Source of the DNA: a virus | DNA: 64,000 bases | Virus genome (UHGV): UHGV-0311442 | Reading direction: 5' to 3' (one strand) | Part shown: positions 1-64,000 of the stretch, piece by piece | Layout: each line of letters starts with the position of its first letter | How positions within the stretch are numbered: the stretch's first letter is position 1 | Notes under the pieces: model-generated | What the model was told of the DNA's origin: nothing | Database searches by the model: none | What the model saw: only the letters and a program-made list of their open reading frames with translations | Translations under genes and position numbers: made by a program

Positions 1-500
1 TCTTTTTCCCACAATCTGCTTTCGGCGTCGTAAATCGAAAACCAGAAACCGACGAGGTTCTTTGTCCGTTTAACGTTCATTAAGTCGTTATAAATGGGGA
101 AGAGTGCTTTATTGAAACTTTCTAACATCTCTGGAGAGAGTAGAAAGTTCACGTAGTATTCTAGCCATTGATAAACGGCTTCCCAGACATCTTCAGAAGA
201 GAAATGCTCGAATACGGCGTCATCACAATCGTAGTTATCGAAGACCCCTGAGAGATCTATTATGACGTCGCGAAGGTCAAAGTTTCGGTTGGTATTGACA
301 GCCTCAATAACTTCGGAGATAAGACGAGTAAAGACGTTTGTGCAGGCAGTCTGTGCGGTATAAAAGAATTCTCCTTGTGCGGTTGACCACTTCGGGTCCT
401 TCAAATGTTCATTGAAGTATTGTGGCCAAATTTTATAAAAGATTCCCTCGAACAACGAGGGATTGATACGTTGTAATTGAGGGACATAAACTTTTAGCAT
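1..500 (-). CDS. hypothetical protein, 3' end truncated by window edge
   Basis: ATG at 500-498 (minus) preceded by GGAG; frame checked open down to position 1; absent from ORF track because its stop lies outside the window. Confidence 0.4.
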   Translation of the reverse strand, partial: MLKVYVPQLQRINPSLFEGIFYKIWPQYFNEHLKDPKWSTAQGEFFYTAQTACTNVFTRLISEVIEAVNTNRNFDLRDVIIDLSGVFDNYDCDDAVFEHFSSEDVWEAVYQWLEYYVNFLLSPEMLESFNKALFPIYNDLMNVKRTKNLVGFWFSIYDAESRLWEK

Positions 501-536
501 TTTAATAACTCCAATGGTGTTACACCTGGATAATAT

Positions 537-1205
537 CTATCTAAGAATATTTTTAGCGAAAAAAGGATCGACTGTAAACTCCTTCACCTGTGAGTCATAA
601 CCCGAATGTATTTGATCGCTACTGAGCAAATACTGGTCTAAATCGTGCGGAAGAATCCAAGAATCGCCTTGCTTAAAAATACCATAATCTGCTGTTCCTG
701 CGGAAAAAATGATTTCCTCTGGAAACGAATAGATGTGGCGTAAGGCAAGATCGGATGGCTTTAACACGATTAATCGAACGGGATGTTGACTGACTGCCTC
801 TTTAATAAACTGTTCACGATTAAACCAAATTATTTTTTCGGGGTAAGTTTCGAATTCAGCCCATGTCCGCGTGATAACTAATTTGGAAATCTTTCTCAAT
901 TCTTCAGAATGCTCTGCGTAGCCAATACACTCCTTGCGTACTTCATGATTTTCTACCGATGCTGTGAATTTTTGGAATAGGTGTTGTTGGAAAAAGCCGT
1001 TCTCCGGGATATCACAACCCGCGTTGTATAGTGCAATGATCTCCCACAACAACGAAAGAGAAAACACAAATGCTAACTTTTCCACCACTTCCCAATCTTC
1101 GGAGTAAGGGGCTTTAAAGCCCCAATACTGCCGTGCGTTATACATAAAGTGAGTTTGTAAAAACCGGGGGGCTTTTGACAAGACCTCACTATAAACGATC
1201 AGCAT
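537..1205 (-). CDS. hypothetical protein (222 aa)
   Basis: ORF track; ATG with AAGGAG upstream; 7-nt overlap with upstream gene suggests coupling. Confidence 0.55.
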   Translation of the reverse strand: MLIVYSEVLSKAPRFLQTHFMYNARQYWGFKAPYSEDWEVVEKLAFVFSLSLLWEIIALYNAGCDIPENGFFQQHLFQKFTASVENHEVRKECIGYAEHSEELRKISKLVITRTWAEFETYPEKIIWFNREQFIKEAVSQHPVRLIVLKPSDLALRHIYSFPEEIIFSAGTADYGIFKQGDSWILPHDLDQYLLSSDQIHSGYDSQVKEFTVDPFFAKNILR

Positions 1206-2719
1206 TCAAGCTCCTTATCCGTCAGTATTCGTTTGTTTGAATAATAGCCGCACCACAACCCATGATATTTTTCCCCGATATAAACCAACGCATATTCGAT
1301 ATACTGCCGTTCTGGACGCCGTACCGCCACGTAGAAACGCCCTTCTGGTTCTTTCATACGGTTGATTTCCGTACGCGTCGGTATGTCGATACCACGAGTA
1401 AGGATAGTTTTAACCTTGTTTTTGCTACCAGGGATATGGATAGTTACGTCAAAACCTTTATCTACATTACGATAAAAGTCTTTCTTCGGCTTACCCTTCT
1501 CATCGTAAAGCAGGTCAGTAATGTCGTTCATTACGACTGAGTTTTTCCCCTCCATGGCATCGCGTAACCAACCTGCAAGCTCATCACGAATCGTAATGCA
1601 GCGATAAGACAATAACGCGGGACGAAGAATTCGTGTAATCGAAAGATCTTCAAACATCCATAGGTTTTTGTCTTCGCTAAAATGCATCCGATCGACAGGA
1701 ATACCGTTAGCTGCGGCTTCTGCGAACTTCTTACGTTTTACGAATAAGTTAAAAACAACGGCGATGGGATCAAACTGACGTAAACGGGGCACCCCTTCCC
1801 ATGCTTTCGCAGAGTGGGTATTTACCAACTCGTATACGTTGTTCCATGGTTCTTTGGTAAACATTACGCAGAATTGTGCGTCTGGAATGTACTTACCAAC
1901 GAAGACGATATCGTCCTTCTGTTTTGCATGGTTCCCACCGAACATGTAATAAAGTTTATTACCGTTAACTGTAACCGTGGGATGCGGTTCGTTCACCATC
2001 GGGTAACAGAACTTCGTAACACAGATATCGGGAAAAGCAGACAAATTGACACCTTCACCAACAACTTCTGGTTGCTGTTCTTCCTCAGGCATCTCGTCTT
2101 TTGACCAATACGGTGTATAGTCTAGCCCCTCACCTCGAGCCGAGATACTTGAACCTTTCCGTGCTAACTCGTCGGCACGCTCGTTTCCATAACGCCCTGA
2201 GTGACCTTTAATTTTAAGGACACGAACGCCTTTCCCTTCTTTCTTTAACCGCTGTTTAACCTCCCACATCCGTTGGATTAATTCCAAATTCGCAATGGGT
2301 GTGCCGTCCGCACGACGCCAGCCGCGTGCTGCCCAACCATCAATCCAATCGTTATACGTGTTGACAACGTAAGATGCGTCGATATAGATAACATAGTTTT
2401 TGGCAACGAAAGGGGCGTGTTCGAAGACGGTCAGGAAAGCCACGAGTTCTGCAACGTCGGAGTGTGACATTTTTGGTACAGGCACAACACCGTCAATAAA
2501 CTCCACGGTTTCTGGTAAAGGTGGAAGTTTTTCATCCTTGTTTATCTGGCGGTATCCTGACGTCGTAATCCCCTCGGGAATAGAGGGATGGCGGTAAACC
2601 CGACCATCCTCAATCGTTTCACGATTAAATAAGTATCCATGAATCCCCGCTCCTGTACCGAGCGGGGAGGTCAAATGGCTACCATCCGTGTAAATTACTG
2701 CAACATCAACGTTCTTCAT
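1199..2719 (-). CDS. RNase H-like domain protein with ~300 aa C-terminal extension of unknown function
   Basis: N-terminal DGS... and KIKGHSGRYGNERADELARKG match the RNase HI active-site pattern (GHxGxxxNExAD). Confidence 0.6.
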   Translation of the reverse strand: MKNVDVAVIYTDGSHLTSPLGTGAGIHGYLFNRETIEDGRVYRHPSIPEGITTSGYRQINKDEKLPPLPETVEFIDGVVPVPKMSHSDVAELVAFLTVFEHAPFVAKNYVIYIDASYVVNTYNDWIDGWAARGWRRADGTPIANLELIQRMWEVKQRLKKEGKGVRVLKIKGHSGRYGNERADELARKGSSISARGEGLDYTPYWSKDEMPEEEQQPEVVGEGVNLSAFPDICVTKFCYPMVNEPHPTVTVNGNKLYYMFGGNHAKQKDDIVFVGKYIPDAQFCVMFTKEPWNNVYELVNTHSAKAWEGVPRLRQFDPIAVVFNLFVKRKKFAEAAANGIPVDRMHFSEDKNLWMFEDLSITRILRPALLSYRCITIRDELAGWLRDAMEGKNSVVMNDITDLLYDEKGKPKKDFYRNVDKGFDVTIHIPGSKNKVKTILTRGIDIPTRTEINRMKEPEGRFYVAVRRPERQYIEYALVYIGEKYHGLWCGYYSNKRILTDKELEC

Positions 2720-2721
2720 TC

Positions 2722-3456
2722 TTAATCCCTGGTTAATTGATCACGAATCTGCGGCGCAACATACTCGCCAGTTTTCAGTTCTTCGTGACAGGCTTTGGCG
2801 CGTTCAAACCCGTATTGGCGGGTGACCAAAGCGAGGTGATAAATACGTGCCGTAGTGTAGGCTTCTTTTGCTGCATCCCACATTGCGTGGTGCTCAAAAG
2901 CGGGCTTACCGCGCGTCCAATAAACTTGCTCTACCGTTAAGTCGGGTTCGAAACCAAACGCAAAAGCTAAACGCTCTGCGGTACGATCGCTATCTAACGC
3001 GCTAAATTTACGGAACTTCCCTGGCGGGATATCGCATTGTGCGAATGCGTTCATGAAAACCGGCGCATCGAAGTCGGGACCGCGCATGGTAATAACAAAC
3101 TCATGCTTTGCGGTGATCTCTCCGAGCCATTTTTGCATCGCCCACAGCGCGTCTGGCAATGCTGTTGTTCCACCCCAGGCTTCTTCATACGCTTCACGAG
3201 ATGGTGCGTATTCGGGTTCACCTTTACCTTCCCACCAACCAACGGTTTGTGGGTCTTCGTGGAAAATGGCTTTTGCTTTAGGATCGTTAGGATCAATACG
3301 GATGTATGAAGAACCGACCATTTTCAAGGTAGGGACGTCAAAAGCCACTAAACCTGCACTCAACAGATAAGCATCAGGACGTAACGATTTGGTTTCTGCA
3401 TCAGCACCAATAACCAGTGTCGGTGTGTACGGGGTGACAATTTTTGGGTAGGTCAT
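2722..3456 (-). CDS. DEDDh-type 3'-5' exonuclease (DexA/DnaQ-like)
   Basis: LVIGADAETKSL (D-x-E), PDFDAPVF, HHAMWDAAKEAY (H-x4-D) arrangement; AGGAG RBS. Confidence 0.5.
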   Translation of the reverse strand: MTYPKIVTPYTPTLVIGADAETKSLRPDAYLLSAGLVAFDVPTLKMVGSSYIRIDPNDPKAKAIFHEDPQTVGWWEGKGEPEYAPSREAYEEAWGGTTALPDALWAMQKWLGEITAKHEFVITMRGPDFDAPVFMNAFAQCDIPPGKFRKFSALDSDRTAERLAFAFGFEPDLTVEQVYWTRGKPAFEHHAMWDAAKEAYTTARIYHLALVTRQYGFERAKACHEELKTGEYVAPQIRDQLTRD

Positions 3457-3546
3457 GTTGAATTCTCCTGTTAGTCTACATTAAAATAGTCGTAAACGTT
3501 AAAAAGAAAGACCCTCCTGTACCACGAAAGGGTACAGGAGGGAGTG

Positions 3547-4002
3547 TCAGTACAAACACGATGTCAAGTATTGGTTATACGAATCGAGCAGTGTCTGACG
3601 GTCGGAACGGTAATTCCACAACAAATTATTGAGTTTACGCGATAAATCACGGCTAATCTCTTGGGGCGTTAAAGAACTTTCATCAAGAGATAAGCGTTCA
3701 GGTACAACATGTAACTTCGGTAACTCATAACGTTCACAAAGTGGAGCCAGCATTGGTGGGCTCCAGCCACGTTTAACGGCTTGTTGGTTTAAATTTCGGG
3801 TGTAGACATAAACGTAGTAAGCATAGGTGTTGACATCCGCAACATACTCACGCATTGCATTATTGTCAATTTTCCAATTCACCATTATTGGCGGTGTAGG
3901 AGGAAGTTCCAGTGGCCTATAAGCTGGACGTTTAACTTCGTCGCCGTAGCTATTACTCACCAACCCCACGAACACCATCATGATGAATAACAGCATTTTC
4001 AT
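3547..4002 (-). CDS. secreted protein (signal peptide), unknown function
   Basis: N-terminus MKMLLFIMMVFVGLVSNSYG; AAGGAG 6 nt upstream of ATG at 4002 (track start 4005 is TTG). Confidence 0.5.
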   Translation of the reverse strand: MKMLLFIMMVFVGLVSNSYGDEVKRPAYRPLELPPTPPIMVNWKIDNNAMREYVADVNTYAYYVYVYTRNLNQQAVKRGWSPPMLAPLCERYELPKLHVVPERLSLDESSLTPQEISRDLSRKLNNLLWNYRSDRQTLLDSYNQYLTSCLY

Positions 4003-4005
4003 CAA

Positions 4006-4509
4006 TCACTCCTTAGAAGACGTTAGCGTCTTTATGATCTCCTGTCGAAAACTGTTCGCATTTAAATTGCCAACAGGTCTCGCCGAAGCCTCTTTACGTT
4101 GTTCTGGTGTTGAAGCTGGATTAACAGGAGTTTCTGGTTTTGTCGAAGACAGATCCTTCGCCGTACCGCTCGCTTTCGATGAATTAAACGTGCTTTCATA
4201 TGGCGGTTTCTGGCCGAGGCAAACGAAGAGCCTGTCGTATAACTTCCCATTATCTTCTTTTAGTTTATCTCGATCTTGTTTCATCTCTTGGTAAGACTGC
4301 GACATATAAGTGTCATGAGACTGCACTGCAACGAGCGCGTGAAACTGTTGTACATAGGCGTAGGAGACGAAGCCAGAATACGACAACAAGATCGTGATGA
4401 TTAAAGTCATTATCTTGCTTGCTCTTGATACGTTTTCTCCTTCTCCTGGTTTAAATGCTTCCATTAACATCTGAAGGAAGAACGGAAGCACTTTAAAAAA
4501 TGAACCCAT
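4006..4509 (-). CDS. bitopic membrane protein with periplasmic coiled coil (i-spanin-like architecture)
   Basis: single hydrophobic helix IMTLIITILLSYSGFVSYAYV followed by charged coiled-coil-like segment; GAGGTGA RBS; stop overlaps RBS of next gene. Confidence 0.5.
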   Translation of the reverse strand: MGSFFKVLPFFLQMLMEAFKPGEGENVSRASKIMTLIITILLSYSGFVSYAYVQQFHALVAVQSHDTYMSQSYQEMKQDRDKLKEDNGKLYDRLFVCLGQKPPYESTFNSSKASGTAKDLSSTKPETPVNPASTPEQRKEASARPVGNLNANSFRQEIIKTLTSSKE

Positions 4510-4534
4510 TGCTCACCTCGGAGTATTTTTAATT

Positions 4535-5908
4535 ATGTTAGACTTACAAGGTTTTATTCAGATACCGGCACTGTTTGACAATCAGGACGGCGTCACCGCT
4601 CCGGTGGGCGAGCTGTCGGATTTGACACTCTCGTACGCGAAGAGTAAACAGACGTTTACTAAAACCAATTTGCAAGTTCAATTGGTGACTTTTACGTCTA
4701 AACGAGAAAAACAGACGGTTGTTGTGCCAGCCGAGTTTTCTGATCATATTCTAACCGTTTCTCAATGGATTTACCAGCAAGCCATCTTGGGGAATCTGAG
4801 AAATGACGAACTCGAATTCCAGCGCCTGTTATTAGGCCAATTCCAATCAACCATTTCTGGTGTTCAGTCTGGTGCGATGATACAGACGAACAGTAACTGG
4901 TTCCCACGTTGGGTGAGCTGGAAATATGAAGTAACGGCAGATCAAGTACAAGATGACACTGATGTAGATAATCAGATCATTGTTTGGTTCTCGGATGAAG
5001 ACTTCGATCAAGATTACACAGGGTTCGAAATCGAAGTACAGATGCCGATTTCACCAATCGACACATTTTTGTCGACCAAGTCAGTCGTTGAAAAGGCGAT
5101 GGAAGGGTTTAACCTTACCGAACACCATAAGAAAATCAATGAGTTAATGGCAGGGTTTCCTTACACCGCTATCCAAACCAACTACTATACTTGGCACGAT
5201 CAAGAAAACTACGAGTCCACCCTAGTTGTCCCAATGTCGGTTATTATTTACGGACGTGCGGGGAAAAACCCAACGAAAATAAAGCAGGCGTTGCGAGAAC
5301 ATATTCTCGCTAATTCCAGCTTTACTGTCCCTGTCGGGGTAAAAGTATTTCCCGAGATTTTCACTACCACGAAATTTACAATTGTTCCCGGATGGAAAAT
5401 TCGTGGAATACCCAATGAGGAAGATGTGGCGGCGCTTTATTCCCCCATCCTTCCATATGATTTCTGGGTCAAAGCTATCAGTCGGTTTGGAGAATGGGCA
5501 GACCTGACGGTAGCAGAAAGAAATACTAAAACGATCAGTAAACCTACAACAGACGTAACTGACTTACCAACAGTTTATAAATCATTAAACTGTGTTGTAA
5601 TCAGTGGGCCGGAAAACGATACACGGAAAGCGACCTTACACGAAACTATCCCGGATTATGCGTTAATTGCGACGACTAACCCTGATATTGCGCGTATGTC
5701 GAAAACAACGACCGAATGGTTGGCGTTATTCTTCCAGGCACTTATTGCTGCGGAAGAATACCACCCGTATCAAACCAGCTTAGATGTTGTAAAACTGGTC
5801 GATGAGGCCGACCCTGATAACTACTTCTGGGTGTTTGAATACGACAACGTAGAATATCGTATCCTGTCTCGGAAAGCGAAATGGTACACCGAGTTAGACG
5901 AGGAGTAA
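4535..5908 (+). CDS. hypothetical protein (457 aa)
   Basis: long ORF, GGAG upstream, followed 4 nt later by next gene. Confidence 0.5.
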   Translation: MLDLQGFIQIPALFDNQDGVTAPVGELSDLTLSYAKSKQTFTKTNLQVQLVTFTSKREKQTVVVPAEFSDHILTVSQWIYQQAILGNLRNDELEFQRLLLGQFQSTISGVQSGAMIQTNSNWFPRWVSWKYEVTADQVQDDTDVDNQIIVWFSDEDFDQDYTGFEIEVQMPISPIDTFLSTKSVVEKAMEGFNLTEHHKKINELMAGFPYTAIQTNYYTWHDQENYESTLVVPMSVIIYGRAGKNPTKIKQALREHILANSSFTVPVGVKVFPEIFTTTKFTIVPGWKIRGIPNEEDVAALYSPILPYDFWVKAISRFGEWADLTVAERNTKTISKPTTDVTDLPTVYKSLNCVVISGPENDTRKATLHETIPDYALIATTNPDIARMSKTTTEWLALFFQALIAAEEYHPYQTSLDVVKLVDEADPDNYFWVFEYDNVEYRILSRKAKWYTELDEE

Positions 5909-5911
5909 TGA

Positions 5912-6535
5912 ATGGCTACGCGTTTACCACTCCAGGTACCGGTCAACACCACGGGACTGTTCAAAGTAAAAACACCATTTACTTTGGCCGAGACGGTCAT
6001 TTATACGGTAGAAGCGTCACGTACCTTCCCAGATTTAGTACGTCAGAATATTGACGTTTATAACTCGTATTACCAGCCAGTAGGGCTAGGACGTGAAGAA
6101 TATTTAGCAGATGCGAATGTTAGTGCGTCGATTCTGACATTTAAATCTCGGGACGGTCAAGTTGTATATATACCTGACACCTACCTGGAATCATACCCAG
6201 GTTTATCCGGGATCACGTATCAACGAAATGTGTTAGTGGTAGATTTGGCACTGGTACCGGATTACGTGAAAGTGTCGTCTATAACAAAAGACGTTTCAGA
6301 TATTCTCACGCATACACTAGGGATTGAGCCGAAAGTTGAAATTACAACACTCGAGTATGAGGGGAAGGTAACGGAGGAACAACACTTGCAGATGGAAGCG
6401 GCACGAAAAAATAAAATTCGTGAATCTATTCCATTAGGTGAGAAAGTTGCTGCGTTGACAGAAGAGAACAAAAAATTAAAAGAGTTAAACAACCAAATGT
6501 TAGAGATTCTTAAAGCTAACGGGTTAGTTAATTAA
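5912..6535 (+). CDS. hypothetical protein with C-terminal coiled coil (207 aa)
   Basis: GAGGAG RBS; C-terminus KVAALTEENKKLKELNNQMLEILK; followed by terminator. Confidence 0.55.
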   Translation: MATRLPLQVPVNTTGLFKVKTPFTLAETVIYTVEASRTFPDLVRQNIDVYNSYYQPVGLGREEYLADANVSASILTFKSRDGQVVYIPDTYLESYPGLSGITYQRNVLVVDLALVPDYVKVSSITKDVSDILTHTLGIEPKVEITTLEYEGKVTEEQHLQMEAARKNKIRESIPLGEKVAALTEENKKLKELNNQMLEILKANGLVN

Positions 6536-6542
6536 AAAAGAT

Positions 6543-6577
6543 TACCCTACTCCTTCGGGAGTAGGGTAGCTTTTATT
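6543..6577. terminator. bidirectional rho-independent terminator
   Basis: hairpin TACCCTACTCC-ttcg-GGAGTAGGGTA flanked by A-run and T-run between convergent genes. Confidence 0.6.
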
Positions 6578-7129
6578 TTAAATGTCGACTTCTAGTTTAC
6601 GGTAATCGATGACGCCTTGAGCAATCATAGCAGCAACATCGTTCCAAGTACGAAAAATGAAGTAAACGGTATCCCCGTTTAAATAGATATTGGATTCTTT
6701 ATCCGGGAAATCATCTTCACTGAGGTAGTAGTAGGGTTTGTCGAATGGGAAGTCACGTTCATCAGAGGAACCAAGTACCGCATAACGATTGCCACAATCA
6801 AACAGAATCTTCCAACCAGACATTTCACTATTAGCGTCAATACGATCGTCGATTTCAACGGTAATAGGAGAATGATCAAGAAAGCTGATTGTAACCTCCC
6901 CGTTATGTTGTCGTTTGAATCGATGAATATCTGTAGGCACAATTTCAGATGCTGCTATAAGGGAATAAAGTTGCGTTACGGTGATCTTTTTGTAAACACT
7001 ATCGCCATCCCACAAACGATCAAATAAGAAATTAGCCAGGAAATTTATATCCTTTAAACGTGAACGGAAAACAGAGCCACGACGAATACCGTAAGCCAGA
7101 TGAGTTAAATATTCAGACGATGGAAACAT
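6578..7129 (-). CDS. hypothetical protein (183 aa)
   Basis: ORF track; AGGAG 8 nt upstream of ATG. Confidence 0.55.
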   Translation of the reverse strand: MFPSSEYLTHLAYGIRRGSVFRSRLKDINFLANFLFDRLWDGDSVYKKITVTQLYSLIAASEIVPTDIHRFKRQHNGEVTISFLDHSPITVEIDDRIDANSEMSGWKILFDCGNRYAVLGSSDERDFPFDKPYYYLSEDDFPDKESNIYLNGDTVYFIFRTWNDVAAMIAQGVIDYRKLEVDI

Positions 7130-7148
7130 TTTAATACTCCTAAGGTGG

Positions 7149-7184
7149 AAAAAAGAATTAACCCTACTCCCGGAGGAGTAGGGG
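7149..7184 (-). terminator. rho-independent terminator
   Basis: hairpin CCCTACTCC-cgga-GGAGTAGGG with T-run on minus strand, just downstream of 7192..8124. Confidence 0.55.
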
Positions 7185-7191
7185 ATTTAAA

Positions 7192-8124
7192 TTACTTTTT
7201 GGTTTGACCCAGGTTTTCAAGAACCAGCTCACGAATGTACTTCTGAGTACGTTTCTTCGGTGGTAAAGCCATAAGGGTGTCAACGATTCCCTGGCCGCCG
7301 ATAACCTTGCTGACGAGTTGTTGAACTTGGAAGAGTTCTGCTTCTTCGTCGCTAATTTCGTTAGCTTGGTCTTTCTGACACAATGCTTCTACCAGGTCAG
7401 CTACGGATATTTCATTTTCGTCACCAGGGAAATCCAGGTTTAACGATTCGAAAACATCACGCTTAACGAGCACAGATTTCAGATCATCGTAGTTTTCACA
7501 AACGGCGACTTCTGTGCCAGGTACCGTTTCTTCTTCGTCTTGATCTTCATTCTCAGCGGAGAGGTAACTTACTTCTGTTGCGTGGAATGTTGCGTCAGCT
7601 TTTCTCAGGACGTAGCTCACATGCGACCAATTGCTCAGGATGAAGTAGACAACACCCCCATTTAATCCGATATTGCCCTGGCGAAGTTCGAGAGCAATTT
7701 CCAGGCGGCGTGAAATCTGCCCCAAGTCAAAGAAAGACTCGTCGCGTGCCGCAACAACTTCGTACTGATTCACCCCTTGTTCTACAACAACGAACCAGTT
7801 ATCCGGGAGAGGATACGGGTTGCGCATGAAAGAAAGTTCGTTCCCTACGCCTGGGTCAACAGTAACGGATGTATGGCGCATTCCCATGGAGAAGTTGAAC
7901 GTATCCCCATTTAGAACCGCAATTGCACCGTCAATCGGAAGAATTTTGGTGGTACGATCAATAGAGAAAATCTCTTTCTGCGCAATTGAAGGCTGATTAC
8001 TGCCTAGGAAATGGTTACGCAGAAAAGCAGCGGTTGGGCCTAAGCTGGCTTGCAGTATATGGTAGTTATAACGACGACGCAGCGTGTTAGCCAGTTCGTA
8101 AATTACTTCAGATGGAAAAGTCAT
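7192..8124 (-). CDS. hypothetical protein (310 aa)
   Basis: ORF track; SD-like sequence upstream. Confidence 0.55.
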   Translation of the reverse strand: MTFPSEVIYELANTLRRRYNYHILQASLGPTAAFLRNHFLGSNQPSIAQKEIFSIDRTTKILPIDGAIAVLNGDTFNFSMGMRHTSVTVDPGVGNELSFMRNPYPLPDNWFVVVEQGVNQYEVVAARDESFFDLGQISRRLEIALELRQGNIGLNGGVVYFILSNWSHVSYVLRKADATFHATEVSYLSAENEDQDEEETVPGTEVAVCENYDDLKSVLVKRDVFESLNLDFPGDENEISVADLVEALCQKDQANEISDEEAELFQVQQLVSKVIGGQGIVDTLMALPPKKRTQKYIRELVLENLGQTKK

Positions 8125-8177
8125 TTTAATAGTCCTCTTTTAGGTTTGTTCAAATCAACTAAGGGTTATGTAAAAAG

Positions 8178-8657
8178 TTAAAATAATGGCAAGTTACGCC
8201 ATTGCCCTACCGAGTAAAAAGCTTTTGGATGTTTACGGATATACGCTTTCGCTTCTTCTGGCAACCAACGATCGCCTACCAGTTTTTGTTGTGCAACAAT
8301 TACCGCCATCAACAAATACGGATTTTTCGCACCGGGGAACTTTGCATTGGTTTCTAGCGCAATATCCAACATTGACGACCAGCCCAATAATTTATGTTGC
8401 GCCGGTAAACGTTCTTCAATATACATCAGCCATTTCATGATTTGTTTAGGCTTATACGGACAGGTATAATTCGCCCAACAGACCATGACGAACTTAATAG
8501 CCTTCGCAATCACCCATACAGGGACAGTCACGAAAAGGCAGAAAATGGCCAACTGCGAGGCGGGCGCTTCGACAAAAGTAATCGCCACAAGGACCATAAA
8601 CAATTCAAGTACCACAAACCAAAAACGCGTTGGATAACGCCAAATGAATTTTATCAT
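8178..8657 (-). CDS. integral membrane protein (2 predicted TM helices)
   Basis: hydrophobic segments FWFVVLELFMVLVAITFV and LAIFCLFVTVPVWVIAKAIKFV. Confidence 0.5.
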   Translation of the reverse strand: MIKFIWRYPTRFWFVVLELFMVLVAITFVEAPASQLAIFCLFVTVPVWVIAKAIKFVMVCWANYTCPYKPKQIMKWLMYIEERLPAQHKLLGWSSMLDIALETNAKFPGAKNPYLLMAVIVAQQKLVGDRWLPEEAKAYIRKHPKAFYSVGQWRNLPLF

Positions 8658-8679
8658 AACTCTGTTCCTTTAGGGAATG

Positions 8680-8717
8680 AAAATAAAAGTACCCCTTACT
8701 CCGTATAGGGTAAGGGG
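8680..8717 (-). terminator. rho-independent terminator
   Basis: hairpin CCCCTTAC...GTAAGGGG with T-run on minus strand. Confidence 0.45.
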
Positions 8718-8723
8718 TAGAGG

Positions 8724-9233
8724 TTAGAAGAACGGCTGGTTTGGAATGACAGCGTACTCTAAAATGAACATGTGTTCTGGGGCGTCTTCTTTACGCCAGA
8801 CTTTGTGCGTCGTCACAAGTTTTTCCAGAATCGTTAAAAAACTACGCTGGCAGTATGTGTTTTCACCAAGCAGTAGATTTTGAAGTTCTACAGTAGCGTC
8901 CATATACGCCTGTTTAAAGACTAAACTACGATTATACTGTCCGGTAAAATTCCAAAGCAAGACTTTCCCTTCTTCGGTTTCTTTTACCGTTGGCCGTAAA
9001 CCACAAATCCACAACAAGGCAAGGTTGACGTTCCAGTCAAACTCTAAACCTTCTTCTTCGTCATCACCGAATGCTGTGGGTAAAGCATCGTAAAATTCGT
9101 GTTTCTCTGCGAATTCTTCATCTGACTTAATCTCGTCTTCGATGCTGCTTCGGACGATACTGTAAACGTCTTTCGCGGTCAATTGTGCGGCTTTTGTAAT
9201 GCCTTTATACCAATCGGTTACTACGATGCTCAA
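8724..9233 (-). CDS. hypothetical protein (169 aa), probable TTG start
   Basis: no ATG near N-terminus; TTG at 9233 preceded by GAGGAG at ideal spacing; overlaps stop of upstream gene. Confidence 0.45.
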   Translation of the reverse strand: MSIVVTDWYKGITKAAQLTAKDVYSIVRSSIEDEIKSDEEFAEKHEFYDALPTAFGDDEEEGLEFDWNVNLALLWICGLRPTVKETEEGKVLLWNFTGQYNRSLVFKQAYMDATVELQNLLLGENTYCQRSFLTILEKLVTTHKVWRKEDAPEHMFILEYAVIPNQPFF

Positions 9234-9928
9234 AGGGTAACTCCTCTATTGATTGGAAAACTCGTGTTTATCGTATCCCAAATTTTACTAACTTCCGCCA
9301 ATTGAATCTGACGTGGTGTTTTCTTCGCAAACGCAAGCTGACGTGGGGCCGAGCCCACAACAACAGGCACATCGATTTTCGCGCTATAGAACGCGGCGTC
9401 TTTCATAAAGCCTGCCATTTCTCGTTGTGCTGCTCGAGATTTGCTTTTGATTCGCGTGTGAGCGCCACTTTCACCCCAGTGGTAAGCTAACGCAACTTCA
9501 GCCATGGTGGGCTTGCGTTTGAGTCGTTTGGTTAACCCCTTTTCAAGATGTTTAACATACGCGGCAGCCAGCAAAACAGCATTACGCGGATTATACAAAT
9601 CGGCGTTCTGACTAAGACCTAATTCTTTTCCATAAAGCCTTAGCAGATTACGCTTGGTACTTGGAAGCATCTGTACCAGGCTGTGTGCTCGTGAGCTTTT
9701 GTTGTAAGCCTTGGGATCAAAACGCGATTCACGATAAATCAGCGTAATCATCAGCTTAGGATCAACGCCTTGCTTTCGAGAGATTTCCACAATTAACGGG
9801 CTGACTTTTTCGAACCGATGTTGGATTTGTGTAAACTCACGCTGATGCTTAGATTGCGGCGTTGATGTTGACGCCTGTGCGTTAAACGCGAAAAGTGTTA
9901 CCAGTAAAAGAAAGAAGATACGAAACAT
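9230..9928 (-). CDS. secreted soluble lytic transglycosylase (SLT domain)
   Basis: signal peptide MFRIFFLLLVTLFAFNAQAS; SLT motifs ITLIYRESRFDP and SLVQMLPST; GGAG RBS before the second ATG (9928). Confidence 0.6.
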   Translation of the reverse strand: MFRIFFLLLVTLFAFNAQASTSTPQSKHQREFTQIQHRFEKVSPLIVEISRKQGVDPKLMITLIYRESRFDPKAYNKSSRAHSLVQMLPSTKRNLLRLYGKELGLSQNADLYNPRNAVLLAAAYVKHLEKGLTKRLKRKPTMAEVALAYHWGESGAHTRIKSKSRAAQREMAGFMKDAAFYSAKIDVPVVVGSAPRQLAFAKKTPRQIQLAEVSKIWDTINTSFPINRGVTL

Positions 9929-10028
9929 TTTGTTTCTCCAGTTGGATTTATACATTTCCGTATTCCGTAAGACGAAATGACGGCGCGGACAGCTAATACT
10001 CCTTTGTTGTGTGCCCTAATGATAATAT

Positions 10029-10526
10029 CTATTTAAAAGAGTTTGGAATTAATGACTCTGCTTCTCGGTACAGCTTATCGGGTAAGTATAACGTGTAGTG
10101 TTGTCTCCTCGGTTCAAGTTTTTTGTAAAGCCACAAAAAGATTTCTTGTCTTTCCCAGGAATCTAACCACCCATTTGCCATCCCCAGTGGAGGGATAGCA
10201 ACGCTGGTATCCAGTTCCTCAACACAATCTGCTAATGCGGTAATGCCCGCAGTAACATAAGAAACCTGGGACTTTAAACGCCAATGTGTTTTCGTTGGGA
10301 GCAAGATGCACTTTTCATCAGGGTAAACGTAAACGCTTCCAATCTTAATTTCGTCTTCGCGACACCGCTTACGGTAATCTTGATAAAGGTTGGGGTAGCG
10401 TTCACGGCACGCCAGTGCAATACCGCGACCCATCGCTCCTACGCAGTTAATGGTAACGACTTTATAGTCTTCGGGCGCATTAAAAAGATCGTTACCAATT
10501 TCAGATTCTTTACGTACCGTTAACAT
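10029..10526 (-). CDS. macro-domain-like protein (possible ADP-ribose-binding/processing)
   Basis: VVTINCVGAMGRGIALA and VAIPPLGMANGW resemble the macro-domain Gly-rich loop and second motif; start set to first ATG (track start is TTG); weak RBS. Confidence 0.4.
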   Translation of the reverse strand: MLTVRKESEIGNDLFNAPEDYKVVTINCVGAMGRGIALACRERYPNLYQDYRKRCREDEIKIGSVYVYPDEKCILLPTKTHWRLKSQVSYVTAGITALADCVEELDTSVAIPPLGMANGWLDSWERQEIFLWLYKKLEPRRQHYTLYLPDKLYREAESLIPNSFK

Positions 10527-10613
10527 AACGAAACGCCCGGAGTTGATGTGTAGTATTAAAACGTGTACCGCCGATTGATAACTCGACAAGTATAGCGATA
10601 TATGTTTTACCCA

Positions 10614-10982
10614 TTAGCGATTTTTCGTAATCCATTGTTTGACCGCCGCTTCTAAACCTTCGTGTTGTAAGCCCAGGCGTTGCATAGTCAGCGCCAAGTT
10701 GAGCGTGTGCACAACCTGTTCACGGAACTGATGATCGTTCATGCGGTCCCAGACCTTCTCTACCGAAATATTGTGTTTCCAGAGCAAATAAGCTTCGCGA
10801 CACGATGCGCGACGAACCAAGCTGGGTTTAACAAAAGGCAACTCGATTTCAGGCAAGTAACCTAAAAGCTTAACTAGCGGCGTTACCTGCGTCTTACCGA
10901 AGTCACCGCACTGATAACAAATTTGTAGAATATCAATTTCATTCAACGGTATACCGTAAATTGATGGGTTCTCTGTGAACAT
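10614..10982 (-). CDS. hypothetical protein (122 aa)
   Basis: strong GAGGAG RBS. Confidence 0.5.
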   Translation of the reverse strand: MFTENPSIYGIPLNEIDILQICYQCGDFGKTQVTPLVKLLGYLPEIELPFVKPSLVRRASCREAYLLWKHNISVEKVWDRMNDHQFREQVVHTLNLALTMQRLGLQHEGLEAAVKQWITKNR

Positions 10983-11184
10983 TCATATTCTCCTCAGGCT
11001 CGAAATGTGTTTCGGGTGGCAACGTCCCTAAAGCCCCTTGGATACAAGCTGTCAGCGTAGGTTTGCCGAAACAGACCTTACCTATTGTCCCCACATTGGG
11101 ATGCTGTAAGAACGCTTTTGCACGTTCGTATTCCTTCCAACAAATACTCGTATCCAAACCACCCACTCCGTACGATTTTAACAT
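10939..11184 (-). CDS. hypothetical protein (81 aa)
   Basis: ORF track; weak RBS; 44-nt overlap with next gene. Confidence 0.3.
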   Translation of the reverse strand: MLKSYGVGGLDTSICWKEYERAKAFLQHPNVGTIGKVCFGKPTLTACIQGALGTLPPETHFEPEENMNVHREPINLRYTVE

Positions 11185-11187
11185 AAT

Positions 11188-11250
11188 TAGCTCTCTTGAC
11201 GTAAATTTCTCACACTCATAGTGAGGTACGTCAAGAGAGCTTGATTGTTT
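11188..11250 (+). other. 15-bp perfect inverted repeat (AGCTCTCTTGACGTA / TACGTCAAGAGAGCT) with nested inner repeat, followed by T-run on plus strand
   Basis: read directly from sequence; terminator-like in plus orientation inside a minus-strand gene block. Confidence 0.5.
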
Positions 11251-11694
11251 TTAGAATGTTTTGCTAAAATCGACCCACTCACGATCGTGCGAGTAAACCG
11301 CCTGATAGCCGCGTCGGATGAAATACTCTTTTGCTTCTTTACATTTCGCATACATGCCAGTAACAATCTCGCCGAAAACTTCATCAGCTGCAATTGCTTT
11401 GAAAATCTCTTTCATTACACCCCGTTGACGGTAGTCTGGGAGCACGTATACTGAACGTATCTTAAGTGAACCGTTACGATTCCGATAACTACAGTATCCT
11501 ACCGCGACGTCATCCTGATACACCAGAACTATGCAGTTACCTTCGATCAGTTGCCGAGCTTTTAATTTCGGTACCGACGTTTTGATTTTCAGTAACGTGG
11601 CCTGGTGGTCTAAGTAACGGTAGTGCAGTTTGAGTAAATCGGCAGCTTGTCGCTCACCGACTTTAGAAGATGCGTTCAACAAATAAATTTCCAT
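11251..11694 (-). CDS. GNAT family N-acetyltransferase
   Basis: acetyl-CoA binding motif YRQRGVMKEIFKAI (R/Q-x-x-G-x-G/A pattern); start re-set to ATG at 11694. Confidence 0.6.
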   Translation of the reverse strand: MEIYLLNASSKVGERQAADLLKLHYRYLDHQATLLKIKTSVPKLKARQLIEGNCIVLVYQDDVAVGYCSYRNRNGSLKIRSVYVLPDYRQRGVMKEIFKAIAADEVFGEIVTGMYAKCKEAKEYFIRRGYQAVYSHDREWVDFSKTF

Positions 11695-11725
11695 TTGCAA
11701 ACCTTAGAGACGCAAAAAAGTAAAA

Positions 11726-11854
11726 TTAAAACCAACGCGCGATGACGAAAGCCGCAGCGGCTAATATGGCTGTGGTGATTATTAACCCACCCCATGAAAG
11801 TTCCGCGTCGTATAGTGCGGATATCGCTACATTCGTAGCGTTTATCGTGGTCAT
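11726..11854 (-). CDS. possible small membrane protein (42 aa)
   Basis: unlisted small ORF MTTINATNVAISALYDAELSWGGLIITTAILAAAAFVIARWF with GGAG RBS. Confidence 0.25.
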   Translation of the reverse strand: MTTINATNVAISALYDAELSWGGLIITTAILAAAAFVIARWF

Positions 11855-12020
11855 TTTCTGCTCCTATCAATACCCTCACACCGGAGGGTATCTTCTGGAT
11901 TATTTGGGTGGTTAATCTTCGAACGCCCAACGGTGTCGTTTAATCAGCCAGTTTAAACCTTTACCAATTAACCACAACGAGCCAAGTGTTAACAGAACCC
12001 CTACAACCATATTCCCTCTC

Positions 12021-12200
12021 CTAATTCCGCCATTCGCATTCGCGTTGACGCCAAATTGAACCCCACGATAGTTTAATCAGATAAGATGAAACTACCCATA
12101 AAATCATCACCACACAAAACATGACATAAAGAACCGCTAGAATGGACATGAAGCCAAACCCTGCCGCATCCACAATACGACGGAACCAATCAGTTTGCAT
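12021..12200 (-). CDS. possible small membrane protein (59 aa)
   Basis: hydrophobic core FGFMSILAVLYVMFCVVMILWVV; AAGGAG upstream; overlaps 3' end of ATPase gene. Confidence 0.35.
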   Translation of the reverse strand: MQTDWFRRIVDAAGFGFMSILAVLYVMFCVVMILWVVSSYLIKLSWGSIWRQRECEWRN

Positions 12201-14694
12201 AAACAATTTTTACTCCTTCGTTATACACCGCAGGCAATGTCACCCCTTCCGGTTCGATGACACAGTACGATGCTTCATTAAGTTTAGAATGAACCTCGGC
12301 TTCGTGGGAGACTACCAACAGTTGTGAAAATTCTCCTGAGTTTGCTAACGTTTTAATAAAGCCGACCAGGTTGTTACGGTGCTCCTCATCCATGCCCTCC
12401 GAAGGTTCATCCAAAAGCAACGGAAACTGATGCAACTTCAGCGCTTTGTACGCAGTCAGTCTGAACATCAGATTAAATATCGCACGCTGCGCCTTTGACC
12501 CTTTACGCACGTCAGGAACAGGCTCAGGATGCGTTTTTAGCTGGACAGGAAAAGTATAATCCAAATCGCCGTCAGTGAGATCACAAGGCATAACACGCAT
12601 GGGGTACGTCCAGACCTGTTCGATATAACGCGTCATTAACTCTGTGATTCTAACGATAGCGTTGTAAAAATACTTTCTAAGTACACCCTTTTCTGGCGAG
12701 AAGGCTTGAATCATCAGTTTGTTATTGAACTGCTGGGCTTGTAAGTCAGCAAGTTCGCGTTCCAAACTGTTGAGCTGGTTCAATTCATTTTCCATCTGAC
12801 GATAACGTTCGCGTGCGGTTGTAAAAGCATCCAGCTTCCCTTCTCGTGTACGTAAGAGTTCCTCGACGACCGTATTTGTCAACGTAACCTTAACGTCACT
12901 CTCTAACCGTTCGAATAACGCACTGAAATCATCTACAGCACGTTTAACATTCACTAGATAGGTAAGTGTCGTGTTAGCCAGTTCGTGCTCTCTACGACGC
13001 ATTGAGAGCATCTCTGTGGCTTTACCTAATCGCGACTGTTGGAAGGCGATCTTTTGTTGTAAAGCACCATCGACGTTACCAACGGCCGCTACGGCATCCT
13101 GCCATTCTTTTTCCGCCTTCACTAACCGTTGTCTGGTTTCATGGTACTCAATAGCAGAGTACAACTCACCGTCAAACGCTGCGCATAGACTCCCGAACTG
13201 CTCGCGAGACTCTGTGAAAACGTTACGTTCTTGCAAACGCTTAAAGAACATACTCAAAACAGGGTCCTTTGAATACGTCAGTACAATCTCACGAACCTGC
13301 CGCATATAAGTTACATCAGATTCTAATTCAACACGATCGCGTAATAAGGTCTCTAACTGCGTTTGCAGTTCCGTGCGCTGCTGTTGCTGTCCACGAATCG
13401 AAGACTCAAGTTCAGGCAAAGAACGCGTAACGCCTGGTCGAAACTTAAACCGACACTGCGGACAATCCACTTCCGCTGTTTCTAAGTAGTGGTTACGTTC
13501 GTGATTTAAATTCTGTAAAACGTTCTCCACTCGCTGGAGTCTATCCCGCAACCCGGCGGTTTTTTGATCCATCACCAGAAGCCGTTCTTCCAAAACATTG
13601 AGTTTTTCGGTCGAATGAATTGCGTCCAGCGTTGTTCCTAACCGTTGTCCCCAAACACGCGCGTCGGTAGCCGCACGAAGTTGGTCTAAATTGACGTTAT
13701 CGTTAAATAGACCCGGAAAGAGATGTTCAGTGTCCCATTTGGTAAGTAACTCACGTAAACGTGCCAGCGTATTCTTGAGACCTTCGTGATTCCGCATCAG
13801 GTAGTCCTGTCGTGTCGACTCATCCATCAATAACGACAAGTCTTTATTCAACATCGATACCTCTGTTTCAGTAGACACGACAGCTTCGCGGGCGGTCGCC
13901 TCGTTTTGTCGTGCGACCTGTATCTGTTCATCAGTAGGCAGACCACCACGATGTTGTAATATTGCGTCGATGGTTGGACCCAAGCTGTTTAATGACGCTT
14001 GGATTGTTTCGATGGTGACGCCGCGATTTAATCCTGGCAACTGTTCGATTTCTCGGTTCAGTTCACGTAAATCCGATTCCAAACCTTTTAATCTCGTCGC
14101 TAACTGCTGCCGTTCTTCCTCGTTCTCAATAACACGCGTCCGTAATTCGGCGATCTTACGGCTGGTGATTTCAATACCCCCATTTAAGGCAGTAAGGTTT
14201 TTACGTAAACGTTGATAAAACCCTAACGCGTAAGTGAGGTCAGAGGTGCTTAAACGGTAAAACCACTTGCGACGTAATTCGGTTCCCGCATCGGTTAACA
14301 AGACCTCACCATTTAATAGTTCTTTAATTTCTTTCGTAATACCCGTGATTTCTTCAACACGGGAGTTGTAGACTTTCGCATTACCTTGCTCGACGATCTT
14401 TGCCCCCGTGGTCAGGTTCTCAATATCACAAACCAAAGAGTTGCCTTTACGGGCAACTTTGAATCGATAGCGTTGATCGCCGACTAAACAGTAATTCGTG
14501 TAAGAACCGCCGTCCCTGAATTCAGTTTTAGCTGGTGCTAAGGGTAAGAACACAGACAGTAGACTGGTTTTCCCGCAGCCGTTCCCACCCAGGATAATTG
14601 TTGTTGGAGACTGGATAGTGAAATCGAAGGTTTCAATTTCATGTAACCCCATCCCCGTAAAACCTTTGAGTATAATGCGTTCAACTTTTAGCAT
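12190..14694 (-). CDS. Rad50/SbcC-like SMC-family ATPase with zinc hook
   Basis: Walker A ILGGNGCGKTSLL; long coiled-coil middle; CPQC hook motif mid-protein; Walker B/D-loop LLLDEPSEGMD; H-loop VSHE; start re-set to ATG at 14694 with GGAGGTG RBS. Confidence 0.7.
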   Translation of the reverse strand: MLKVERIILKGFTGMGLHEIETFDFTIQSPTTIILGGNGCGKTSLLSVFLPLAPAKTEFRDGGSYTNYCLVGDQRYRFKVARKGNSLVCDIENLTTGAKIVEQGNAKVYNSRVEEITGITKEIKELLNGEVLLTDAGTELRRKWFYRLSTSDLTYALGFYQRLRKNLTALNGGIEITSRKIAELRTRVIENEEERQQLATRLKGLESDLRELNREIEQLPGLNRGVTIETIQASLNSLGPTIDAILQHRGGLPTDEQIQVARQNEATAREAVVSTETEVSMLNKDLSLLMDESTRQDYLMRNHEGLKNTLARLRELLTKWDTEHLFPGLFNDNVNLDQLRAATDARVWGQRLGTTLDAIHSTEKLNVLEERLLVMDQKTAGLRDRLQRVENVLQNLNHERNHYLETAEVDCPQCRFKFRPGVTRSLPELESSIRGQQQQRTELQTQLETLLRDRVELESDVTYMRQVREIVLTYSKDPVLSMFFKRLQERNVFTESREQFGSLCAAFDGELYSAIEYHETRQRLVKAEKEWQDAVAAVGNVDGALQQKIAFQQSRLGKATEMLSMRRREHELANTTLTYLVNVKRAVDDFSALFERLESDVKVTLTNTVVEELLRTREGKLDAFTTARERYRQMENELNQLNSLERELADLQAQQFNNKLMIQAFSPEKGVLRKYFYNAIVRITELMTRYIEQVWTYPMRVMPCDLTDGDLDYTFPVQLKTHPEPVPDVRKGSKAQRAIFNLMFRLTAYKALKLHQFPLLLDEPSEGMDEEHRNNLVGFIKTLANSGEFSQLLVVSHEAEVHSKLNEASYCVIEPEGVTLPAVYNEGVKIVYAN

Positions 14695-14772
14695 ACCCAC
14701 CTCCATAAAGACGGAGTGTGGTGTAAAAAGAAAAAAATAAAGAAAGGGAGAACCCGAAGGTTCTCCCAAACG

Positions 14773-15381
14773 TTATTTGGTGTACAGGTGATAACCCATT
14801 GAAGTCCAATAATCGACGTTCTTCGTGTTTTCTACCCAAACCTGTCCCGCCTTTGTGGCTAAGACTTCCATTGTCAATGTACAGATCAGATTTGTTACCG
14901 GGATACAATTTCCAGGTGTAACATCATCCAGATAAACCGGATATAAAAACGGCGATTTAATGGATTGGTACGGGTAAGAATAGTGGCTACCGACCTTCCA
15001 CCCTTCTTCTACAGGACAGAGATTAAAAGTGCGTGTTTCAGGAACTGCGTTTTCAGAGATCCAGTTAACAACATCGGCTTTAATTCGATCGTGGTCGATA
15101 TAGTAGAACACAACACGTTGTGGGATACTTGTGGTACCAGCCGGGTCTAAAGCCTCCAACGCCTTAAAAGGCGACGTTAACAATGTTGTACTGTTCTCAA
15201 GCGCGTAAACCAACTTTTCGTAAGCAGTCGGTGTTTTACGTTTAAAATATTCCCGTAAGCGAGGGTATGCCAGGAAGCCCTCTACTTCTTCTTCCATTAA
15301 GTCAATGAATAAAGGCGTATGCGAAAAGCGTTCTGCATTTTGCATCGCTTCAAGAAAACGAACTAATGTAATTTCGTTCAT
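14773..15381 (-). CDS. hypothetical protein (202 aa)
   Basis: ORF track; AAGGAAAG RBS; no Mre11 phosphoesterase motifs. Confidence 0.55.
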   Translation of the reverse strand: MNEITLVRFLEAMQNAERFSHTPLFIDLMEEEVEGFLAYPRLREYFKRKTPTAYEKLVYALENSTTLLTSPFKALEALDPAGTTSIPQRVVFYYIDHDRIKADVVNWISENAVPETRTFNLCPVEEGWKVGSHYSYPYQSIKSPFLYPVYLDDVTPGNCIPVTNLICTLTMEVLATKAGQVWVENTKNVDYWTSMGYHLYTK

Positions 15382-15401
15382 CTGGTCTTTCCTTTTAGAT
15401 C

Positions 15402-15429
15402 AAAAAAAGAAGCCCCGAGTAAACGGGGC
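15402..15429 (-). terminator. rho-independent terminator
   Basis: hairpin GCCCCG-agtaaa-CGGGGC with T-run on minus strand. Confidence 0.5.
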
Positions 15430-15437
15430 CGGGCTAA

Positions 15438-15914
15438 TTACAGCCCTAAGTGCGTGAGTGATAAAATAGGTTGTGTTTCACCTTTAATCGTCGCGAAGGA
15501 ACGATACATTTCTGCGTTACTTGAAAAAACTTCGTTAGCAACGATACATTCACCCGTCTCTAAAGAAAGGAGATAAATGTAGTCGCTCCATACGCTTTGT
15601 ACCAACACCCACTCAAGTGCGGTATCATTTTCGCGTGTTGTTCGCAGGTGGTGAAAGTAAGGACGGATTGCATCAACTGCCGCATTAAAACGACGGTGAT
15701 AAATTCGGGTTAAATCAAAGGTCCAGATTGTTTCCAGGTCGACTGGATGTAGTGTGCGCACCGTTTCGATAATTGTCGACTGATCATTAAGGCGCGAGGC
15801 TTCGGCGATACGCAGCAGTTTCCAGGCCACCGTTAAGTTGTGGCGAATTTGTTCAGGTTTAGCCGACAGGTCATGATGAAATTGCGCAGCTTGGTAAACG
15901 TTAGATAATTGCAT
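15438..15914 (-). CDS. hypothetical protein (158 aa)
   Basis: ORF track; conserved TACCTAAAGGAGTATTAAA-ATG initiation context. Confidence 0.55.
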   Translation of the reverse strand: MQLSNVYQAAQFHHDLSAKPEQIRHNLTVAWKLLRIAEASRLNDQSTIIETVRTLHPVDLETIWTFDLTRIYHRRFNAAVDAIRPYFHHLRTTRENDTALEWVLVQSVWSDYIYLLSLETGECIVANEVFSSNAEMYRSFATIKGETQPILSLTHLGL

Positions 15915-15943
15915 TTTAATACTCCTTTAGGTAAACATGTCGT

Positions 15944-15969
15944 AAAAAGGACCCCGGACGTACCGGGGT
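15944..15969 (-). terminator. rho-independent terminator
   Basis: hairpin ACCCCGG-acgta-CCGGGGT with T-run on minus strand. Confidence 0.5.
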
Positions 15970-15980
15970 CAAGACTACAC

Positions 15981-16370
15981 TCAATGATCTAATTCAATAG
16001 CACCAGCCATCTTGCCCCGTTCTTCGATAACAATCAGATAACGGTCGCGAGATTTGCTTTTAGCGAGAGTTAAGACAACAGTAGGGTCGCATGTTTTCGT
16101 GGTGATAGGAAGAACCTCTCTTTCGACGGAATCGAGCAGAAAGTAATAACCTGCGGGACACATTGTGCCACCGTCAGCTTTTACCAGAATATAGCGCCCG
16201 TCTGCGCCGACTTCTTGGCAGATTGTTTCACCGACTTCGCAAACTTCAAACCCCGGAGGATTGTACTGATAATCGGTATTGTTGTTTGGGGTTAGCAGTA
16301 AATCGTTAACTTGAGTAGATGCTGCTACACTCAGGGAGAAGAAGAATGCTAAAACGCAGACGAGACGCAT
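15981..16370 (-). CDS. secreted protein 1 of 5 (signal peptide)
   Basis: MRLVCVLAFFFSLSVAAS; AAGGAG RBS. Confidence 0.55.
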   Translation of the reverse strand: MRLVCVLAFFFSLSVAASTQVNDLLLTPNNNTDYQYNPPGFEVCEVGETICQEVGADGRYILVKADGGTMCPAGYYFLLDSVEREVLPITTKTCDPTVVLTLAKSKSRDRYLIVIEERGKMAGAIELDH

Positions 16371-16380
16371 GAGTTACTCC

Positions 16381-16791
16381 TTAAATTTTAAGTTTATCCA
16401 TAGCTACAACGATAGGTTTTTCCGAAGTGTCTAATATCCCTACCATTGGCACACCATCTACGACTTCGAAGAATGGTTTGTTATTACCAGAGCATAGACG
16501 TTTGTCGTTGTATTCGAGACGTTGGGCCTTCCACGTTTCGAGGTTGAGTACAGACATTGGGCTGTCGTAGCACCAGGCACCACCTTGCTCAACGATGAAT
16601 ACGTATCTGCTACCTTTGTATTTAAACAGACTCTTCGCCTGACAGTACAACCCGTCAATTTCCGTACAATAGAAATCATCGGTGCTATTGACGTATTTAA
16701 TATTGTCTGGCAACTGAATCGTCTTTGCTGTAGCGTTGACAGAGAACAGAACAGCCATTGCAATGAGAAGAGTGTTGATGATAGTTTTCAT
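16381..16791 (-). CDS. secreted protein 2 of 5 (signal peptide)
   Basis: MKTIINTLLIAMAVLFSVNATA; AAGGA RBS. Confidence 0.55.
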   Translation of the reverse strand: MKTIINTLLIAMAVLFSVNATAKTIQLPDNIKYVNSTDDFYCTEIDGLYCQAKSLFKYKGSRYVFIVEQGGAWCYDSPMSVLNLETWKAQRLEYNDKRLCSGNNKPFFEVVDGVPMVGILDTSEKPIVVAMDKLKI

Positions 16792-16802
16792 GATAAAAGT
16801 CC

Positions 16803-17288
16803 TTAGTATTTAGATTGTTCTACGTATTTCTTAACCAGGTAAGCGAATTCAGCAACACCGATATCACCGAACCAAATCAGGTAACCGGGGTCGATGTTGT
16901 AGTAATAGCCGACGAGTTTCTTGGTGTGTGGGTTGTATAGCGTTACGATGTATTCCCAACCACAAGCGTTAGCTTTACAACCGCCGCTTTCAATCCAGAT
17001 TTTGTTGTTGATATTTACCGGATACATGTTACCGCCAGGGCCATCCATGTAACCTTTAGAGCCGAACATACCATCCAGTCCCACAGGGTCTAGTGTTTTA
17101 TCAACAACGGCTTTAAACGACTTATCGGTATCGTACAAGTCGTTGATGTTTGGGCACGCATTTGGCTGACCTTCCCAAGCGTTTCCATCGCAGGTAAGCA
17201 ATTCGTCTACGGAGGCCGCATCTACAGTTGGCGTGGCACCGATAAACAAGAAAACCAGAAAGAACATCAGTGTATGTAAACGTTTCAT
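16803..17288 (-). CDS. secreted Cys-containing protein 3 of 5 (signal peptide)
   Basis: MKRLHTLMFFLVFLFIGATPTVDAAS; AAGGAG RBS; several Cys in mature part. Confidence 0.55.
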   Translation of the reverse strand: MKRLHTLMFFLVFLFIGATPTVDAASVDELLTCDGNAWEGQPNACPNINDLYDTDKSFKAVVDKTLDPVGLDGMFGSKGYMDGPGGNMYPVNINNKIWIESGGCKANACGWEYIVTLYNPHTKKLVGYYYNIDPGYLIWFGDIGVAEFAYLVKKYVEQSKY

Positions 17289-17306
17289 TGTAACTACTCC
17301 TTTAGA

Positions 17307-17693
17307 TTATTCGGCAGGACGATTTAAGGTAACGCGTCCGATTAATTCGGCGTTGTGAAAGAAGTCCACAGCGGTATAATTACCAACGGATAATGGGTGA
17401 ATACTAACTGACATTACTTTCGGTTGTTCGCAAGCAATATCGGTTAGACGTTGGTAGACTTGCGCACGGGTGTCAGCAATGAGTAACCCCGTACACGCTT
17501 CACCACGCACTAAACGATAAACTTGCAGTTTACCGAAACTGCGCATTAACGTAGGCGTCTCATCCGGGTTGATAATCGGTGAGTCAGGAGCCGGTTCGTA
17601 ATAGCGGACATCCGAATCACCGAAAGCATAAGTGCCAGTAATTCCGACCGCACAGAAAATAATGATAGTATAAAGTATAGTTCTGATATTCAT
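17307..17693 (-). CDS. secreted protein 4 of 5 (signal peptide)
   Basis: MNIRTILYTIIIFCAVGITGTYAFG; start ambiguous (GTG 17699 or ATG 17693). Confidence 0.5.
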   Translation of the reverse strand: MNIRTILYTIIIFCAVGITGTYAFGDSDVRYYEPAPDSPIINPDETPTLMRSFGKLQVYRLVRGEACTGLLIADTRAQVYQRLTDIACEQPKVMSVSIHPLSVGNYTAVDFFHNAELIGRVTLNRPAE

Positions 17694-17721
17694 TTTCACG
17701 CACTCTAAAAAAGATTAATAG

Positions 17722-18183
17722 TTATTTGTTAGGACGGGTGTGCCCACAGTTTTGGAAGAAAGTTTCAGATAAACGATCGCCTTCTACGGTAAAGTTAGCG
17801 GCATCGTTACCATTGATACTCACACTGAAAGTTTTGGCATTACCGATAGCATTAACGAAAGCAACCCAAGCGTGTTCTGCCTTGTCACTACCGTCCACGG
17901 TAGGGATGTTATAGGTTTTGCCGTTTACGACAATATCCATCGTGTTATCTTCAGCGTTAGTTGCACCTACGGGTTCCCCGTAATACCAAACCATGCGACC
18001 GTAAAATTTGCGATTCGCAGTTTCAGTGTCACAGTTGATAGACAGTCCGTTTCCGGCGGTGTCTTCAATTTCGTAAACTGCCTGGCCAGGGTTTTGTATT
18101 TGTTCCCAGCTGTTGATAGCGGCGTGTGCAGTATTGAAACCGATTACGAAAAGGGCGATTAAAAAGGAAGTGAAGATTTTCAT
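17722..18183 (-). CDS. secreted protein 5 of 5 (signal peptide)
   Basis: MKIFTSFLIALFVIGFNTAHA; AAAGGAG RBS; first gene after promoter-like motif. Confidence 0.55.
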   Translation of the reverse strand: MKIFTSFLIALFVIGFNTAHAAINSWEQIQNPGQAVYEIEDTAGNGLSINCDTETANRKFYGRMVWYYGEPVGATNAEDNTMDIVVNGKTYNIPTVDGSDKAEHAWVAFVNAIGNAKTFSVSINGNDAANFTVEGDRLSETFFQNCGHTRPNK

Positions 18184-18230
18184 TGTTTTGCTCCTTTATG
18201 GCGTTAATGTATAAAGAGTTAATCGTAACT

Positions 18231-18267
18231 CTCACCTAAGTAATATATATCTGAAATTATTTTTAAT
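18231..18267 (-). promoter_or_regulatory. conserved promoter-like motif, copy 1
   Basis: minus-strand reading ATTTCAGATATATATTACTTAGGTGAG, then a 5'-UTR hairpin and RBS of 17722..18183. Confidence 0.45.
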
Positions 18268-18276
18268 ATTAACGAA

Positions 18277-18307
18277 CAAAAAATAAAAGGTGGGGGTAAA
18301 CCCCCAC
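18277..18307 (-). terminator. rho-independent terminator
   Basis: hairpin GTGGGGG-taaa-CCCCCAC with T-run on minus strand. Confidence 0.55.
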
Positions 18308-18312
18308 CGATG

Positions 18313-18891
18313 TTATACATCGAACCGGTACTGCCGGGAGTTAATGAGGAACTCGGTATTCAGCTCAATCCATTCGAGTAAATCACCCAACGGTAATCGG
18401 TTTGGGTTTTCTAACTCAATAGACGCTACCGGATAAGAGTTTACTAATTCCGTAATTGCCTCAATACCCTCTTGCGTTCCGTCGTCTTCTAAGGTGATTG
18501 TAAACGGCATATCGGTACGATCCGCATTAGGATTGTACAAACTGACTTTCGTTGCTTGGACAAACGCAGTCAGGTCGTCACGTATAATGCGTGTATCAGG
18601 CGCTAGAACTACCCAGAGATGTTGTCCTGGCTGGAGTTTACGTTTTGCGTAGTTTAAGAACGGGTTAGCCGGTAAGCTTTCCAAACCACTGCAAATGTTC
18701 CGTAAATGAATCCCTCGTGGGTCTTTATAGTCCACGCTGAAGATTCCTACCGGTTCCTTCGCTGCCTGTTTTATCAGAAAGACCAATACCGTGTCCGCTC
18801 TTTCTGGTAAGGAAAGCTCTATTCCCTCAAGCTCCCCATCGACGAGGTTTTCCAACCAAACGTCTTTTCGCATTTCTATTAATCGGTACAC
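18313..18891 (-). CDS. hypothetical protein (192 aa), GTG start
   Basis: GTG at 18891 preceded by GAGGTG at 5 nt. Confidence 0.5.
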   Translation of the reverse strand: MYRLIEMRKDVWLENLVDGELEGIELSLPERADTVLVFLIKQAAKEPVGIFSVDYKDPRGIHLRNICSGLESLPANPFLNYAKRKLQPGQHLWVVLAPDTRIIRDDLTAFVQATKVSLYNPNADRTDMPFTITLEDDGTQEGIEAITELVNSYPVASIELENPNRLPLGDLLEWIELNTEFLINSRQYRFDV

Positions 18892-18903
18892 GGTACCACC
18901 TCA

Positions 18904-19677
18904 CTATTGATTAAGTTTTACATCGGCAATAAACAGCAATTGTTTACCATGTTGCTGCACTTCTTTCCAACCTAGTTTCATAGCAGCGTCAACAACATCT
19001 AACATGCTGTAACGGGACATCAACGCGGTTGATTTTGTTCCTGACATTAAATAAAGCGGCTCATTAGGGCAACGGTCTCGAGCATCAGGAAGTTCTCGAA
19101 TAACCGCTGAGCCTTCGGGTGCGGTAACAACGTGAATCACGGTAAATGGTCTCTTATGCGTTAAATAGATACGAAATCCAACGTGTTCAGATTCATGAAA
19201 GATTTTCTTCACAACCACATCTTTTAGTGTTGTCTGAACATCATCCCCAGGTAATATCGTGGATTCACGAGAAACGAAACAACGACTATTTTCAATCGTG
19301 GAGAAATAATTACGTATCGGCAAACTGGCGTTATGATCGCGCAGTTTTTTGCTCAATAGATCGAAGTTCAGTTCTTTAACTTTTTCTAACCACTCTTTGG
19401 CTTGTTGAATGTAATAACTACCAACAGCGCGATAAGTTAATACCTTACCTGTGCTCACTTTCCAAAGCTTGATGCTTAGTGAATTTGGCTTATAGCGACG
19501 ATACTCACCCTGCGTATGGTTGATGCGCTCGTAACGCTCTACATCATCAACTGGTGCAGATTCGACCGATTGTAATTGCAGCGTACGATCTAATCTATCG
19601 GCAAATAGTAGTGATGATAGCGGGCCTTCGATCATATACGGTTCGGTTTTAAAGATATCGTCTAAATGGACTTTCAT
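18904..19677 (-). CDS. GW...QLLF-motif paralog family member (257 aa)
   Basis: C-terminus AMKLGWKEVQQHGKQLLFIADV shared with three neighbours. Confidence 0.55.
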   Translation of the reverse strand: MKVHLDDIFKTEPYMIEGPLSSLLFADRLDRTLQLQSVESAPVDDVERYERINHTQGEYRRYKPNSLSIKLWKVSTGKVLTYRAVGSYYIQQAKEWLEKVKELNFDLLSKKLRDHNASLPIRNYFSTIENSRCFVSRESTILPGDDVQTTLKDVVVKKIFHESEHVGFRIYLTHKRPFTVIHVVTAPEGSAVIRELPDARDRCPNEPLYLMSGTKSTALMSRYSMLDVVDAAMKLGWKEVQQHGKQLLFIADVKLNQ

Positions 19678-19744
19678 TTCTATTTCCTTCTTAACAAAAG
19701 CCGCGACTAAAGCGCGGCAGTTAGAGAAAGTGTAGTTTCACTTA

Positions 19745-20896
19745 TTAAAGGTCAGCAACAAACAGCAGCTGACTGCCGTACGGTTCGACAGATTTCCAAC
19801 CGTAATCTTTACCGATCGTCGTTAGATGGCCGGTATTTAACTTTTTGTCAACCATCCGCAGACGCATCATTAGCGTATTGGATTCTGCCGCATCGAGTAA
19901 CAACGCAGGTTCTTTTTCAGTGCGGTCATCCGCTTTCGGGAAGAAACTGTAATACTGACTTTTGGGCAGTTCGATTGTCAACGTATAGTTTTTCTTTGTA
20001 ATGAATAACGCCATCCCTTCGAAATTACAATCGAAACGATATTCCCAACCCGCCTCGGCTAAAACGTCTTTTAGCATTTCCATGACTTTAAGCTGGTTAA
20101 CGCTAGGCAGTCGGTAAGCTGCAAGGTTACTTGGAAATATGCGTATACCGTCGACGACACTATCGGTGGTTTCGTCAATAAGTTCAGGATAACGTTGCGA
20201 GAAAATATGATCGCTCTTGCTTTTCTCTTCGATGTCACGAATGAATTGGGCTATTTCGTCTCTTAAGCCAGACACTTGATTTTCTCCTTCGACTTCAATA
20301 ATCTGGTGGGGTTCGCCGCTAATTAAAATGTGGTAAACGATGTCGTCGGTAGAACGGTAAGTGAGTTTGATAGCTTTATCACTTAACATTTCGTAGCGGA
20401 AGAAACTTTCGTACCAAGTTGACCCGAAATCGTTTCGTGTAAGTTCCTGCTCAACTTTGATGGTTTTTGCTTCAAAACCAATTAACCCACTTAATAACGC
20501 GTGTTCTGGTTTAGTTAAAATGTTCGCACCGTGAAAGGGCACTTTCTCAAGCTGAAAACATAAATTACTGACTTTACCACTTGGGAAGACCTTAAACATA
20601 ATCTTCCGGCTGCTACTCTTTTCCCTAACAACGAGTTTACGGTAATTTAGTCCACAATTTGTGTAAACCGCGAACTTGTAACCTTCAATTTCTTCATCGT
20701 AAGTACAGACATCGACAGGTGCGATAATCTCATTGTATTCAGTAAGTACACAGCAGCCCAAGTTATAACCAAACAACTCACGTTGTAATGAAGATTCGAT
20801 GGTTAAGCTTGGTAGTGACCAAGTCCGATTATAGCATCTGTCCATCAGTTCTTTTAGGATCTTGGCATGTCCTGGCTTAGAAATAATATTTCGCAT
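19745..20896 (-). CDS. GW...QLLF-motif paralog family member (383 aa)
   Basis: C-terminus GKDYGWKSVEPYGSQLLFVADL. Confidence 0.55.
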   Translation of the reverse strand: MRNIISKPGHAKILKELMDRCYNRTWSLPSLTIESSLQRELFGYNLGCCVLTEYNEIIAPVDVCTYDEEIEGYKFAVYTNCGLNYRKLVVREKSSSRKIMFKVFPSGKVSNLCFQLEKVPFHGANILTKPEHALLSGLIGFEAKTIKVEQELTRNDFGSTWYESFFRYEMLSDKAIKLTYRSTDDIVYHILISGEPHQIIEVEGENQVSGLRDEIAQFIRDIEEKSKSDHIFSQRYPELIDETTDSVVDGIRIFPSNLAAYRLPSVNQLKVMEMLKDVLAEAGWEYRFDCNFEGMALFITKKNYTLTIELPKSQYYSFFPKADDRTEKEPALLLDAAESNTLMMRLRMVDKKLNTGHLTTIGKDYGWKSVEPYGSQLLFVADL

Positions 20897-20926
20897 TTTT
20901 ACTCTCCTTTAGGGTTTTTTTGTTAC

Positions 20927-21481
20927 TTAAGCAGGGTAAGCTAAAAACAACAACTGCTGGCCGAGTTTACGTACAGTATACCAACCGTGGGCTTTAGCGA
21001 CCGCGATCAACGTTTCCCAGTCATCAACATCACACTGCTCATTCCGAAGTCTTGTAAAGAGTGCCTCGGCTTCGCTTTGGTTTAATAACTTACCTGGGTT
21101 GTCTGGGGTGCAGTCAGTAGGGGTTGGAAAGAAAGTATACTGACGCGCTAGGAGAAAATCGACCAGATACTTGGTATTTTCTTTATAAACCAGCGTGGAA
21201 GACTTTCCTTCGTGGAAGAAGCTGCCTGTTTTCCAAGCGCTATCCCCCAGTAAGCTCTGAAGGTAATCTGTAAAGCCCGTTCTGAAAGGGATATGGTTTT
21301 TACGTGTGATGTTACGACGCAGCGGGGTTTCCTCTACAGCTTGTACACCCACCCCTACTATCATCGCACCTGGCTGAATAATGCTATTGGTCAGTACGGT
21401 ATAAGGACGGACAAAGAAATGTTCGCCTACGCCTTTTTCAAGGGTTTGGATAATTTCATTTTTCAGTTCAGTTTGAAACAT
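20927..21481 (-). CDS. GW...QLLF-motif paralog family member (184 aa)
   Basis: C-terminus AKAHGWYTVRKLGQQLLFLAYPA. Confidence 0.55.
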   Translation of the reverse strand: MFQTELKNEIIQTLEKGVGEHFFVRPYTVLTNSIIQPGAMIVGVGVQAVEETPLRRNITRKNHIPFRTGFTDYLQSLLGDSAWKTGSFFHEGKSSTLVYKENTKYLVDFLLARQYTFFPTPTDCTPDNPGKLLNQSEAEALFTRLRNEQCDVDDWETLIAVAKAHGWYTVRKLGQQLLFLAYPA

Positions 21482-21510
21482 GGTATATTCTCCTTTTTCG
21501 GTTTTCTTAA

Positions 21511-22248
21511 TTACGCGGTTTTAATTAACAGCAGATAGTCCTTCGTAATCTCAGCACAACCCCACCCTCTCATCGCGGCGATTTTACGAAGATCAATTTT
21601 CTCGTGATATCTCAATAAGGGATCGCCTGAGTTAATCTCAACCAGGTGTGTGGCTTTAGAAATCGTTTCTACATCAGGGATCTGTTTTGCTAAGTCGGAT
21701 GCAATTAACTCGATGATACGGTATCCCTCTAACACAGAAACATAGATGCGCAAACCATATAGCGTGCCTTCGTCTTCTAATGGACAAAGATCGATGCCGG
21801 GTCCAAGCAGTGATAACTCGACGTTATCGGGAAGGTTTTCTGCATTTCGGAGTAACCCTATCCCATTTCTAAACAGAGGGAAGTAAGAGAATAGTGGTGG
21901 TAAAGCCCAACCGTTCCCAATAAGCACATCAGCGATACTCGTAGGTGTGTTCGCAAGAAGACGAATGTGGTCAGCCACAACTTCAAGTTCGGCGTCACTG
22001 ATCAACTTATAGATTAACATGACACTGGTTTCGGTATTAATAACAAAGAAGACGCGGTTGGCGTAACTGCCTATCACGTATTCGTCAATCATACAGTCGA
22101 TAACGTCACTGTCTGGATAATCTTCAGGTTTAATTGTTCCAGCATCGATTAACTTAGCAGGTTGCGATTGTTTTATTAGTTCGTTAACCACCGTAGAAGA
22201 AAGTTCTAAACTGGTGTTGGTAAAGATATCGTCTAATAATTCTTTCAT
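21511..22248 (-). CDS. GW...LL-motif paralog family member, divergent (245 aa)
   Basis: C-terminus AAMRGWGCAEITKDYLLLIKTA. Confidence 0.5.
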   Translation of the reverse strand: MKELLDDIFTNTSLELSSTVVNELIKQSQPAKLIDAGTIKPEDYPDSDVIDCMIDEYVIGSYANRVFFVINTETSVMLIYKLISDAELEVVADHIRLLANTPTSIADVLIGNGWALPPLFSYFPLFRNGIGLLRNAENLPDNVELSLLGPGIDLCPLEDEGTLYGLRIYVSVLEGYRIIELIASDLAKQIPDVETISKATHLVEINSGDPLLRYHEKIDLRKIAAMRGWGCAEITKDYLLLIKTA

Positions 22249-22516
22249 GATTTACTCGCTAATCCCAATGAAGGGAAGGCTATTATTATGGATTGTAAAA
22301 GAGGTATAAGGAAGTCACTACGTTCCTCTGGGAAGAGTATGTCGGTATACTCCGTATACCTCCGCTATTTATATCCGTATACATAATGCCCCCTACCCCC
22401 TACCGGTATCCCGAGTAGCAGAATAAAGGGACATAATGTAATTTTTAGTAACCTTTAACGAAAGGTACTAAAAGGGTAACGTGTCCGTAGGGACTGAACT
22501 GGTACTTCAGTCCCTA

Positions 22517-22548
22517 TTCACTTAAGTAAAATATATCTGAAATCAATT
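22517..22548 (-). promoter_or_regulatory. conserved promoter-like motif, copy 2 (variant)
   Basis: minus-strand reading GATTTCAGATATATTTTACTTAAGTGAA followed by a hairpin; lies about 265 nt upstream of 21511..22248. Confidence 0.4.
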
Positions 22549-22568
22549 CCGATCTAAGGAACGTCCCG

Positions 22569-23534
22569 ATGGAGAAATCCAGTGTTGATTTTTTCTCAAT
22601 TGGTATCGTCGCGGAAGACAAACCCCGTGGTACAGATCGGGTAAAAGTGATACCAATTGAAACTAACTTTGCTAACCCTACCGTGGTGCAATCTGTTTCT
22701 TCAGCAACTGAAAAGACGCATGAAACGTCTGGTGCAACAGATAACCTAACCATTAAGACGGGTAACACGATAACAGCAAAGTGGTGGAAGTTTAACTCCA
22801 ACCGAATTAATTCCCCTGACGTTAAACGAGAAGACTACGTTATCTTGTTACGTTTGGGGAAAACCGATATTTATTTTTGGATTGATCTGAACTTCGCTAA
22901 CGTTAAGCGATTAGAAGATGCGGTTTATGCGTGGTCGGCTGACCCTGAAAACCAAATGGCGGATGACTTGTCCAATGCGTATGTGTTGAACGTTTCGACG
23001 ATTGACAAACATATCACGCTAAGAACAAGTATGGTGAATGGCGAGAAAGCGGCGTGGTTGTTTCAGTTTGATAATGCAAACGGTACGTGGCAGTGCGTTG
23101 ACCATAAAGGAAACAAGTATTACATTAACTCGGTTGAAGATGATCTCGGGTTTGAGAATGCGATGCTTTCAAAAGTGAACATCAACAAAGAAGATGCGTT
23201 CATTTATTCAAAGCGTTCTATTAACCTGGAAACGAAAACGATTAATGAAAAATGCGAAGTTCGCAATACAGAAGCAGCGAAATCCGTTACGTTTAAAACA
23301 CAAACCTGGTTAACGGAAGCGGGAAGTTCGACAACGTTTAAAACGCCGAACTTTAAACAAGAAGGGAAGGAAGCGATGTTCACCGGTAATTTGGAAATCG
23401 CTAAGAACTTCAAATACGGTGGTACGGGTGAAGGTGTGGGTGTCTTTACGGTTAAAGATGCTGTTATTTCCGGTATTACCTTTAGCGTTCACATTCACCA
23501 AGGTAAACATGGTCCGACATCACCTCCGCAATAA
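22569..23534 (+). CDS. hypothetical protein (321 aa), possibly virion-associated
   Basis: ORF track; AAGGA RBS; plus-strand gene isolated between minus-strand blocks. Confidence 0.5.
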   Translation: MEKSSVDFFSIGIVAEDKPRGTDRVKVIPIETNFANPTVVQSVSSATEKTHETSGATDNLTIKTGNTITAKWWKFNSNRINSPDVKREDYVILLRLGKTDIYFWIDLNFANVKRLEDAVYAWSADPENQMADDLSNAYVLNVSTIDKHITLRTSMVNGEKAAWLFQFDNANGTWQCVDHKGNKYYINSVEDDLGFENAMLSKVNINKEDAFIYSKRSINLETKTINEKCEVRNTEAAKSVTFKTQTWLTEAGSSTTFKTPNFKQEGKEAMFTGNLEIAKNFKYGGTGEGVGVFTVKDAVISGITFSVHIHQGKHGPTSPPQ

Positions 23535-23740
23535 TTCCCCTTTTTCTTACGTTGTTTTTATATATTGTGACCTGACGTTGGTAAAACTTTTTATCAACAC
23601 TTTTCTTAAACCCATCGTTTAGTTAAGCAGGCCACTTTTTTCGCGCACTCTACTCCTCCCTACGGGGAGGAGCTATCTTATGCTTCGGTTGTAACACACG
23701 TCGGTCTTAGACCACCTTCCTTTTGAAATGGAGAGCTGTT

Positions 23741-23950
23741 ATGTCTATTAAAGAGTTCTCTTCTGCTGAGCATATTCCAGAAGAGTTTAAGAAAATCGGT
23801 AACGTTAGCGCCTTCGGCGATACCGTTGATCATGTAACTGGTAAGCTGGCTGCTGAAGCCGAAAAAATTGGCGGCGACGCATTCAAAGTTATCGGTATTT
23901 CCGGCAACAACAAACTGCACGGTAACGCGATTGTCTACAAAAAAGACTAA
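23741..23950 (+). CDS. DUF1471 (BhsA/YhcN-family)-like small protein without signal peptide
   Basis: GDTVDHVTGKLAAEAEKIGGDAFKVIGISGNNKLHGNAIVYK matches the DUF1471 domain pattern; GGAG RBS; flanked by hairpins. Confidence 0.55.
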   Translation: MSIKEFSSAEHIPEEFKKIGNVSAFGDTVDHVTGKLAAEAEKIGGDAFKVIGISGNNKLHGNAIVYKKD

Positions 23951-23952
23951 GC

Positions 23953-24010
23953 GAAAAAAAAACGTGCTACTCCTACCCTCTAAGAGGGTAGGAGGTTACT
24001 TTATTTTTTT
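23953..24010. terminator. bidirectional rho-independent terminator
   Basis: hairpin CTCCTACCCTC-taag-AGGGTAGGAG flanked by A8 and T-run between convergent genes. Confidence 0.6.
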
Positions 24011-25263
24011 CGTGCTCTAAAGCGATGCATTTCTAAATACACTTTTTCCCAGGGACCGAATGGACCAACGATTGCTTGAGCATCGTTAATCTTCTTCTGA
24101 TTATACCACCGGGCTTCACGAAAGACGTAGTTTTGACTGTCGAATTCGGTGGTGTTAAATACCCACTCACCTTCCTCCCACGTAGGCCAATAACCTACCG
24201 TCTTACCAAATCGATTATTTAAGTACCCTAATGGTTTTTCAGAATCAGGATCGTTAGGGTCCTTGAGATAACAACGTCCCCAAACTGCGTTATGGGATAC
24301 ACCCACAACCTCTTCTTCTAAATACGGATTATCTACCGTAAAGATAAAAGAGGATTCGTGGAGTAAAAGTGCCTTTAATGTTTCGGGGTTGCGAATACGT
24401 TGGACATTAGTAGGTGTTGATAAATCCCCCACACCGATGGCGTCCCAGTCGTAATAGCGACGGGTTTCCAGAACGGTCCGTGCAAGATCAAAATTCGGTA
24501 AAGAAATCATGATAGCACGGTCGGAGAAATAACCGCCCGGGGGCAACCAACGTAACATCCCGCCTATGACGAAACCCACGGTTTTTCCCGTAATAGATTC
24601 GGGCAGCGATATCATTAACGTAGAGTAATAGTCGCGTGTAGTGTCGAGCTTGTTTAGGGTAAGGTTGGCAATGGGGTAAGTTTTAACATTCCCTAACTGA
24701 CCAAAAACCATACAACCAATATCTGGCGTACAGGCTCTCCGTACGATTTTACCGGCCCCGGGTAATCGCACACCTACGGTATCCGTCTGGTGTGGTACCC
24801 ACTGACCGTTGATGTTGTAGAGCACACTATTACGGTATTTGTCCTTCCACTTGTCCTCACAAACGACGACAACGTCATCAGCATCGTCTAAGCTGAAATC
24901 TTGACTGTGATGGTACCCCGGCGGACACAGATATGTCTCGACAGGCACATCGGCATTAATTGATTGGTAGTGTGCCCAACTGAATTCCAGTTTCGGCAAT
25001 CCGGCCTTTAGAGTGGGGATGACGTTTCCGGCTTTTTCATTTAACCAATCTTGTAAAGTGTCTGTTCGGTTTTGTAGTTCGGCAAGATGGTATTGACTGA
25101 CTAACGTATAGTCTTTACCAAGTGCACTTAAACCGATCTCAAAGGTGTGGTAGTCTGAACACAACGTATTTAAGGGTTGCGTGACATCGATGGCTCCCCA
25201 GGTACGGGACTCTCGAGAGAAGCCAAAAGCGCTGTCGGGCCGCACTTGATAAGCAGTAGTCAC
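24001..25263 (-). CDS. hypothetical protein (420 aa), GTG start
   Basis: GTG at 25263 with GAGGAA upstream; divergent from tail-fibre operon. Confidence 0.5.
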   Translation of the reverse strand: MTTAYQVRPDSAFGFSRESRTWGAIDVTQPLNTLCSDYHTFEIGLSALGKDYTLVSQYHLAELQNRTDTLQDWLNEKAGNVIPTLKAGLPKLEFSWAHYQSINADVPVETYLCPPGYHHSQDFSLDDADDVVVVCEDKWKDKYRNSVLYNINGQWVPHQTDTVGVRLPGAGKIVRRACTPDIGCMVFGQLGNVKTYPIANLTLNKLDTTRDYYSTLMISLPESITGKTVGFVIGGMLRWLPPGGYFSDRAIMISLPNFDLARTVLETRRYYDWDAIGVGDLSTPTNVQRIRNPETLKALLLHESSFIFTVDNPYLEEEVVGVSHNAVWGRCYLKDPNDPDSEKPLGYLNNRFGKTVGYWPTWEEGEWVFNTTEFDSQNYVFREARWYNQKKINDAQAIVGPFGPWEKVYLEMHRFRARKK

Positions 25264-25331
25264 AGCTCTTTTCCTCTATAGATTCAAGTCATAGTATGAA
25301 CTTCGACGCCCACGGACTATAGGAGTAGAGA

Positions 25332-28300
25332 ATGGCTGTCGTCCTAGACCCACACTTCAAAAAACCGGGGAATAAAATAACCGGTGAAGCGGTCGCCGTC
25401 TTTGGTACGAAATACCGAATGTTGGTACCTGCCCACGCCCCTTTTTTCACCACATCCCTGGTGGTCAAGAGCGGCGGCAAAACACTGACCATAGGCGACG
25501 ATTACGTTATTACGCACCCGTACGAGACCGGTATGTTGCGCACAGCCTATCTCATTCACGGGATGATTTGGATTGTTAATGACAAATACAAATCGAATTT
25601 TACGGTAGATTACCACGCCGTTGGTTGTGGTCAGGCTACCCAACAACAGATTACCGCAGAACGCGAACTCAATAAAGATAAATACCCGTCTGCGTGTCAG
25701 TGGGACACCGTCATCGGGGACGTTTACTTTCCACCGGTCGATATCCAGTTCGATTGGGAGAATTGGAAAGGTGAACTGGAATTAATGCAGGCTATTGCTG
25801 GATTAGGCGATTCGTTAGGGGAAGTCGTGAGTCGGCTTAACCCCATCGCACGCAATACCCTGGATTTAGAATACCGTGCTAATAGCAAGGTTATCACTTC
25901 CGAGCAGTATGCCGTATACGACAATAAAGGTGGCTTCACCTACAACACTGCCCGTCATCGTTATAGCTTGAGTTATAAAACTGCAACCTTTAACGACTAC
26001 GCCCTGTCAGTGAAACACAGAATTCCTGCTATTCTGCCAGACATGACGAAATTGAATCCAAACGAACAGATCGATTGGATGCTCTGTTATGCTAACGGCG
26101 GTGCAAGTATTCTACGGCTGCAGCTAAAACAGCGCAAAATCTCACTGGTCTTAACGGTCGCTATTGGTAGCGGTTCAACAAACTACGATTATACGTTAAT
26201 CAACGGCTTAACTGACGATGAGTTAAAAAACGATATCGATTTTAGTGTAACCCGACAACCCGGAAACGGTGTTTACGTCATCGTAGTAAAAACAAATAAA
26301 CAGACCATGGATTACACATTCAATGTCGATACGCCGCCTGATGAGTTCTCGGCAGGGTATTCGAAAACGGATGTTGCTAAATGGTTGAAGTTTAAAACGA
26401 ACATTAATTTAAACTGGTATGCGGCCGAAAACGATTATATTCAAATTCGTTCTTTACCCGGCGCACCAGAACCTGACATCGATAACGATGTTTACCAGTT
26501 AATAGTCAAATACCATCAGTTAGTTGAGCAGCTGTATCGTAACGCGCCTGCACACGAACACGTTACACGTAAGGACAACCCGCACACCGATACGTGGGGT
26601 CCGATCCGTGCGTTAGAGCTGAATGGTATTGCGACAGATGCCGCGTTAGCTTACGGGAAGACGAAACAGCAGTTAACGGATTATGTTAATGCTAAGTACC
26701 CAACACAAGCAACGTTAACCGCACAGAAAAAACTGCTTCGTGAATCGCCGAGCAAGAACGTTAACGGCACGATTACCACACTTCCGGGTTTTACTTCGTT
26801 CACGACGGAAGTTGATCCGGTCTCGATGTCGAAATACGTGAGTCCTTATTTTAGCGAAAGCTATGTTAGTAGTGGTCACAGATATCACGGCGCGCTTCGT
26901 TATACAGGAGCGAAAAGCGGTTTCAGTGCTAACTTTAATGCAGTGCCTGCCAACCTGCAAGATATTGACTTTATTGTTACTGGACGTAAAACAGCGTCTG
27001 GTAATGAAGCGGTCGGTAGGGTTGGTTTACGTTTCTACGAAAATCCTGGTAGTAACTCCGGTAAGTACGTAGAGATTACCGGTGAAGTCTGGTCCGGTAC
27101 TCTTACTATCGAACTGGCGTTGCACGGTTACGGTAGTCCGGTACCGGCAGTTCGGTATATTTCACAAGCTCCTAACCCGGCAATACCGGATGGGGATTTT
27201 ACGCTACGTTTTCAACTGAAGCGTACAGGGAATGTGTTTGACGTCGTTATTACCGTAAACAGTAAAACGTATAGCGGTAGGATTAACTTCAATAACATGG
27301 ACGCTGCGTTAGAAGCATTAGAGAATCAGCACCACTTTAAATCGCTGATCAATAATGTTGCCGACGCCGTTACCATTAGTTCGCAAAACAAAGGTAACAC
27401 GGTTACCATTAAGAAAGCACCGGATGTTGTTGACGAGACACGTTTAGGTGCCCAGTTTGTTGTTGATCCGAAATCCATCAAGTTTATTGGCCAAGGTTCA
27501 ACTGATGTTAACGTGGCTAACAACCCCGTAACGTTCCAAGCAGGTACTAACCAGCTTGTGCTATACCCCGATGACCGAGGATTGTTGTGGCGTGGTAAAA
27601 AACTCTTAGACCCCACCACCGTAGCCCCGTATCTGCCAGGCAATACCGCAGGTGGCACAGGTTTATTCTACGCAAGTTCGACAACAACGGTTACGATCAC
27701 CGGTAGCGGGATAAAAGCCTCGCCGTTCGTAGCGACCTTTATTCTTCCTACCGCGACCGATACAACAGCTCTGGCAGCTTGGCAGTTGACCGATGAGTTC
27801 GGTACCGCTGAAAACCTTGCAGCAACGCCAGCACTGATTGAAAAACTCGATGCGGAGTTCACCGGTAAGTTAGTTGCAGTTAAATCGTACATTAACGACA
27901 TGCAACTTACCAGCTCGGTTACTATCGATAAGATTACCTTTGGTTTAGGTAACGTTGCGAATACGCCTGATGTCGATTTACCGATTTCTACAGCACAACG
28001 TGCGGAGTTAGATAAATACTCGCCTAAAGTTCACCAACACCCGTTTACCGCTTTTGGTACAGGGAACGCAACCACAGCGCAACGTGGTCTGATTAAATTT
28101 GGTCTGGATGTGGATGATGCGACTTTAGCACTCGATGGGAGTGTGGTAATGGCGCAGACTTCCCAGATTGAAAAATTGGAGCGCGCTGTCAGCGGTGTTG
28201 ACTCGGAGGCACGTCTTGACATTATACGTTTTGGTGAGTCTGGTAACGACTTAATAGACGTTACGGTCAAAGACAAAATTCTGGTCACGCTTCCAGCTTC

Positions 28301-29654
28301 AACGTATTTTATCGGTGGTGAAACATACGACGTTCCGTTGATGACGATTAACGTCAGTGAACGTTTTCCGAAATTGAATACAGAAATCTACGCAGGGATT
28401 TTTGTTGATATTGTTGACAACAAAGCGAAGTATATTGTCCACGACAGCTACAGTCAGGCTGAAACGGATACCATGACGCGTGTAGGGTTGATTGGTGTTA
28501 ACGACATTTCTGAGGTGTTCGTTACGGAGATGCGTAATGTCACACGGTTGGGCGATTTCCGTGAACTGAAAGATCATAAAGCCGATGACAACGCACACAT
28601 TCAACGCTCCGCGTCACGTGCAGCGCTTGGGTTAGCTAACTTAACCGTAGGTGCGCCTTGCTGGGCTTCTGGACTCCAGGCAGTAGTACGCGGTGAAGCA
28701 GATTGGCGTTATGTTGTCGATGGGCAGTATAAAGCCTTAGACGGGGTGAAATACGACCAGCTCGCATCCAAGTGGATTTTTGACGCGAAAGGGGTAAGCG
28801 ATAACCTGCACGGGTTTATCCACAGCATGTTCCCAGCTTTTAAGAACGCAGGAATGCGGGTAAGTTGGGAAACAGAAAGTAACGCAAAAACCGGTACGGT
28901 GCTAGAAACTGTTTTAGGATGCTGGAAAAACACCGACGGCGAGTTTATGCGGTTGTCGTTACTTATCACTCGTGGTTATCGTTTAACTGACAGCAACGGT
29001 GAATATTGTTACGCAGGGTTCGGTTTGAACTTCGGTAGCGGGAAATCGGTAGTGTTAGGTTTCACACCAACGAAGCGTGTTACGCCTGCACCGTGGAATA
29101 CGTTACAACCTGACGTAACGTTTACCCACACCCGTGCTGCAAATAACGCAATAACGTTTAACGCAACATTGACCTTAGCGGGCACTACGTATACCATCGT
29201 GGTGTTTTTATCTGCGACTGATAAATACGTAAGTTGCACGGCAGCAGGGGGAGCTACGCAGAAAATCCCTCTAACTGACCGTTTAACTGGGTTCAATATC
29301 GCACCTATCGTTAACGATCCGTATACCCCTATTTACTACGGTTTAGGGGGACTTTATGAGGATGAAGTTCGTGCCAACATCCGTTCTACGGCAGATAGCG
29401 CAACCGCGAATAAAGTCTATGGTACGTTGTTAGACTATATTAGCAACTATTCCTCATTAAATCGTGTGCGCGTTATGGAATTGACCGGTGTCAGTTCAGA
29501 CCCCGAAACGCTTAATGCGTTAGTGGCAACTGAATTTAATAACAACCTGGCGGATTACGCTGCGTTACCGATACCTCCTTATCTTAACAAGGAGCGCGTA
29601 ATGTCGTTTATCGACACCAACAATAAAGTGCAGGCGGTAATCATTCGCGATTAA
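25332..29654 (+). CDS. tail fibre protein (1440 aa)
   Basis: AGGAG RBS; tail-fibre-type repeat motifs (GNVANTPDVDLPISTAQRAEL; GNATTAQRGLIKFG); N-terminal PFF module shared with the next three genes. Confidence 0.65.
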   Translation: MAVVLDPHFKKPGNKITGEAVAVFGTKYRMLVPAHAPFFTTSLVVKSGGKTLTIGDDYVITHPYETGMLRTAYLIHGMIWIVNDKYKSNFTVDYHAVGCGQATQQQITAERELNKDKYPSACQWDTVIGDVYFPPVDIQFDWENWKGELELMQAIAGLGDSLGEVVSRLNPIARNTLDLEYRANSKVITSEQYAVYDNKGGFTYNTARHRYSLSYKTATFNDYALSVKHRIPAILPDMTKLNPNEQIDWMLCYANGGASILRLQLKQRKISLVLTVAIGSGSTNYDYTLINGLTDDELKNDIDFSVTRQPGNGVYVIVVKTNKQTMDYTFNVDTPPDEFSAGYSKTDVAKWLKFKTNINLNWYAAENDYIQIRSLPGAPEPDIDNDVYQLIVKYHQLVEQLYRNAPAHEHVTRKDNPHTDTWGPIRALELNGIATDAALAYGKTKQQLTDYVNAKYPTQATLTAQKKLLRESPSKNVNGTITTLPGFTSFTTEVDPVSMSKYVSPYFSESYVSSGHRYHGALRYTGAKSGFSANFNAVPANLQDIDFIVTGRKTASGNEAVGRVGLRFYENPGSNSGKYVEITGEVWSGTLTIELALHGYGSPVPAVRYISQAPNPAIPDGDFTLRFQLKRTGNVFDVVITVNSKTYSGRINFNNMDAALEALENQHHFKSLINNVADAVTISSQNKGNTVTIKKAPDVVDETRLGAQFVVDPKSIKFIGQGSTDVNVANNPVTFQAGTNQLVLYPDDRGLLWRGKKLLDPTTVAPYLPGNTAGGTGLFYASSTTTVTITGSGIKASPFVATFILPTATDTTALAAWQLTDEFGTAENLAATPALIEKLDAEFTGKLVAVKSYINDMQLTSSVTIDKITFGLGNVANTPDVDLPISTAQRAELDKYSPKVHQHPFTAFGTGNATTAQRGLIKFGLDVDDATLALDGSVVMAQTSQIEKLERAVSGVDSEARLDIIRFGESGNDLIDVTVKDKILVTLPASTYFIGGETYDVPLMTINVSERFPKLNTEIYAGIFVDIVDNKAKYIVHDSYSQAETDTMTRVGLIGVNDISEVFVTEMRNVTRLGDFRELKDHKADDNAHIQRSASRAALGLANLTVGAPCWASGLQAVVRGEADWRYVVDGQYKALDGVKYDQLASKWIFDAKGVSDNLHGFIHSMFPAFKNAGMRVSWETESNAKTGTVLETVLGCWKNTDGEFMRLSLLITRGYRLTDSNGEYCYAGFGLNFGSGKSVVLGFTPTKRVTPAPWNTLQPDVTFTHTRAANNAITFNATLTLAGTTYTIVVFLSATDKYVSCTAAGGATQKIPLTDRLTGFNIAPIVNDPYTPIYYGLGGLYEDEVRANIRSTADSATANKVYGTLLDYISNYSSLNRVRVMELTGVSSDPETLNALVATEFNNNLADYAALPIPPYLNKERVMSFIDTNNKVQAVIIRD

Positions 29655-29667
29655 GGAGATTTTTTTG

Positions 29668-32600
29668 ATGAAAGCGTATCCTTACGATCCTCGGGGGACG
29701 AAAGCCGAGAATCACTTCTTAGAGGAGCGTATCATCGGGTCAGAAAATAACAACGATCGGGTGGTGATTTTAGACCATCGCCCGTTCTTTGAAGATTTAG
29801 TCGTCAGACAACCAGGTTCAACCACCCCACTGAGTCGTGGGGTGGACTACGAACTGCAATATCAGCTGACGGAACTGGATGACTCGGTAGCAGCCAACGT
29901 GTATTGTGGGGTACACCTTATCAACCCATCCATCAAAGGCATCGTAACCTTTGAAGGGCAAATGCTCGGCGGTACGTTCTACGACCCGTTTGTTGATATT
30001 CTCGATGAACTGGTGAAATATTTGAATAACCCAGTCAGTGCTGACTGGCTGTTATTAGACGGTAGACCATCGTTATATCCAGCGACGCCAGCAGCAACGT
30101 CCTGGGCGGATTTGCTGAACAAAAAATATTTAGCGTCGGCAGTTCACGATATTGAATTGAAAACCGACGACGCTAACCAGCTAATTAAAGACAAATTAGC
30201 TGAAGTTAAAGCGTTAGTGACTGCGTTGGGTAAAGAAATCGAAGCATTTAACTACCCGGCACATATCGCAGCGAAGAACCCGCACGAAACCACATCCGCG
30301 CAGATTAACGCGCATCCTGTTAACTTGAAAACACCCGACACCTTTATGGCGTACGGGTTAAAGTTGAAAGCACTGACGGATGAGCTGAAAGCGTTTCGTT
30401 TACCGCAGTCGGTTATCGATACGTATATCTCTCACTGGATTTCTTCGGAAGTGCGGGGCGTGTTTAACTGTACGGTGTCAGGAAACCGCGCACAGTTCCG
30501 TTCGAAAAACGGTGAGTCCGAAATCATTTTTGCCAACGATGGTTTTACGTTAAAATCCAACGGTTCTGTGGTGTTAGCGGTAGGGCATCTGGAAGGCACA
30601 GGTGCAGGACGCTATATCAACTGGCGTGCCGGTAAAAACACATTACGCATCGAGTCAACAGGCGATGCTTTAGGGATGAACAAACTCACCCTGAACGGTA
30701 ACCCGTTACTGACTACCACGGCGTTGATGGAATACCAACAAGATCCAGATGCGGGTTCTGGTGGCGGTGGCGACCCTGATGACTCGAAGGTGTACATTGA
30801 AGGTCGTAATGGGATTAGCTTTACCGGTAAAGGTTCTCGCGCCGACCCTATCGTGGGGACTATCGACCCAACAAAAGCGACAACCGCCGAAAAAGGCGTC
30901 GCTAAACTTAAAACAGGTAAAGGTACAGAAACGACTGGGGTTGCTGCAACACCGGCTTCGTTAGCACCATACTCGACCGACCTATCGGGGTATGTGGCTA
31001 AAACGACCATGATTAACGGTAAGCCGATGAACGACGGCTCCAGGACAATCACGAAAGCTGATCTGGGGTTAGGGCGAGCGGATAACACCGCAGACGTTGA
31101 CAAGCCGTTGTCTACCGAGTTAAATACGGCGCTTAGTGGTTTAGCGGATGCAGGTCACCACCACGATTGGTCGGAACTAGGCATTTATAAAGCCTCGCAA
31201 ACCGTTTACGGTATCGGTCGTTACGCAACTAACCAGAACGGTTTGGTTGAAAACCGTGCAGTGGTGCCGAACGTCTTAAAAGAACTTTCGGCGCGTTTAG
31301 ATGTGGTCGCCGCGGCGATTGCAAACGCGAAAGAAGGGTCGGTAACAGATTTCGCTGCGGTAAAAGGCGCAGACTGGCGCTTTAATAGCCAGGGTACGGC
31401 AATCTCCGTTCAAGATTTGAAATATTTCTATTTGCTGAACGGTGCGAAAGCTGATAGCGCCGTTACAGGTTCGATTGACCTGCAAACTACGCCGATGTTT
31501 AACTGGTTCTCACCGAACAACCAAATTGAGACGACCTGGCCTACGGGGAAAGTGAGTGCTGGTAAGGGCATTAGCTGGACAGGTATTGAAGAACCACCAC
31601 TAATGGGTTTCCAATCTGTTCCGGTAGGTAAAACTGCCTCACAGATGGGCGACCAGTCAGTTGTTACTGTGTTGGCCAAAACGCGGGTAAGAGCACGCCA
31701 GCCGAAGCTTTGGGTTTATGCCGCTGGAGGTGGCCCGGTTACAGTTTACATTAACGGTATCCAGGCAGCCACAGGCCAGTCTCCGCTCGTTGCAGTGTAC
31801 GAAACATCAGCGGACGTTGAAAACTACACCGTAGCGGTTAAAGCTGAGTGTAGCGACACGGCTAAATCCGCAGCGGTGCAATTCGAAATTTACGACGGTG
31901 ACTACCCCGTTTATTTCAGTGGCCCTGAAACGCACGTAGAGCTTCTCCAAGAGTTTGTTACAACACACGTAGGCATTCGTCATTATCTGTACGTTAACAT
32001 GCTCACAGGCTCTCTGTATTCGCGTACTGAGCCAATTCAGAGTATTGCAGTTGACCCTGAGCGCGGTTATATCGGCTACGTTGATATTGTTGCCGGTGAA
32101 TCTTACTCGAATAAAACCGTGAGTTTTGAAACCACGTTTGATTTCGGGAAAAGTACCGAGGTTAGTGAGCACATCGACGCTCGTAAAGCACACGGACTCA
32201 GTTCTGTAGACTGGACGTTAACGGATAACCCACGGTTGCCGTTATTAAATCGTGCGATTGCTGAACCGAGAACGTGTATTTTTAGAAAAGCGTTAACGGC
32301 CGGTACTGGTGATGTTTTTCATCTGGTAAGTCGTGGTCTTTATACCTACGCACACAACCAAAACGTGAAGTCCAGTCTTCAATACGTTGTGATACCTGAG
32401 GGTGCTACACCGTATTGCTGGTTTACACCGTTTAACCCGAAAGAAAACAACGCGCCGACGTTCGAAGGTTCGTTTGCGTTCGACGTTGACGATGTCGGTG
32501 GAACACAAGCACTCACGGCTGCACCGGATTTGGTGCTGTGTACGTCAACACAAGGTAGCAGCGTTAAACGTCGTTACGTACGTATTGACCTAACTGCCAA

Positions 32601-33849
32601 AGCGTGTAAGCTGGGGATTGGTTCTCGTTCAGATTCTGCTGTTACGGATATCCCGTTAGTGATGGAGGAATCTGGGGAAACGGCGGTGGTGGCAACGTTT
32701 AAGGATGTGTTGTTCAACGGCGAGGAAACCAACGCAGCGATACTCGACTTGATAGGCTGGGGTCCAAATAAAGACAAAATCTCTGCAAACCATGCGCCAC
32801 GTGGTATGATTCGTTATCGTTACAACGTAAACACTCGGGTATTACGTTTAGCACTCTCATTCTCACAGTTCGGAACGACAACAGTTAAGCAACGTCAGTT
32901 GGAAATTCAATTCCCGTTTGATTTAGTGGATTACTTCACCGGTGACGGTGTAGGGTTGTCGTTTAAAGAACTGTCTGCGAAATGCCGTGTAACGATTAGC
33001 CACGCACTGATTGATCCGGTCACGACTAAAATCGATATTGATAAGTACCATTACTTACGCTCGTTATTTGAGTCGTATTTGGACGCATCTGTTGGTTATT
33101 TGGCTGATACCAAAGACGTCGACTTTAGTCAGTCTGTGATTGACCCAGCGACTTATGAGATTAGTCAGAAATACCGCGTTACCGAAAGCATTGCGCTGCC
33201 GACCGGCCAGGGAAGTGTTGCTGTTTCCCATGACGGCCAGTTACCTGCGCAGTTCTTTGACCGTAAGCTTTCTCGTGGTGCTTTGATGGCCAAGAAAGGT
33301 GAACTTCATGCCTCCTGGAACAATGAGTGGAGTACATCCAAAGCTGCCGCAAACCGGTATCGGCATAAACTCATTCTACGCTTTGCGCAAGGTGCTGATA
33401 AACAGCAGTACCGTGTTGCAAAAGTGGCAGGAACGGTGAAGTGTAACTGGCCGGGTAAGGTGATTATCGGCGATGCTGGGAAGGACGCGTATGTATCAGC
33501 TATTGATAGCGTGCCGTTTGCGCTTTCGACCAGCGCGGACACAGGTAAAGCAGTTACCCTTACGCCAAAGGATCTACGTGTAGGGCAGGATATTTATATT
33601 GTCTTAGAACCACCGGGTAATAATCCTGAAGGCTACGAGCTTAACTTTACCTGTTCGTTAGATGTCACTGACGAGAACGGTGTTCGTCAAGACCAACTCA
33701 ATGCGCAGAGCTTCGAACTCCGTAGCGGCGAAAGTCAATTCTTAATGGAGAAACGCAATCCGTACCACATCACGAGTAAAGCGTGGAAGTGGATTTTGGC
33801 TGTACTGAAACGAGAACTTAACGGGAAGCAGTTAGGGAATCGTACTTAG
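29668..33849 (+). CDS. tail fibre protein (1393 aa)
   Basis: AAGGAGA RBS; classical fibre motifs KATTAEKGVAKLKTGKGTETTGVAATPASL and ADLGLGRADNTADVDKPLSTELNTALSG. Confidence 0.7.
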   Translation: MKAYPYDPRGTKAENHFLEERIIGSENNNDRVVILDHRPFFEDLVVRQPGSTTPLSRGVDYELQYQLTELDDSVAANVYCGVHLINPSIKGIVTFEGQMLGGTFYDPFVDILDELVKYLNNPVSADWLLLDGRPSLYPATPAATSWADLLNKKYLASAVHDIELKTDDANQLIKDKLAEVKALVTALGKEIEAFNYPAHIAAKNPHETTSAQINAHPVNLKTPDTFMAYGLKLKALTDELKAFRLPQSVIDTYISHWISSEVRGVFNCTVSGNRAQFRSKNGESEIIFANDGFTLKSNGSVVLAVGHLEGTGAGRYINWRAGKNTLRIESTGDALGMNKLTLNGNPLLTTTALMEYQQDPDAGSGGGGDPDDSKVYIEGRNGISFTGKGSRADPIVGTIDPTKATTAEKGVAKLKTGKGTETTGVAATPASLAPYSTDLSGYVAKTTMINGKPMNDGSRTITKADLGLGRADNTADVDKPLSTELNTALSGLADAGHHHDWSELGIYKASQTVYGIGRYATNQNGLVENRAVVPNVLKELSARLDVVAAAIANAKEGSVTDFAAVKGADWRFNSQGTAISVQDLKYFYLLNGAKADSAVTGSIDLQTTPMFNWFSPNNQIETTWPTGKVSAGKGISWTGIEEPPLMGFQSVPVGKTASQMGDQSVVTVLAKTRVRARQPKLWVYAAGGGPVTVYINGIQAATGQSPLVAVYETSADVENYTVAVKAECSDTAKSAAVQFEIYDGDYPVYFSGPETHVELLQEFVTTHVGIRHYLYVNMLTGSLYSRTEPIQSIAVDPERGYIGYVDIVAGESYSNKTVSFETTFDFGKSTEVSEHIDARKAHGLSSVDWTLTDNPRLPLLNRAIAEPRTCIFRKALTAGTGDVFHLVSRGLYTYAHNQNVKSSLQYVVIPEGATPYCWFTPFNPKENNAPTFEGSFAFDVDDVGGTQALTAAPDLVLCTSTQGSSVKRRYVRIDLTAKACKLGIGSRSDSAVTDIPLVMEESGETAVVATFKDVLFNGEETNAAILDLIGWGPNKDKISANHAPRGMIRYRYNVNTRVLRLALSFSQFGTTTVKQRQLEIQFPFDLVDYFTGDGVGLSFKELSAKCRVTISHALIDPVTTKIDIDKYHYLRSLFESYLDASVGYLADTKDVDFSQSVIDPATYEISQKYRVTESIALPTGQGSVAVSHDGQLPAQFFDRKLSRGALMAKKGELHASWNNEWSTSKAAANRYRHKLILRFAQGADKQQYRVAKVAGTVKCNWPGKVIIGDAGKDAYVSAIDSVPFALSTSADTGKAVTLTPKDLRVGQDIYIVLEPPGNNPEGYELNFTCSLDVTDENGVRQDQLNAQSFELRSGESQFLMEKRNPYHITSKAWKWILAVLKRELNGKQLGNRT

Positions 33850-33887
33850 GACAGGCTGCCTGCGGGCAGTTGTGTGTCCGTAGGTAA

Positions 33888-33924
33888 CCCCTCCCTGTAA
33901 TGGGGAGGGGTATCCATTTTATTT
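33888..33924 (+). terminator. rho-independent terminator
   Basis: hairpin CCCCTCCC-tgtaa-TGGGGAGGGG followed by TATCCATTTTATTT. Confidence 0.55.
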
Positions 33925-33943
33925 AAAAGTAGGAGTCTTTACG

Positions 33944-36900
33944 ATGCCGAGAGAAGACGCGGCGCAGTTTAACGGTACGCTAAGCACAGCGACGTACCCT
34001 AACCGATTTAACGTGGTCATTCCGCCTGAAGGACCTTTTTATCGTATCGGATTAAAACTCACAGTAGCCGACGATACCGCGCCTAACGGACGTCGTACTC
34101 TGATTGAGGGGTTGGACTACTATTTAGGCTATTACTTTAAAGAACTCGCAGAAGCTGAGCAAGATCAGATTTACGGCGGGTTCATGTTGCTGACCGCAAC
34201 AGAAATCGAATATGAGATTTTAGGGGTAGCACGCCAGTATCGTGTACCACAATCTGAAATCGGAAAGTTCTTAGTTCGTACTGACCTGAAAGACCCACGT
34301 AACGTGGACTGGTCAGAGTTAATGGCGTATGCGCCAGTTATTCAACCCATCGATCCTCCTGCTAACTTAGAAGAAGCTATTCTGAGGGATGAGGTTGTTA
34401 AAGCGTTAAACGATATCCGTAAGAAAATCGTTCAACGTTCAACAGAGTTAGATGCAGCGTTTACCGAAGTCACTAACCTGATTTACGAGAACGGTAAAAA
34501 GGTTTTCGACGAGGAGTTATACCAACACCACCTTAATCCTAACGCACACCAGTATACGACCACTGATGTTGGTGCCCTTCCGGTTTTGGGACGTGCTGTC
34601 GACGCTACAAAAGCGTTTGGACTGACGATTGACGAATTGGCTACGCTGATGGGTTCGGCGGGTATTGAGCAATCAGACGTTGATCAGTTAATGGGTGAAG
34701 CCCTTGGTACCGTTTACGGTCGTTGGGGTAGCACAAACGGTAACGAGCTGACGTTTAAAACCGCAGGCGGACACATCATCAGTATCCGTGGTGATAAGTG
34801 GTTAATTACCTCACCGCAACCGTTGGTGATTAAAGCAGACCAGGACAACAACGAATCGGGTTTGGCGGTTGAATTTAGTGCGGGACTGAATACGCTTTGG
34901 GTGCACTCTGGGACAGAACAGGATGTATTAGCGCCGGTTTACAACTCTGTGTATTTGGTTACACCAGAAATGGTGAACATGTACCTGACGTCTGTAACGT
35001 TACTTGAAGCAAATGCCTATTTCAAACCATCAGACAGCGTAAAACCATACGGTACAGCGAAGCAGTCTAATCCGCTAACGTTGAACGCGAATATTCCCAC
35101 AGCAACCGAGTCGGTTTATGGGGTGTTTTCGATTACGAATATCGCAACCTCCGTAGCACTAGGCACTGCTATTTCCCAAAAGGCGGTGACCGAATTAAAA
35201 GACCGGTTAGACTTGTACGTTGACGATGACTACACGGTTAACGGTAAAGGGTTTGTTAAGACAGGCGATAAAATGGTGTTAACCTTAACGAAAACCGATT
35301 TCGGTATCGATAAGATGGATAACACCATGCCGATCGCTAAACCGGTAACAAAAGCGTTAGCGAATGTGCTGAAAAATAAAAGTGTGAAGGAGCACACGCA
35401 CACTACCGCCGATTTGGATAATGTCCCGATTGGTAGTGCGACTGTAGATGGTATTTTACAGTTGTGGGATGCGATTGATGCCACGAATGATAAAGCCGTC
35501 ACGTCTCGTCAAGGGTGGTTGTTCGCAAAAGAGATCAAGAAGGTTTCCGATAAACTGAATACCATCTTACCTGCGTGGACTGTCGGTGGGGCGAAGTTCG
35601 GTAACAAAAACTTCTTACCCATTCCGGCACTCGGTAATTATTCAGGTTTTACAAAGAACCAGTCCTATCAGAAAGGCGTTGTAGGATATCAACAAGGTAA
35701 AGTTTATTCGTTACGTAATGCTTCTAATGGTGTACCTGGTACAGAGGCTATTTATTACGGTTATGCTGATATCAATACGTCGAATGCATTTGAGAACCCT
35801 CAGCAAACTTCGGTGAAATACCATCCTGCTGGGATGAGTAAATATCCTGGAGTGACCTTAAAAGCTATTTTGATCGGTGGTCAGGAAGCGATTATTTGTC
35901 TGGGTTCTGACAATAACCGTTATCTGGTCTTGTTCAATGGCTCGATGGACCACAGTAAGCACACAGTGGTGTGCCGTGTTACAATGCCGAATTATCGCGA
36001 TAATAGTCCCACTGGTTCAAACGAGATTCCGTGGAATCCTCGGCCAGAATCTGACGATGTTGTTCTGGTTGACGACCACGTTTACCTTCTTCGCTCCACG
36101 GTAAATAACGCTGCTTATGCCGTGGCGGCATGGCGTTTACGTAAAGCCGATTTGTCTACTAATGTTGCGTTAGAATTTGAACGTGTAACGTTAAATGGTG
36201 AAATGGGACAATTCGGAGATAACCTCTGCCTAAGAATTGGCCAGAAGACCGAAGAGTCGCAGACTGGTCAATTCTTCACGTATTACCCACCCGAGGCACG
36301 GGCTAAATGGACAATCGGTCACAACTTTGTCCATGGTCCAGAATGTAACCATGCTTGTGCGGTGCGTGACAGTGTGATTCGTGTGAATCATGTACCCACT
36401 GTGTGGTTTGCGGCTGCCGACGGTTCGACGATTAATTTCCGTCAATGGTCAACAAGTTTCACAATCGATACGTTAACGGGTAGAGTTACGTTGGAGGGTG
36501 CCGAACGTTTCCCCATTAAGGCTGATACTACCACACTGACGTTCGCGGATGGTTCAACTGTAGAAACCAGTCGTAAGTGGGGCGGTGGTCAAGCAAACAA
36601 TCGTTGTTTTGCAACGTATGCTAAACCTAACGGCACCGGAATGATGCTTTCCTGTTGGCAGGTTAACGATGCGGACCAGATGCCGAATGTTTCTATTAAA
36701 GGAACGCAAGGCAAAGAGTTTTTCGATTATTTGCGTTACGATAACCCGAACAATACCTCAGGCGAAGGAACGTTTACTTGGGATAAAGGCCGTGGTTCTA
36801 TCTATACCATCGGTCTTTCTCATCCTGTCGGTATCGGTGGTTCGAATAAGGTTTGGCTATCCAATCCACGCAACCGTTATACGATCGAAGTAGAAGTTGA

Positions 36901-39127
36901 CCCAAGTAAACCTTATGACGTTCCTGGATATAGCGGTTATGGCCCGAACAACAACCGTCGAGAAGTTGATGCAACCCTTTACGAACAGTTAAGCTGTATG
37001 GCTGCTTGCATGACTCCAGAGGAGCGTCACGGCCAGTTAAACGGTTGGTATTTGACGAAAGCGGAAACCTTCCCATATCGAAACATCTACGGTAACTTTG
37101 CCCTGTCATCAGAACGGCTGACGTTAGAGGAAGCGGATCGCCAGAAGATGATTAGGATGATTGTCGATGGTGCACCATCTGGTCAGGCAAACGGTTACGC
37201 GAACGAGCGCATCAGCGCAGCACACCAAAGCGGTAACGCGTTGTTTGCGCTCTGGTTGCTAGGCATTAACACTGTTTGTGAGTTCGACTTATTACAAGTC
37301 TCATGCATGAAAATCTTGAGTAACGGACGTCGAGTTCTCGACATCTATTATTTCATGGTGAGTCCGACTAAAGAAAACGGTTATCTACGTTTTAACTCGG
37401 CTACTTTCAAACTCGTTGATTGGTTCTTAGACCTTGATTACGGCTTAAGTTATCAGTCTCTGAGGGAAGAAGCGGGTAATAAAACGCGACGTGTAGGCCA
37501 GCCAATTTTTGCTTCTGCCGACGGTGTAAACTTCGGTCTATGGCTACCTTATACGCTGACAATACGGAATATCGGGGACCTAAATGCTTTGGGTTACGCT
37601 GCGAAGTATACCTTCGACCCTGGGTCGGGTTGGACTCGCGTTCCCGGTAAGTCACAATTGCGTCGGATGGCCCCTGCTCATAATCCCGAAACAGGCTGCT
37701 ACATGGGTGCGGGTAATTGGGACAAGATGGCACTAATTTTCTCTAAAGCAGATCGTGTCTTCTGTTCAGGTAACGCATATACAGCCGAAGAGTTCGTTAA
37801 TGACACCAGATTCACAACTGGGGGACAGGCGGTTATTATCGCTGGTGTGGAAACTGCCGAAGGTTGGATTCTATATTTGACGGAAGAGGTCAGGTTAGAT
37901 TTCGGTAGTAATAGCTATACATTACCGACGTGGTTGGTGGATTTAAGCAATGAATTCCCAGAAAACCATGCTAACCAGACGTTCTATGTTCATGCTGCTC
38001 TTGTAGGTTCGAAAGCTCAATATCAGATCGGTCTGGAAAAGCTGCCGGATACGAGTTCGCGATTATTTGTTGGTACAGTTACAACCGATAAAAAGCGCAT
38101 AGTTGCTATTAACATCGATAAAGTGAAACGGTTAGGCAGGGTTCGTGAATTAGAAGAACACGCTGCTGTTAGAGATCAGCACGACGTTGCAGCGGCGTAC
38201 GATCGAAAAACGGGTCCACTCCAAACCTTGGTTAACCAACCGCTGAAAGCCCCCACGGCATCTGCGGGCAAGGGTGCAGGGTATGCCGATGGTCAGAGAT
38301 GGAATGCGTTGACCGGGATCACAACACGTCCCAAACTGCCGATACAGGAAACCTACGCAGGTTATAAAAGTATCGGTAGAGTAGCGTATGAGAACTGCGC
38401 TGATCAGTTCTGGCAGAAAGCGGTCGCTGCAAACGTTGCAGCGGCTACTGCGTCTGAGAACAGTCAAGCGGCAGCCGCGAACATGAAGTGGTTGGGCGCG
38501 TATACGAAACCGACTACAGGTGCGAATGCATATCTGGCGCTGAGTCTGCGTGTTAAAGTGCCTGGTAATCCCGGCACCGCTAATCGTAGACTAAAAATCA
38601 GGCTTGCGGCTCCGACAGGTATAACCCAAGTTCGTTACGGGTTAAACCAGTCTGGTGGCACGATGACTGAACAGACAGTAACGTTAACTGCTAACAGTTA
38701 TCTGGAAAAAGAACACGCCGGATTTAAGCCAGCCGAAGAAGTCCGTGTACATGCTACGTTTGTCATTCCAAAAAATGAATACGATAGCTACCGTACGAAG
38801 TTCGGTGCTGTTCAGCTGATTGACGTTGAGTCGAACACTGTCATTAAACAGACAGATATCGACACACCGTTTATCGTGTATACCGACACGGAGTTAGCAG
38901 CGCAATCTGGTTTGGTGTATAAAGCGGTTAAGGGTCAGTTCCATCAACTCCCGTCTCAACCTGTCGTCATTGTAACTGATGGACAGACAGGGACTACGCC
39001 ACCGGTGAAAACCTCGTTTGCTGACGGGACATTAACGGTCTACGTGGCAACCACGTACGATGCGGTTAACCCAGCACAAACCCGCGATATCGATAAGCTC
39101 CAGTTCAATCTTATGTTTACATCTTAA
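33944..39127 (+). CDS. tail fibre / receptor-binding protein (1727 aa)
   Basis: shares N-terminal GPFY...DYxLxY module; largest ORF of the operon. Confidence 0.6.
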   Translation: MPREDAAQFNGTLSTATYPNRFNVVIPPEGPFYRIGLKLTVADDTAPNGRRTLIEGLDYYLGYYFKELAEAEQDQIYGGFMLLTATEIEYEILGVARQYRVPQSEIGKFLVRTDLKDPRNVDWSELMAYAPVIQPIDPPANLEEAILRDEVVKALNDIRKKIVQRSTELDAAFTEVTNLIYENGKKVFDEELYQHHLNPNAHQYTTTDVGALPVLGRAVDATKAFGLTIDELATLMGSAGIEQSDVDQLMGEALGTVYGRWGSTNGNELTFKTAGGHIISIRGDKWLITSPQPLVIKADQDNNESGLAVEFSAGLNTLWVHSGTEQDVLAPVYNSVYLVTPEMVNMYLTSVTLLEANAYFKPSDSVKPYGTAKQSNPLTLNANIPTATESVYGVFSITNIATSVALGTAISQKAVTELKDRLDLYVDDDYTVNGKGFVKTGDKMVLTLTKTDFGIDKMDNTMPIAKPVTKALANVLKNKSVKEHTHTTADLDNVPIGSATVDGILQLWDAIDATNDKAVTSRQGWLFAKEIKKVSDKLNTILPAWTVGGAKFGNKNFLPIPALGNYSGFTKNQSYQKGVVGYQQGKVYSLRNASNGVPGTEAIYYGYADINTSNAFENPQQTSVKYHPAGMSKYPGVTLKAILIGGQEAIICLGSDNNRYLVLFNGSMDHSKHTVVCRVTMPNYRDNSPTGSNEIPWNPRPESDDVVLVDDHVYLLRSTVNNAAYAVAAWRLRKADLSTNVALEFERVTLNGEMGQFGDNLCLRIGQKTEESQTGQFFTYYPPEARAKWTIGHNFVHGPECNHACAVRDSVIRVNHVPTVWFAAADGSTINFRQWSTSFTIDTLTGRVTLEGAERFPIKADTTTLTFADGSTVETSRKWGGGQANNRCFATYAKPNGTGMMLSCWQVNDADQMPNVSIKGTQGKEFFDYLRYDNPNNTSGEGTFTWDKGRGSIYTIGLSHPVGIGGSNKVWLSNPRNRYTIEVEVDPSKPYDVPGYSGYGPNNNRREVDATLYEQLSCMAACMTPEERHGQLNGWYLTKAETFPYRNIYGNFALSSERLTLEEADRQKMIRMIVDGAPSGQANGYANERISAAHQSGNALFALWLLGINTVCEFDLLQVSCMKILSNGRRVLDIYYFMVSPTKENGYLRFNSATFKLVDWFLDLDYGLSYQSLREEAGNKTRRVGQPIFASADGVNFGLWLPYTLTIRNIGDLNALGYAAKYTFDPGSGWTRVPGKSQLRRMAPAHNPETGCYMGAGNWDKMALIFSKADRVFCSGNAYTAEEFVNDTRFTTGGQAVIIAGVETAEGWILYLTEEVRLDFGSNSYTLPTWLVDLSNEFPENHANQTFYVHAALVGSKAQYQIGLEKLPDTSSRLFVGTVTTDKKRIVAINIDKVKRLGRVRELEEHAAVRDQHDVAAAYDRKTGPLQTLVNQPLKAPTASAGKGAGYADGQRWNALTGITTRPKLPIQETYAGYKSIGRVAYENCADQFWQKAVAANVAAATASENSQAAAANMKWLGAYTKPTTGANAYLALSLRVKVPGNPGTANRRLKIRLAAPTGITQVRYGLNQSGGTMTEQTVTLTANSYLEKEHAGFKPAEEVRVHATFVIPKNEYDSYRTKFGAVQLIDVESNTVIKQTDIDTPFIVYTDTELAAQSGLVYKAVKGQFHQLPSQPVVIVTDGQTGTTPPVKTSFADGTLTVYVATTYDAVNPAQTRDIDKLQFNLMFTS

Positions 39128-39167
39128 CGCCACGAGACAAGGACGTCTCGGATTAAGGAGAGTGGCC

Positions 39168-40367
39168 ATGGCCTCCATTGTATATCAGTACCCTTTAGAT
39201 TTAACGGGAACCCTAACCTCTAACGCCGTGGAGCGTCAGGTTACGTTAGGTACAGGTAAAGTTAACCGTGCGTTTGCTTTTCCTGACGGACCGTTTTATG
39301 CTGATACGTTCCGCTTGCGGGTTGCCAATCGACCCGACGCGACGTATGAACGCGGAACGGACTATGAGTTGATTTTTGCACACCCGGGTTACGAGAAATT
39401 GACGAAGAACCGGGAAGTGGTAATGGCGGTTGTTGTAACGAACACCGCGATTCCGACCGATATCACGGTATCGGCGCAAGTAGTCGGTGGTCCGCAGTCT
39501 GCAAACGTGACTGCGATAGAACAGGCGATTGCCGAGTTGAATCTCGATAATCGAACTGTTGGCTTTAAAGACTTGCGAAATGTGCCGGACACGTTTCCTT
39601 CGGCACCAACGTATAAAGACGTCGGCGATATTTACGGCTTCGAATATATCATTACAGTGCTCGCTGGCATCAAAGATGCGATAACGGCGGGTGATGCTGT
39701 ACAGCTTGAGAACATCAAAGCGATTCTCGAAAGCCTGAAAAACGATTTCCTGGACGCGCTGAACGCGCACATTAACGCCACGGGTAATGTCCACCATCTG
39801 GATATTCATCAGGTTAACGGGTTAACAGAAACGGAGATCCGTGCACTTATCCGTGACGTACAATCTGCCATCGATGCAACCATTACTGATATTAATGCGT
39901 TGAAGAAAGCAGACGAAGCGTTAGGAAAACGTATTGATGCTGTTGTCAAATCTTTGGAAGCGTGGAACGACCAACTTAACATCGTTGCCCAAAACTACCA
40001 GAAGATGGCATTGGCATTGGCGAACCTAAATTCGCTAGTGTTACAGTTACAGAAAAATATCAACGATCTGAACACCAAACTCAACCAAGCGATTCAGCGC
40101 ATTGCTGCGTTAGAACAACGGGGTAATGAGTCCGATCAGAAAATTGATAATCTGCAACAAAACCTGGATGCGCTTAAACAACAGGTTGCGAATAACACGA
40201 ACGCAATCAGTCAGGCGAATCAGAACCTACAAAACCATATTGCGGCGGATAACCCGCACACAGGTTATCTCCACAAGAAATACGGCGGTGTGGTTCAGGC
40301 TCCAGTGCACGTTAACGCTAACTTGACGTCCCGTGATGACGTTCAGGCAGAAGCGGGTACGAAATAA
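39168..40367 (+). CDS. tail fibre-associated protein with C-terminal coiled coil (400 aa)
   Basis: start re-set to ATG 39168 with AAGGAGAG RBS; N-terminal FPDGPFY...DYELIF module; heptad-like Q/N/L-rich C-terminus. Confidence 0.55.
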   Translation: MASIVYQYPLDLTGTLTSNAVERQVTLGTGKVNRAFAFPDGPFYADTFRLRVANRPDATYERGTDYELIFAHPGYEKLTKNREVVMAVVVTNTAIPTDITVSAQVVGGPQSANVTAIEQAIAELNLDNRTVGFKDLRNVPDTFPSAPTYKDVGDIYGFEYIITVLAGIKDAITAGDAVQLENIKAILESLKNDFLDALNAHINATGNVHHLDIHQVNGLTETEIRALIRDVQSAIDATITDINALKKADEALGKRIDAVVKSLEAWNDQLNIVAQNYQKMALALANLNSLVLQLQKNINDLNTKLNQAIQRIAALEQRGNESDQKIDNLQQNLDALKQQVANNTNAISQANQNLQNHIAADNPHTGYLHKKYGGVVQAPVHVNANLTSRDDVQAEAGTK

Positions 40368-40376
40368 CTTTATTAC

Positions 40377-40423
40377 AGGAGGAACTATGCTTATGGGCGT
40401 AGTCCTCCATTCTTTTTTATTTT
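40377..40423 (+). terminator. rho-independent terminator (likely partial)
   Basis: stem AGGAGG...CCTCC followed by ATTCTTTTTTATTTT. Confidence 0.5.
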
Positions 40424-40434
40424 AAGGATACGTG

Positions 40435-40830
40435 ATGGCGATCAGTGTTAAAAATGTACGTGACCGAATCACCAACGTAGAGAACCAAATGGCAACTGGC
40501 CCACGTGTTGATCCGCAAGTTGCGTCGAAAGCACATAATGCCGCCGACACTTTTTCGGGTTGGACGCCAAGTCGGTTAGACTGCGGGGGAAGCTGTAGCT
40601 GGACGTGCTCAAACGGTTGTACGCATGGCTGTACGAGTTGTTCGGGCACCTGTACGTCGGTGTGTGTAGGTAGCTGCTCCTCTGCGTGCGGTAACCAGTG
40701 TACTGGATGTAGTTCAACGTGTTCTGGTGGCTGTTCAGGTTGCAGTGGGACCTGTGGAGGTGCTTGCTCGGGCCGTTGTTCTACGGGTTGTTCTGGTGCT
40801 TGCTCCGGTGGCTGTTCTGGCCCAACCTAA
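40435..40830 (+). CDS. Cys-rich repeat peptide precursor A (leader + (C-x3)n core, ~21 Cys)
   Basis: AAGGA RBS; N-terminal ~50 aa ordinary sequence then DCGGSCSWTCSNGCTHGCTSCSGTC... of only C/S/G/T/N/A/V. Confidence 0.6.
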   Translation: MAISVKNVRDRITNVENQMATGPRVDPQVASKAHNAADTFSGWTPSRLDCGGSCSWTCSNGCTHGCTSCSGTCTSVCVGSCSSACGNQCTGCSSTCSGGCSGCSGTCGGACSGRCSTGCSGACSGGCSGPT

Positions 40831-40840
40831 GAGGTGAAAA

Positions 40841-41239
40841 ATGGCAATTGGATTACCTGCGCTACAAGCGCGGCTAAATAACATTGACAACACTGCATTG
40901 AAGAATACGGGTGCAGTACAAAACTATATTCGTGGGAAAGCGACGAACAACGCAGACCTATTCGGTGGGCAAGCTCGCAACCACTATGACTGCGGGGGAA
41001 GCTGTAGCTGGACCTGTTCGAGCTGTTCTGGTGGTTGTACAGGGAACGCATCAGGCGGCTGTGGCTCTTCCTGTTCTGCAAACTGTGTATCAGGTTGTAG
41101 CGCGGGCTGTAGTGGATGTTCGAATACCTGTTCTGGTGGCTGCTCAGGAAGCTGTACGGGGAGTTGTTCTAACTCGTGTGTAGGAAACTGTTCTGCAGGC
41201 TGCTCTGGTGCTTGCTCCGGTGGCTGTTCTGGGAGGTAA
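40841..41239 (+). CDS. Cys-rich repeat peptide precursor B
   Basis: AGAGGTGA RBS; leader shares NADLFGG and YDCGGSCSWTCS junction with A; CxxxC repeats. Confidence 0.6.
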   Translation: MAIGLPALQARLNNIDNTALKNTGAVQNYIRGKATNNADLFGGQARNHYDCGGSCSWTCSSCSGGCTGNASGGCGSSCSANCVSGCSAGCSGCSNTCSGGCSGSCTGSCSNSCVGNCSAGCSGACSGGCSGR

Positions 41240-41241
41240 TT

Positions 41242-41448
41242 GTGATTAGCCTTAAGAACCTTCGTGATCGGTTAGTAACAGCGGAAGGGTATATTACGAC
41301 CGCTAACGCAAACAACTATATTGCAAACCAGGGCACCGTGTCTTCAACCAATAACCTTGCCGGTTTACCTTTAAGCCATTATAACTGTAACGGCGGATGT
41401 AGCTGGTCGTGCAGTGGTAGCTGTAGTAAAGGTGCGGGGGGAAGGTAA
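41242..41448 (+). CDS. Cys-rich peptide precursor C (short core), GTG start
   Basis: GGGAGG 5 nt before GTG at 41242; ISLKNLRDRL leader resembling A; core YNCNGGCSWSCSGSCSKGAGGR. Confidence 0.5.
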   Translation: MISLKNLRDRLVTAEGYITTANANNYIANQGTVSSTNNLAGLPLSHYNCNGGCSWSCSGSCSKGAGGR

Positions 41449-41597
41449 CTAAGCCCTCCAGTGGTAGTATGTCTATTACGCAATAACCGAGTTAATCGTA
41501 CGGGTTTACTACTGAGTTTCAAGTTACCGGTAGGCAATGGTGCGGTGGTTTCTATACCCTGAATGTCCGTTTGACCGTGAAATAATTGGAGCAATCA

Positions 41598-42485
41598 ATG
41601 AAGAATGATTTACATTTAGCGTACAAAACAATTTTCAATCATCCACTTCACATTTCTTCCCCTGATTCCGTACGTGCACACTTAGCAGATGAAGTTCGTC
41701 TGTTGACTCAGTTGCCGGGCGAATGGCCTAAAGTGCGCGGACGTTTCTTTACCGATCGTAAAAACTATCGTGTGGAAAATACGTTTAAGATTCGTGATCT
41801 GACGGCAGAAAGTGTAGTGGTCTTTACCGGTGACTCCGAGTTGCGTGGTAAACTGGTTGCGGGTAAATATTTCTTTAGTGACGGGATTTTGAATAACTCC
41901 GTAGATATGGAATTGTTCTTTACCCCATTTGAAGAAATGGGCGCAAAACCAGTTGCCCGTCGTTGGTGGTCGCCGGATTACTTAGGCTCGTTCCCGTATT
42001 TCTTTACCCTGGTAACACCAGAAACGAAGAACTATTTCGATACGGAATCGTATATCGAAATTGAAGGGTACGAAGCGTTAGGGATTAATTGCTTAGCGGA
42101 TTTAATGGCGTATAGCTATAAGTTCGTGTGGGATCGTGAACGTTCCGTGTGGGTTGCCCTGACGGATGAACACGAAATTACAAAACGCATCCGTAAGCCT
42201 TGGATGCAGCATTTGATTCAAACGCGTATTGGCGAGCATCCGTCAACAGAAGCGGATCTGGCAAAACTCGTTAGTTTCTTAATGACGAAAGTCACGTTAA
42301 CTGACGAAGAGAAAGCAGCAGTGTCGGCGGTGTTGGACCGTAACGTAACGTTAGCGGATTTAGAACGTTTAAATGTCCGTTATAAAGACCTTAATCGTAT
42401 TTTGGAAGCGTATAACTCTCCATTCTTGTTAACCCCTGGTGCTAACGTAGACGACGATCCTTTGTTCGCCATTGATTATATTTAA
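41598..42485 (+). CDS. hypothetical protein (295 aa), cassette accessory
   Basis: GGAG RBS before ATG 41598; sits between precursor genes and radical SAM genes. Confidence 0.5.
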   Translation: MKNDLHLAYKTIFNHPLHISSPDSVRAHLADEVRLLTQLPGEWPKVRGRFFTDRKNYRVENTFKIRDLTAESVVVFTGDSELRGKLVAGKYFFSDGILNNSVDMELFFTPFEEMGAKPVARRWWSPDYLGSFPYFFTLVTPETKNYFDTESYIEIEGYEALGINCLADLMAYSYKFVWDRERSVWVALTDEHEITKRIRKPWMQHLIQTRIGEHPSTEADLAKLVSFLMTKVTLTDEEKAAVSAVLDRNVTLADLERLNVRYKDLNRILEAYNSPFLLTPGANVDDDPLFAIDYI

Positions 42486-42506
42486 AAACGACCGGAGTCA
42501 CCTGCA

Positions 42507-43430
42507 ATGACAACCAATGCAGAACCAAGGTTATCGAATCGTTTATACGATAAACCCACCGTATTGTCCGTAGTCGCTACGTCCAAGTGTAACCTGGATT
42601 GTAGCTTCTGCGGTGGAGCCTATTACATGAATCGTGAAGATTCTCCGCGAGAGTTTCAACGTGAGCGAATTTTGGAAGCGCTGGAAGCTAATCCAACCAT
42701 TACCGAAATTCAGTGGACGGGTGGTGAGCCATTACTGGCAACCCGTAAAATTGAGGCGTTTGTTGACGAATTAAAAGTGATTCGTCCAGAACTCAAACAC
42801 CAGTTGTATACCAATGGCTTAAAGATGCGTAAATCGCATCTCCCGTTGCTAAAACAGTTTGACAATGTCTACGTTAGCATCGATGGGTTTAAGTCGTCTG
42901 AGCGCCCGTTTATGCGCTTTATTGACGAAGGCTGTTACGAAGCACTGGAAACGATCTACGAGCTGGATAATGTCCAGACTTGGGGTGTCCTGACACGGGA
43001 CCGTTTAGGGGACAAACGCTGGCACGAAGATATTATTCAGCTGCACAGCGCGATTTACCATTACGGTTTCCGTGCAATGACGTTACTCTTAGATGCGAAA
43101 ATGCCAAAACCTTTATCGCCTGACCACGTCATGAACTTTATTTACGGCTACTATCAGGTTCAGGACAACATTGAACGTCTGAATGTAGTAAATGGACGTG
43201 AATGTGGCTTTACGGTAAGTAAAGTGTTTGAAGAAGGGTGTAACGTTTGCAGCGAAAGTCTTTGGATTAATGCAGACGGTGGTGAGCACCAACTCCAGAA
43301 TGCACCTAACGTTCTGGAATCGGGATGTAACCAACTGGCCTTCTCTATCGGTGTAGAGGCGTACGAATATATTCGTCGCGTAGTGATGGCAGGACGTAAT
43401 AGAGGGGCGGCAAATGAGCCAAGCAAATGA
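42507..43430 (+). CDS. radical SAM enzyme (307 aa)
   Basis: CNLDCSFCGG (CxxxCxxC) and GGEPLL SAM-binding motif; extra C-terminal Cys (CNVCSE...GCNQ). Confidence 0.7.
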   Translation: MTTNAEPRLSNRLYDKPTVLSVVATSKCNLDCSFCGGAYYMNREDSPREFQRERILEALEANPTITEIQWTGGEPLLATRKIEAFVDELKVIRPELKHQLYTNGLKMRKSHLPLLKQFDNVYVSIDGFKSSERPFMRFIDEGCYEALETIYELDNVQTWGVLTRDRLGDKRWHEDIIQLHSAIYHYGFRAMTLLLDAKMPKPLSPDHVMNFIYGYYQVQDNIERLNVVNGRECGFTVSKVFEEGCNVCSESLWINADGGEHQLQNAPNVLESGCNQLAFSIGVEAYEYIRRVVMAGRNRGAANEPSK

Positions 43431-44736
43431 ATTCCCTAAGCAGTTAACGTATCAGATCGTAACCAACCTTTCGTGTAACCTGGACTGCGAATATTGTTAC
43501 GAACGTAAGTACCCGCGTAACAACAAAGCGGCCGACATTGTTGATTTCTTACACGCCTGTTTTGAACGTGATAAAAACGAACCGAATGTTGAAGTTATTA
43601 TCGACATTATCGGCGGTGAACCGTTCATGCAGCCTAAGTTGCTGCTGGCAGCGTTTGAAACCGCAGAGCAGTTGTGTAAAGAACACAACCGTCCGTTTAT
43701 GTTTAGTATCTCCACGAACGGGACCTTGTTAGATCGTCCGTTGAACCGTGAGATTGTAGAACGTTGGAAAGACAAACTTTCGGTTGGGGTTTCGATTGAT
43801 GGCTTGCCTGAGTCCCATGACCGTTATCGTATCTTCACAACAACGCGCCAGGGTTCTTACGAAGCCGCAGTACGTGGCTATAATTACTTAAAAGAGGTTG
43901 GCATTGCAGAACTCGGCGTAAAAGCGACCTTTACGTTAGAAACACTGCCGTTCTATGCTGCAGGGATGAAGTCATTAATTGACATTACTGGCGGTGGGAC
44001 AATTTCTGGGAACGTAACCTTCGAAGACGTTATGCCACGTAGCATGGCGACGTCAATCGCTTTACAGATGATGGATGTGATAGATTATTGGGTTGAGAAA
44101 GGATTACACACCAACCCACGTAATATCTTATCGCACATCATTCCAGAAGGGTTGGATTTCGATACGATTTGGGAACCGAACTGGCGTGACCAGTTACTGT
44201 ATAATGACACCGTACGGTTGAACCCAGAACGTTTACGTCCGTTCTGTGGGACGTTAACGCACATGACGTGCTTAGGATTTGACCGTAAGATCTTTGGCTG
44301 TAACCGCTTTATGTCAACGGTAACGTCGCGTTCTGCGGTGTTTGAGTTGGTAGGTCGGGAATTCGTCAGTCTGGACAACGGTAAATTGTTAGAAGAGATT
44401 CAAACGCAATATACCAACTACCCAGAGACCTGTTTAGGTTGTCCGATGAAACACGCTTGTGGTAGCTGTGCGGCGGCTTCTTACGAGAACGGGGAAGGAA
44501 CGTTAGAAGACCGTAAAGCGTATCACGCTGAACGTCGTCAGTGTGGCTGGACGACAGCGAAACTGATGGTGGCGGAATACTGGAAACAGAAGATGGGTAC
44601 GACGTCAGCAAAAGCGTTCCACGACACGAGCATGTGTTATTGCCCACGCTGTGTTCGTGAACGTGCCCAAAAGGAAAAATTATTAAGAGAAGCCAAAGAT
44701 GAAACCAATTCTGATCAACAATATTACGAAGCGTAG
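43414..44736 (+). CDS. radical SAM enzyme with SPASM-like C-terminal domain (440 aa)
   Basis: CNLDCEYCYE and GGEPF motifs; C-terminal CLGCPMKHACGSC cluster typical of SPASM/twitch auxiliary Fe-S domains; 17-nt overlap with upstream gene. Confidence 0.7.
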   Translation: MSQANEFPKQLTYQIVTNLSCNLDCEYCYERKYPRNNKAADIVDFLHACFERDKNEPNVEVIIDIIGGEPFMQPKLLLAAFETAEQLCKEHNRPFMFSISTNGTLLDRPLNREIVERWKDKLSVGVSIDGLPESHDRYRIFTTTRQGSYEAAVRGYNYLKEVGIAELGVKATFTLETLPFYAAGMKSLIDITGGGTISGNVTFEDVMPRSMATSIALQMMDVIDYWVEKGLHTNPRNILSHIIPEGLDFDTIWEPNWRDQLLYNDTVRLNPERLRPFCGTLTHMTCLGFDRKIFGCNRFMSTVTSRSAVFELVGREFVSLDNGKLLEEIQTQYTNYPETCLGCPMKHACGSCAAASYENGEGTLEDRKAYHAERRQCGWTTAKLMVAEYWKQKMGTTSAKAFHDTSMCYCPRCVRERAQKEKLLREAKDETNSDQQYYEA

Positions 44737-45271
44737 AATTCGACTTCTGGATAAGTTTCTGGAAAACAGTAAGCTATTCGGTTGTTATGTGGTGATTAAC
44801 GGTGAAGATTTTACCGATGACGTAAAACGCTTACTGATTCGTCACGGTGTGACTGTAATCATCCCAATGTACTGCACCGAACTTACTGACCTGTCGGTCG
44901 CGGAAATTGAAAAACGTAACCCAGGGTTTGAAGAACGGGTATTGGATTTCCCACGTCACAAAATTGCGTTTCTACGCCGCTCTTTAAGCGAACCCAGCGC
45001 AGAATCTATCACTGTGTTGGCATTGTCCTTCCCCGGCATTACTATCTTCGCAACACGTAACCCGAACTCACCGATTGATGGGTTTTACGATGAGCGAGAG
45101 AAATTTAATACCGTGATTTTTCCTGAGCTAACGCCAGAAGAATGCCAGGGTATCCGTATCGATTGGGAATCGGACTTCGACACAAGATTCCGTCATATCG
45201 ATTTTGAACTGTTAATCGAATTAGGGTTGATTAAAGGAGACGATGAATGTCTGCTACTGGTGAAGGCTTAA
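44699..45271 (+). CDS. hypothetical protein (190 aa), cassette accessory
   Basis: ORF track; overlaps preceding gene by 38 nt. Confidence 0.45.
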   Translation: MKPILINNITKRRIRLLDKFLENSKLFGCYVVINGEDFTDDVKRLLIRHGVTVIIPMYCTELTDLSVAEIEKRNPGFEERVLDFPRHKIAFLRRSLSEPSAESITVLALSFPGITIFATRNPNSPIDGFYDEREKFNTVIFPELTPEECQGIRIDWESDFDTRFRHIDFELLIELGLIKGDDECLLLVKA

Positions 45272-45918
45272 CGAAAGAAGAAATCCGTCGCCGTTATTTT
45301 GCGCACGATTTACCGATTGACCGTCATGGTAACTACATGGAGAAAATCGGTAGTGAAGATCACGGCCGTACAGGGTTTTGTGCGTTACTGCACTATAAGT
45401 TGATTGATGGGATGTCTGATCGCGAAGCATTGGAACAAATGCGTAACTACGACATGTCTGAAATCGAAGCACGGTTTACGCTACAGAAAGCGAAAGACTT
45501 TGTTAACGACACGTTGGGGATTGACCTGGAAGAAATTCGTGCAGGTTTACGTTCCACGGTGCGGTACATCTTTACCGATGTTCAGAAAATTCTAAGCGCT
45601 CTGGAATTCCGTTATCAGGATGCGCGCTATGCTGAGATTCAGGTAGGTGATTTCACTTTCCAGGCAGATGAGAAGTCACAGGTAGCACTGAGTCGTTATA
45701 TCCAGTCAGAAACTGCGCCAGCGTATTGGTTAACGGCTAACAACACCCGTATCGAACCGTTTACGTTAGAACAGTGCAAGACGTTGCTGGCAGCAATCGT
45801 TGAGCGCGATCAAAGACTACACCACGCAATGTCTGAGCAGAAAAGAGAAGTCAGAGCTTGGGCTGAAGCACGTGATTACGATTCAATTAAAGCGTTTGCG
45901 TTAGAGCAAGGGCTGTAA
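45247..45918 (+). CDS. hypothetical protein (223 aa), cassette accessory
   Basis: GGAG RBS; last gene before bidirectional terminator. Confidence 0.5.
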   Translation: MSATGEGLTKEEIRRRYFAHDLPIDRHGNYMEKIGSEDHGRTGFCALLHYKLIDGMSDREALEQMRNYDMSEIEARFTLQKAKDFVNDTLGIDLEEIRAGLRSTVRYIFTDVQKILSALEFRYQDARYAEIQVGDFTFQADEKSQVALSRYIQSETAPAYWLTANNTRIEPFTLEQCKTLLAAIVERDQRLHHAMSEQKREVRAWAEARDYDSIKAFALEQGL

Positions 45919-45926
45919 TCGACAGC

Positions 45927-45982
45927 GAAAAAAAATAGTATACCTACCTCCTATTACGGGAGGTAGGTATTTTTATTTTTTC
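45927..45982. terminator. bidirectional rho-independent terminator
   Basis: hairpin TACCTACCTCC-tattacg-GGAGGTAGGTA flanked by A8 and TTTTTATTTTTT. Confidence 0.65.
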
Positions 45983-46513
45983 TTAGGACGTAAAACCGTC
46001 CAGCTCACCGTTGGTGGTGGCCAGGTCAATACGATTATCAACAACTTTCGGCGTAATTACGAAAGTTGCCATTACACCTGGTTTATAACGGAGGTTCTTT
46101 TCAGTAACGGTGCACGTTACCGTACGCAGAGTGACGTTTTCATGTTCGTCTTTCTGGTCTTCGGTGTTGTACACAACGTCGCCTGGTGCGATAGCATCGT
46201 TCGGTTTAACTTTATTGATGTAATATTGTAACCAAGCGCGCAGTTCATTTTCTTGAACCCAGCGAGACAGATCGTCAGTTAGTTCAATACGGCCTACAAC
46301 ACCCGGTTCCAGACGATCGTAATGCAGTTCGATTGCACCTTTGAAATTCTCAGAACCTGGTAGTGCAGTCATGGTAACTTTGGTATTCTTACCTTCGCCT
46401 TCCAGCGCAGTAGGGAGACCAAAGGACACTTCTTTATCAGTTACCTGATGTGGTAGCTCAGTGTTAGCAGCATTATAAAGCGCGACCAACATCATCTGGT
46501 TAGTAGCGGCCAT
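45983..46513 (-). CDS. five-member paralog family protein (176 aa)
   Basis: shares N-terminal pattern and ENFKG...HYxRL core with 46579..47109; similar to 49774, 50264, 61107. Confidence 0.55.
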   Translation of the reverse strand: MAATNQMMLVALYNAANTELPHQVTDKEVSFGLPTALEGEGKNTKVTMTALPGSENFKGAIELHYDRLEPGVVGRIELTDDLSRWVQENELRAWLQYYINKVKPNDAIAPGDVVYNTEDQKDEHENVTLRTVTCTVTEKNLRYKPGVMATFVITPKVVDNRIDLATTNGELDGFTS

Positions 46514-46561
46514 TATCTTAAATCCTCAATAGTACGAGTTAAAGAAATATCGGGGAGGTTA

Positions 46562-46571
46562 CCCCCCCCCC
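46562..46571. repeat. C10/G10 homopolymer tract in intergenic hairpin
   Basis: ten consecutive C on plus strand. Confidence 0.8.
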
Positions 46572-46578
46572 GATTTAA

Positions 46579-47109
46579 TTATTCTTTAGGAGACGGTGCG
46601 GTGAAGCCATCCAGTTCACCTTCCAAACCGCTCAGTGCTACTTTCTCAGGAGCCGGAGGAGTAACTTTATACGTCGCGACAGTACCAGGCAGGAACTTCA
46701 AGTGGCCAGCCACAACCGTTACCACGTAAATGGTTTTGCCTTCTTCTTCACGAGAAATAGTTTGCAGGTCGTTTTCACCGAACTCGTCATCGGTGTACCC
46801 TTTCTCAGCCATGGCTGCGTTAACTTTCGCCAGGATCTTCGTTGGTGAATCGAAATCGGTAGTAGGTGCAGTTACTTCAACTTCACCAACGATGTCGCAG
46901 GAAAGACGAGTATAGTGGAATTCTTTCTCGCCTTTGAAGTTCTGGCTTTCTGCCTTGGCGGTCAGAGTAATTTTAGTGTTGCGGCCAGCTTCTCCGGTGA
47001 ACTCAGCGACAGCACTAAAATTAACATCATTTACAGTCAACTTAGAAGCAGTTTGGTTGTTTTTAGCAATTACAATCTCGATAAGCTGCTGTTGAAAAGT
47101 TTTAGCCAT
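46579..47109 (-). CDS. five-member paralog family protein (176 aa)
   Basis: TKITLTAKAESQNFKGEKEFHYTRL aligns with TKVTMTALPGSENFKGAIELHYDRL in neighbour. Confidence 0.55.
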   Translation of the reverse strand: MAKTFQQQLIEIVIAKNNQTASKLTVNDVNFSAVAEFTGEAGRNTKITLTAKAESQNFKGEKEFHYTRLSCDIVGEVEVTAPTTDFDSPTKILAKVNAAMAEKGYTDDEFGENDLQTISREEEGKTIYVVTVVAGHLKFLPGTVATYKVTPPAPEKVALSGLEGELDGFTAPSPKE

Positions 47110-47248
47110 TGTTTTACCTCGTAAGTAGTATGGGTGGTTTGCATAGTATTGTTCGGATTATAGAAGTGTTGTTAATAGTTATGACAGACAGCAGTAAGGG
47201 TTGTCTGTAAAATTATTATTTTTTAACTTTTTATAGAAGGGTGAAAAC

Positions 47249-47728
47249 ATGCTAAAACGTTTTCTACTTGTTGTAACTGCAGCACTTTCGTTGGCAAGCT
47301 GTGCCCTACAACCCACCGCTAACGGTCAATTCTCGACTGTACCCGTAGAGCCACACGACATGGTTATTTACACCTGTATGGGTGTTGAGCAAGATTTTGC
47401 AAATTACAAACCTGTCGTCAGTTCGACTAACCTAATGTTAGGTTCAGTAACTGTAGTCGATACTGGTGCTAACTGGGTAGCCACTTGGCCAAACGGTAAG
47501 ATTGAATCACCACAACTTTATAAAGATCTATTAGGTAAAGTTAATGGGAATATCGATCCTATCACGGGACAACGTTACTACCGTGTAAATGGACTACTTT
47601 CAAAAACGCCAACATTTGCGTATTCTACTTTAGAATATAAAACGGGCGATGGTAAAGGCATTACTTTCTTCCACTGTAAGGAAGGTGTAGCTCCTGACAG
47701 TGGAACAATGCTCCATCCTGCGGAATAA
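47249..47728 (+). CDS. lipoprotein (159 aa)
   Basis: signal peptide with lipobox LASC (MLKRFLLVVTAALSLASC); own terminator; opposite strand to neighbours. Confidence 0.6.
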   Translation: MLKRFLLVVTAALSLASCALQPTANGQFSTVPVEPHDMVIYTCMGVEQDFANYKPVVSSTNLMLGSVTVVDTGANWVATWPNGKIESPQLYKDLLGKVNGNIDPITGQRYYRVNGLLSKTPTFAYSTLEYKTGDGKGITFFHCKEGVAPDSGTMLHPAE

Positions 47729-47735
47729 TAAAAAC

Positions 47736-47773
47736 TACCCTACTCCCGATAAGGAGTAGGGTATATTGATTTT
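47736..47773 (+). terminator. rho-independent terminator
   Basis: hairpin TACCCTACTCC-cgataa-GGAGTAGGGTA followed by TATTGATTTT. Confidence 0.6.
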
Positions 47774-47846
47774 AACCGTCAAATCGTGCGTAAAACGCAT
47801 TCTAAGCGTCTTTATACAAAATAAGGTATAAACGCCTTAGAAATAG

Positions 47847-48362
47847 TTAAATCTCGACTAAAGCGCTCCAATCGATTGGTTTTTGCTTAACCACTTTCAC
47901 AGTACCACGATTTGGTGACCAGAAAGTAATGTTAGGTTGATTACGAACGTCGATGTGTAACCAGCTGATGTCACATTCAATAAAGTGAATGAACGGAAAC
48001 TCATCAGGGTTAGCAGCGATATAGTCGTGAACCTGTTTTACGGTGCTATCCAACAACGTTGCATCAATTGCGTTACCGAATTTGTGTTGACTTCCTGAAT
48101 CGGCGTAAAGCTGTAACGCACGTTGTTTATAACTACCGCCCTTAGGCTTTTCTTGATTAATAAAGAAATCTAAAGTTCTTAGTCCGCGTTGTTGCGCAGC
48201 GGTTGAGTTAATCACCATTCTACCGAAACGGTTACGAATCTGTTGCAGTGAAATCATTAGCAACGGGTTCATAAACCGGATTGCAGAATCGCCGTATTTG
48301 GCAATATAAGACTGTGGTACTAACTCTCTGAGTTTAAAATTACTCGGATTTGGATGAAACAT
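47847..48362 (-). CDS. peptidase M15-family cell-wall peptidase
   Basis: SGSQHKFGNAIDA and WLHIDVR motifs (zinc ligands of M15 D,D-/L,D-peptidases); GGGAGGGAAG RBS. Confidence 0.6.
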   Translation of the reverse strand: MFHPNPSNFKLRELVPQSYIAKYGDSAIRFMNPLLMISLQQIRNRFGRMVINSTAAQQRGLRTLDFFINQEKPKGGSYKQRALQLYADSGSQHKFGNAIDATLLDSTVKQVHDYIAANPDEFPFIHFIECDISWLHIDVRNQPNITFWSPNRGTVKVVKQKPIDWSALVEI

Positions 48363-49005
48363 CTTCCCTCCCAGACAGAAAAGCGCGTTTGATGTTCAGG
48401 TATTTGACATTAACGGGCTGATCTGTGGTGATATCAATACGTTCGTGGTCAGGGATTGCAGGTTCCTTAAACTCGCGAACGAATAAATAGTTTCGATTAT
48501 AATCTAACGTACGAAACGCGTTAGTGTTGTAGGATGGCTTTGCATTAGGATCTACGTAGGAATCCCAGCCGAATTCAACGACGGCCTTATAAAATGTTTG
48601 GCAGATATAAGGTGAGATTTCCAACGACTGCATAATACGCAGGAACGTTAAATCAGAGAACTCTTTATCGATAATACGCGAAACGTTACCACCCGGTGTC
48701 ATGGGATAGCTACGCTCCGTGTTACATTTTTGATAGAGTAGGTCGTGAATGCAGGCCGCAGGTGCCCACGGTCCGTCAGGATGGAAAATTCCCTGGAGGT
48801 GTTCAGGAATTGACGCTAAATCGGTAACGAACCCTTTCGGTGCTGTTAACCACAGTTGCGTGTCAGGCAATACACCCGTTAAATAAACCGCACGGTCTAA
48901 GTGTACGTGGTCGTGATAAATCTCACGTAACGTAAACGGATAATGGTAATCCTCCGTTAATACAAACCACTTATTGTCTAAACGTTTATATTGAAACTTC
49001 TCCAT
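48340..49005 (-). CDS. DUF1353-like protein
   Basis: TDLASIPEHLQGIFHPDGPWAPAACIHDLLY resembles the DUF1353 D-x-AS-x-P...HD pattern; start re-set to ATG 49005. Confidence 0.4.
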   Translation of the reverse strand: MEKFQYKRLDNKWFVLTEDYHYPFTLREIYHDHVHLDRAVYLTGVLPDTQLWLTAPKGFVTDLASIPEHLQGIFHPDGPWAPAACIHDLLYQKCNTERSYPMTPGGNVSRIIDKEFSDLTFLRIMQSLEISPYICQTFYKAVVEFGWDSYVDPNAKPSYNTNAFRTLDYNRNYLFVREFKEPAIPDHERIDITTDQPVNVKYLNIKRAFLSGREDVSSKSE

Positions 49006-49121
49006 TACCCACACCTTCCCTTATAGAAACCAGAAAAATTCGCATCCACGCTTTTCGTCTTTACGTTTTCGTCCAGACGTTAACGCTTTCCACAATAGTG
49101 CTAAGAGTTTAGCAAACCAGT

Positions 49122-49712
49122 TCATTTTACTAACCCCGCCTTCACTACATAATCCGGCATTTCCCTGAACACACGTGCGTACCAGCCGTAAGCGAATTTT
49201 TCATTCTTCTTACGCTTTTCGGAGATTTCTGTGTAGTAGGTTACCTGGTGTGAGATTAACGCAAAGATTAAGATGCCTAACCCCTCGTCTTTACGGTAAT
49301 TCAGATAAGCATTCAGGGCACCTAGCGTTTTAGGTCCCATACCGCCGTCGGTGTCAATATCTGCGTAAAGTTTCCCTTCGTTATTTAAAACGTTCAGAAT
49401 ACGTTGTAACGATTTCACACAGTTAACGCGGCCAGAGTTAATAGCAAAATCAAACATCCGGTCTGCGAGTAAGGGTGAAATAGCTAAAATCTCATCGAGT
49501 TTAAGTTTCTTCCACCAACCGCGATCGTAAATATCAAACGCCTGCGCACGGGTCAGATCCTTCATTTTTCCTTTATACCCGTATTCGCGTGCAGTTGTTA
49601 GTGTTACACCGTGACAGGTTTCCCCACCTTTATCGTCAGGGTCGTTTACGTACCCGCCTTCTAAATCTGTTTTCGAAGCAATAATACCTTCTTTAGTCCA
49701 ACGTTCGGCCAT
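49122..49712 (-). CDS. GH108-type muramidase with peptidoglycan-binding domain (endolysin candidate)
   Basis: N-terminal DLEGGYVNDPDDKGGETCHGVT (EGGY catalytic motif of GH108) plus C-terminal PG-binding-like region; GAGGAG RBS. Confidence 0.7.
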   Translation of the reverse strand: MAERWTKEGIIASKTDLEGGYVNDPDDKGGETCHGVTLTTAREYGYKGKMKDLTRAQAFDIYDRGWWKKLKLDEILAISPLLADRMFDFAINSGRVNCVKSLQRILNVLNNEGKLYADIDTDGGMGPKTLGALNAYLNYRKDEGLGILIFALISHQVTYYTEISEKRKKNEKFAYGWYARVFREMPDYVVKAGLVK

Positions 49713-49734
49713 TTTGTTTAACTCCTCTTTTACA

Positions 49735-49769
49735 CAAAAAAAGAAAAGAGGGTGGGATTACCCCACCCT
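49735..49769 (-). terminator. rho-independent terminator
   Basis: hairpin AGGGTGGG-atta-CCCACCCT with T-run on minus strand. Confidence 0.55.
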
Positions 49770-49773
49770 GTCG

Positions 49774-50250
49774 TTATTTCTTCTTAGCGCGTGATGGCTT
49801 AGCTGGCGGTGTTTCAACAGTCGGTTTACGCGCAACGCGCACTGTAAAACCACCGACCCAGGTTAGGCACTCAGGACGGAAGAAAATGCCGTGCTCGATT
49901 GCACTGCCGCCCAGCGGTAACTCACCAACCTGCTCTACCCATACGTCGTCTTCAGTAAGGGTTAAGCCATACTGTTCGTTAATTACAGGCAACAGGTCCG
50001 CAGTCGTGGTGGCTGTTTCAACTAACAGTTTCGGCAATACGTTGAGGAAATACAAACCGGCATCGATGCGGTTATACTGGAACGTTTGCTTATTAGCATA
50101 ACCGAGATTCTTAACCGCCACAACCGTAATTTCGGTATTGTACGCACCGGTACTTACGACGGGCTCACCCAATGTAACTTTGGCGGTGTCGAACTCAGCG
50201 TCTGGGTTAGCCTTTTTAATAAGGTCGAAGATAGTTTCTTGACTGGTCAT
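49774..50250 (-). CDS. five-member paralog family protein (158 aa)
   Basis: N-terminal pattern and DLLPVINEQYGLTLTEDDV shared with 50264 and 61107. Confidence 0.55.
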   Translation of the reverse strand: MTSQETIFDLIKKANPDAEFDTAKVTLGEPVVSTGAYNTEITVVAVKNLGYANKQTFQYNRIDAGLYFLNVLPKLLVETATTTADLLPVINEQYGLTLTEDDVWVEQVGELPLGGSAIEHGIFFRPECLTWVGGFTVRVARKPTVETPPAKPSRAKKK

Positions 50251-50263
50251 TACTGTAATCCTC

Positions 50264-51112
50264 TTAATCTAAGAATCCCGGTAAGACCGAATTAGTTTTA
50301 GCTAATTCAATCTTCGACTTCGGACGATCGGTACCGTTAAAGTGGATTAACAGATTACCGGTCAGGTTAGCACACAGTCCACTGAGTGCGAGTACCAGCA
50401 CACGTGTGTACTTTGTGTTTGCGCCTTCGTAACCTGCGGTAGGCCCATCGTAGATAACCTTAGCACCGTAGAGGTTATTAGCAGCGTTCTTAGGTACGCT
50501 TACCCATATCTCATCAACGACGTTAGTCAGTTTAGTGGCTAACTCAGCCAGGTCGACGGTGTCGTTAATGGTAATCGGATCAAGGTAATCTTTTTCTGCT
50601 GTGAAATCAATTGGATAAGAATAAACCGCAGCGTTACCTTTCTTAGTGGACGGATACTCTACCAGGTTTTCTAATTGAGTAACAGGTAACAGTTTAGCCA
50701 GATCAATAGGATCGCGTAGCGTAAGTGTTACTTCGCCACACCACTCGTAGGATTTCTCGTTAGCGGTAAGCTGATGGGTTTCACCTTCAACTTTCGCATC
50801 AACGATATCCGACGGCAGAATATTTAAATCGTATTTTGCATTGATTGCATTAAGCAAATCTGCAGCGGTTACAACACCGTCGTTACCAAACACCAACTCA
50901 CCTGTTAGGTATTCGGGCAAATTACGACGATGGTAAGTCACAGTTAAAGTAGTAGACTCATCGCCTTTGAGTTTAGAAGTCAGAACCACCTGGGTATCAA
51001 CCCCAGTACCAGTAGGTTCGCCGATATCAACATCACTGAAGGTCAATGGCGGAACAATATTGTTTTCAGTGTTGATGAGTTTTAGCAGTTTCTGTTTTGA
51101 CGTAAGAGACAT
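50264..51112 (-). CDS. five-member paralog family protein, extended (282 aa)
   Basis: N-terminal KLINTENN...TFSDVDIG...LTVTYHRR and DLLNAINAKYDL. Confidence 0.55.
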   Translation of the reverse strand: MSLTSKQKLLKLINTENNIVPPLTFSDVDIGEPTGTGVDTQVVLTSKLKGDESTTLTVTYHRRNLPEYLTGELVFGNDGVVTAADLLNAINAKYDLNILPSDIVDAKVEGETHQLTANEKSYEWCGEVTLTLRDPIDLAKLLPVTQLENLVEYPSTKKGNAAVYSYPIDFTAEKDYLDPITINDTVDLAELATKLTNVVDEIWVSVPKNAANNLYGAKVIYDGPTAGYEGANTKYTRVLVLALSGLCANLTGNLLIHFNGTDRPKSKIELAKTNSVLPGFLD

Positions 51113-51234
51113 CGCGTTAACTCACAATAAGTAAAAAGGTTTAAGAGGTCGTTTTACATCCCTCAGCCAGCATAGGAATAGTCGAGTAGAGGGTAAGCAA
51201 AGTAGTGTCGAAATAACAAAAAAGAAAAGGGAAA

Positions 51235-51271
51235 GAAAATTAATTCCGCTATAGACCGAAGCCTATAGCGG
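51235..51271 (-). terminator. possible terminator hairpin
   Basis: CCGCTATAG-accgaagc-CTATAGCGG downstream of 51279..51710. Confidence 0.35.
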
Positions 51272-51278
51272 AGAGAGG

Positions 51279-51710
51279 TTAGCGAACGTTATGTGCTAAG
51301 TACATCAGAGAACGAGTGTCGGTGTCACGATAAGTTTGTGACATCTGGCTCAGTAACTTGTTGGCGGTAGGATCGCTATAAAGACGTTTTAACCATTCGT
51401 CAACCATTTCTGGTACAGTGTCGACCAGCAGTGGATAGTTAAGATTTTCCAGTGTGTATTCAACGAATTCGTGCATCAGATTCTGGTCACGATGCATGGT
51501 GTCACCTAACTCACCTGCGGGATACTCTTCACGAGGACGTTTACCCCAGCTGCAAATCTCCATATAGGCCGTGTTTACAATCTCTTTGTATTCCTCTAAC
51601 TTAAGTAAATCGAAGCCAGCATTCGGGCGGCAGAAACCTACTAAAACGCTCAGAGCAATAGGGTTGTTACGAACGTAGTTACGGATTTCATCATTTAATA
51701 CGAAAAACAT
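51279..51710 (-). CDS. hypothetical protein (143 aa), paralog of 52914..53342
   Basis: aligned N-termini (NDEIRNYVRNNPIALSVL vs NSDLRDYIRQYPASIPVL) and shared W-x-R-L...DP motif. Confidence 0.55.
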   Translation of the reverse strand: MFFVLNDEIRNYVRNNPIALSVLVGFCRPNAGFDLLKLEEYKEIVNTAYMEICSWGKRPREEYPAGELGDTMHRDQNLMHEFVEYTLENLNYPLLVDTVPEMVDEWLKRLYSDPTANKLLSQMSQTYRDTDTRSLMYLAHNVR

Positions 51711-51742
51711 TTTAATACTCCTTTAGGTAAATACAATAATGG

Positions 51743-51762
51743 AGGGGTGGTTTACCACCCCT
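51743..51762 (-). terminator. possible terminator hairpin
   Basis: GGGGTGG-ttta-CCACCCC after stop of 51780..52892; weak T-run. Confidence 0.35.
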
Positions 51763-51779
51763 TGTACGATTTTAGTTAA

Positions 51780-52892
51780 TTAACGAAATTTTTGACAAGC
51801 AGGGCAATCGCAGCCTATGCCAGATGATATTTCTCTAAAGATCGCGTCGATCGAGTGCTCATTATTCTTAAGAAAACGAGCTCCCGCCAAGTCACGCAGA
51901 TGAGTTTTTAACTTTCCGATAATACCGGGTTCATAGTTGAGTAGAATGGTAAGTGTATTGTCTGTGTAAGTCCACTGACGGACTTTCTCAGGAAACCAAC
52001 GAGCGATATCACGCATAAACTTATCGGCATCTTCTTTCCCAATAGTAGTGATTGTCAGAAGACGTAGACGATTGTCAACAATCTCATTAATGAGGTTGCT
52101 AATTTCTTCGTCAAGAGCAGCGTCCCACCATTTCCATTTAATGATGAGTTTTTCGCCCTCGAGTTTAGTCTCTACTTTGGTAGGATAGAAAGCTGTCAAG
52201 GTATCATTAATCGCTTCGGCCTCTGGGCCAGTGTAAGTAAAGGAATACGGTTCTTCGAACCATTTAATAACGTCAGGATCATTATCAACAAGCACGGTTA
52301 GCGTGCCGTCGACATAATTAGACCCACGAATTTTCTCCTTGTATTCGTGAACAGCACTACGCATGAGTTCATCAGCGGTATCTTTTCCGATACCATGAAT
52401 CGAAATAAGTCGAACGGCATCGTTATCGATCAGCTCAGCGATAGAACTAATTTCTTCCATGAGATTACGATCGTCTTTCTTCAATCGAACGACGATCTTA
52501 TCGTTATCCGAATAAATGCCTAAATCGTCGGGATAGAGGGTCTCTAACGCTTCTTTAATTTCCTTAATCTTCTTACCTTCGTACCAGAGGACGTGTGGTT
52601 CGTCTTTCTGCTGTTCTTCTACTTTCGGTTGTTCAGTCTCGGTCGTTTCCACCCGAGTGTTCGTGGTACCTTCTGCTGGGTTGAGTAACTCACCGATTTC
52701 TTTCGCGATAGTGTCGCAAAGATAATCGTTGCAGTGAGTCCAGTAGAATACGATGCTTTCATCGTTGACCTGCTCTACACGGAAATGTACACCTTTATCC
52801 AGGAATATGCGATAAAGTTGATCAAGTAACTGTGCTTCAGGAACCGGACGGATTTCAGTTTTAACGAGCGGGGTAATTTCGATATTAAACAT
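51780..52892 (-). CDS. hypothetical protein with internal duplication and C-terminal Cys cluster (370 aa)
   Basis: two ~65-aa repeats; C-terminal CDCPACQKF. Confidence 0.55.
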   Translation of the reverse strand: MFNIEITPLVKTEIRPVPEAQLLDQLYRIFLDKGVHFRVEQVNDESIVFYWTHCNDYLCDTIAKEIGELLNPAEGTTNTRVETTETEQPKVEEQQKDEPHVLWYEGKKIKEIKEALETLYPDDLGIYSDNDKIVVRLKKDDRNLMEEISSIAELIDNDAVRLISIHGIGKDTADELMRSAVHEYKEKIRGSNYVDGTLTVLVDNDPDVIKWFEEPYSFTYTGPEAEAINDTLTAFYPTKVETKLEGEKLIIKWKWWDAALDEEISNLINEIVDNRLRLLTITTIGKEDADKFMRDIARWFPEKVRQWTYTDNTLTILLNYEPGIIGKLKTHLRDLAGARFLKNNEHSIDAIFREISSGIGCDCPACQKFR

Positions 52893-52913
52893 GTCATTTT
52901 TCCTTTTGGTAAA

Positions 52914-53342
52914 TTAGCTGTAATTGTGCTTAAAGAACTCTAAAGCACGCTGGTCGTTTGTAATCGCCGTTGTGGACATTCGTTTTAACGCCTGGCGGCA
53001 GTAAGGGTCGTTCAGAATACGTTGCTGCCAAGCGTTGACTATTTCCGTCACTGTTTCCCCTTCTACAGCAGTGTTAAGTTTATCGAGGCAGTGCCGTCCT
53101 AACAGAAACGCAACTGCGTAATCGGTAAACATCTCGGTGCCGAAATCCCCGTCGGGATAATCGCAACGTTTACGTACCGACGTTGCGGTAATGGAGTTAT
53201 AAGCGGTTTTTATTATCTCGTGGAACTGTTCCACCGTTAAGATGTTAACGTCAGTACCTGAAAGCGTAAGCGATGCCAGTACAGGAATACTGGCTGGGTA
53301 CTGACGGATGTAATCACGCAAATCTGAATTGAGCGTTTTCAT
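52914..53342 (-). CDS. hypothetical protein (142 aa), paralog of 51279..51710
   Basis: see 51279..51710. Confidence 0.55.
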   Translation of the reverse strand: MKTLNSDLRDYIRQYPASIPVLASLTLSGTDVNILTVEQFHEIIKTAYNSITATSVRKRCDYPDGDFGTEMFTDYAVAFLLGRHCLDKLNTAVEGETVTEIVNAWQQRILNDPYCRQALKRMSTTAITNDQRALEFFKHNYS

Positions 53343-54090
53343 TCATGAACCCTTTTGTTTTTATCCAATATAAGCAATTTGCACCAACCTGAACTGGCTC
53401 GATCCTATCAAGTTCTTCCATCAGAGCCAGATAAGTTTGCCAAACGGTTTGACGTTCGAAGAAAAATGATGTTGTGCCATTAGACCTAAGACATGCACGT
53501 ACTAAGTGCTCGGTTTGTGAAAACTGTATATTAACGTTGTTCAGGACACGTTGTATAGTATCAGAGTCGTAATGCGCGAAACGATCTTTGTGTACCAGAA
53601 CCATCTCTATAGGCGAGGAATCGTCATTGACTGAAAAAGGTTCGTCAATGCGAATAAGGTTATTCCGGTGAGGTACCCCATCGTAACCGAGCGTATAGAC
53701 ATCCATACCTTCCCCCGGGTTACAGTCGAAATACTCCAGAATTTTATCAGCGTTTTTCTCCGCCGAACGTTTAAAGTAAACAATATAAACGGTATGACTA
53801 ATCTTCTCAACTTCGTATACTTTTTCGGAGAACGATCTGAAAATTGCCATGACGTTTAATCTTCCTTTGTCTTTAGCAACGTAACTTGCAACTAAACACG
53901 TTGCTTCACCACGAAGAACATCGTCAATGAACTCTTTTGCTCGTTTTAATTCATCCTCGTTAAAACCACCGATAGTGAGCTCATTCCCATAAATCTGATA
54001 AGCAAGATGTGGAGTAACGTTTTTCAGGAAACTCGTAATGATGTGCGTGTATGCCCAAAGACTACTATTCTTAAACTCGATAGTTTTCAT
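53314..54090 (-). CDS. hypothetical protein (258 aa)
   Basis: ORF track. Confidence 0.5.
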   Translation of the reverse strand: MKTIEFKNSSLWAYTHIITSFLKNVTPHLAYQIYGNELTIGGFNEDELKRAKEFIDDVLRGEATCLVASYVAKDKGRLNVMAIFRSFSEKVYEVEKISHTVYIVYFKRSAEKNADKILEYFDCNPGEGMDVYTLGYDGVPHRNNLIRIDEPFSVNDDSSPIEMVLVHKDRFAHYDSDTIQRVLNNVNIQFSQTEHLVRACLRSNGTTSFFFERQTVWQTYLALMEELDRIEPVQVGANCLYWIKTKGFMNENAQFRFA

Positions 54091-54134
54091 TTTATTTTCC
54101 TTTTGGTTTTACAAGCTGAAACGTTAATTTACGC

Positions 54135-54629
54135 TTAGAGGTGTTTTCCGATAACTTCCGAAACTAATTCGTAAAGGTCATCGTCACTGCACACGTCTAC
54201 GCTAATTCCGATATCGATACTACGACTGCGGAACCCTACTTTGAGCGTTTTACCGAATTCGGTTTGTAGGGCTTTATAGAGTCTATTCTTATCTTCTTTA
54301 AAGAGAGGAACAGGTAGTCTAACAGTGAACTTGTAATGTTCTTTCGAAACAAGTTCGTTAGAATAATTAAAACGTTTAGCCACACGGGTTCCGACAATCT
54401 GTGTTATCAGCTTAAACATTTCTTCGTCACTATACGGAGTTGCGCCATAACCGATATCAATAGAATTTCTACGGAATCCTGCGCAGAATAATGCACCGAA
54501 TTGCTCACGGAATTCTTTGTATAGAACATCTTTTTCTACATCCCACAGCCCGTAACCCAAGTCAACAGTGAATTTGTATTTTTCTTTGTCAACTAATTCG
54601 TTAGTGTAATCAAGTCTAGTGAAGTTCAT
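54135..54629 (-). CDS. tandem-duplicated ~80-aa domain protein (164 aa)
   Basis: two repeats sharing NELV-KE-YKFTV...LYK...FG...GFR-SIDIG...CSD..L. Confidence 0.55.
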   Translation of the reverse strand: MNFTRLDYTNELVDKEKYKFTVDLGYGLWDVEKDVLYKEFREQFGALFCAGFRRNSIDIGYGATPYSDEEMFKLITQIVGTRVAKRFNYSNELVSKEHYKFTVRLPVPLFKEDKNRLYKALQTEFGKTLKVGFRSRSIDIGISVDVCSDDDLYELVSEVIGKHL

Positions 54630-54676
54630 GGTATATTCTCCTAAAATGGTTTTCGTTAAGTGAGAGCTTTTGTACT

Positions 54677-54710
54677 CTCACCTAAGTAATATATATCTGA
54701 AATTATTTTT
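54677..54710 (-). promoter_or_regulatory. conserved promoter-like motif, copy 3
   Basis: minus-strand reading AATAATTTCAGATATATATTACTTAGGTGAGAG, then hairpin and RBS of 54135..54629. Confidence 0.45.
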
Positions 54711-54711
54711 A

Positions 54712-54993
54712 TTAAAAACCCGCAATAAAACTGCCTAGCGAGACACGTTGCAAGTATTTTGGTTTGCGTGCCAGGTAACAGTTCTTAGGATTACCTATTG
54801 CCATCTGTGCAACTGCACGTTCTAAACGCGGCGCTTCTAAGATGGCACGATAGTTCCCTTCGTAGTGCATCAACCACGCACACTCTTCAACAAAACGTTT
54901 TGCTTCTCGGTATTCTAACGTACGAATTAACTTCTTGCCCCGGTATTGTTTTACATCACCGTTTTGACAAAATACAATAGTTTCACGCTTCAT
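54712..54993 (-). CDS. hypothetical protein (93 aa)
   Basis: ORF track. Confidence 0.45.
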   Translation of the reverse strand: MKRETIVFCQNGDVKQYRGKKLIRTLEYREAKRFVEECAWLMHYEGNYRAILEAPRLERAVAQMAIGNPKNCYLARKPKYLQRVSLGSFIAGF

Positions 54994-55294
54994 TGATAAT
55001 CTCCCAGTTCGCTCTTATAATCTCACGTTTACAGTCTTCAATATCTTTACGGTAAAACGTCGTTTTTTCTTTTAATAGCTTTAATATCTCCTCTTTAGGC
55101 AATTTCCCCTCACAACCCAATTCAGCAATAGCACAAACGAGAACAGTCAAATATTCTACTGAACCGGTTTTCGCACGATATTCAGAGATAAGTTCTTGTT
55201 GTGTTTCAACGGTTTCTTCTAATAACTTGATATATTCTTCGTGCTTTGCGCACGCTTTGCATTTTCCGAAACCTAGCAATTTAAAAACCACTAT
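54983..55294 (-). CDS. hypothetical protein with CxxC (103 aa), GTG start
   Basis: AAGGAGG 5 nt before GTG at 55294; the track ATG at 55330 lacks an RBS. Confidence 0.45.
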   Translation of the reverse strand: MVVFKLLGFGKCKACAKHEEYIKLLEETVETQQELISEYRAKTGSVEYLTVLVCAIAELGCEGKLPKEEILKLLKEKTTFYRKDIEDCKREIIRANWEIINEA

Positions 55295-55592
55295 TACCTC
55301 CTTTGGCAATCCAGGTCGCCACACGCACATGAGCGTCTTGAAAAGACGATATGAGCAAGATCACACCGCCTAACGTACGAGGGACGCGTAAGGCTTCGTA
55401 ACGACGGCAGTAAGAACGTACGCAATACTCGGAACCTAAGATAACGATTTCGCAGTATTCTGAACGAATAGGTAGTAGTTGAGAAACGAGTTTATCGCAC
55501 GTTTCTTTATTGTCTTCTAACAACCCACCACGGAGAATATAGTTGACAATGTTCTCAGGTACCGATGTGTTTGTGATTTTACTTTCCATCAT
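55281..55592 (-). CDS. hypothetical Cys-containing protein (103 aa)
   Basis: AGGAG RBS. Confidence 0.5.
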   Translation of the reverse strand: MMESKITNTSVPENIVNYILRGGLLEDNKETCDKLVSQLLPIRSEYCEIVILGSEYCVRSYCRRYEALRVPRTLGGVILLISSFQDAHVRVATWIAKGGNSGF

Positions 55593-55978
55593 TAAACTCC
55601 TATAGTGATCTCCGTAATGTGCATTCTTCGCATCTCACGGGTCATTCTGTCTATTGCTCGTTGACACTCGAATAAATTGTCGTAGTATTTCTGGGCGGTA
55701 ACGTTGAATATAATCCGACCTTCTTTCAATTGTTTAGCAACGACTTTTGTAGTTTCCGATTCAAACAGCAAACCACCTTCCCTGCCGATCTTAACTAAAA
55801 CGTCACGAATGATAACGTTTATAAGCTCACCATTTGGGGAAACCACGATTTCCGTATACCAATCGCCCTCGCTAACGATACGTTGTACCCTTTCACCGCA
55901 TAGCCAGTTTTTAACTTTCCCGTTAACATACAGTTGGGCTTTCAGTAACAAACGTCTTTTAATGTAAGATAAACGCAT
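55592..55978 (-). CDS. hypothetical protein (128 aa), paralog of 55982..56356
   Basis: shared GDWYTEI...IGREGG...F...TAQ core. Confidence 0.55.
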   Translation of the reverse strand: MRLSYIKRRLLLKAQLYVNGKVKNWLCGERVQRIVSEGDWYTEIVVSPNGELINVIIRDVLVKIGREGGLLFESETTKVVAKQLKEGRIIFNVTAQKYYDNLFECQRAIDRMTREMRRMHITEITIGV

Positions 55979-55981
55979 CTT

Positions 55982-56356
55982 TTAAACCTCCACCGTAGTT
56001 CGTTCAGTTTCTTTAATAAACTTACTAAGCGATTCATTTAAACGTTTTACTCTTTCACCAAACTTAACTACTGTATCGTAAAGGCATTGTGCTGTACCGT
56101 TAAATAAAATCGGACCGTTTTTTAACTCCAGGGCAGAAACTTGATAGTATTCAGAGTTGAAGATTGCTCCTCCCTCGCGTCCTATTCTAACAACTACGTT
56201 ACGAACTTGTATGTTTTGTAACCCACCGTTTGCTAACGTAATAATCTCTGTATACCAGTCACCCGATTTAACTACCGTTGTGACATTCTTGCCGCAAGCC
56301 CAGGTTTTAAACGAAGTGTCTAGCCAACATCTGAATTTGTATAACAGTAATGACAT
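55982..56356 (-). CDS. hypothetical protein (124 aa), paralog of 55592..55978
   Basis: GGAGGAG RBS; see above. Confidence 0.55.
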   Translation of the reverse strand: MSLLLYKFRCWLDTSFKTWACGKNVTTVVKSGDWYTEIITLANGGLQNIQVRNVVVRIGREGGAIFNSEYYQVSALELKNGPILFNGTAQCLYDTVVKFGERVKRLNESLSKFIKETERTTVEV

Positions 56357-56398
56357 ATCGTTACTCCTCCCTCTCAGGATTTCCTGAGAGGGGTTATA

Positions 56399-56680
56399 TC
56401 ACAGTTTCTCTTCTATTGTATCTAATCGAACTAACGCATCGTGACTGACTTTCCGTGCGTGTCCGATTGTCCCACCGAGGGCTTTTGTTGTTGGGTCTAA
56501 GGTATTCAGACGGTGATACTGATAATCGATATCACGTATACAACGCGCCTGTTGTTTTACCATCCGAATTAATAGTCGTTTGGTTTGACGATTGTTACTA
56601 AGCTCCTGCCGTAATCGCGTGTTTTCTTTATAAAGCTCCTGTTGACGTGAGTTAATTAAACCCAACAACCAATCTAACAT
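56399..56680 (-). CDS. hypothetical coiled-coil protein (93 aa)
   Basis: ORF track. Confidence 0.45.
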   Translation of the reverse strand: MLDWLLGLINSRQQELYKENTRLRQELSNNRQTKRLLIRMVKQQARCIRDIDYQYHRLNTLDPTTKALGGTIGHARKVSHDALVRLDTIEEKL

Positions 56681-56682
56681 TT

Positions 56683-57198
56683 TTACCCCCGGTGCAAGAA
56701 AATACGGTTAGTGTTTTCGAATTTCGGTTCTGTCCACTCTAGTTCCCAGTAAGCCTGGTTAATATCGCGAGACGTGAGTTTCAAATTCGAAACACCGGGG
56801 ATATCGATCTGCTGCAGTAAATTAATAATCGTCACCAGCTCTTTACGAGGACGGTTCCAGATAACTTCAAGATACTCTTTCAGACGCTCCGGATAAGCGA
56901 CAGGTCGAATATAAACTAGTCCAGCGGGATACTCAATTGCTGAGGGTGTTCTAGGCACTAACCAAACCCAGTCTTTTAATAACGGTCCTGGGTGATAGTT
57001 AGAGAGTTGAGTAAGCGCGTTTGCGACCGAACAACAACGGAAGTAGGTGATATCCCAATCGTGTTCATGGCAATTTCGCGCAACGATAACTTTTAAACGG
57101 TCAATAGGTTTACCGTCGATGGTCGTAACACCAGGTTGATTCGCCAGAATCTGACGTTCACGTTTAGTGTAAAGATTCATGTTAATATTTACTGACAT
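56683..57198 (-). CDS. hypothetical protein (171 aa)
   Basis: ORF track; conserved initiation context. Confidence 0.5.
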   Translation of the reverse strand: MSVNINMNLYTKRERQILANQPGVTTIDGKPIDRLKVIVARNCHEHDWDITYFRCCSVANALTQLSNYHPGPLLKDWVWLVPRTPSAIEYPAGLVYIRPVAYPERLKEYLEVIWNRPRKELVTIINLLQQIDIPGVSNLKLTSRDINQAYWELEWTEPKFENTNRIFLHRG

Positions 57199-57244
57199 TT
57201 AATGCTCCTTTAGGTAAATGGTGGGGTAATTAAGCTACGGTTCC

Positions 57245-57688
57245 TTAAATCATGCCTGGGAATTCGAAATCGATTTTATCTAAAAGTTTGTAGTCGTCTT
57301 TTAGCTGAAGCATTAGCGTATTCTTAAACAGTTCAAGCGAACCGATAAAGTAAGCCGTATAGCAGCTACCACGAACAGAAGAGGAAAGACCCAAGTCTCT
57401 TAAACACTGTTTCAAGATTTCATGTTCTTCAGCGGTACCGAAAAGTTGGAAATTGATAACGGTAATCTGTTTATTAATGATTGCCGATAACCATTCTTTA
57501 ATTCTTCTCGTGGTTATTCTTTCTTTGAAATCACTAGCTTCTGGCAGCCAGGTAATGTGAACAAACGGTGCATCGTAATCCACGAGAACTTTCTGCTGCC
57601 AACGTACTTGCATCAAACCACGAATACGGTTTGCTAACGTTTCAGAATCACAAAGTAGCATAATGCCGTTGGTAGTATTTGGTTTCAT
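57245..57688 (-). CDS. hypothetical protein (147 aa)
   Basis: AAGGAAGGG RBS. Confidence 0.5.
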   Translation of the reverse strand: MKPNTTNGIMLLCDSETLANRIRGLMQVRWQQKVLVDYDAPFVHITWLPEASDFKERITTRRIKEWLSAIINKQITVINFQLFGTAEEHEILKQCLRDLGLSSSVRGSCYTAYFIGSLELFKNTLMLQLKDDYKLLDKIDFEFPGMI

Positions 57689-58536
57689 AATTGCCCTTCC
57701 TTCTTAATGTAATCTTCAACCAACTTATCAAACACGATTTTTATCTTCTCGCGTTCTTCTTCGCCCAATTCACCGGAACAGGTTAGTCCGTTTATCTTTC
57801 CGTACCGTAATTCCAACACATACTTCAACCGATGACGTAAGGCTTGTTCAAAATGCGTTGGAATATAAATTGGTTCGAAGTTGTGCAATAAAATAAAATC
57901 GTCTTCGGTGTGTTTAGGAGGTTCGAATTTTACTCTATCTAAGATAGTAAGCCAGCGTTGTCTGTCGACTAGCCGATCGTCCCAATAAACAGGTTTTGTC
58001 TTAGAGGGGGTAAGTGTATTGTAGTCACTGGAATCGGAGATACGGAAATTTGCTGTGACGTAAGTCTTCGAGAGTAACGAGAGAAGACAAATCGTGCCTT
58101 CTTTAGGGTAGCTTAAAAGCTCTCCGAGTACGTCTTTAGCTTTCTTGAAGTAGTCTCTAATATAGTCTTCAGCAATTGGTTGAATTTCTACTTCCATACA
58201 GCTAATTTGGGGCCCGTCTATCCGTAAAGGAATTTTTAGTTCAGCAATATACTGCCTATCAGATGTATAAGCTCGCGTAATAATAGGGTACGTAACAGGC
58301 TTGGCCAAATGACGATATTCATCATTTCTAATGACTGAGTAACGTCCAAACCCGCCTTTATTCGATTTTGAAAAAGCGTAAAGGTCTTTTAGATACTCTA
58401 GATACTGGTCATCGGTCATTTCGTCGGTATTAAATTCACGAATGTAAAGTCGTTCAACAAATCCCTTTGTTTGTTCGTAGTAATAACTGGGGTCCCTATT
58501 TGCTAGAATGTGCGGGAGATAATACGGGTGTGACAT
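57685..58536 (-). CDS. hypothetical protein (283 aa)
   Basis: AAAGGAGGA RBS; first gene after promoter-like motif. Confidence 0.55.
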   Translation of the reverse strand: MSHPYYLPHILANRDPSYYYEQTKGFVERLYIREFNTDEMTDDQYLEYLKDLYAFSKSNKGGFGRYSVIRNDEYRHLAKPVTYPIITRAYTSDRQYIAELKIPLRIDGPQISCMEVEIQPIAEDYIRDYFKKAKDVLGELLSYPKEGTICLLSLLSKTYVTANFRISDSSDYNTLTPSKTKPVYWDDRLVDRQRWLTILDRVKFEPPKHTEDDFILLHNFEPIYIPTHFEQALRHRLKYVLELRYGKINGLTCSGELGEEEREKIKIVFDKLVEDYIKKEGQL

Positions 58537-58584
58537 CTAATCCTCCTTTCGGCTATAACTAATGGAGTGAACGTAAATTTCACT

Positions 58585-58616
58585 CTCCCCTAGGTAATAT
58601 ATATCTGAGAAAAAAT
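58585..58616 (-). promoter_or_regulatory. conserved promoter-like motif, copy 4
   Basis: minus-strand reading TTCTCAGATATATATTACCTAGGGGAGAG then hairpin GAGTGAA...TTCACTC and RBS. Confidence 0.45.
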
Positions 58617-58653
58617 ATAAAAACCGTAGGATGGACTTAGTCCATCCTACGGT
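58617..58653 (-). terminator. rho-independent terminator
   Basis: hairpin CCGTAGGATGGAC-tta-GTCCATCCTACGG flanked by A/T runs. Confidence 0.6.
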
Positions 58654-58658
58654 TTAAA

Positions 58659-60785
58659 TTAAATAACTACCCAGCTTTTACCATCGGAGCCAACTTGCAT
58701 TAGCGTAATACTTTCAGTGGTCTCAATGGGTTTGGCAAGACCTTCCGTCCCACCCTTTGGAGTGATGAGAACGTTCGAATTTTGCGGTTTAACGGTGATC
58801 GAACCAGCCTTATTTGCCACGATCTGTATATTTCTACCCACGCTATATTCTAGATCAGGAATAGTAAGTTGGCCGCCACGGTTGGTGGCTGGGAAATACA
58901 CATAAGACGATACATCTTCCTCAGATAACACTATACTACCAGAATCACGATTGACCGAGATCTCAAACTTAGAAATATCGATATCGTAGGCAGTAACTTT
59001 CGTAATATCTGTCAGAACCAATTCGTTCAAATTGGTCTTAGCTGTACTGTTCGCCAGATCAAATGGAGTGCCATTCTTGCCGTCAAGCACAGGCGTGACT
59101 TTGATTTTATTGTCACCCGGATAAATGATTTCAAACGTATGCCAGTTATTATCGTACGCACCAAAAGTTCCTAATTGCACATTCTGCTTTTTATGATGCA
59201 TCAGATAAAGATTCGTACCGTCGGTCTGTAAGAAAAAAGACATTAAGTACGGGTTCGTATCAGCCACACCAGCGTCAGCAAGTGTAGTACCAGAAGGTAG
59301 GTCGGACGCGGAAATACGCCAATAAAGTCCTAATCCGAAACGATCTGCTGCTAAATCACCTTTTAGTCTAAAAGTAACGGTCAGACGTCCACCGTAACGT
59401 ATCATGTCCGCAGCAGATGTCATTGACTTAGTTACATTCCAAGGTTTCATCGTTACAGCCTTTCTTAATTCGACGAAATGCCCGTTTCCATCCTCAGAAT
59501 CTTGCACGGTTACGTTACAATCAACGATATTGTTCCAACCCTGCCCTTTCAGGGAACCATCTCCACGACGTCCGTTATAACCCACAGACTCTACTAATGG
59601 GGTATAGCTTCTTACCACATTCATATTGTCTTTGAGCTCTTTAGTGTCGTTCTTCGTCAGGAGCATTGCACCATTCGCTGTTCTTGATAATATCTCAGCA
59701 GCTATTCTCTCTGAGATAATACCGCGTCGTGCCCAAGAACTGAAATGGCTATTCCTTGTTTCAGACGTCCAGTTTTTATTACTACGGGTGGCAGCACCGT
59801 AGTAGGCAGCACCAGCGATATCAGGATCGTCAGTGGGATCATTAGTCGGTACACGTTGGCCATTATCGTCGTACATGAATGGAACAAAAAAGATATTTTT
59901 TTGTTCATTGTTACGATAATTACCGTATATGGTTTCATATTGAACAGGATATTTTTCCTTCCAATAGTAGGTAGTGTCCCCGCAGATCCATGGTACTTCG
60001 GCGGTGTCGTACTCGGGCATCTGAGAGAGATGGTCAGAGAGATCAGTTCGGAAACGCTCTACCATTGCCATAAATAACGCTGGTTGTTGTGCGTAACCTA
60101 CTTTAGTCAGATCATACTCCCCCTGCATCCACACTACAGCCAAGAGTTTATTTTTAGGATTAACGTCCAGAGCTTTTTTGGTCCGGCTAACTAAATCTTT
60201 ATAAAGAGGTTTTTCCACCCCCCATACCGATGACGTCGCAGAGGCTCCTGTGGCTTCATCGAAGGTACCTTCTGCACCACCCGTGAAAGCAGAACCGCCG
60301 CGTGCGCAGGGTACTAGTAAGATACCAGCGTTGCTAGGAATATACGGGAGAAGACGCTTCGCGATGTGTAGACCTTGACCCACACATCCGTATTCACCTT
60401 TGTCCAAATTGGCTTTGGGGTGCGAGAATACGGACATATCTTGCACGTCGTGCAGACAGTGATCCGCTGGAATGACGTCGTTATACTTACAATCAGCACC
60501 ATTAGGCGTTACCTTCGCACGGCGCGCCATTTGTTTAATCCGCGGATCGGGAGCGTCCAACGTCGCTGGTAAAGGCAATCCTTCACCATAACTCATCGCA
60601 TTAGATTGCCCGGCTATAGGGATCACGAAGTAATAATCCGGTTCCGTCACCCCCCCCCCTTGAAGTTCTGCAATATCAATTTTATATTCTTTTTCTTCCT
60701 TAGAAAGGAGAACTACCGCACCTTTGAGATCGCCAGAGAAATTGTCGAGTTCATGGATACGTTTCTTTCCAATTGGTTGAACCAT
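58659..60785 (-). CDS. tail-associated SASA/SGNH-type carbohydrate O-acetylesterase with C-terminal beta-rich domain (708 aa)
   Basis: N-terminal FVIPIAGQSNAMSYGEG (GQSN motif); GGAGGT RBS before ATG 60785; adjacent to fibre genes. Confidence 0.6.
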   Translation of the reverse strand: MVQPIGKKRIHELDNFSGDLKGAVVLLSKEEKEYKIDIAELQGGGVTEPDYYFVIPIAGQSNAMSYGEGLPLPATLDAPDPRIKQMARRAKVTPNGADCKYNDVIPADHCLHDVQDMSVFSHPKANLDKGEYGCVGQGLHIAKRLLPYIPSNAGILLVPCARGGSAFTGGAEGTFDEATGASATSSVWGVEKPLYKDLVSRTKKALDVNPKNKLLAVVWMQGEYDLTKVGYAQQPALFMAMVERFRTDLSDHLSQMPEYDTAEVPWICGDTTYYWKEKYPVQYETIYGNYRNNEQKNIFFVPFMYDDNGQRVPTNDPTDDPDIAGAAYYGAATRSNKNWTSETRNSHFSSWARRGIISERIAAEILSRTANGAMLLTKNDTKELKDNMNVVRSYTPLVESVGYNGRRGDGSLKGQGWNNIVDCNVTVQDSEDGNGHFVELRKAVTMKPWNVTKSMTSAADMIRYGGRLTVTFRLKGDLAADRFGLGLYWRISASDLPSGTTLADAGVADTNPYLMSFFLQTDGTNLYLMHHKKQNVQLGTFGAYDNNWHTFEIIYPGDNKIKVTPVLDGKNGTPFDLANSTAKTNLNELVLTDITKVTAYDIDISKFEISVNRDSGSIVLSEEDVSSYVYFPATNRGGQLTIPDLEYSVGRNIQIVANKAGSITVKPQNSNVLITPKGGTEGLAKPIETTESITLMQVGSDGKSWVVI
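60650..60659 (-). repeat. G10 homopolymer tract inside the esterase coding sequence (codons for GGGV)
   Basis: ten consecutive C on plus strand; in frame as given. Confidence 0.85.
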
Positions 60786-61106
60786 TGTAACCTCCAATTT
60801 TTAAACCAATACTCTTCCGGTTAGCGCGACATGCCGTTCTGTGATAAGGCAGTACTAACGATAAGTTTAACCGGGGTTTGTTCTTCCGTAATAGGGATTT
60901 CATCGAGATTGTTGATATCAATAGTAACATCATGGACTTTAGGCATTGTTACCAAGATAGTCAACATTACCACCGATGCTTTTGTGGAAGTATCCGCAAC
61001 GTAATATTTAACGTCCAGTAATTCGTTACTTTCAGATAAGTAGAGTATTTGCGGATAGATTGTTATCAATGTAAAAAAAATACCAACGCCATTTAAGTTT
61101 TAGCCA

Positions 61107-61622
61107 TTAATGATCTCCGAAGGTTAATGCACAATTATCTGCGGTAACGATTAAATCGTCGTCTTTTGTTACTGCGGCTTCTTCACTGTTACCGAAAACC
61201 AGAACAGAGAATTGACCTTTATAACCTAATGAATTAGGTGATACCTGTAACGTTACCGCGTCTTTTCCTACAGTGAAAGAATCATCTGTTAGATCTTCAG
61301 CTTGTAAGTTACTGCCACAAGCTGCGTTAATCGCTTCGATTAAATCGTGTGTGGTAAACCCTTCCCCGGCTACTTTTACCAGAATAGGTTGCTGGTTTAA
61401 CCACCGCTCTGCGGTTAAACGGTTGTAATAGATCTGCAACGTTCTGTTTCCAGGACGCTTAATCTTTACAACGGCAGTGGTATCACGATTCATTTCTTCA
61501 GTAGGATTTACGTTGCTGAACTCAACCTCGTTTTCTTGCAGATCGAGCTGAAGGTCGTAGTTGATCAGCGATATAACCATGTTAGTTGAAGTTAATGATA
61601 AATCTGGTGTGAATTGCCCCAT
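61107..61622 (-). CDS. five-member paralog family protein (171 aa)
   Basis: start re-set to ATG 61622 with GGAGGT RBS; LINYDL...HDLIEAINAACG pattern. Confidence 0.5.
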   Translation of the reverse strand: MGQFTPDLSLTSTNMVISLINYDLQLDLQENEVEFSNVNPTEEMNRDTTAVVKIKRPGNRTLQIYYNRLTAERWLNQQPILVKVAGEGFTTHDLIEAINAACGSNLQAEDLTDDSFTVGKDAVTLQVSPNSLGYKGQFSVLVFGNSEEAAVTKDDDLIVTADNCALTFGDH

Positions 61623-61720
61623 AAAGTTTACCTCCAACGGTTAGGGGAGTCATAAAATGTTGGCTAAAACATTTCACCCCTCCCCCGATTATGTTTTCAG
61701 GCACTATGACTTGAAAATAA

Positions 61721-62224
61721 TTAACTAATTCTCAAATCACGTAGTGCGCCTGTTGACTTCATCACGTTTTGGAACGCAGCGCTGATGTTATTAGTCCAGT
61801 AGTAATGCTGTCCGTTAATAACCTGCTGATAGGCCAGCGCGCAGGTGTTGCCACCTAAATTTACGGTAATGTTAGAGGCTCTGCCTCCTTGTAAGTAAAC
61901 CGCTAAAGTAGGCTTTGCGTTGGTAAATATCGTCGTTAGCATTAACTCGATACCTATTAAAGTCCCCACCCCGCAGTTACCCGCGTTTTGAATGGTCCCC
62001 TGATTTTTCTGGTTTAACGGCCAGCTTGGTCCTACTGCGCCCCATTTATTACCTAAAGAATCGCTATATGCAGCGGTTGCAATTTTACAGCCCATAGATC
62101 GTCCCACCATTTGACTCATCATAAAAGGTCTACCCAATCCTAATTTACTACCCGCAGCGCTCATCCATTGTTGGCCAGTTTCATTCTTAGCTGAAGATCC
62201 GTCCCATCCTGACGCTACCCCCAT
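61721..62224 (-). CDS. Gly-rich putative tail fibre accessory protein (167 aa)
   Basis: AAGGAGGG RBS; N-terminal GWDGSSAKNETGQQWMSAAG shared with 62241..63032. Confidence 0.5.
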   Translation of the reverse strand: MGVASGWDGSSAKNETGQQWMSAAGSKLGLGRPFMMSQMVGRSMGCKIATAAYSDSLGNKWGAVGPSWPLNQKNQGTIQNAGNCGVGTLIGIELMLTTIFTNAKPTLAVYLQGGRASNITVNLGGNTCALAYQQVINGQHYYWTNNISAAFQNVMKSTGALRDLRIS

Positions 62225-62240
62225 CTACCCTCCTTTTTAA

Positions 62241-63032
62241 TTAAACACGTGAACCGTATATTGCACCTACTGCGTCCCATCTTGGCGCATTACCAGTAAC
62301 AGCTGCACCAGCTGCTCCGCCGTTATATTCTGTACCGTTACCTTGAGTATTACATCTTCCTCCACCAGCACCGACATTACCACCCGAACCGCCTGTATAT
62401 GCACTAAGAGACCCCTCACCAACAGATCCTCTACCAGGAGCGGAAATAGTACCAGCAGCCGCACCGGAACTCATATGAGAGGAAGACCCACCAGCACCGA
62501 ATGGGCGACCACCGCCACCACCAAATATTAGTCTACCCCTGTTACCGCCGCCACCGCCGCCACCGCCTCCGGCAATAGCGCCACGGTTGGTTATACGCAG
62601 TCTGTTTCCTATTCCGTTCTGTACTGCGGTTCCACCTGCACCGCCTGGCGAGTTAGAACCACCGTTGCCTCCTCTGCCGTATACTGTAACCCCAGGATTG
62701 ATGATGAGTGTAATATACGAATTTGGAAGATTGCTAGGGAATTCTAAACAAGGAACCCCGCTACTATAAGACACTAAATCCCCTGTAATGGTCACAACGA
62801 CAGCAGTAGAGCCTAAAGAACGTAAATAGTTAATAAGCGTATCTTTATTGTAATTGTGATTAGCTCCGATCGAATACTGAACCTCTTTTGATTTTCCCGC
62901 CAATTGCGACATCCAGCCTGGAACCGGCACACCGAGTGTGCGCATCGCGCCAGACATCCAACCATTACCAGCTTCAGCTTTTGCTGAAGAACCAATCCAT
63001 CCGGGAGTCGCTGATACAGACAAAATAACCAC
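62241..63032 (-). CDS. Gly-rich protein with poly-Gly tracts (263 aa), start uncertain
   Basis: GGGGGGGGGNRG tract; N-terminal GWIGSSAKAEAGNGWMSGA; GTG start without clear RBS, preceded by a perfect hairpin. Confidence 0.45.
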   Translation of the reverse strand: MVILSVSATPGWIGSSAKAEAGNGWMSGAMRTLGVPVPGWMSQLAGKSKEVQYSIGANHNYNKDTLINYLRSLGSTAVVVTITGDLVSYSSGVPCLEFPSNLPNSYITLIINPGVTVYGRGGNGGSNSPGGAGGTAVQNGIGNRLRITNRGAIAGGGGGGGGGNRGRLIFGGGGGRPFGAGGSSSHMSSGAAAGTISAPGRGSVGEGSLSAYTGGSGGNVGAGGGRCNTQGNGTEYNGGAAGAAVTGNAPRWDAVGAIYGSRV

Positions 63033-63078
63033 CTTATAACGTACTTGTGAGTCAGTGAGGGGAACCCCTCACTGATAA

Positions 63079-64000
63079 TTATAACTTGTTCTCGATTATC
63101 TCCGCCAACTCCTTTATTGCCTCAATAAGTAGAGCTATTTGGGCAGAGTTAGAGACCGTTAAAACGTCCTCACCATTAGCGTCTTTATAAGTAGAAACTG
63201 CTTCAGGTAACACTTTTTGTAAGGTCTGTGCTACAACGCCAGCCTCACGATGAACATTAGTGGATTTAAAGTTCTCCTTTTTGTCGTATATTAAACCTGA
63301 CAATTCCTTTACCTTCTCCAATGCATTAGTTATTGGAGAGAAATTACTTTTCAGCCGGGCGTCAGATCGTATATAAACGTCGTTAAAGTTACCGTTCCCA
63401 CCACAAACCCAAGTACCGTCGTTTTGCAAATAAGCATTGGCATCGGTGCCATTATCAGTACGTGAGTTGTTTATCATGTAAAAGCCGAATTGATAGTTAC
63501 CTAAACCACCAACAAAAAATTTCCTATCAGCATGGTCTTGTCTTAACAATGCCTGAGCAGAACTGGTTCCTACCGGATTAAGACCAAAAATAACGTTATG
63601 GTCTCTCATGCTAATCCAAGAACCTGAGTTGCTGTTAATAGAATATCTATTTGCATAAACCCAAGTATTGGTTCTTATATCTCCGGTAACGTTGAGAGGT
63701 TTATTGCTTTGAACAGCCCCACTCGTAAAGCGTAAAACATGAGCATTATTGGCGTAAACATCTAGAACGCCATCCCCGTTCTGCTTAAAGCCGGTGTCAT
63801 TATCCCCTAAAACTATGGAGTTCCCACCTAAAGCATTGGCGGTTCCAATACCCAATGCTCCATTCAATTGACCGCCAGATAATGGCAACGCCCCAACGTC
63901 GGCAGCAGTTGGCTTGTTTCTCGTATTGTACACGCGACGCCAACCTGGTGAGTAAGTATCGCCGTTAAATACGTAGATAAACTCCGCATTAGTGAGTGCG
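63079..64000 (-). CDS. tail fibre protein C-terminal portion with S74-type intramolecular chaperone domain (5' part beyond window)
   Basis: PTAADVGALPLSGGQLNG fibre motif; SDARLK autoprocessing motif followed by coiled coil; ORF runs off window end. Confidence 0.65.
   Translation of the reverse strand, partial: ALTNAEFIYVFNGDTYSPGWRRVYNTRNKPTAADVGALPLSGGQLNGALGIGTANALGGNSIVLGDNDTGFKQNGDGVLDVYANNAHVLRFTSGAVQSNKPLNVTGDIRTNTWVYANRYSINSNSGSWISMRDHNVIFGLNPVGTSSAQALLRQDHADRKFFVGGLGNYQFGFYMINNSRTDNGTDANAYLQNDGTWVCGGNGNFNDVYIRSDARLKSNFSPITNALEKVKELSGLIYDKKENFKSTNVHREAGVVAQTLQKVLPEAVSTYKDANGEDVLTVSNSAQIALLIEAIKELAEIIENKL

What the first reader, a model, noticed from the sequence alone, without database searches (positions are those of the whole stretch)
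47249..47728. Isolated lipoprotein gene in opposite orientation
A 159-aa protein with a clear lipobox (LASC) is transcribed against its neighbours, with its own divergent promoter region and terminator, between fibre-related genes and the cell-wall module. Phage outer-membrane lipoproteins in such positions often mediate superinfection exclusion by masking the receptor or act as spanin components.
Basis: partly seen in the sequence, partly recalled or inferred. Interest (0 to 1): 0.5.

Follow-up and report, generated by a model that had tools for sequence, protein, structure and literature searches.

The report
Conserved jumbo-phage outer-membrane lipoprotein gene
This is a real, well-conserved gene for a small lipid-anchored protein that an SPN3US-like giant phage of Salmonella/E. 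coli exports to the host envelope; it probably blocks phage entry, it is almost certainly not a spanin, and its function has not been tested.

Summary
The ORF at 47249..47728 (+) is real: 159 aa, with a textbook lipoprotein signal (MLKRFLLVVTAALSLAS|C18). It is the only credible lipobox ORF in the 64 kb window. It is under purifying selection (dN/dS about 0.1), and 29 of 30 homologues keep the lipobox. None has Asp at +2, which predicts an outer-membrane anchor.

The window comes from an SPN3US-like nucleus-forming jumbo phage. The protein is the orthologue of SPN3US gp159 (PHROG 9559, unknown function; no Pfam, NCBIfam or PADLOC hit). A confident AlphaFold model shows a small all-beta barrel with two invariant cysteines and no specific structural relative.

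The gene is a single-gene unit between minus-strand genes and has a conserved terminator hairpin. It lacks the phage's early-promoter motif.

In SPN3US-like and Erwinia-phage lineages its constant neighbour is a divergently transcribed small DUF7941 virion-protein gene. In distant lineages it lies directly behind tail-fibre or DUF7941 adhesin genes. SPN3US gp159 is not listed in the virion proteome.

A separate spanin-like gene pair exists elsewhere (window 3547..4509), so the spanin reading is unlikely. The best hypothesis is an Llp/Cor-like entry or receptor blocker, held at moderate confidence and untested. Interest is moderate.

The parts
47249..47728 (+). Coding sequence of the 159-aa prolipoprotein, orthologue of SPN3US gp159 (AEP83992), PHROG 9559.
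   Evidence: ORF. PHROG 9559 at E 3e-64. Homologues in 55 phage records, all about 190-250 kb jumbo phages of Salmonella, Erwinia, Escherichia and Proteus. dN/dS about 0.1.
47249..47302 (+). Signal peptide with lipobox L15-A16-S17-C18. Predicted signal peptidase II cleavage before Cys18, with Ala at +2.
   Evidence: Pattern match in 29 of 30 family members and no Asp at +2. C18 is invariant in the alignments.
47303..47725 (+). Mature domain. Small all-beta barrel with invariant Cys43 and Cys143 (a likely disulfide, inferred) and the highly conserved stretch ESPQLYKDLLGK(V/I)(N/D)G (residues 86-100).
   Evidence: AlphaFold2 on 30 sequences gave mean pLDDT 83.7 with the core above 90 and 10-11 strands. 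Invariant columns are listed.
47236..47243 (+). Shine-Dalgarno-like GAAGGGTG, about 7 nt before the ATG.
   Evidence: Read from the sequence. AAGGGTGA is kept in close relatives.
47180..47208 (+). Conserved TATGAC block followed by a small hairpin (ACAGACA...TGTCTGT), 66 nt upstream of the ATG. Candidate late-type (TATG) start region.
   Evidence: It is the only invariant block of the upstream region across five phages. The hairpin has 3 compensated pairs among 5 sequences. The phiKZ late-promoter element TATG is described in PMC7598289. The evidence is weak.
47736..47763 (.). GC-rich hairpin with T-rich flanks on both strands, acting as a bidirectional intrinsic terminator between the convergent genes.
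   Evidence: z -6.5. A hairpin sits at the same position with different stem sequences in L013, L010, SPN3US, Asesino and L007.
46579..47109 (-). Divergently transcribed small DUF7941 gene (176 aa), the conserved partner of the lipoprotein gene in SPN3US-like and Erwinia-phage lineages. Orthologous in position to SPN3US gp160.
   Evidence: DUF7941 and PHROG 4862 hits. The 'DUF7941< LIPO>' pair is kept through three different locus arrangements. SPN3US gp160 is an abundant virion protein that is also present in tailless particles.

Best explanation
The gene encodes a non-virion accessory lipoprotein made during infection by an SPN3US-like nucleus-forming jumbo phage.

Proposed mechanism. The precursor is exported through Sec, lipid-modified on Cys18 and cut by signal peptidase II. 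Because it has Ala rather than Asp at +2, the Lol pathway should carry it to the outer membrane. There it would display a 142-aa disulfide-stabilised beta barrel. I propose that this barrel binds a conserved envelope component used for phage entry. That would make the infected or lysing cell and its debris non-productive for further adsorption or DNA injection by the same or related phages. This is functionally like T5 Llp or the Cor proteins of T1, phi80 and N15, but uses an unrelated and larger protein.

Shown here: the ORF, the conserved lipobox, purifying selection, restriction of the family to jumbo phages, the gene-neighbourhood pattern, the terminator, and the absence of the early-promoter motif. 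gp159 is also not listed in the SPN3US virion mass-spectrometry table.

Inferred only: lipid modification and outer-membrane sorting, the disulfide, late or continuous expression, and the entire entry-blocking function and its target.
For: Lipoprotein signal.
- It is present in 29 of 30 homologues, and none has Asp at +2.

Distribution and virion status.
- The family occurs only on jumbo-phage contigs or short fragments. There are 14 representative clusters among 1.84 billion proteins, 30 clusters, and 16 IMG/VR loci on 107-248 kb contigs.
- SPN3US gp159 is not listed among the virion proteins, whereas its neighbour gp160 is abundant (Table S4 of PMC5105663).

Gene neighbourhood.
- The gene tracks the virion adhesin and fibre gene cluster through several rearrangements. 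It is divergent from a small DUF7941 gene in all SPN3US-like and Erwinia lineages. It lies immediately downstream, on the same strand, of a 1172-aa tail-fibre gene plus a Caudo_TAP gene (L004, L028, L029), or of large DUF7941 proteins (L005, L006, L007).
- DUF7941 N-terminal domains are fused to receptor-binding-type domains: GP38 adhesin in SPN3US gp155, a tailspike TIM barrel, DUF285, and a faint LRR_5 hit.
- The flanking DUF7941 gene is hypervariable, at 57% identity between phages that are otherwise 95-100% identical. This is typical of a host-interaction hotspot.
- Placement at the end of fibre operons resembles cor in T1, phi80 and N15 (own knowledge).

Carriage in isolates.
- The same lipoprotein clusters occur on 220-247 kb contigs in many Salmonella, E. 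coli and Shigella isolate assemblies. An exclusion function would be useful in such carried phages.
Against: No similarity to known exclusion proteins.
- There are no Pfam, NCBIfam or PADLOC hits and no sequence match to any solved structure.

Expression timing.
- The gene lacks the early-promoter motif found three times in the window. Classical early exclusion as in T5 is therefore not indicated.

The neighbourhood argument is weaker than it looks.
- The DUF7941 neighbours are head-associated in SPN3US, so 'next to the receptor-binding protein' is not established.
- The reported SPN3US receptor is the flagellum (PMC11428620). An outer-membrane lipoprotein does not obviously mask a flagellum.
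- The lipoprotein does not co-vary with the adjacent DUF7941 gene.
- Its most conserved motif is shared by phages of different host genera. That fits a conserved target better than a variable receptor.
Confidence: 0.4

Rival explanations
1. Lysis component: the lipoprotein is an o-spanin or another outer-membrane disruptor that works with the nearby cell-wall hydrolases at the end of infection.
For: It is a predicted outer-membrane lipoprotein lying within 2 kb of an M15-like peptidase and a GH108+PG_binding_3 enzyme. It has no early-promoter motif. No holin or spanin is annotated anywhere in SPN3US. In the window's lineage the other spanin-like lipoprotein has lost its lipobox cysteine.
Against: No gene for an N-terminally membrane-anchored partner is adjacent in any of 29 loci. 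The mature domain is a folded 142-aa barrel with an apparently intramolecular cysteine pair. There is no C-terminal transmembrane segment. A separate adjacent pair, a TMD plus coiled-coil protein followed by a lipoprotein, exists in SPN3US and relatives. Linkage to the hydrolase genes is broken in many lineages and absent in the distant ones.
Confidence: 0.12
2. Periplasmic inhibitor of a peptidoglycan hydrolase (analogous to T4 Spackle, or to MliC/PliC). It would neutralise the tail-associated M15-like enzyme or the GH108 enzyme, either of incoming phages or as protection against premature self-lysis.
For: The gene converges on the M15-like gene in SPN3US-like phages and in L007. SPN3US gp158 is a low-copy tail protein (PMC5105663). 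The fold is a small beta barrel, as in MliC. There is a weak Foldseek hit to an RB49 protein named 'LprI-like lysozyme inhibitor' (E 7e-4).
Confidence: 0.12
3. Another envelope-directed role not tied to entry or lysis. Examples are a lipocalin-like ligand or lipid binder, or a modulator of a host envelope machine such as the flagellar basal body, Lpt or Bam. Such a role would benefit phage production or carriage.
For: The generic structural neighbours are ligand-binding or surface-lipoprotein barrels: lipocalins, nitrobindin, YceI, and the NHBA and TbpB barrels. The strongly conserved motif across host genera suggests a conserved target. The phage also encodes an early operon of four other exported proteins, so envelope remodelling appears to be a broader theme.
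Confidence: 0.3
4. The N-terminus is not processed as a lipoprotein and the protein acts in the cytoplasm or in the virion.
For: Processing was not tested. Two public TPA records name the cluster 'adhesin'.
Against: The lipobox is conserved through 30-96% sequence identity. Two further cysteines are invariant, which fits an oxidising compartment. The protein is not listed among SPN3US virion proteins.
Confidence: 0.04

Closest known systems
Phage T5 Llp (receptor-blocking lipoprotein) and the equivalent lipoproteins of T5-like phages such as BF23
   Same: A lytic-phage-encoded outer-membrane lipoprotein with conserved cysteines. It is transcribed as its own small unit, in the opposite orientation, beside host-recognition genes, and is not part of the virion.
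   Different: No sequence or fold similarity was found. The mature protein is 142 aa against about 60 aa. Llp is an early gene, whereas this gene lacks the early-promoter motif. The receptor is unknown, and the reported SPN3US receptor is the flagellum. Statements about Llp itself come from my own knowledge.
Cor lipoproteins of T1, phi80, N15 and HK022 (FhuA-dependent exclusion)
   Same: A small outer-membrane lipoprotein gene at the end of a tail-fibre or late structural gene block. In the distant lineages L004 and L028 the gene lies directly after the fibre gene and its Caudo_TAP gene on the same strand; in L029 it lies directly after the fibre gene.
   Different: The sequence is unrelated (no Pfam hit) and about twice the size. 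It occurs in strictly lytic jumbo phages. Function is untested.
Two-component spanin outer-membrane subunit (lambda Rz1 type) and unimolecular spanin (T1 gp11 type)
   Same: An outer-membrane lipoprotein signal and proximity to muralytic enzyme genes.
   Different: There is no adjacent or embedded i-spanin gene, no C-terminal transmembrane segment, and the domain is a folded barrel rather than a short extended one. A better spanin-like pair lies elsewhere in these genomes.
MliC/PliC lysozyme-inhibitor lipoproteins and T4 Spackle
   Same: A small periplasm-facing protein, here a beta barrel as in MliC, encoded close to peptidoglycan hydrolase genes.
PHROG 9559 (SPN3US gp159, Asesino gp174, Wellington gp172; named 'Lipoprotein' in UniProt)
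   Same: Direct membership: E 3e-64 over the full length, 45-63% identity to named phage proteins, and the same synteny.
   Different: None. However, the family has no assigned function, and no paper dealing with it turned up in the searches.

Membership tests
Bacterial-type lipoprotein (signal peptidase II substrate) | A basic n-region, an uncharged hydrophobic h-region, and a lipobox [LVI][ASTVI][GAS]-C with the Cys at position 15-35. | tested here: met
   MLKR / FLLVVTAALS / LAS-C18. The PROSITE-type pattern matches in 29 of 30 homologues. It is the only credible lipobox ORF in the window.
Bacterial-type lipoprotein (signal peptidase II substrate) | Actual diacylglyceryl modification and globomycin-sensitive cleavage. 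| not testable with these tools
   This needs labelling and processing experiments.
Outer-membrane-sorted lipoprotein (Lol pathway, +2 rule of Enterobacterales) | No Asp at position +2 after the lipidated Cys. | tested here: met
   The +2 residue is Ala here. Across the family it is A (22), S (4), T (2) and Q (1), with no D. The rule itself is established knowledge; localisation was not measured.
PHROG 9559 | A significant full-length match to the family profile. | tested here: met
   E 3.2e-64, residues 2-149 against profile positions 2-151 of 166.
Two-component spanin, o-spanin subunit (Rz1-like) | The gene is embedded in, overlaps, or directly follows on the same strand a gene for an i-spanin (N-terminal transmembrane domain plus coiled-coil periplasmic domain). 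| tested here: not met
   The neighbours are soluble DUF7941 and M15-like proteins on the other strand. No protein with a transmembrane segment is adjacent. The same holds in 29 loci.
Two-component spanin, o-spanin subunit (Rz1-like) | A short, largely unstructured, often proline-rich mature domain. | tested here: not met
   The mature domain is 142 aa and is predicted with high confidence to be a 10-11-strand beta barrel.
Unimolecular spanin (T1 gp11-like) | A lipoprotein signal plus a C-terminal transmembrane anchor. | tested here: not met
   A hydropathy scan finds no transmembrane segment in this ORF. The C-terminus is polar (KEGVAPDSGTMLHPAE).
T5 Llp / Cor receptor-blocking lipoproteins | Sequence or fold homology to Llp or Cor. 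| tested here: not met
T5 Llp / Cor receptor-blocking lipoproteins | The gene lies next to the receptor-binding protein gene. | tested here: inconclusive
   The gene is always within or at the edge of the DUF7941 adhesin-type cluster, and directly after a tail fibre plus its chaperone in one lineage. But the DUF7941 proteins are head-associated in SPN3US, and the true receptor-binding protein is unknown.
T5 Llp / Cor receptor-blocking lipoproteins | Expression blocks adsorption or DNA entry of the cognate phage. | not testable with these tools
   This needs expression in the host and plating and adsorption assays.
MliC/PliC lysozyme inhibitors | A match to the MliC family profile or its conserved inhibitory motifs, or a specific fold match. 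| tested here: not met
Known anti-phage defence proteins (PADLOC) | A match to any PADLOC model. | tested here: not met
   No families at E up to 1.

The most novel reading that the evidence does not exclude
This family would be the first entry-blocking (superinfection-exclusion or progeny-protection) factor of nucleus-forming jumbo phages. It would be an outer-membrane beta-barrel lipoprotein unrelated to Llp or Cor. Its near-invariant ESPQLYKDLLGK motif would target an envelope component conserved across Salmonella, E. coli, Shigella, Proteus and Erwinia. It might then exclude a broad set of phages, which would be relevant to the frequent carriage of these roughly 225 kb phages in clinical and food isolates.
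Probability: 0.25. Interest if true: 0.55.

Novelty: new variant of a known kind. Interest (0 to 1): 0.35.

Why it matters
A 2026 review of jumbo phages does not mention spanins, holins, lipoproteins or superinfection at all, so lysis and exclusion look poorly described in nucleus-forming jumbo phages. This gene is one of only two credible lipoprotein genes in the SPN3US genome. It is conserved across several jumbo-phage genera. It also occurs in phages found in many Salmonella, E. coli and Shigella isolate assemblies.

If it blocks entry, it would affect the design of phage cocktails that use SPN3US-like phages. It would also point to the envelope component these phages depend on.

If it does not block entry, it is still a cheap and well-defined target for a first functional test: a single gene with no known relatives and a clear predicted location.

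Tried and rejected
Searches that gave nothing specific.
- Pfam, NCBIfam and PADLOC scans of the protein, and Pfam scans of all 30 family members at a lax threshold. The only hits were to the lipid-attachment site itself.
- A profile search against all solved-structure sequences found nothing beyond chance.
- A first AlphaFold run on 9 sequences was too uncertain to use (pLDDT 61.5). It was replaced by the 30-sequence run.

Promoter checks.
- The sigma-70 scan was at chance level and is irrelevant for this phage group.
- I tested whether the conserved upstream TATGAC is a repeated promoter motif in the window. It is not: 6 matches against 16.5 expected.

Other checks.
- I looked for paralogues of the lipoprotein in the window, including the four other exported proteins. 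There are none.
- I tested co-variation with the adjacent DUF7941 gene. There is none.
- Literature searches for SPN3US gp159, lipoprotein, and jumbo-phage exclusion found no paper dealing with this protein.
- The SPN3US infection time-course proteome (PMC6384053) is not held in the library, so expression timing could not be read.

Full report
**What is there**

A purine-rich ribosome-binding site, GAAGGGTG, lies about 7 nt upstream.

The N-terminus MLKRFLLVVTAALSLAS-C18 has two basic residues, an uncharged hydrophobic stretch and an L-A-S-C lipobox. It matches the PROSITE-type lipoprotein pattern.

This is not a chance match.
- A scan of every possible start codon in the 64 kb found only this ORF plus one implausible 55-aa ORF.
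- The gene evolves under purifying selection: dN 0.019 against dS 0.181 relative to its closest relative.
- 29 of 30 homologues, down to 29% identity, keep a lipobox at the same place.
- The residue after the lipidated Cys is A, S, T or Q and never Asp. By the established +2 rule of Enterobacterales this predicts transfer to the outer membrane. That step is an inference.

**What phage this is**

The window is not close to any deposited phage at the DNA level. The best match is 76% identity over 450 bp to Salmonella phages STsAS and SPAsTU.

The protein has homologues in 55 phage records. All are about 190-250 kb phages of Salmonella, Erwinia, Escherichia and Proteus, including SPN3US, phiEaH2, Asesino, Wellington and ChrisDB. 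These are phiKZ-like phages. SPN3US is placed in Seoulvirus, family Chimalliviridae (PMC11428620).

The orthologue in SPN3US is gp159 (SPN3US_0159, AEP83992). In Asesino it is gp174. Gene order around it is the same as in the window.

Closer relatives, at 93-96% identity, lie on 220-226 kb contigs from metagenomes. They also occur in many Salmonella, Shigella and E. coli isolate assemblies.

**The family**

The protein belongs to PHROG 9559, function unknown (E 3e-64). It has no Pfam, NCBIfam or PADLOC match, even when all 30 members are scanned at lax thresholds.

An exhaustive HMMER search of 1.84 billion representative proteins found only 14 clusters. A profile search of the 5.8-billion-protein set found 30. 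Every member with a long contig sits on a jumbo-phage-sized contig.

The invariant positions are the lipidated C18, two further cysteines (C43 and C143), several glycines, and a strikingly conserved stretch ESPQLYKDLLGK(V/I)(N/D)G.

**Structure**

AlphaFold2 on nine sequences gave a poor model (pLDDT 61.5). On 30 sequences it gave a confident one: mean pLDDT 83.7, with the core above 90. The model has an N-terminal signal helix, a disordered tether and 10-11 beta strands.

C43 lies in the long strand at residues 39-51 and C143 in the last strand, so a disulfide closing the barrel is likely. This is inferred; the coordinates could not be inspected.

Fold searches found no specific relative.
- Foldseek against the PDB gives nothing better than E 0.03.
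- The viral structure library returns the protein's own family plus weak hits to uncharacterised phage proteins. One of these is an RB49 protein named as an LprI-like lysozyme inhibitor (E 7e-4).
- A profile search of all solved-structure sequences finds nothing.

The fold tells us this is a soluble barrel tethered to a membrane. It does not tell us the function.

**Transcription signals**

The gene is a single plus-strand gene between minus-strand genes.

Seven nucleotides after its stop codon there is a GC-rich hairpin at 47736-47763, with T-rich sequence on both sides. A hairpin sits at the same place in five further loci: four related phages and a near-identical relative of the window phage. 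The stems differ in sequence, and there is usually a U-rich tail. The terminator is therefore real and conserved.

Sigma-70-like promoter matches are at chance level. They are also beside the point, because these phages transcribe with their own polymerases (PMC7598289).

That review states that early promoters of such phages are a conserved AT-rich motif of about 10 nt, and that phiKZ late promoters carry only TATG at the start site. The window has an obvious repeated motif, AGATATATATTAC. It lies upstream of three minus-strand genes, at 18240, 54686 and 58594. The motif is absent upstream of the lipoprotein gene.

The only block conserved upstream of the lipoprotein gene in five phages is TATGAC at 47180-47185, followed by a small hairpin. 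This is compatible with a late-type start but is weak evidence. TATGAC is not a repeated motif in the window.

In distant relatives the gene follows virion genes on the same strand after gaps of only 13-88 nt. This again suggests expression together with late genes.

**Neighbourhood across 29 loci**

I labelled the neighbouring genes in 29 loci using profiles built from the window's own genes. The block containing the two radical-SAM genes, the DUF4376 gene, the GH108 enzyme and the DUF1353 protein moves and inverts between genera. The M15-like peptidase gene is missing from the locus in many of them.

What stays constant in all SPN3US-like and Erwinia-phage lineages is a small DUF7941 gene (166-191 aa) transcribed divergently from the lipoprotein gene.

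In the distant lineages, at 30-33% identity, the arrangement differs but the theme is the same.
- In L004 and L028 the lipoprotein gene lies directly after a tail-fibre gene (1172 aa in L004, 1324 aa in L028) and its Caudo_TAP assembly gene; in L029 it lies directly after the 1174-aa fibre gene.
- In L005, L006 and L007 it lies among large DUF7941 proteins.

DUF7941 is an N-terminal module fused to adhesin-type domains. These are GP38 in SPN3US gp155, a tailspike-like TIM barrel, DUF285, and a faint LRR_5 hit.

The DUF7941 gene next to the lipoprotein gene is hypervariable. It is 57% identical between phages whose other genes are 95-100% identical, and its copy number varies from one to three.

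In SPN3US the whole family (gp138-gp155 and gp160) was found in tailless particles. It is therefore head-associated, not tail fibre (PMC5105663, Table S4).

The same table lists no gp156, gp157 or gp159. The lipoprotein was therefore not detected as a virion component. gp158, the M15-like protein, was detected at 2-3 spectra and only in tailed particles.

**Testing the spanin idea**

No gene encoding an N-terminally anchored membrane protein lies next to the lipoprotein gene in any locus. The protein has no C-terminal membrane segment. It is a folded barrel.

I then scanned the whole SPN3US genome. It has only two credible lipoprotein genes.
- One is gp159.
- The other is at 180497..180976. 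It directly follows a gene for a protein with an N-terminal transmembrane helix and a coiled-coil region. This is the classical 'separated' two-component spanin layout, although both are PHROGs of unknown function.

Homologues of that pair lie in the window at 4006..4509 and 3547..4005 on the minus strand.

This second family carries a lipobox in SPN3US and the Erwinia phages. In the window's own lineage the cysteine is gone and the signal looks like an ordinary secretory one (VSNSYG|DE).

Whatever that means, it makes the 47249 gene an unlikely spanin. The 47249 family is present in both kinds of lineage, so it does not substitute for the lost anchor.

**Testing the hydrolase-inhibitor idea**

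Linkage to the M15-like and GH108 genes is not conserved. There is no MliC or PliC signal in sequence or fold. The idea remains possible but is not favoured.

**Best reading**

The evidence is: a non-virion, outer-membrane-directed, disulfide-containing barrel, made by lytic jumbo phages, genetically tied to the variable virion-adhesin cluster, and placed at the end of fibre operons in distant relatives.

The closest functional analogy is therefore the receptor- or entry-blocking lipoproteins Llp (T5) and Cor (T1, phi80, N15). These prevent re-infection and the loss of progeny on cell debris.

I hold this at about 0.4, for four reasons.
- There is no homology to those proteins.
- Early expression is not indicated.
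- The reported SPN3US receptor is the flagellum.
- The strongly conserved motif suggests a target conserved across host genera rather than a variable receptor.

A broader 'other envelope function' alternative is nearly as likely.

**Novelty and verdict**

No paper dealing with this protein turned up in the literature searches. A 2026 review of jumbo phages mentions neither lipoproteins, spanins, holins nor superinfection.

The gene is a member of an uncharacterised jumbo-phage lipoprotein family. That makes it a new variant of the known class of phage-encoded outer-membrane lipoproteins. Interest is moderate (0.35). It is a clean, cheap experimental target, but nothing here is mechanistically surprising yet.

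Noticed in passing
window 3547..4509 (minus strand); SPN3US NC_027402 180017..180976: This is an adjacent gene pair with two-component spanin architecture. 4006..4509 encodes a protein with an N-terminal transmembrane helix plus a coiled coil, and 3547..4005 encodes an exported protein. The second family has a lipobox in SPN3US and the Erwinia phages. In the window's lineage the cysteine is lost and the signal looks like an ordinary secretory one (VSNSYG|DE). Both are PHROGs of unknown function.
   Followed up: partly
window 49024..49125 (minus strand): An unlisted 34-aa ORF (MNWFAKLLALLWKALTSGRKRKDEKRGCEFFWFL) overlaps the stop codon of the GH108 gene. It is conserved in close relatives, and an ORF of the same size lies at the same position in Asesino (gp172). 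It is amphipathic and strongly basic, so it is a candidate small membrane-active lysis peptide. It has no PHROG hit.
   Followed up: partly
window 15981..18248 (minus strand): An early-type promoter motif (AGATATATATTAC at 18240) heads a tightly packed run of genes. The run is 17722..18183 followed by four small cysteine-containing proteins with ordinary signal peptides (17307..17699, 16803..17288, 16381..16791, 15981..16370). They are not detectably related to each other or to the lipoprotein. These are early exported proteins of unknown role.
   Followed up: partly
window 18240-18248, 54686-54694, 58594-58602 (minus strand): Three copies of a long conserved AT-rich motif (…TTTCAGATATATATTAC(T/C)TAGG(T/G)GAGAG…) lie about 55-60 nt upstream of minus-strand genes. 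This matches the description of early promoters recognised by the virion RNA polymerase in phiKZ-like phages.
   Followed up: partly
window 45983..47109 (minus strand); L010-L018: The small DUF7941 paralogues next to the lipoprotein gene vary from one to three copies between close relatives. The copy adjacent to the lipoprotein gene is only 57% identical between phages that are otherwise 95-100% identical. This is a local hotspot of replacement.
   Followed up: partly
SPN3US locus L001 8772..10949 (gp155) and Table S4 of PMC5105663: SPN3US gp155 combines the DUF7941 N-terminal module with a GP38-type tail-fibre adhesin domain. Yet it, gp138-154 and gp160 are all found in tailless particles. 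This suggests adhesin-bearing proteins on the head of a flagellotropic phage.
   Followed up: no
window 42507..44736 (plus strand): Two adjacent radical-SAM genes, the second with a cysteine-rich C-terminal region, are conserved in this virion-protein locus in all SPN3US-like and Erwinia-phage loci examined and in the distant L007. Their substrate is unknown.
   Followed up: no
protein clusters P0001, P0002, P0037: The lipoprotein clusters have 119-308 member sequences. The named members read lie on 220-247 kb contigs in assemblies of Salmonella enterica (many serovars), E. coli and Shigella isolates. These jumbo phages therefore seem to be frequently carried along with cultured isolates. Two public TPA records name the protein 'adhesin'.
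   Followed up: no
window 47847..48362 (minus strand): This 171-aa neighbour hits the endolysin PHROG 894 (E 6e-28), and its SPN3US orthologue hits Pfam Peptidase_M15_3 only weakly. It carries an SQHKFGNAID stretch that resembles the zinc-binding motif of LAS-type peptidases (own knowledge). Its SPN3US orthologue gp158 is a very low-copy protein found only in tailed virions.
   Followed up: partly

Follow-up and report, generated by a model that had tools for sequence, protein, structure and literature searches.

A predicted envelope-lysis operon of an SPN3US-like jumbo phage combines two peptidoglycan hydrolases, a TtaP-family phospholipase-like protein and a small cationic peptide

Results

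Four genes form one operon in an SPN3US-like jumbo phage

We analyzed a 64-kb stretch of DNA (the window) from an SPN3US-like jumbo phage of the giant Salmonella type. On its minus strand, we find an operon that joins a GH108 muramidase, a small cationic peptide, a DUF1353 protein and a predicted M15 zinc peptidase. We consider it probable, if far from secure, that this region is the late envelope-lysis operon of the phage and that its lipid hydrolase helps to disrupt a membrane. Solid in this reading are the domain assignments with their intact catalytic residues, the structure and conservation of the operon, and a gene order that is found again in other viruses. The features of the operon are as follows.

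49122-49712, minus strand: muramidase with GH108 and PG_binding_3 domains, 196 aa, homologue of SPN3US gp156
49021-49125, minus strand: gene of a cationic amphipathic peptide of 34 aa, MNWFAKLLALLWKALTSGRKRKDEKRGCEFFWFL, read from the sequence
48340-49014, minus strand: DUF1353 protein, predicted TtaP-family PLA2-like, homologue of SPN3US gp157
47847-48362, minus strand: predicted M15/LAS-fold zinc peptidase, Peptidase_M15_3-like, homologue of SPN3US gp158
49749-49769, no strand assigned: hairpin rich in G+C with a T-run after it, separating the muramidase gene from the DUF7941 gene upstream
47736-47763, no strand assigned: hairpin that is terminator-like in both directions, separating the end of the M15 gene from that of a convergent lipoprotein gene

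The initial annotation had described three adjacent minus-strand genes, and we find their ORFs exactly where it placed them, overlapping or nearly abutting. It had missed the conserved peptide gene between the muramidase and the DUF1353 gene. The muramidase stop and the peptide start overlap as ATGA, the DUF1353 and M15 genes share a 23 nt overlap, and hairpins stand at both ends; thus, the four genes make up one transcription unit. In a scan for terminator-like sites, which returned 15 such sites in 45-52 kb against 6.7 ± 2.5 expected, the hairpin at 49749-49769 (9 pairs, 6 of them G-C) is the upstream boundary of the operon, and the hairpin at 47736-47763 (12 pairs on the minus strand and 11 on the plus strand, with a T-run after each) is the downstream boundary. 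A sigma-70 promoter scan showed no enrichment (11 sites, 12 expected) and is uninformative here, since SPN3US-like phages use their own RNA polymerases. Virion structural genes surround the operon, the upstream ones on the same strand, and the four genes are probably expressed late.

Searching the region against GenBank phages by megablast, we obtained a sole match of 454 bp with 76% identity. As the DNA match was so limited, protein-level searches were needed. These revealed that the adjacency of the three annotated genes is not due to chance, because Seoulvirus and related jumbo phages keep the block in synteny. Across the genera, the one member that the block always retains is DUF1353, which lies nearly always beside a peptidoglycan hydrolase. 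This partner is GH108 in Erskine-, Machina- and Wellingtonvirus, M15 in Derbicusvirus, and both enzymes in Seoulvirus and the window; the Vibrio phage pVa-21 is the exception to the pairing.

The muramidase is of the TtsA type

Pfam searches bore out the GH108, PG_binding_3 and DUF1353 assignments, every match lying above its cut-off. The muramidase matched Glyco_hydro_108 (PF05838) at 8.7e-24 (84.3 bits, cut-off 21.2), and its C-terminal domain matched PG_binding_3 at 1.7e-16 (60.6 bits, cut-off 24.6). Residues 17-21 read LEGGY, of which residues 18-21 (catalytic E18) form the EGGY motif, a conserved catalytic element of GH108/TtsA-type muramidases (PMC13284979). The protein is 61% identical to SPN3US gp156 and 48% identical (E=5e-55) to a TtsA-like protein of the typhoid-toxin islet. 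It also matches the endolysin family phrog_315 (2e-43), and its GH108 relatives are the annotated endolysins of N4 and many other phages. A Kyte-Doolittle scan of the protein detected no signal peptide, TM or hydrophobic segment. Judged from its sequence, the product of 49122-49712 is a soluble GH108 N-acetylmuramidase of the TtsA / N4 gp61 type.

The DUF1353 protein has the catalytic residues of TtaP

The DUF1353 protein matched its Pfam family (PF07087) at 6.9e-15 (54.9 bits, cut-off 22.5). The ORF codes for 224 aa from a GTG and for 221 aa from an ATG at 49005, which is likely the true start; the protein has no signal peptide. Its best fold match is a fungal PLA2, and its helical core resembles the group XIII/XIV secreted PLA2s. 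The founding member of the family, TtaP, was shown in 2024 to have PLA2 activity, which is lost with D85A (PMC11525133). The core of the window protein is 37% identical to TtaP, and about 55 extra N-terminal and about 70 extra C-terminal residues surround this PLA2 core when compared with TtaP. H90, D91 and D121 (224-aa numbering) are invariant in 27 homologues and align with H70, D71 and D85 of a 125-aa TtaP-like protein. Across 31 divergent members of the family, the H and the D next in order are invariant, and the distal D is conserved in at least 90%.

The window protein thus reads as a TtaP-family PLA2-like enzyme whose predicted catalytic residues are intact, so the module would target lipids as well as the cell wall. 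The earlier DUF1353-like call is confirmed by Pfam, but the treatment of this protein as an inert neighbor does not hold, since the family is that of the TtaP PLA2. Hydrolysis of phospholipids at the sn-2 position has been shown only for TtaP of S. Typhi, where ttaP deletion left toxin secretion and envelope integrity unchanged (PMC11525133). A membrane-breaching role is therefore only putative even for TtaP.

The M15 protein has a LAS fold and a zinc-site motif

The M15 protein itself gave no Pfam match at E<=1. Among 26 of its relatives, however, 17 matched Peptidase_M15_3 (best 6.8e-08) and 12 matched M15_4. R62, H93, D100, H136 and D138 are invariant; they correspond to the H-x6-D zinc ligands, the distal H and a conserved Arg. 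The fold is that of LAS / hedgehog-N proteins, and a weak alignment was obtained with the VanX motif region. The protein is 78% identical to SPN3US gp158, and in small Vibrio podophages (J2, QH, K227 and others) a member of its family is annotated as the endolysin. Motifs, fold and homologues thus favor the M15-family call of the initial annotation, while the Pfam search of the protein itself did not. We predict from these features that the product of 47847-48362 is an M15/LAS zinc peptidase.

The LAS fold and the H...D...H zinc site are common to this protein, the M15 phage endolysins (the L-Ala-D-Glu peptidases of T5 and RB49, Ply500 and LysB4) and the Streptomyces Zn DD-peptidase 1LBU. In contrast to those endolysins, the window protein is too dissimilar for a Pfam match, and its best fold match is a DD-carboxypeptidase of M15A, not an M15C endolysin, with LD-carboxypeptidases next.

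A coupled cationic peptide is conserved

By its substitution pattern, the peptide gene is under purifying selection: 11-13 nt differences in related contigs lead to just 1-3 amino-acid changes (binomial probability about 1e-4). Homologous peptides with the same ATGA overlap are encoded in SPN3US, where the gene is unannotated, and in phiEaH2 (gp076), so that the small peptide is kept in three genera. The peptides carry a net charge of +5 to +7 and have a hydrophobic moment of 0.45-0.61; the peptide is amphipathic and stays below the Kyte-Doolittle threshold for a TM segment. The typhoid-toxin islet locus, searched likewise on the downstream side of ttsA, showed no coupled small ORF.

The operon region has no multi-TM ORF, and a holin candidate lies about 39 kb away

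We agree with the initial annotation that no multi-TM holin lies nearby. Scanning all ORFs of 25 aa or more in 45-53 kb for Kyte-Doolittle hydropathy, we found no multi-TM ORF; the only hydrophobic segments were the signal peptide of the lipoprotein (47249-47728, plus strand) and those of spurious antisense ORFs. Holins are small proteins of the lysis cluster with at least one, usually two to three, TM helices, and no such protein is encoded within the operon or in 45-53 kb. In a complete Seoulvirus genome annotated with PHROGs, no gene at all is named as a holin or spanin. Two features had been overlooked.

47249-47728, plus strand: predicted outer-membrane lipoprotein, 159 aa, convergent on the operon, homologue of SPN3US gp159
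8178-8657: protein with two TM segments, holin candidate, conserved in position, beside a signal-peptide SLT transglycosylase

The SLT, a third peptidoglycan hydrolase, and the 2-TM protein occupy 8.2-10 kb, about 39 kb from the operon. The SLT is annotated as 'putative endolysin' and is kept in all these related phages with the 2-TM protein close by. If a holin is used, the 2-TM protein is plausibly the best candidate, and this putative second lysis cluster could be the real lysis cassette.

The lipoprotein has the lipobox LASC with Ala at residue +2 and two more conserved Cys residues. All 7 homologues compared, from 4 genera, keep the lipobox unchanged, and two different scans returned this gene as the only lipobox ORF in the window; a looser rule was used, as the strict lipobox pattern misses known cases. 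The protein matches phrog_9559 at 3.2e-64 (PHROG category: function unknown), has no Pfam match and gave only chance-level matches in a PDB profile search. It is linked to the module by position only. We rejected the lipoprotein as an o-spanin or u-spanin: it is 159 aa long and convergent, has no i-spanin-like neighbor and lacks a C-terminal TM helix. Neither an i-/o-spanin pair nor a u-spanin was found at the operon or at the lipoprotein gene. Elsewhere in the window, five signal-peptide ORFs at 16-18 kb showed no detectable mutual similarity in a paralogy test.

DUF1353 follows small membrane proteins in other viruses

We surveyed the context of 33 non-redundant viral DUF1353 loci, using crude longest-ORF gene calling and Kyte-Doolittle alone for TM calls. 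In 13 of 31 cases, the gene directly upstream of DUF1353 encodes a lipoprotein or a small TM protein, a class that accounts for 33 of 246 distant genes (Fisher p=3e-4). At least five unrelated viral contigs carry an endolysin, a small membrane protein and DUF1353 in this order, and their endolysins are of four different types; two of five such loci have a 1-TM gene directly downstream, and a sixth DUF1353 locus has an Rz-like spanin directly upstream. In other phages DUF1353 takes the distal, spanin-like position of holin-endolysin-spanin-type cassettes. Phage_holin_4_1 matched two unidentified proteins among the neighbors within two genes on either side.

The neighbors were otherwise varied, including tail-fibre, DUF4376, HNH nuclease and helicase genes, and we rejected the proposal that DUF1353 always resides in lysis cassettes. 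A lysozyme was near one of the first four metagenomic contexts, and the other three were uninformative. In the 33 loci, recognized peptidoglycan hydrolases occur about six times within two genes of DUF1353 and about eight times within four, and a recognizable lysis gene lies at most two genes away in only about a quarter of the loci. Clearly above expectation are only the small membrane protein directly upstream and the endolysin-membrane protein-DUF1353 order.

Discussion

In the lysis reading, the four products would accumulate late in infection. The muramidase would cut the glycan strands of peptidoglycan and the M15/LAS peptidase would cut the stem peptides, both hydrolases degrading the wall at the same time. 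The 34-residue peptide would be a translationally coupled cationic amphipathic product. The cytoplasmic DUF1353 enzyme, which if active would need some form of latency, would hydrolyze membrane phospholipids into lysophospholipids and free fatty acids. The peptide, the phospholipase or both may thereby compromise a membrane. The likeliest target would be the outer membrane, attacked after entry of the enzymes into the periplasm; its disruption is normally the work of spanins. The inner membrane would be the alternative. The match of a muramidase and a phospholipase to TtsA and TtaP suggests a mode of envelope breakage that may work without a holin or spanin of the classical kind.

We weighed this reading against three others. 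The initial annotation had offered two options, a multi-enzyme lysis system or a single lysis enzyme together with a virion-associated entry enzyme, and the former is the better supported. For entry, the M15 protein and/or the phospholipase would be carried in the virion and would give the tail a local passage through the wall or outer membrane, leaving GH108 as the sole endolysin. The module is indeed embedded among structural genes, some DUF1353 genes of other phages adjoin tail-fibre, baseplate or DUF4376 genes, and 2-3 spectra of SPN3US gp158 were obtained from tailed particles, against 0 from tailless ones (PMC5105663). These trace spectra lend thin support, however, as gp158 was later absent from wild-type virions and was judged a probable non-specific contaminant (PMC5694885), and gp156 (GH108) and gp157 (DUF1353) are missing from the virion proteomics tables. 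The SPN3US homologues are not robust virion components. Moreover, the M15 gene is translationally linked to these non-virion partners, and its family serves the small Vibrio podophages as annotated sole endolysin. An entry role seems rather improbable to us. That DUF1353 is instead a non-enzymatic tail assembly chaperone, placed between two lysins incidentally, follows its PHROG and RefSeq label and its recurrence near DUF4376, a 'tail fibre assembly'-like protein. We found no experiment behind this label, which traces to context-based annotation. The invariance of the catalytic residues across a very divergent family, the PLA2 fold, the measured activity of the founding member and the adjacency to peptidoglycan hydrolases, which persists across genera despite changing hydrolase type, make this explanation scarcely credible.

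A non-lytic device for envelope remodeling or secretion, similar to type 10 systems, deserves closer comparison. Such a device might serve superinfection exclusion or the membrane anchoring of assembly, with a carboxypeptidase-like M15 enzyme perhaps editing the stem peptides on which a TtsA-like muramidase would act, the PLA2 modifying the envelope locally, and lysis left to the SLT/2-TM cluster. The TtsA-TtaP pair of the typhoid-toxin islet, from a non-lytic secretion system of type 10 in which no holin or spanin has been identified (PMC13284979), is homologous to the muramidase and to the DUF1353 protein, the latter of which shares the H/D/D residues of TtaP; in both loci, the two genes are adjacent and neither protein has a signal peptide. 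The carboxypeptidase fold matches of the M15 protein and the SLT with its 2-TM neighbor, kept in all these phages, point the same way. In the islet, however, ttsA and ttaP are convergent and beside toxin subunit genes, whereas the window genes are co-directional, share one operon with the peptide and M15 genes, and belong to a virulent jumbo phage. A TtsA-family muramidase linked to a cargo or toxin defines type 10 secretion; the operon has no secreted cargo gene, and its neighbors encode virion proteins. In addition, GH108 enzymes serve many phages as genuine endolysins, the endolysin-membrane protein-DUF1353 order occurs in ordinary lysis-cassette contexts of unrelated phages, and phage lysis cassettes are considered the source from which type 10 systems arose (PMC13284979). 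We think it quite unlikely that the operon is such a non-lytic device.

The lysis reading can be taken further, to a holin- and spanin-independent enzymatic demolition of the envelope, in which the PLA2 and the peptide, perhaps with the lipoprotein, would breach the membranes and free the two endolysins, the phage module being the evolutionary source of TtsA-TtaP. We hold this extended version unlikely. If true, TtaP-type phospholipases would be the missing membrane-crossing or outer-membrane-release factor of typhoid-toxin secretion, and a third class of outer-membrane disruptor would exist for part of the roughly 15% of phages without spanins. If the DUF1353 phospholipase is a lysis effector, the widespread 'tail assembly chaperone' misannotation would be corrected, and a lipid-hydrolyzing step analogous to mycobacteriophage LysB would be added to the lysis of Gram-negative hosts. 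An antibacterial toolkit of a small disulfide-free PLA2, a peptide and two lysins would follow. The defined gene set makes testable how SPN3US/phiKZ-type jumbo phages lyse their hosts, how spanin-less phages breach the outer membrane, and how TtsA reaches the periplasm and the toxin exits across the outer membrane, both of which are open according to the literature.

As with the lambda S-R-Rz/Rz1 genes, envelope-degrading functions are clustered in one unit, here probably late, and the soluble endolysin has to get across the inner membrane. Unlike lambda, the operon has no TM holin or spanin, and has instead two peptidoglycan hydrolases, the 34-aa peptide and a predicted lipid hydrolase. Enzymatic attack on the outer membrane during lysis has its clearest precedent in the LysA/LysB pair of mycobacteriophages, a peptidoglycan hydrolase and a lipid-ester hydrolase that attacks the outer lipid layer. 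LysB is a cutinase-like esterase of the alpha/beta-hydrolase type acting on mycolyl-arabinogalactan, whereas DUF1353 is a helical protein of the His/Asp PLA2 type, found in phages that infect Gram-negative hosts, and has no homology to LysB. In bacteriocin release, colicin lysis lipoproteins act via the outer-membrane phospholipase A, and lysophospholipids permeabilize the Gram-negative envelope. Colicin release and the window both pair a phospholipase with a small envelope protein, the window having the predicted PLA2, the adjacent lipoprotein and the peptide. The colicin phospholipase differs in being the host beta-barrel OMPLA and not a phage-encoded soluble enzyme, and there is no homology. 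The peptide itself can be likened, by properties and not by sequence, to the 'disruptin' gp28 of phiKT, a small cationic amphipathic outer-membrane disruptor of a spanin-less lysis cassette (bioRxiv 10.1101/515445). The two are alike in size class, charge and amphipathicity, while the window peptide is shorter, is coupled to a GH108 enzyme and has a predicted PLA2 alongside.

The muramidase, DUF1353 and M15 genes look like one transcription unit

The window is part of the genome of a jumbo phage, a relative of Salmonella phage SPN3US (genus Seoulvirus). Compared at the DNA level with GenBank phages, all that matches is 454 bp. The gene block recurs in near-identical IMG/VR contigs (221-225 kb). 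The initial annotation described three adjoining minus-strand ORFs, encoding a GH108-type muramidase with a PG-binding-like region, a DUF1353-like protein and an M15-family peptidase. We find all three exactly where it had placed them. Domain searches, named beforehand as the way to refute the GH108 and M15 assignments, do not refute them, and both stand: the muramidase scores lie far over the Pfam cut-offs, and the M15 protein, itself without a Pfam match, is assigned by motifs, fold and homologues. The Pfam match of the DUF1353 protein bears out that assignment too.

Features of the operon and its borders
49749-49769: terminator-like hairpin just upstream of the muramidase gene
49122-49712, minus: muramidase; Glyco_hydro_108 (8.7e-24), PG_binding_3 (1.7e-16), EGGY motif
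49021-49125, minus: small-peptide ORF of 34 codons, between the muramidase and DUF1353 genes
48340-49014, minus: DUF1353 protein (Pfam 6.9e-15)
47847-48362, minus: M15 peptidase, 171 aa, 78% identical to SPN3US gp158
47736-47763: bidirectional terminator-like hairpin just downstream of the M15 gene
47249-47728, convergent with the operon onto the 47736-47763 terminator: predicted lipoprotein gene, the only one in the whole window

The peptide ATG and the muramidase stop codon share an ATGA overlap, and the DUF1353 and M15 genes overlap by 23 nt. Because of these overlaps, the flanking hairpins and the absence of a hairpin of comparable strength inside the block, the four genes look like one transcription unit. 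Terminator-like hairpins are enriched around it (15 versus 6.7 ± 2.5 expected).

In related contigs, 11-13 of the 105 nucleotides of the peptide ORF differ, with only 1-3 residue changes (binomial probability ~1e-4). Homologous peptides that keep the ATGA overlap occur in SPN3US (unannotated) and phiEaH2 (gp076), and other small hydrophobic ORFs occupy the position in Machinavirus, Wellingtonvirus and the Seoulvirus SPLA3. The peptide is cationic (charge +5 to +7) and strongly amphipathic (hydrophobic moment 0.45-0.61), and hydropathy shows no TM helix in it. Between SPN3US gp156 and gp157, 288 bp recorded as 'intergenic' (NC_027402, 5058-5342) contain as many as three small ORFs that lack annotation: the NWF amphipathic peptide (33 aa), one of ~50 aa with a GFFKLLRAIF motif conserved in phiEaH2 too, and a hydrophobic one (30 aa) annotated in SPLA3 alone. 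The lipoproteins of four genera keep the lipobox, Ala or Val at +2 and two more cysteines.

The DUF1353 protein is homologous to the phospholipase TtaP

In S. Typhi, the typhoid-toxin islet encodes TtaP. This protein of 125 aa consists of a single DUF1353 domain and is a bona fide phospholipase A2 (PLA2), distantly akin to group XIV secreted PLA2s; its catalytic residues are H70, D71 and D85, and D85A abolishes activity (PMC11525133). One DUF1353 locus that we retrieved as viral (L080) is itself a typhoid-toxin islet, complete at 4050-7434 with cdtB, a ttaP-like gene (125 aa, H70/D71/D85), a ttsA-like gene, pltA and pltB. Its contig (UViG_2909186831_000003) is classed as viral by IMG/VR. In the viral collection it falls in a cluster of 23 near-identical DUF1353 loci, at least 8 of which have GH108 (TtsA-like) neighbours.

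The window DUF1353 protein matches the L080 125-aa protein (E=2e-15, 37% identity across the core), and pairwise alignment pairs its H90/D91/D121 with H70/D71/D85. All three residues are invariant among 27 homologues, and short DUF1353 members have the 15-residue His-to-Asp spacing of TtaP. The window muramidase matches the TtsA-like protein (E=5e-55, 48% identity). Since both match L080 proteins, the phage muramidase and DUF1353 protein are homologous to the TtsA-TtaP pair, the closest known system to the operon. TtsA has no signal sequence and is exported through 'a yet unidentified holin', the outer-membrane step of the toxin system is stated as unknown, and spanins are absent from Salmonella type 10 secretion systems (2026 paper, PMC13284979). 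Thus, with a homologous pair and no identified holin or spanin, the phage module and the islet are alike both in the genes they pair and in the parts that are missing.

In GenBank relatives the operon genes are already present, labelled endolysin, tail assembly chaperone and hypothetical protein/endolysin. We found no experimental support for 'tail assembly chaperone' on DUF1353, and none of the five papers in the searchable literature that mention DUF1353 connects the family with phage lysis.

DUF1353 is the constant element of the module

Composition of the module in jumbo phages
Seoulvirus and the window's clade: GH108, peptide, DUF1353, M15; lipoprotein convergent
Erskinevirus, Machinavirus, Wellingtonvirus: GH108, small ORF, DUF1353; lipoprotein near, no M15
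Derbicusvirus (CR5, Phobos): DUF1353 and M15 only
Vibrio phage pVa-21: DUF1353, no recognisable partner

DUF1353 is the one member that all of these share, and its partner is either peptidoglycan hydrolase or both. DUF1353 genes occur in at least 516 viral contigs; grouping the best 80 at 70% identity left 33 clusters. Of 31 genes lying directly upstream, 13 code for a small TM protein or lipoprotein, compared with 33 of the 246 distant genes (Fisher p=3e-4); six of the 13, judged by eye, are lipoproteins. The order endolysin, small membrane protein, DUF1353 recurs in five unrelated loci (G+C 27-63%) with four endolysin types (GH108, M15_3, M15_4 twice, phrog_435). In two of the five, a 1-TM gene directly follows DUF1353; these are plausibly the two proteins of the ±2 neighbour set that Phage_holin_4_1 matched. 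A sixth locus has an Rz-like spanin directly before DUF1353. Other contexts include tail-fibre, baseplate and DUF4376 genes, HNH nucleases and helicases, so the family also occurs outside lysis cassettes, and recognisable lysis genes show a modest overall enrichment around it.

The best holin candidate lies in a second cluster

The absence of a multi-TM holin ORF nearby, also annotated initially, stands: when all ORFs of 25 aa or longer in 45-53 kb were scanned for hydropathy, no multi-TM protein was found, and within plausible genes there the lipoprotein signal peptide alone is strongly hydrophobic. Neither a holin nor a spanin is named in the fully PHROG-annotated SPLA3, whose lysis category comprises just the GH108 and M15 'endolysins' and a 'transglycosylase'.

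Features of the second cluster
9230-9955, minus: SLT transglycosylase, a third peptidoglycan hydrolase, with a cleavable-looking N-terminal signal peptide; homologue of SPN3US gp198 'putative endolysin'
8724-9233, minus: gp199 homologue, next after the SLT gene
8178-8657, minus: 159-aa protein with two TM helices, two genes downstream of SLT, in the position of the 86-aa 2-TM gp200 of SPN3US

The 2-TM protein is the best holin candidate, ~39 kb from the operon, and 8178-9955 may be an endolysin and holin cassette.

The operon is probably used in exit

Two roles had been offered initially, a multi-enzyme lysis system or one lysis enzyme plus one virion-associated entry enzyme. The SPN3US virion tables include gp155 and gp160, and lack gp156 (muramidase) and gp157 (DUF1353). 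For the peptidase gp158, tailed particles yielded 3 and 2 spectra and tailless ones 0; it was later taken as a likely non-specific contaminant. Endolysin is the annotation of GH108 relatives in N4 and many other phages, and of the M15-like family in small Vibrio podophages. Together, these virion data and annotations make egress appear more likely than entry, in favour of multi-enzyme lysis.

We judge the operon to be, most likely, a lysis cassette that includes a phospholipase and has no holin of its own. Its four proteins, predicted to be soluble or peripheral, would build up late; the muramidase and peptidase would cut two distinct peptidoglycan bonds, and the PLA2, perhaps with the amphipathic peptide, would harm a membrane. 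Group XIV PLA2s are calcium-dependent enzymes. We favour a spanin-like role at the outer membrane, because DUF1353 holds the distal, spanin position in cassettes of other phages, the TtaP authors likewise prefer outer-membrane perturbation, and calcium dependence would leave the PLA2 latent in the cytoplasm. A more radical alternative would be holin-like action at the inner membrane. The strongest evidence against this mechanism as a whole is that ttaP deletion gave no secretion or envelope phenotype; DUF1353 contexts are also heterogeneous, and a second putative lysis cluster exists. Functional analogues include the phiKT disruptin, mycobacteriophage LysA/LysB, and colicin lysis lipoproteins working through OMPLA.

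Neighbouring genes

Four DUF7941 paralogues flank the operon (45983-47109 and 49774-51112, minus). The 176-aa DUF7941 gene is a tandem duplicate in the window, and one copy has 49-88% identity between otherwise near-identical contigs; gp160, the SPN3US homologue of the pair, is a very abundant head protein with >300 copies/capsid (PMC5694885). A DUF4376 protein (Pfam 4.8e-11) lies at 45247-45918 (plus). Genes for DUF4376 recur beside DUF1353 among unrelated phages: directly upstream of it in CR5, Phobos, Caitlin and Wellington, adjoining it in Francisella phage KIRK, and in 3 of the 33 viral clusters. Two adjoining radical SAM / 4Fe-4S proteins (42507-44736, plus) stand beside the module in all related jumbo phages examined.

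Directly upstream of the SLT gene is a Macro-domain protein (10029-10589, minus; Pfam 5.4e-06), a homologue of SPN3US gp196 labelled 'phosphatase' in SPLA3. At 11676-12206 (minus), between GNAT acetyltransferase and SMC/SbcC-like genes, lies a run of ORFs (32, 42 and 61 aa) that all contain a single, strongly hydrophobic helix; two match phrog_13448 and phrog_16515 (no assigned function). At 15981-18183 (minus), five successive genes (129-161 aa) have no Pfam matches and no detectable mutual similarity; each begins with a cleavable-looking signal peptide, and they form a cluster of predicted small secreted proteins.

Follow-up and report, generated by a model that had tools for sequence, protein, structure and literature searches.

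A probably early, non-structural module of duplicated and exchanged small genes in a Bapsvirus-like jumbo phage

We identified a 7.4-kb module of small genes (58655..51245, minus strand, 14 genes between two terminators) in the window analysed here, a 64,000-nucleotide stretch of the virus genome UHGV-0311442. It contains four gene or domain duplications, carries two copies of a motif resembling early promoters, and differs among close relatives by the exchange, gain and loss of cassette-like genes. On balance, we think it probable that this is a self-contained, non-structural module that is transcribed as two early operons, encodes host-specific factors, and evolves by duplication, loss and recombination.

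The sequence fits a jumbo phage of about 225 kb belonging to Bapsvirus, a proposed genus of the Chimalliviridae (PMC12768965). Members have genomes of ~220-226 kb, occur in Salmonella, E. coli or Shigella assemblies, and are syntenic with Seoulvirus at low nucleotide similarity. Homologues of the module's 370-aa protein number 253 and are encoded on 222-226 kb contigs that come from Salmonella, E. coli and Shigella assemblies. Gene order in the window is syntenic with that of SPN3US, and nucleotide identity to SPN3US and to Erwinia jumbo phages is ~73%, in conserved genes only. Bapsvirus genomes are common in bacterial isolate assemblies, and Bapsvirus-like genomes of ~222 kb have been deposited as plasmids of E. 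coli and Enterobacter ludwigii.

Each end of the module is marked by a strong terminator-like hairpin. At the upstream edge the hairpin (58621..58655, minus strand) has perfect 17-nt arms with a 1-nt gap, is followed by a T-run, and lies after a gene for a 712-aa tailspike-like SASA-esterase (SASA/DUF6645). At the other end, a 12-bp hairpin with a UUCG-type loop (51245..51272, minus strand) closes the module ahead of genes for DUF7941 head proteins. A short G+C-rich hairpin of 8 bp (51743..51762, minus strand), terminator-like with a weak T-run after the stem, separates the 370-aa gene from the phrog_8484 copy at 51279..51710. All genes described below are on the minus strand. The G+C minimum of the window (0.397) is located at 54-56 kb.

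The first-pass annotation had described two paralogue pairs and two internal tandem duplications in this region, and formal alignments bear out all four (E 2e-23 to 3e-32). The 143-aa and 142-aa proteins encoded at 51279..51710 and 52914..53342 share 32% identity over 138 aa without gaps (BLASTP, E 2e-28). Both match the phrog_8484 profile at positions 3-126 of 140 (E 1.5e-20 and 1.7e-15, respectively). The pair at 55592..55978 (B copy, 128 aa) and 55982..56356 (A copy, 124 aa), here the 124/128-aa family, shares 42% identity over 110 aa (BLASTP, E 3e-32). The 164-aa protein (54135..54629) consists of two tandem units of ~82 aa that are 42% identical over 79 aa (E 2e-23), and a 50-nt stretch of the gene is still 78% identical between the repeats, at a spacing of 243 nt. 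The 370-aa protein (51780..52892) carries a tandem two-module duplication, with two ~115-aa units that are 34% identical over 112 aa (E 5e-23), and an invariant C-terminal CxCPxC. A small domain that by eye appeared common to the 147-, 258-, 164- and 370-aa proteins was rejected (hhalign probabilities <3%), and an all-against-all hhalign comparison of the 14 family alignments of the block recovered no relationship beyond the two pairs described above.

Duplicated genes are not peculiar to this region. All-against-all BLASTP of the 74 window ORFs identified ~10 paralogue families scattered across the 64 kb, and the region (4 of 10 genes) is not significantly enriched in paralogues compared with the remainder of the window (Fisher p 0.24-0.49). 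Thus, local duplication characterises the genome of this phage as a whole and does not set the region apart. The duplications could then be neutral by-products of recombination-prone replication, and the genes weakly useful or near-dispensable filler. The authors of the SPN3US study tied its paralogy to a replication and recombination system like that of T4 (PMC5694885), and 55-70% of jumbo-phage genes were non-essential in screens (PMC13282480). We nevertheless regard this neutral explanation as unlikely, given the conservation and selection described below.

Two copies of a 26-nt motif are located in the module. P1 (TCAGATATATATTACCTAGGGGAGAG; 58583..58608, minus strand) is followed by a 5' hairpin at ~58559-58593, and P2 (TCAGATATATATTACTTAGGTGAGAG; 54675..54700, minus strand) by a 12-bp hairpin at 54656-54685. 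The window contains three copies where none is expected, all intergenic and co-oriented with the genes downstream, and at every copy examined a hairpin follows whose 5' arm belongs to the motif. The published consensus of phiKZ early promoters has a TATATTAC core with GTG downstream, and that of 201phi2-1 promoters reads TTTRARR_BTATATTACDWHDGTG (PMC7058600); the 26-nt motif agrees with both. Motifs of this type have been described as early promoters of the virion RNA polymerase in jumbo phages that encode such enzymes (PMC7598289). P1 and P2 are putative early promoters of the phiKZ type, sharing with these an AT-rich TATATTAC core followed by GTG, and the occurrence of multiple intergenic copies ahead of runs of small genes without assigned function. 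Unlike in the phiKZ promoters, the conserved part here is longer, at 26 nt, and hardly varies among three genera, and a hairpin follows each putative promoter examined. The low copy number counts against the assignment: in phiKZ 28 early promoters have been reported, compared to three motif copies in the 64 kb and 3-5 copies of the strict motif per genome here, always on a single strand within a contig. The strict motif is confined to contigs of the clade. P2 and its flanking bases are 97-100% identical over 36-38 nt to sequences in SPN3US-like and Erwinia jumbo phages, and in SPN3US, phiEaH2, Asesino and pEa_SNUABM_29 the motif either immediately precedes the single phrog_8484 gene or lies one gene further upstream.

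A block in the same position, between a tail-associated protein and the family-B head proteins, occurs in SPN3US (gp125-137), phiEaH2, Stratton and Asesino. In SPN3US and the Erskineviruses it has the identical promoter motif ahead of its phrog_8484 gene. Counterparts in SPN3US, phiEaH2, Asesino or pEa_SNUABM_29 were found for 5 of the 14 genes between the terminators. These are a 171-aa phrog_8180 protein (56683..57198; orthologous to SPN3US gp127 at 46% and Asesino gp143 at 56%), a 93-aa coiled-coil-like protein (56399..56680) whose N-terminal 25 aa are common to gp128, a 103-aa phrog_9649 protein (55281..55592; gp131, 51%), a second 93-aa protein (54712..54993) that shares its N-terminus with gp133, and phrog_8484 (gp135). 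No counterpart was detectable in the SPN3US and Erskinevirus blocks for the 370-, 164-, 258-, 283-, 147- and 115-aa genes or for the 124/128-aa family. The phrog_8484 gene is duplicated here, and the pair is fixed in all examined Bapsvirus loci, whereas it is single-copy in Seoulvirus and Erskinevirus (tblastn detected one copy per record in 35 records of these and related phages).

In the published proteome of SPN3US virions, gp123, gp124 and gp138-154 are present, and gp125-137 are all absent (PMC5694885, Supplementary Table 1). Since the syntenic block is missing from that proteome, the module is probably early and non-structural. On a competing explanation, the gene products would belong to the virion or serve its assembly, for instance as chaperones or adaptors of tail fibres or as minor proteins of the head or of ejection, and their variability would track the swapped receptor-binding genes directly upstream. 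The position between the tailspike-like gene and the DUF7941 family-B head genes would suit such a role, as would the variation of the upstream fibre module (a SASA esterase, or a Peptidase_S74 fibre with Gp38-like adhesins) and the fact that SPN3US virion proteins typically form paralogue families. However, the detection of the neighbours but not of gp125-137 in SPN3US virions argues against it. The module is also set off by terminator-like hairpins from the structural genes on either side, and carries early-type promoter motifs of its own. In addition, neither the presence nor the type of the variable genes follows the type of upstream fibre gene: three loci with different fibres (L009, L011 and L013) carry the same 283-aa gene. 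No module gene matches DUF7941 or phrog_1037 (SPN3US head paralogue family B), and DUF7941 matches are restricted to flanking genes (at 49774, 50264, 61107, 45983 and 46579). A virion role is thus quite improbable.

We compared the module across eight Bapsvirus loci with flanks that are 90-100% identical (individual loci are designated L007, L008 and so on). Conserved genes alternate with variable slots, several of which are absent, duplicated or filled by another gene. The phrog_8484 pair, the 164-aa slot and the 370-aa gene occupy the same positions in every locus examined, and the 147-aa gene (57245..57688) is also a conserved Bapsvirus gene, directly downstream of which relatives have an additional gene of 175-280 aa that is not in the window. 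The 283-aa ORFan (57685..58536) is present or absent, with L007, L008 and L012 lacking it. The 124/128-aa family has between one and three members per locus; compared with L013, the A copy is an insertion of exactly one gene, and the B copy is the sole member in L009, L012 and L013. The 115-aa gene (54983..55330) exists as variable alleles (87-90% identity in L009 and L013, 37-39% in the other loci). Near-identical phages have either the two-unit 164-aa gene or a one-unit 88-aa gene (L013 and L014) in the same slot. The 258-aa slot (53314..54090) is 91% identical in L013 and 47-48% in L007, L009 and L012; in L010 and L011 it is taken by an unrelated gene of 157 aa. Within the 370-aa gene, an internal segment (nt 52400-52700, approximately aa 64-164) is swapped among loci. 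Adjacent structural genes are also mosaic (46579..47109 at 54-62% identity; 44699..45271 at 52% or 99%), so mosaicism does not single out the module.

Values of dN/dS are 0.02-0.47 throughout the module and mostly ~0.1, which indicates that these are real genes, all under purifying selection. Selection on the duplicated genes is ordinary and purifying, not positive. Within the region, dN/dS is highest in the 370-aa gene (0.24-0.39, compared to 0.02-0.12 in flanking structural genes). Purifying selection on every gene counts against the genes being neutral filler, as does the retention of the phrog_8484 pair, the 164-aa gene and the 370-aa gene at fixed positions in every examined Bapsvirus locus. 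Furthermore, phrog_8484 adjoins the same promoter motif across three genera.

The view of the region as accessory and fast-evolving is upheld by the few counterparts outside Bapsvirus, the turnover of slots in the eight loci and the dN/dS of the 370-aa gene. Attributing this to local duplication and divergence holds for the duplication, but instead of diverging gradually, the region has changed in large part through the exchange of cassettes and through copies being gained or lost. The term host-interaction, also used in the first-pass annotation, goes beyond the evidence, as no module protein matched a known anti-defence, defence, toxin or host-takeover family; a role at the host interface is suggested by the early-promoter motif and the non-virion SPN3US orthologues.

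PADLOC, Pfam and PHROGs provided a functional annotation for none of the genes of the block, and no module protein matched known anti-defence, defence, toxin or host-takeover families. None of 10 proteins matched PADLOC-DB at E up to 0.1, a library of defence rather than anti-defence proteins. A tblastn search of GenBank phages with the 370-aa, A-copy and 164-aa proteins returned no match. The predicted structure of the phrog_8484 protein at 51279..51710 is a confident all-helical fold without a match among solved structures. The AlphaFold2 model of the 370-aa protein has five generic β-α-β-β-α modules in series, resembling tandem ferredoxin-like, ACT-like or secretin-N-type α/β folds in structure but not in sequence (identity 7-20%); matches of such size to so common a fold imply no shared function. 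The first module (M1) has no sequence link to M2-M5. Helix-hairpin-helix DNA binding by this protein was considered and rejected: the Pfam scores are below the cut-off (HHH_5, 24.2 bits vs 27; HHH_2, 14 vs 27), and AlphaFold2 places the segment at the strand-helix junction of a β-α-β-β-α module. WD40 assignments were rejected as well. PDB sequence searches with module proteins gave nothing significant, the match of the B copy to designed WRAP-T proteins (E 1.8e-6) being an artefact of eight summed 5-6-bit matches, each against identical repeats with an individual E >100. The 124/128-aa family had no hit to Pfam WD40, and the match of the 164-aa protein to a 1223-aa WD40 protein is likewise an artefact of summed weak repeat matches.

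The frequency of Bapsvirus genomes in isolate assemblies and the ~222 kb 'plasmids' of E. coli and E. ludwigii raise another explanation, in which the module aids carrier-state persistence, perhaps through dampened lysis or superinfection exclusion. The majority of module genes are Bapsvirus-specific, as this would predict. However, Seoulviruses are also frequent in assemblies and are without most module genes, and we found no repressor, partition or toxin-antitoxin signatures in the module proteins (Pfam and PADLOC-DB). We consider a persistence function very improbable.

In our preferred reading, of an early module of host-specific factors, the injected virion RNA polymerase would transcribe the genes as two early operons from P1 and P2. 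As infection begins, the small proteins would bind host or defence components in the cytoplasm, as factors that are host-specific and dispensable. The module would evolve by tandem duplication of genes and domains and by loss of copies. Co-infecting relatives may recombine homologously, swapping whole genes or parts of them, with the conserved genes as recombination anchors that flank the variable slots.

T4-like and other large lytic phages have hyperplastic, accessory early regions of small, non-essential, lineage-specific genes with content that varies between relatives, and the copy-number 'gene accordions' of poxviruses provide an analogy. Like both, the module is a cluster of small lineage-specific genes that differs among close relatives in gene content and copy number. 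Unlike in the accordions, the variants here may equally be ancestral tandem copies that were lost differentially. Duplication, swapping and loss of small genes between close relatives is a known pattern in large phages, and this module is an ordinary instance with new members. A more speculative reading, which we consider doubtful, is that of an arms-race locus of early immunity antagonists or host-factor binders whose specificity is re-tuned by recombination and copy number. The determinants of specificity would be the exchanged segment in the 370-aa protein, comprising the linker and module 2, the number of units in the 88/164-aa protein and the copy number of the 124/128-aa family, and the phrog_8484 fold would represent a new class of early effector common to Seoulvirus, Erskinevirus and Bapsvirus.

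Bapsviruses, Seoulviruses and Erskineviruses are nucleus-forming jumbo phages that are of interest for therapy and show unexplained persistence in bacterial isolates. The analysis delimits a probable early, non-virion module and lists its fixed and variable slots. Candidate genes for host range, anti-defence or persistence are phrog_8484 and those for the modular 370-aa protein, the 88/164-aa protein and the 124/128-aa family. The near-invariant 26-nt element, a putative promoter plus hairpin, may provide a handle for early-gene prediction in several hundred newly found genomes.

Judged by sequence, the genome matches the recently proposed genus 'Bapsvirus' (Chimalliviridae), whose ~220-226 kb genomes are found in isolate assemblies and share synteny with Seoulvirus, yet have low nucleotide similarity to it (PMC12768965). 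Nucleotide searches of GenBank phages recovered distant relatives only (SPN3US-like Seoulviruses, the Erwinia phages phiEaH2, Stratton and Asesino, plus pEa_SNUABM_29), at ~73% identity and in conserved genes only. Close relatives were found through a 370-aa protein of the region studied here, which has 253 homologues (65-89% identity), many of them on 222-226 kb contigs recovered from metagenomes or from assemblies of Salmonella, E. coli and Shigella. Two deposited 'plasmids' are near-complete relatives: NZ_CP173450.1 (E. coli 98232, 221,873 bp) and NZ_CP134650.1 (Enterobacter ludwigii, 222,441 bp). These Bapsvirus-like jumbo phage genomes are labelled non-mobilisable and sit inside complete bacterial assemblies, with all 14 genes under the match annotated as hypothetical. 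The deposits are consistent with the carrier-state idea of PMC12768965.

The module consists of 14 minus-strand genes between two terminator-like hairpins. Its upstream neighbour is a SASA-esterase/DUF6645 tailspike-like gene (712 aa, 58659-60797, minus), at the end of which lies a hairpin with perfect 17-nt arms (58621-58655, minus). A promoter-type motif, TCAGATATATATTACCTAGGGGAGAG (58583-58608, minus), is followed by nine genes encoding, in order, 283, 147, 171, 93, 124, 128, 103, 115 and 93 aa. The motif recurs at 54675-54700 (minus), ahead of five genes of 164, 258, 142, 370 and 143 aa, and the module ends at a 12-bp hairpin (51245-51272, minus) ahead of genes for DUF7941 head proteins. 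G+C reaches its window minimum (0.397, versus 0.44-0.50 in structural genes) in the interval 54001-56000, where GC skew is strongly negative.

The window contains three copies of the motif, versus zero expected by chance; all are intergenic and oriented as the genes downstream. The third (18229-18254, minus) lies upstream of an SbcC-like gene and a further series of small genes of unknown function. The motif agrees with the promoter consensus sequences reported for phiKZ (TATATTAC) and 201phi2-1 (TTTRARR_BTATATTACDWHDGTG) (PMC7058600 Table 2), and a review describes AT-rich motifs of this kind, centred near -10, as marks of early virion-RNA-polymerase promoters in jumbo phages that encode RNAPs (PMC7598289). 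In IMG/VR, a strict 19-base version was restricted to this clade, on contigs of 107-246 kb and one 7-kb fragment, at three to five copies per genome and on a single strand within any contig. From the motif copies, their fit to the early-promoter consensus and this clade restriction, we infer that the module is probably organised as two early operons. Each copy also has a hairpin directly after it (motif plus hairpin at 54656-54700, 58559-58608 and 18195-18254, minus, in the window, and at loci L001, L004-L007 and L009-L013). The conserved GG(T/G)GAGAG end of the motif forms the 5' arm and the 3' arm lies 6-11 nt downstream, with stem length and loop varying by copy and by phage and with one compensatory change (GAGAGTGAA/TTCACTC versus GAGAGCGAA/TTCGCTC). 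The hairpin could be a 5'-UTR stabiliser or an element of promoter recognition.

The first-pass annotation had described 51279-56356 as a fast-evolving accessory region rich in local duplications. All of its ORFs were found on the minus strand at the coordinates claimed, and formal alignments support homology for all four duplications. The 51279..51710 and 52914..53342 proteins (both phrog_8484) align over 138 ungapped residues (32% identity, E 2e-28), and those of 55592..55978 (copy B) and 55982..56356 (copy A) over 110 residues (42% identity, E 3e-32). The halves of the 164-aa protein (54135..54629) are 42% identical over 79 residues (E 2e-23), and a 50-nt stretch, at a spacing of 243 nt, is still 78% identical. 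The 370-aa protein (51780..52892) contains two ~115-aa units with 34% identity over 112 residues (E 5e-23). Profile-profile comparison of the 14 gene families between the terminators identified no kinship besides the two known pairs. All-against-all BLASTP of the 74 window ORFs identified ~10 paralogue families spread over the whole 64 kb, and the proportion of paralogous genes is not significantly different inside and outside the region (Fisher p 0.24-0.49). Duplication is common to the whole genome, not distinctive of the region.

Comparison with eight related Bapsvirus loci (L007-L014) shows variable slots interleaved with conserved genes. The 283-aa gene is polymorphic for presence, and all relatives have an extra gene (175-280 aa) downstream of the 147-aa gene that the window lacks. 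The 124/128-aa family is represented by one B-type copy in L009, L012, L013 and L014, one A-like copy in L007, L008 and L011, both copies in the window and three in L010 (the third with only 28% identity); relative to L013, gene A is an exact one-gene insertion. The 115-aa gene falls into two allele classes (87-90% or 37-39% identity to the window), and the 258-aa slot is filled by an allele of 91% or of 47-48% identity or by an unrelated 157-aa gene. At the 164-aa slot, L013 and L014 (97-100% identical to the window in the flanks) carry an 88-aa single-unit gene (59% identity to half 1, 45% to half 2) and no remnant of a second unit. The 370-aa gene is the most variable of those that hold their position (65-89%); versus L013, its divergence is limited to nt 52400-52700 (62-68%, ~residues 64-164), with flanks >90%. 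Two phrog_8484 copies lie either side of it in every Bapsvirus locus. In a distance tree the two copies group with each other, weakly, in keeping with a duplication within the Bapsvirus lineage.

Pairwise dN/dS is below 0.5 in every gene, with maxima in the 370-aa (0.24-0.39), 115-aa and 283-aa genes, values of ~0.1 in most duplicated genes and 0.02-0.12 in flanking structural genes. The module ORFs are real genes under constraint, and their rapid change is owed mainly to recombination and to copy gain and loss.

Strong mosaicism among Bapsviruses that are otherwise near-identical extends to structural genes outside the module. One paralogue of the DUF7941 head family (46579-47109) has only 54-62% identity in all relatives, and a 190-aa gene (44699-45271) has either 99% or 52%. 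Only the first ~50 residues of the 712-aa SASA (sialate O-acetylesterase-like) protein match SPN3US gp123, and its slot holds a Peptidase_S74 long fibre and Gp38-like adhesins in other Bapsviruses; this looks like a receptor-binding module swap. Three adjacent, very large plus-strand genes (1440, 1394 and 1727 aa; 25332-39127) are mutual paralogues (E down to 6e-19). Judged by position and size, these are probably the counterparts of 'paralogue family C' in SPN3US (gp168-170, baseplate/fibre proteins).

The same genomic position in SPN3US is occupied by gp125-gp137, flanked by the tail-associated gp124 and the 'paralogue family B' head proteins gp138-154. Five of the 14 module families have counterparts there: gp127 (phrog_8180), gp131 (phrog_9649), gp135 (phrog_8484) and, for N-termini only, gp128 and gp133. 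Unlike the pair in Bapsviruses, phrog_8484 is single-copy in SPN3US and Erwinia-type relatives, where it immediately follows the same promoter motif (one gene further in phiEaH2). The virion proteome published for SPN3US includes gp123, gp124 and gp138-154, and none of gp125-137 (PMC5694885 Supplementary Table 1), which argues that the block is non-structural. A Stratton protein (A0A1B2IHF1, 131 aa, BFVD) structurally resembles the phrog_8484 model (TM 0.62-0.67, 11% identity, E 0.03), and thus Erskineviruses may carry a second, very diverged paralogue of this fold.

Module genes have no Pfam match above threshold, no PADLOC model and no PDB sequence match, and the PHROG families that they match are all annotated as unknown function. 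The AlphaFold2 model of the 370-aa protein (mean pLDDT 79, pTM 0.43, from a 47-sequence alignment) predicts five β-α-β-β-α modules (9-70, 101-156, 160-216, 217-272 and 276-343) and an acidic disordered linker (residues 74-97). Profile comparison relates modules 2 and 4 (96.6% probability) and 3 and 5 (98.9%), and module 1 resembles the others only in secondary-structure pattern. The C-terminus carries an invariant CxCPxC. A weak, sub-threshold match to HHH_5 is contradicted by the model.

The region is thus accessory and variable, as first described, but its variability is cassette-like, and duplication is not peculiar to it. A role in host interaction, also proposed at first pass, is a plausible hypothesis. 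The module proteins are small and variable, lack catalytic signatures and are probably early and non-virion; on these grounds we commit to reading them as putative cytoplasmic factors that bind host or defence components early in infection. The region is of a familiar type, a variable block of early genes in a large lytic phage; what is new is its members.
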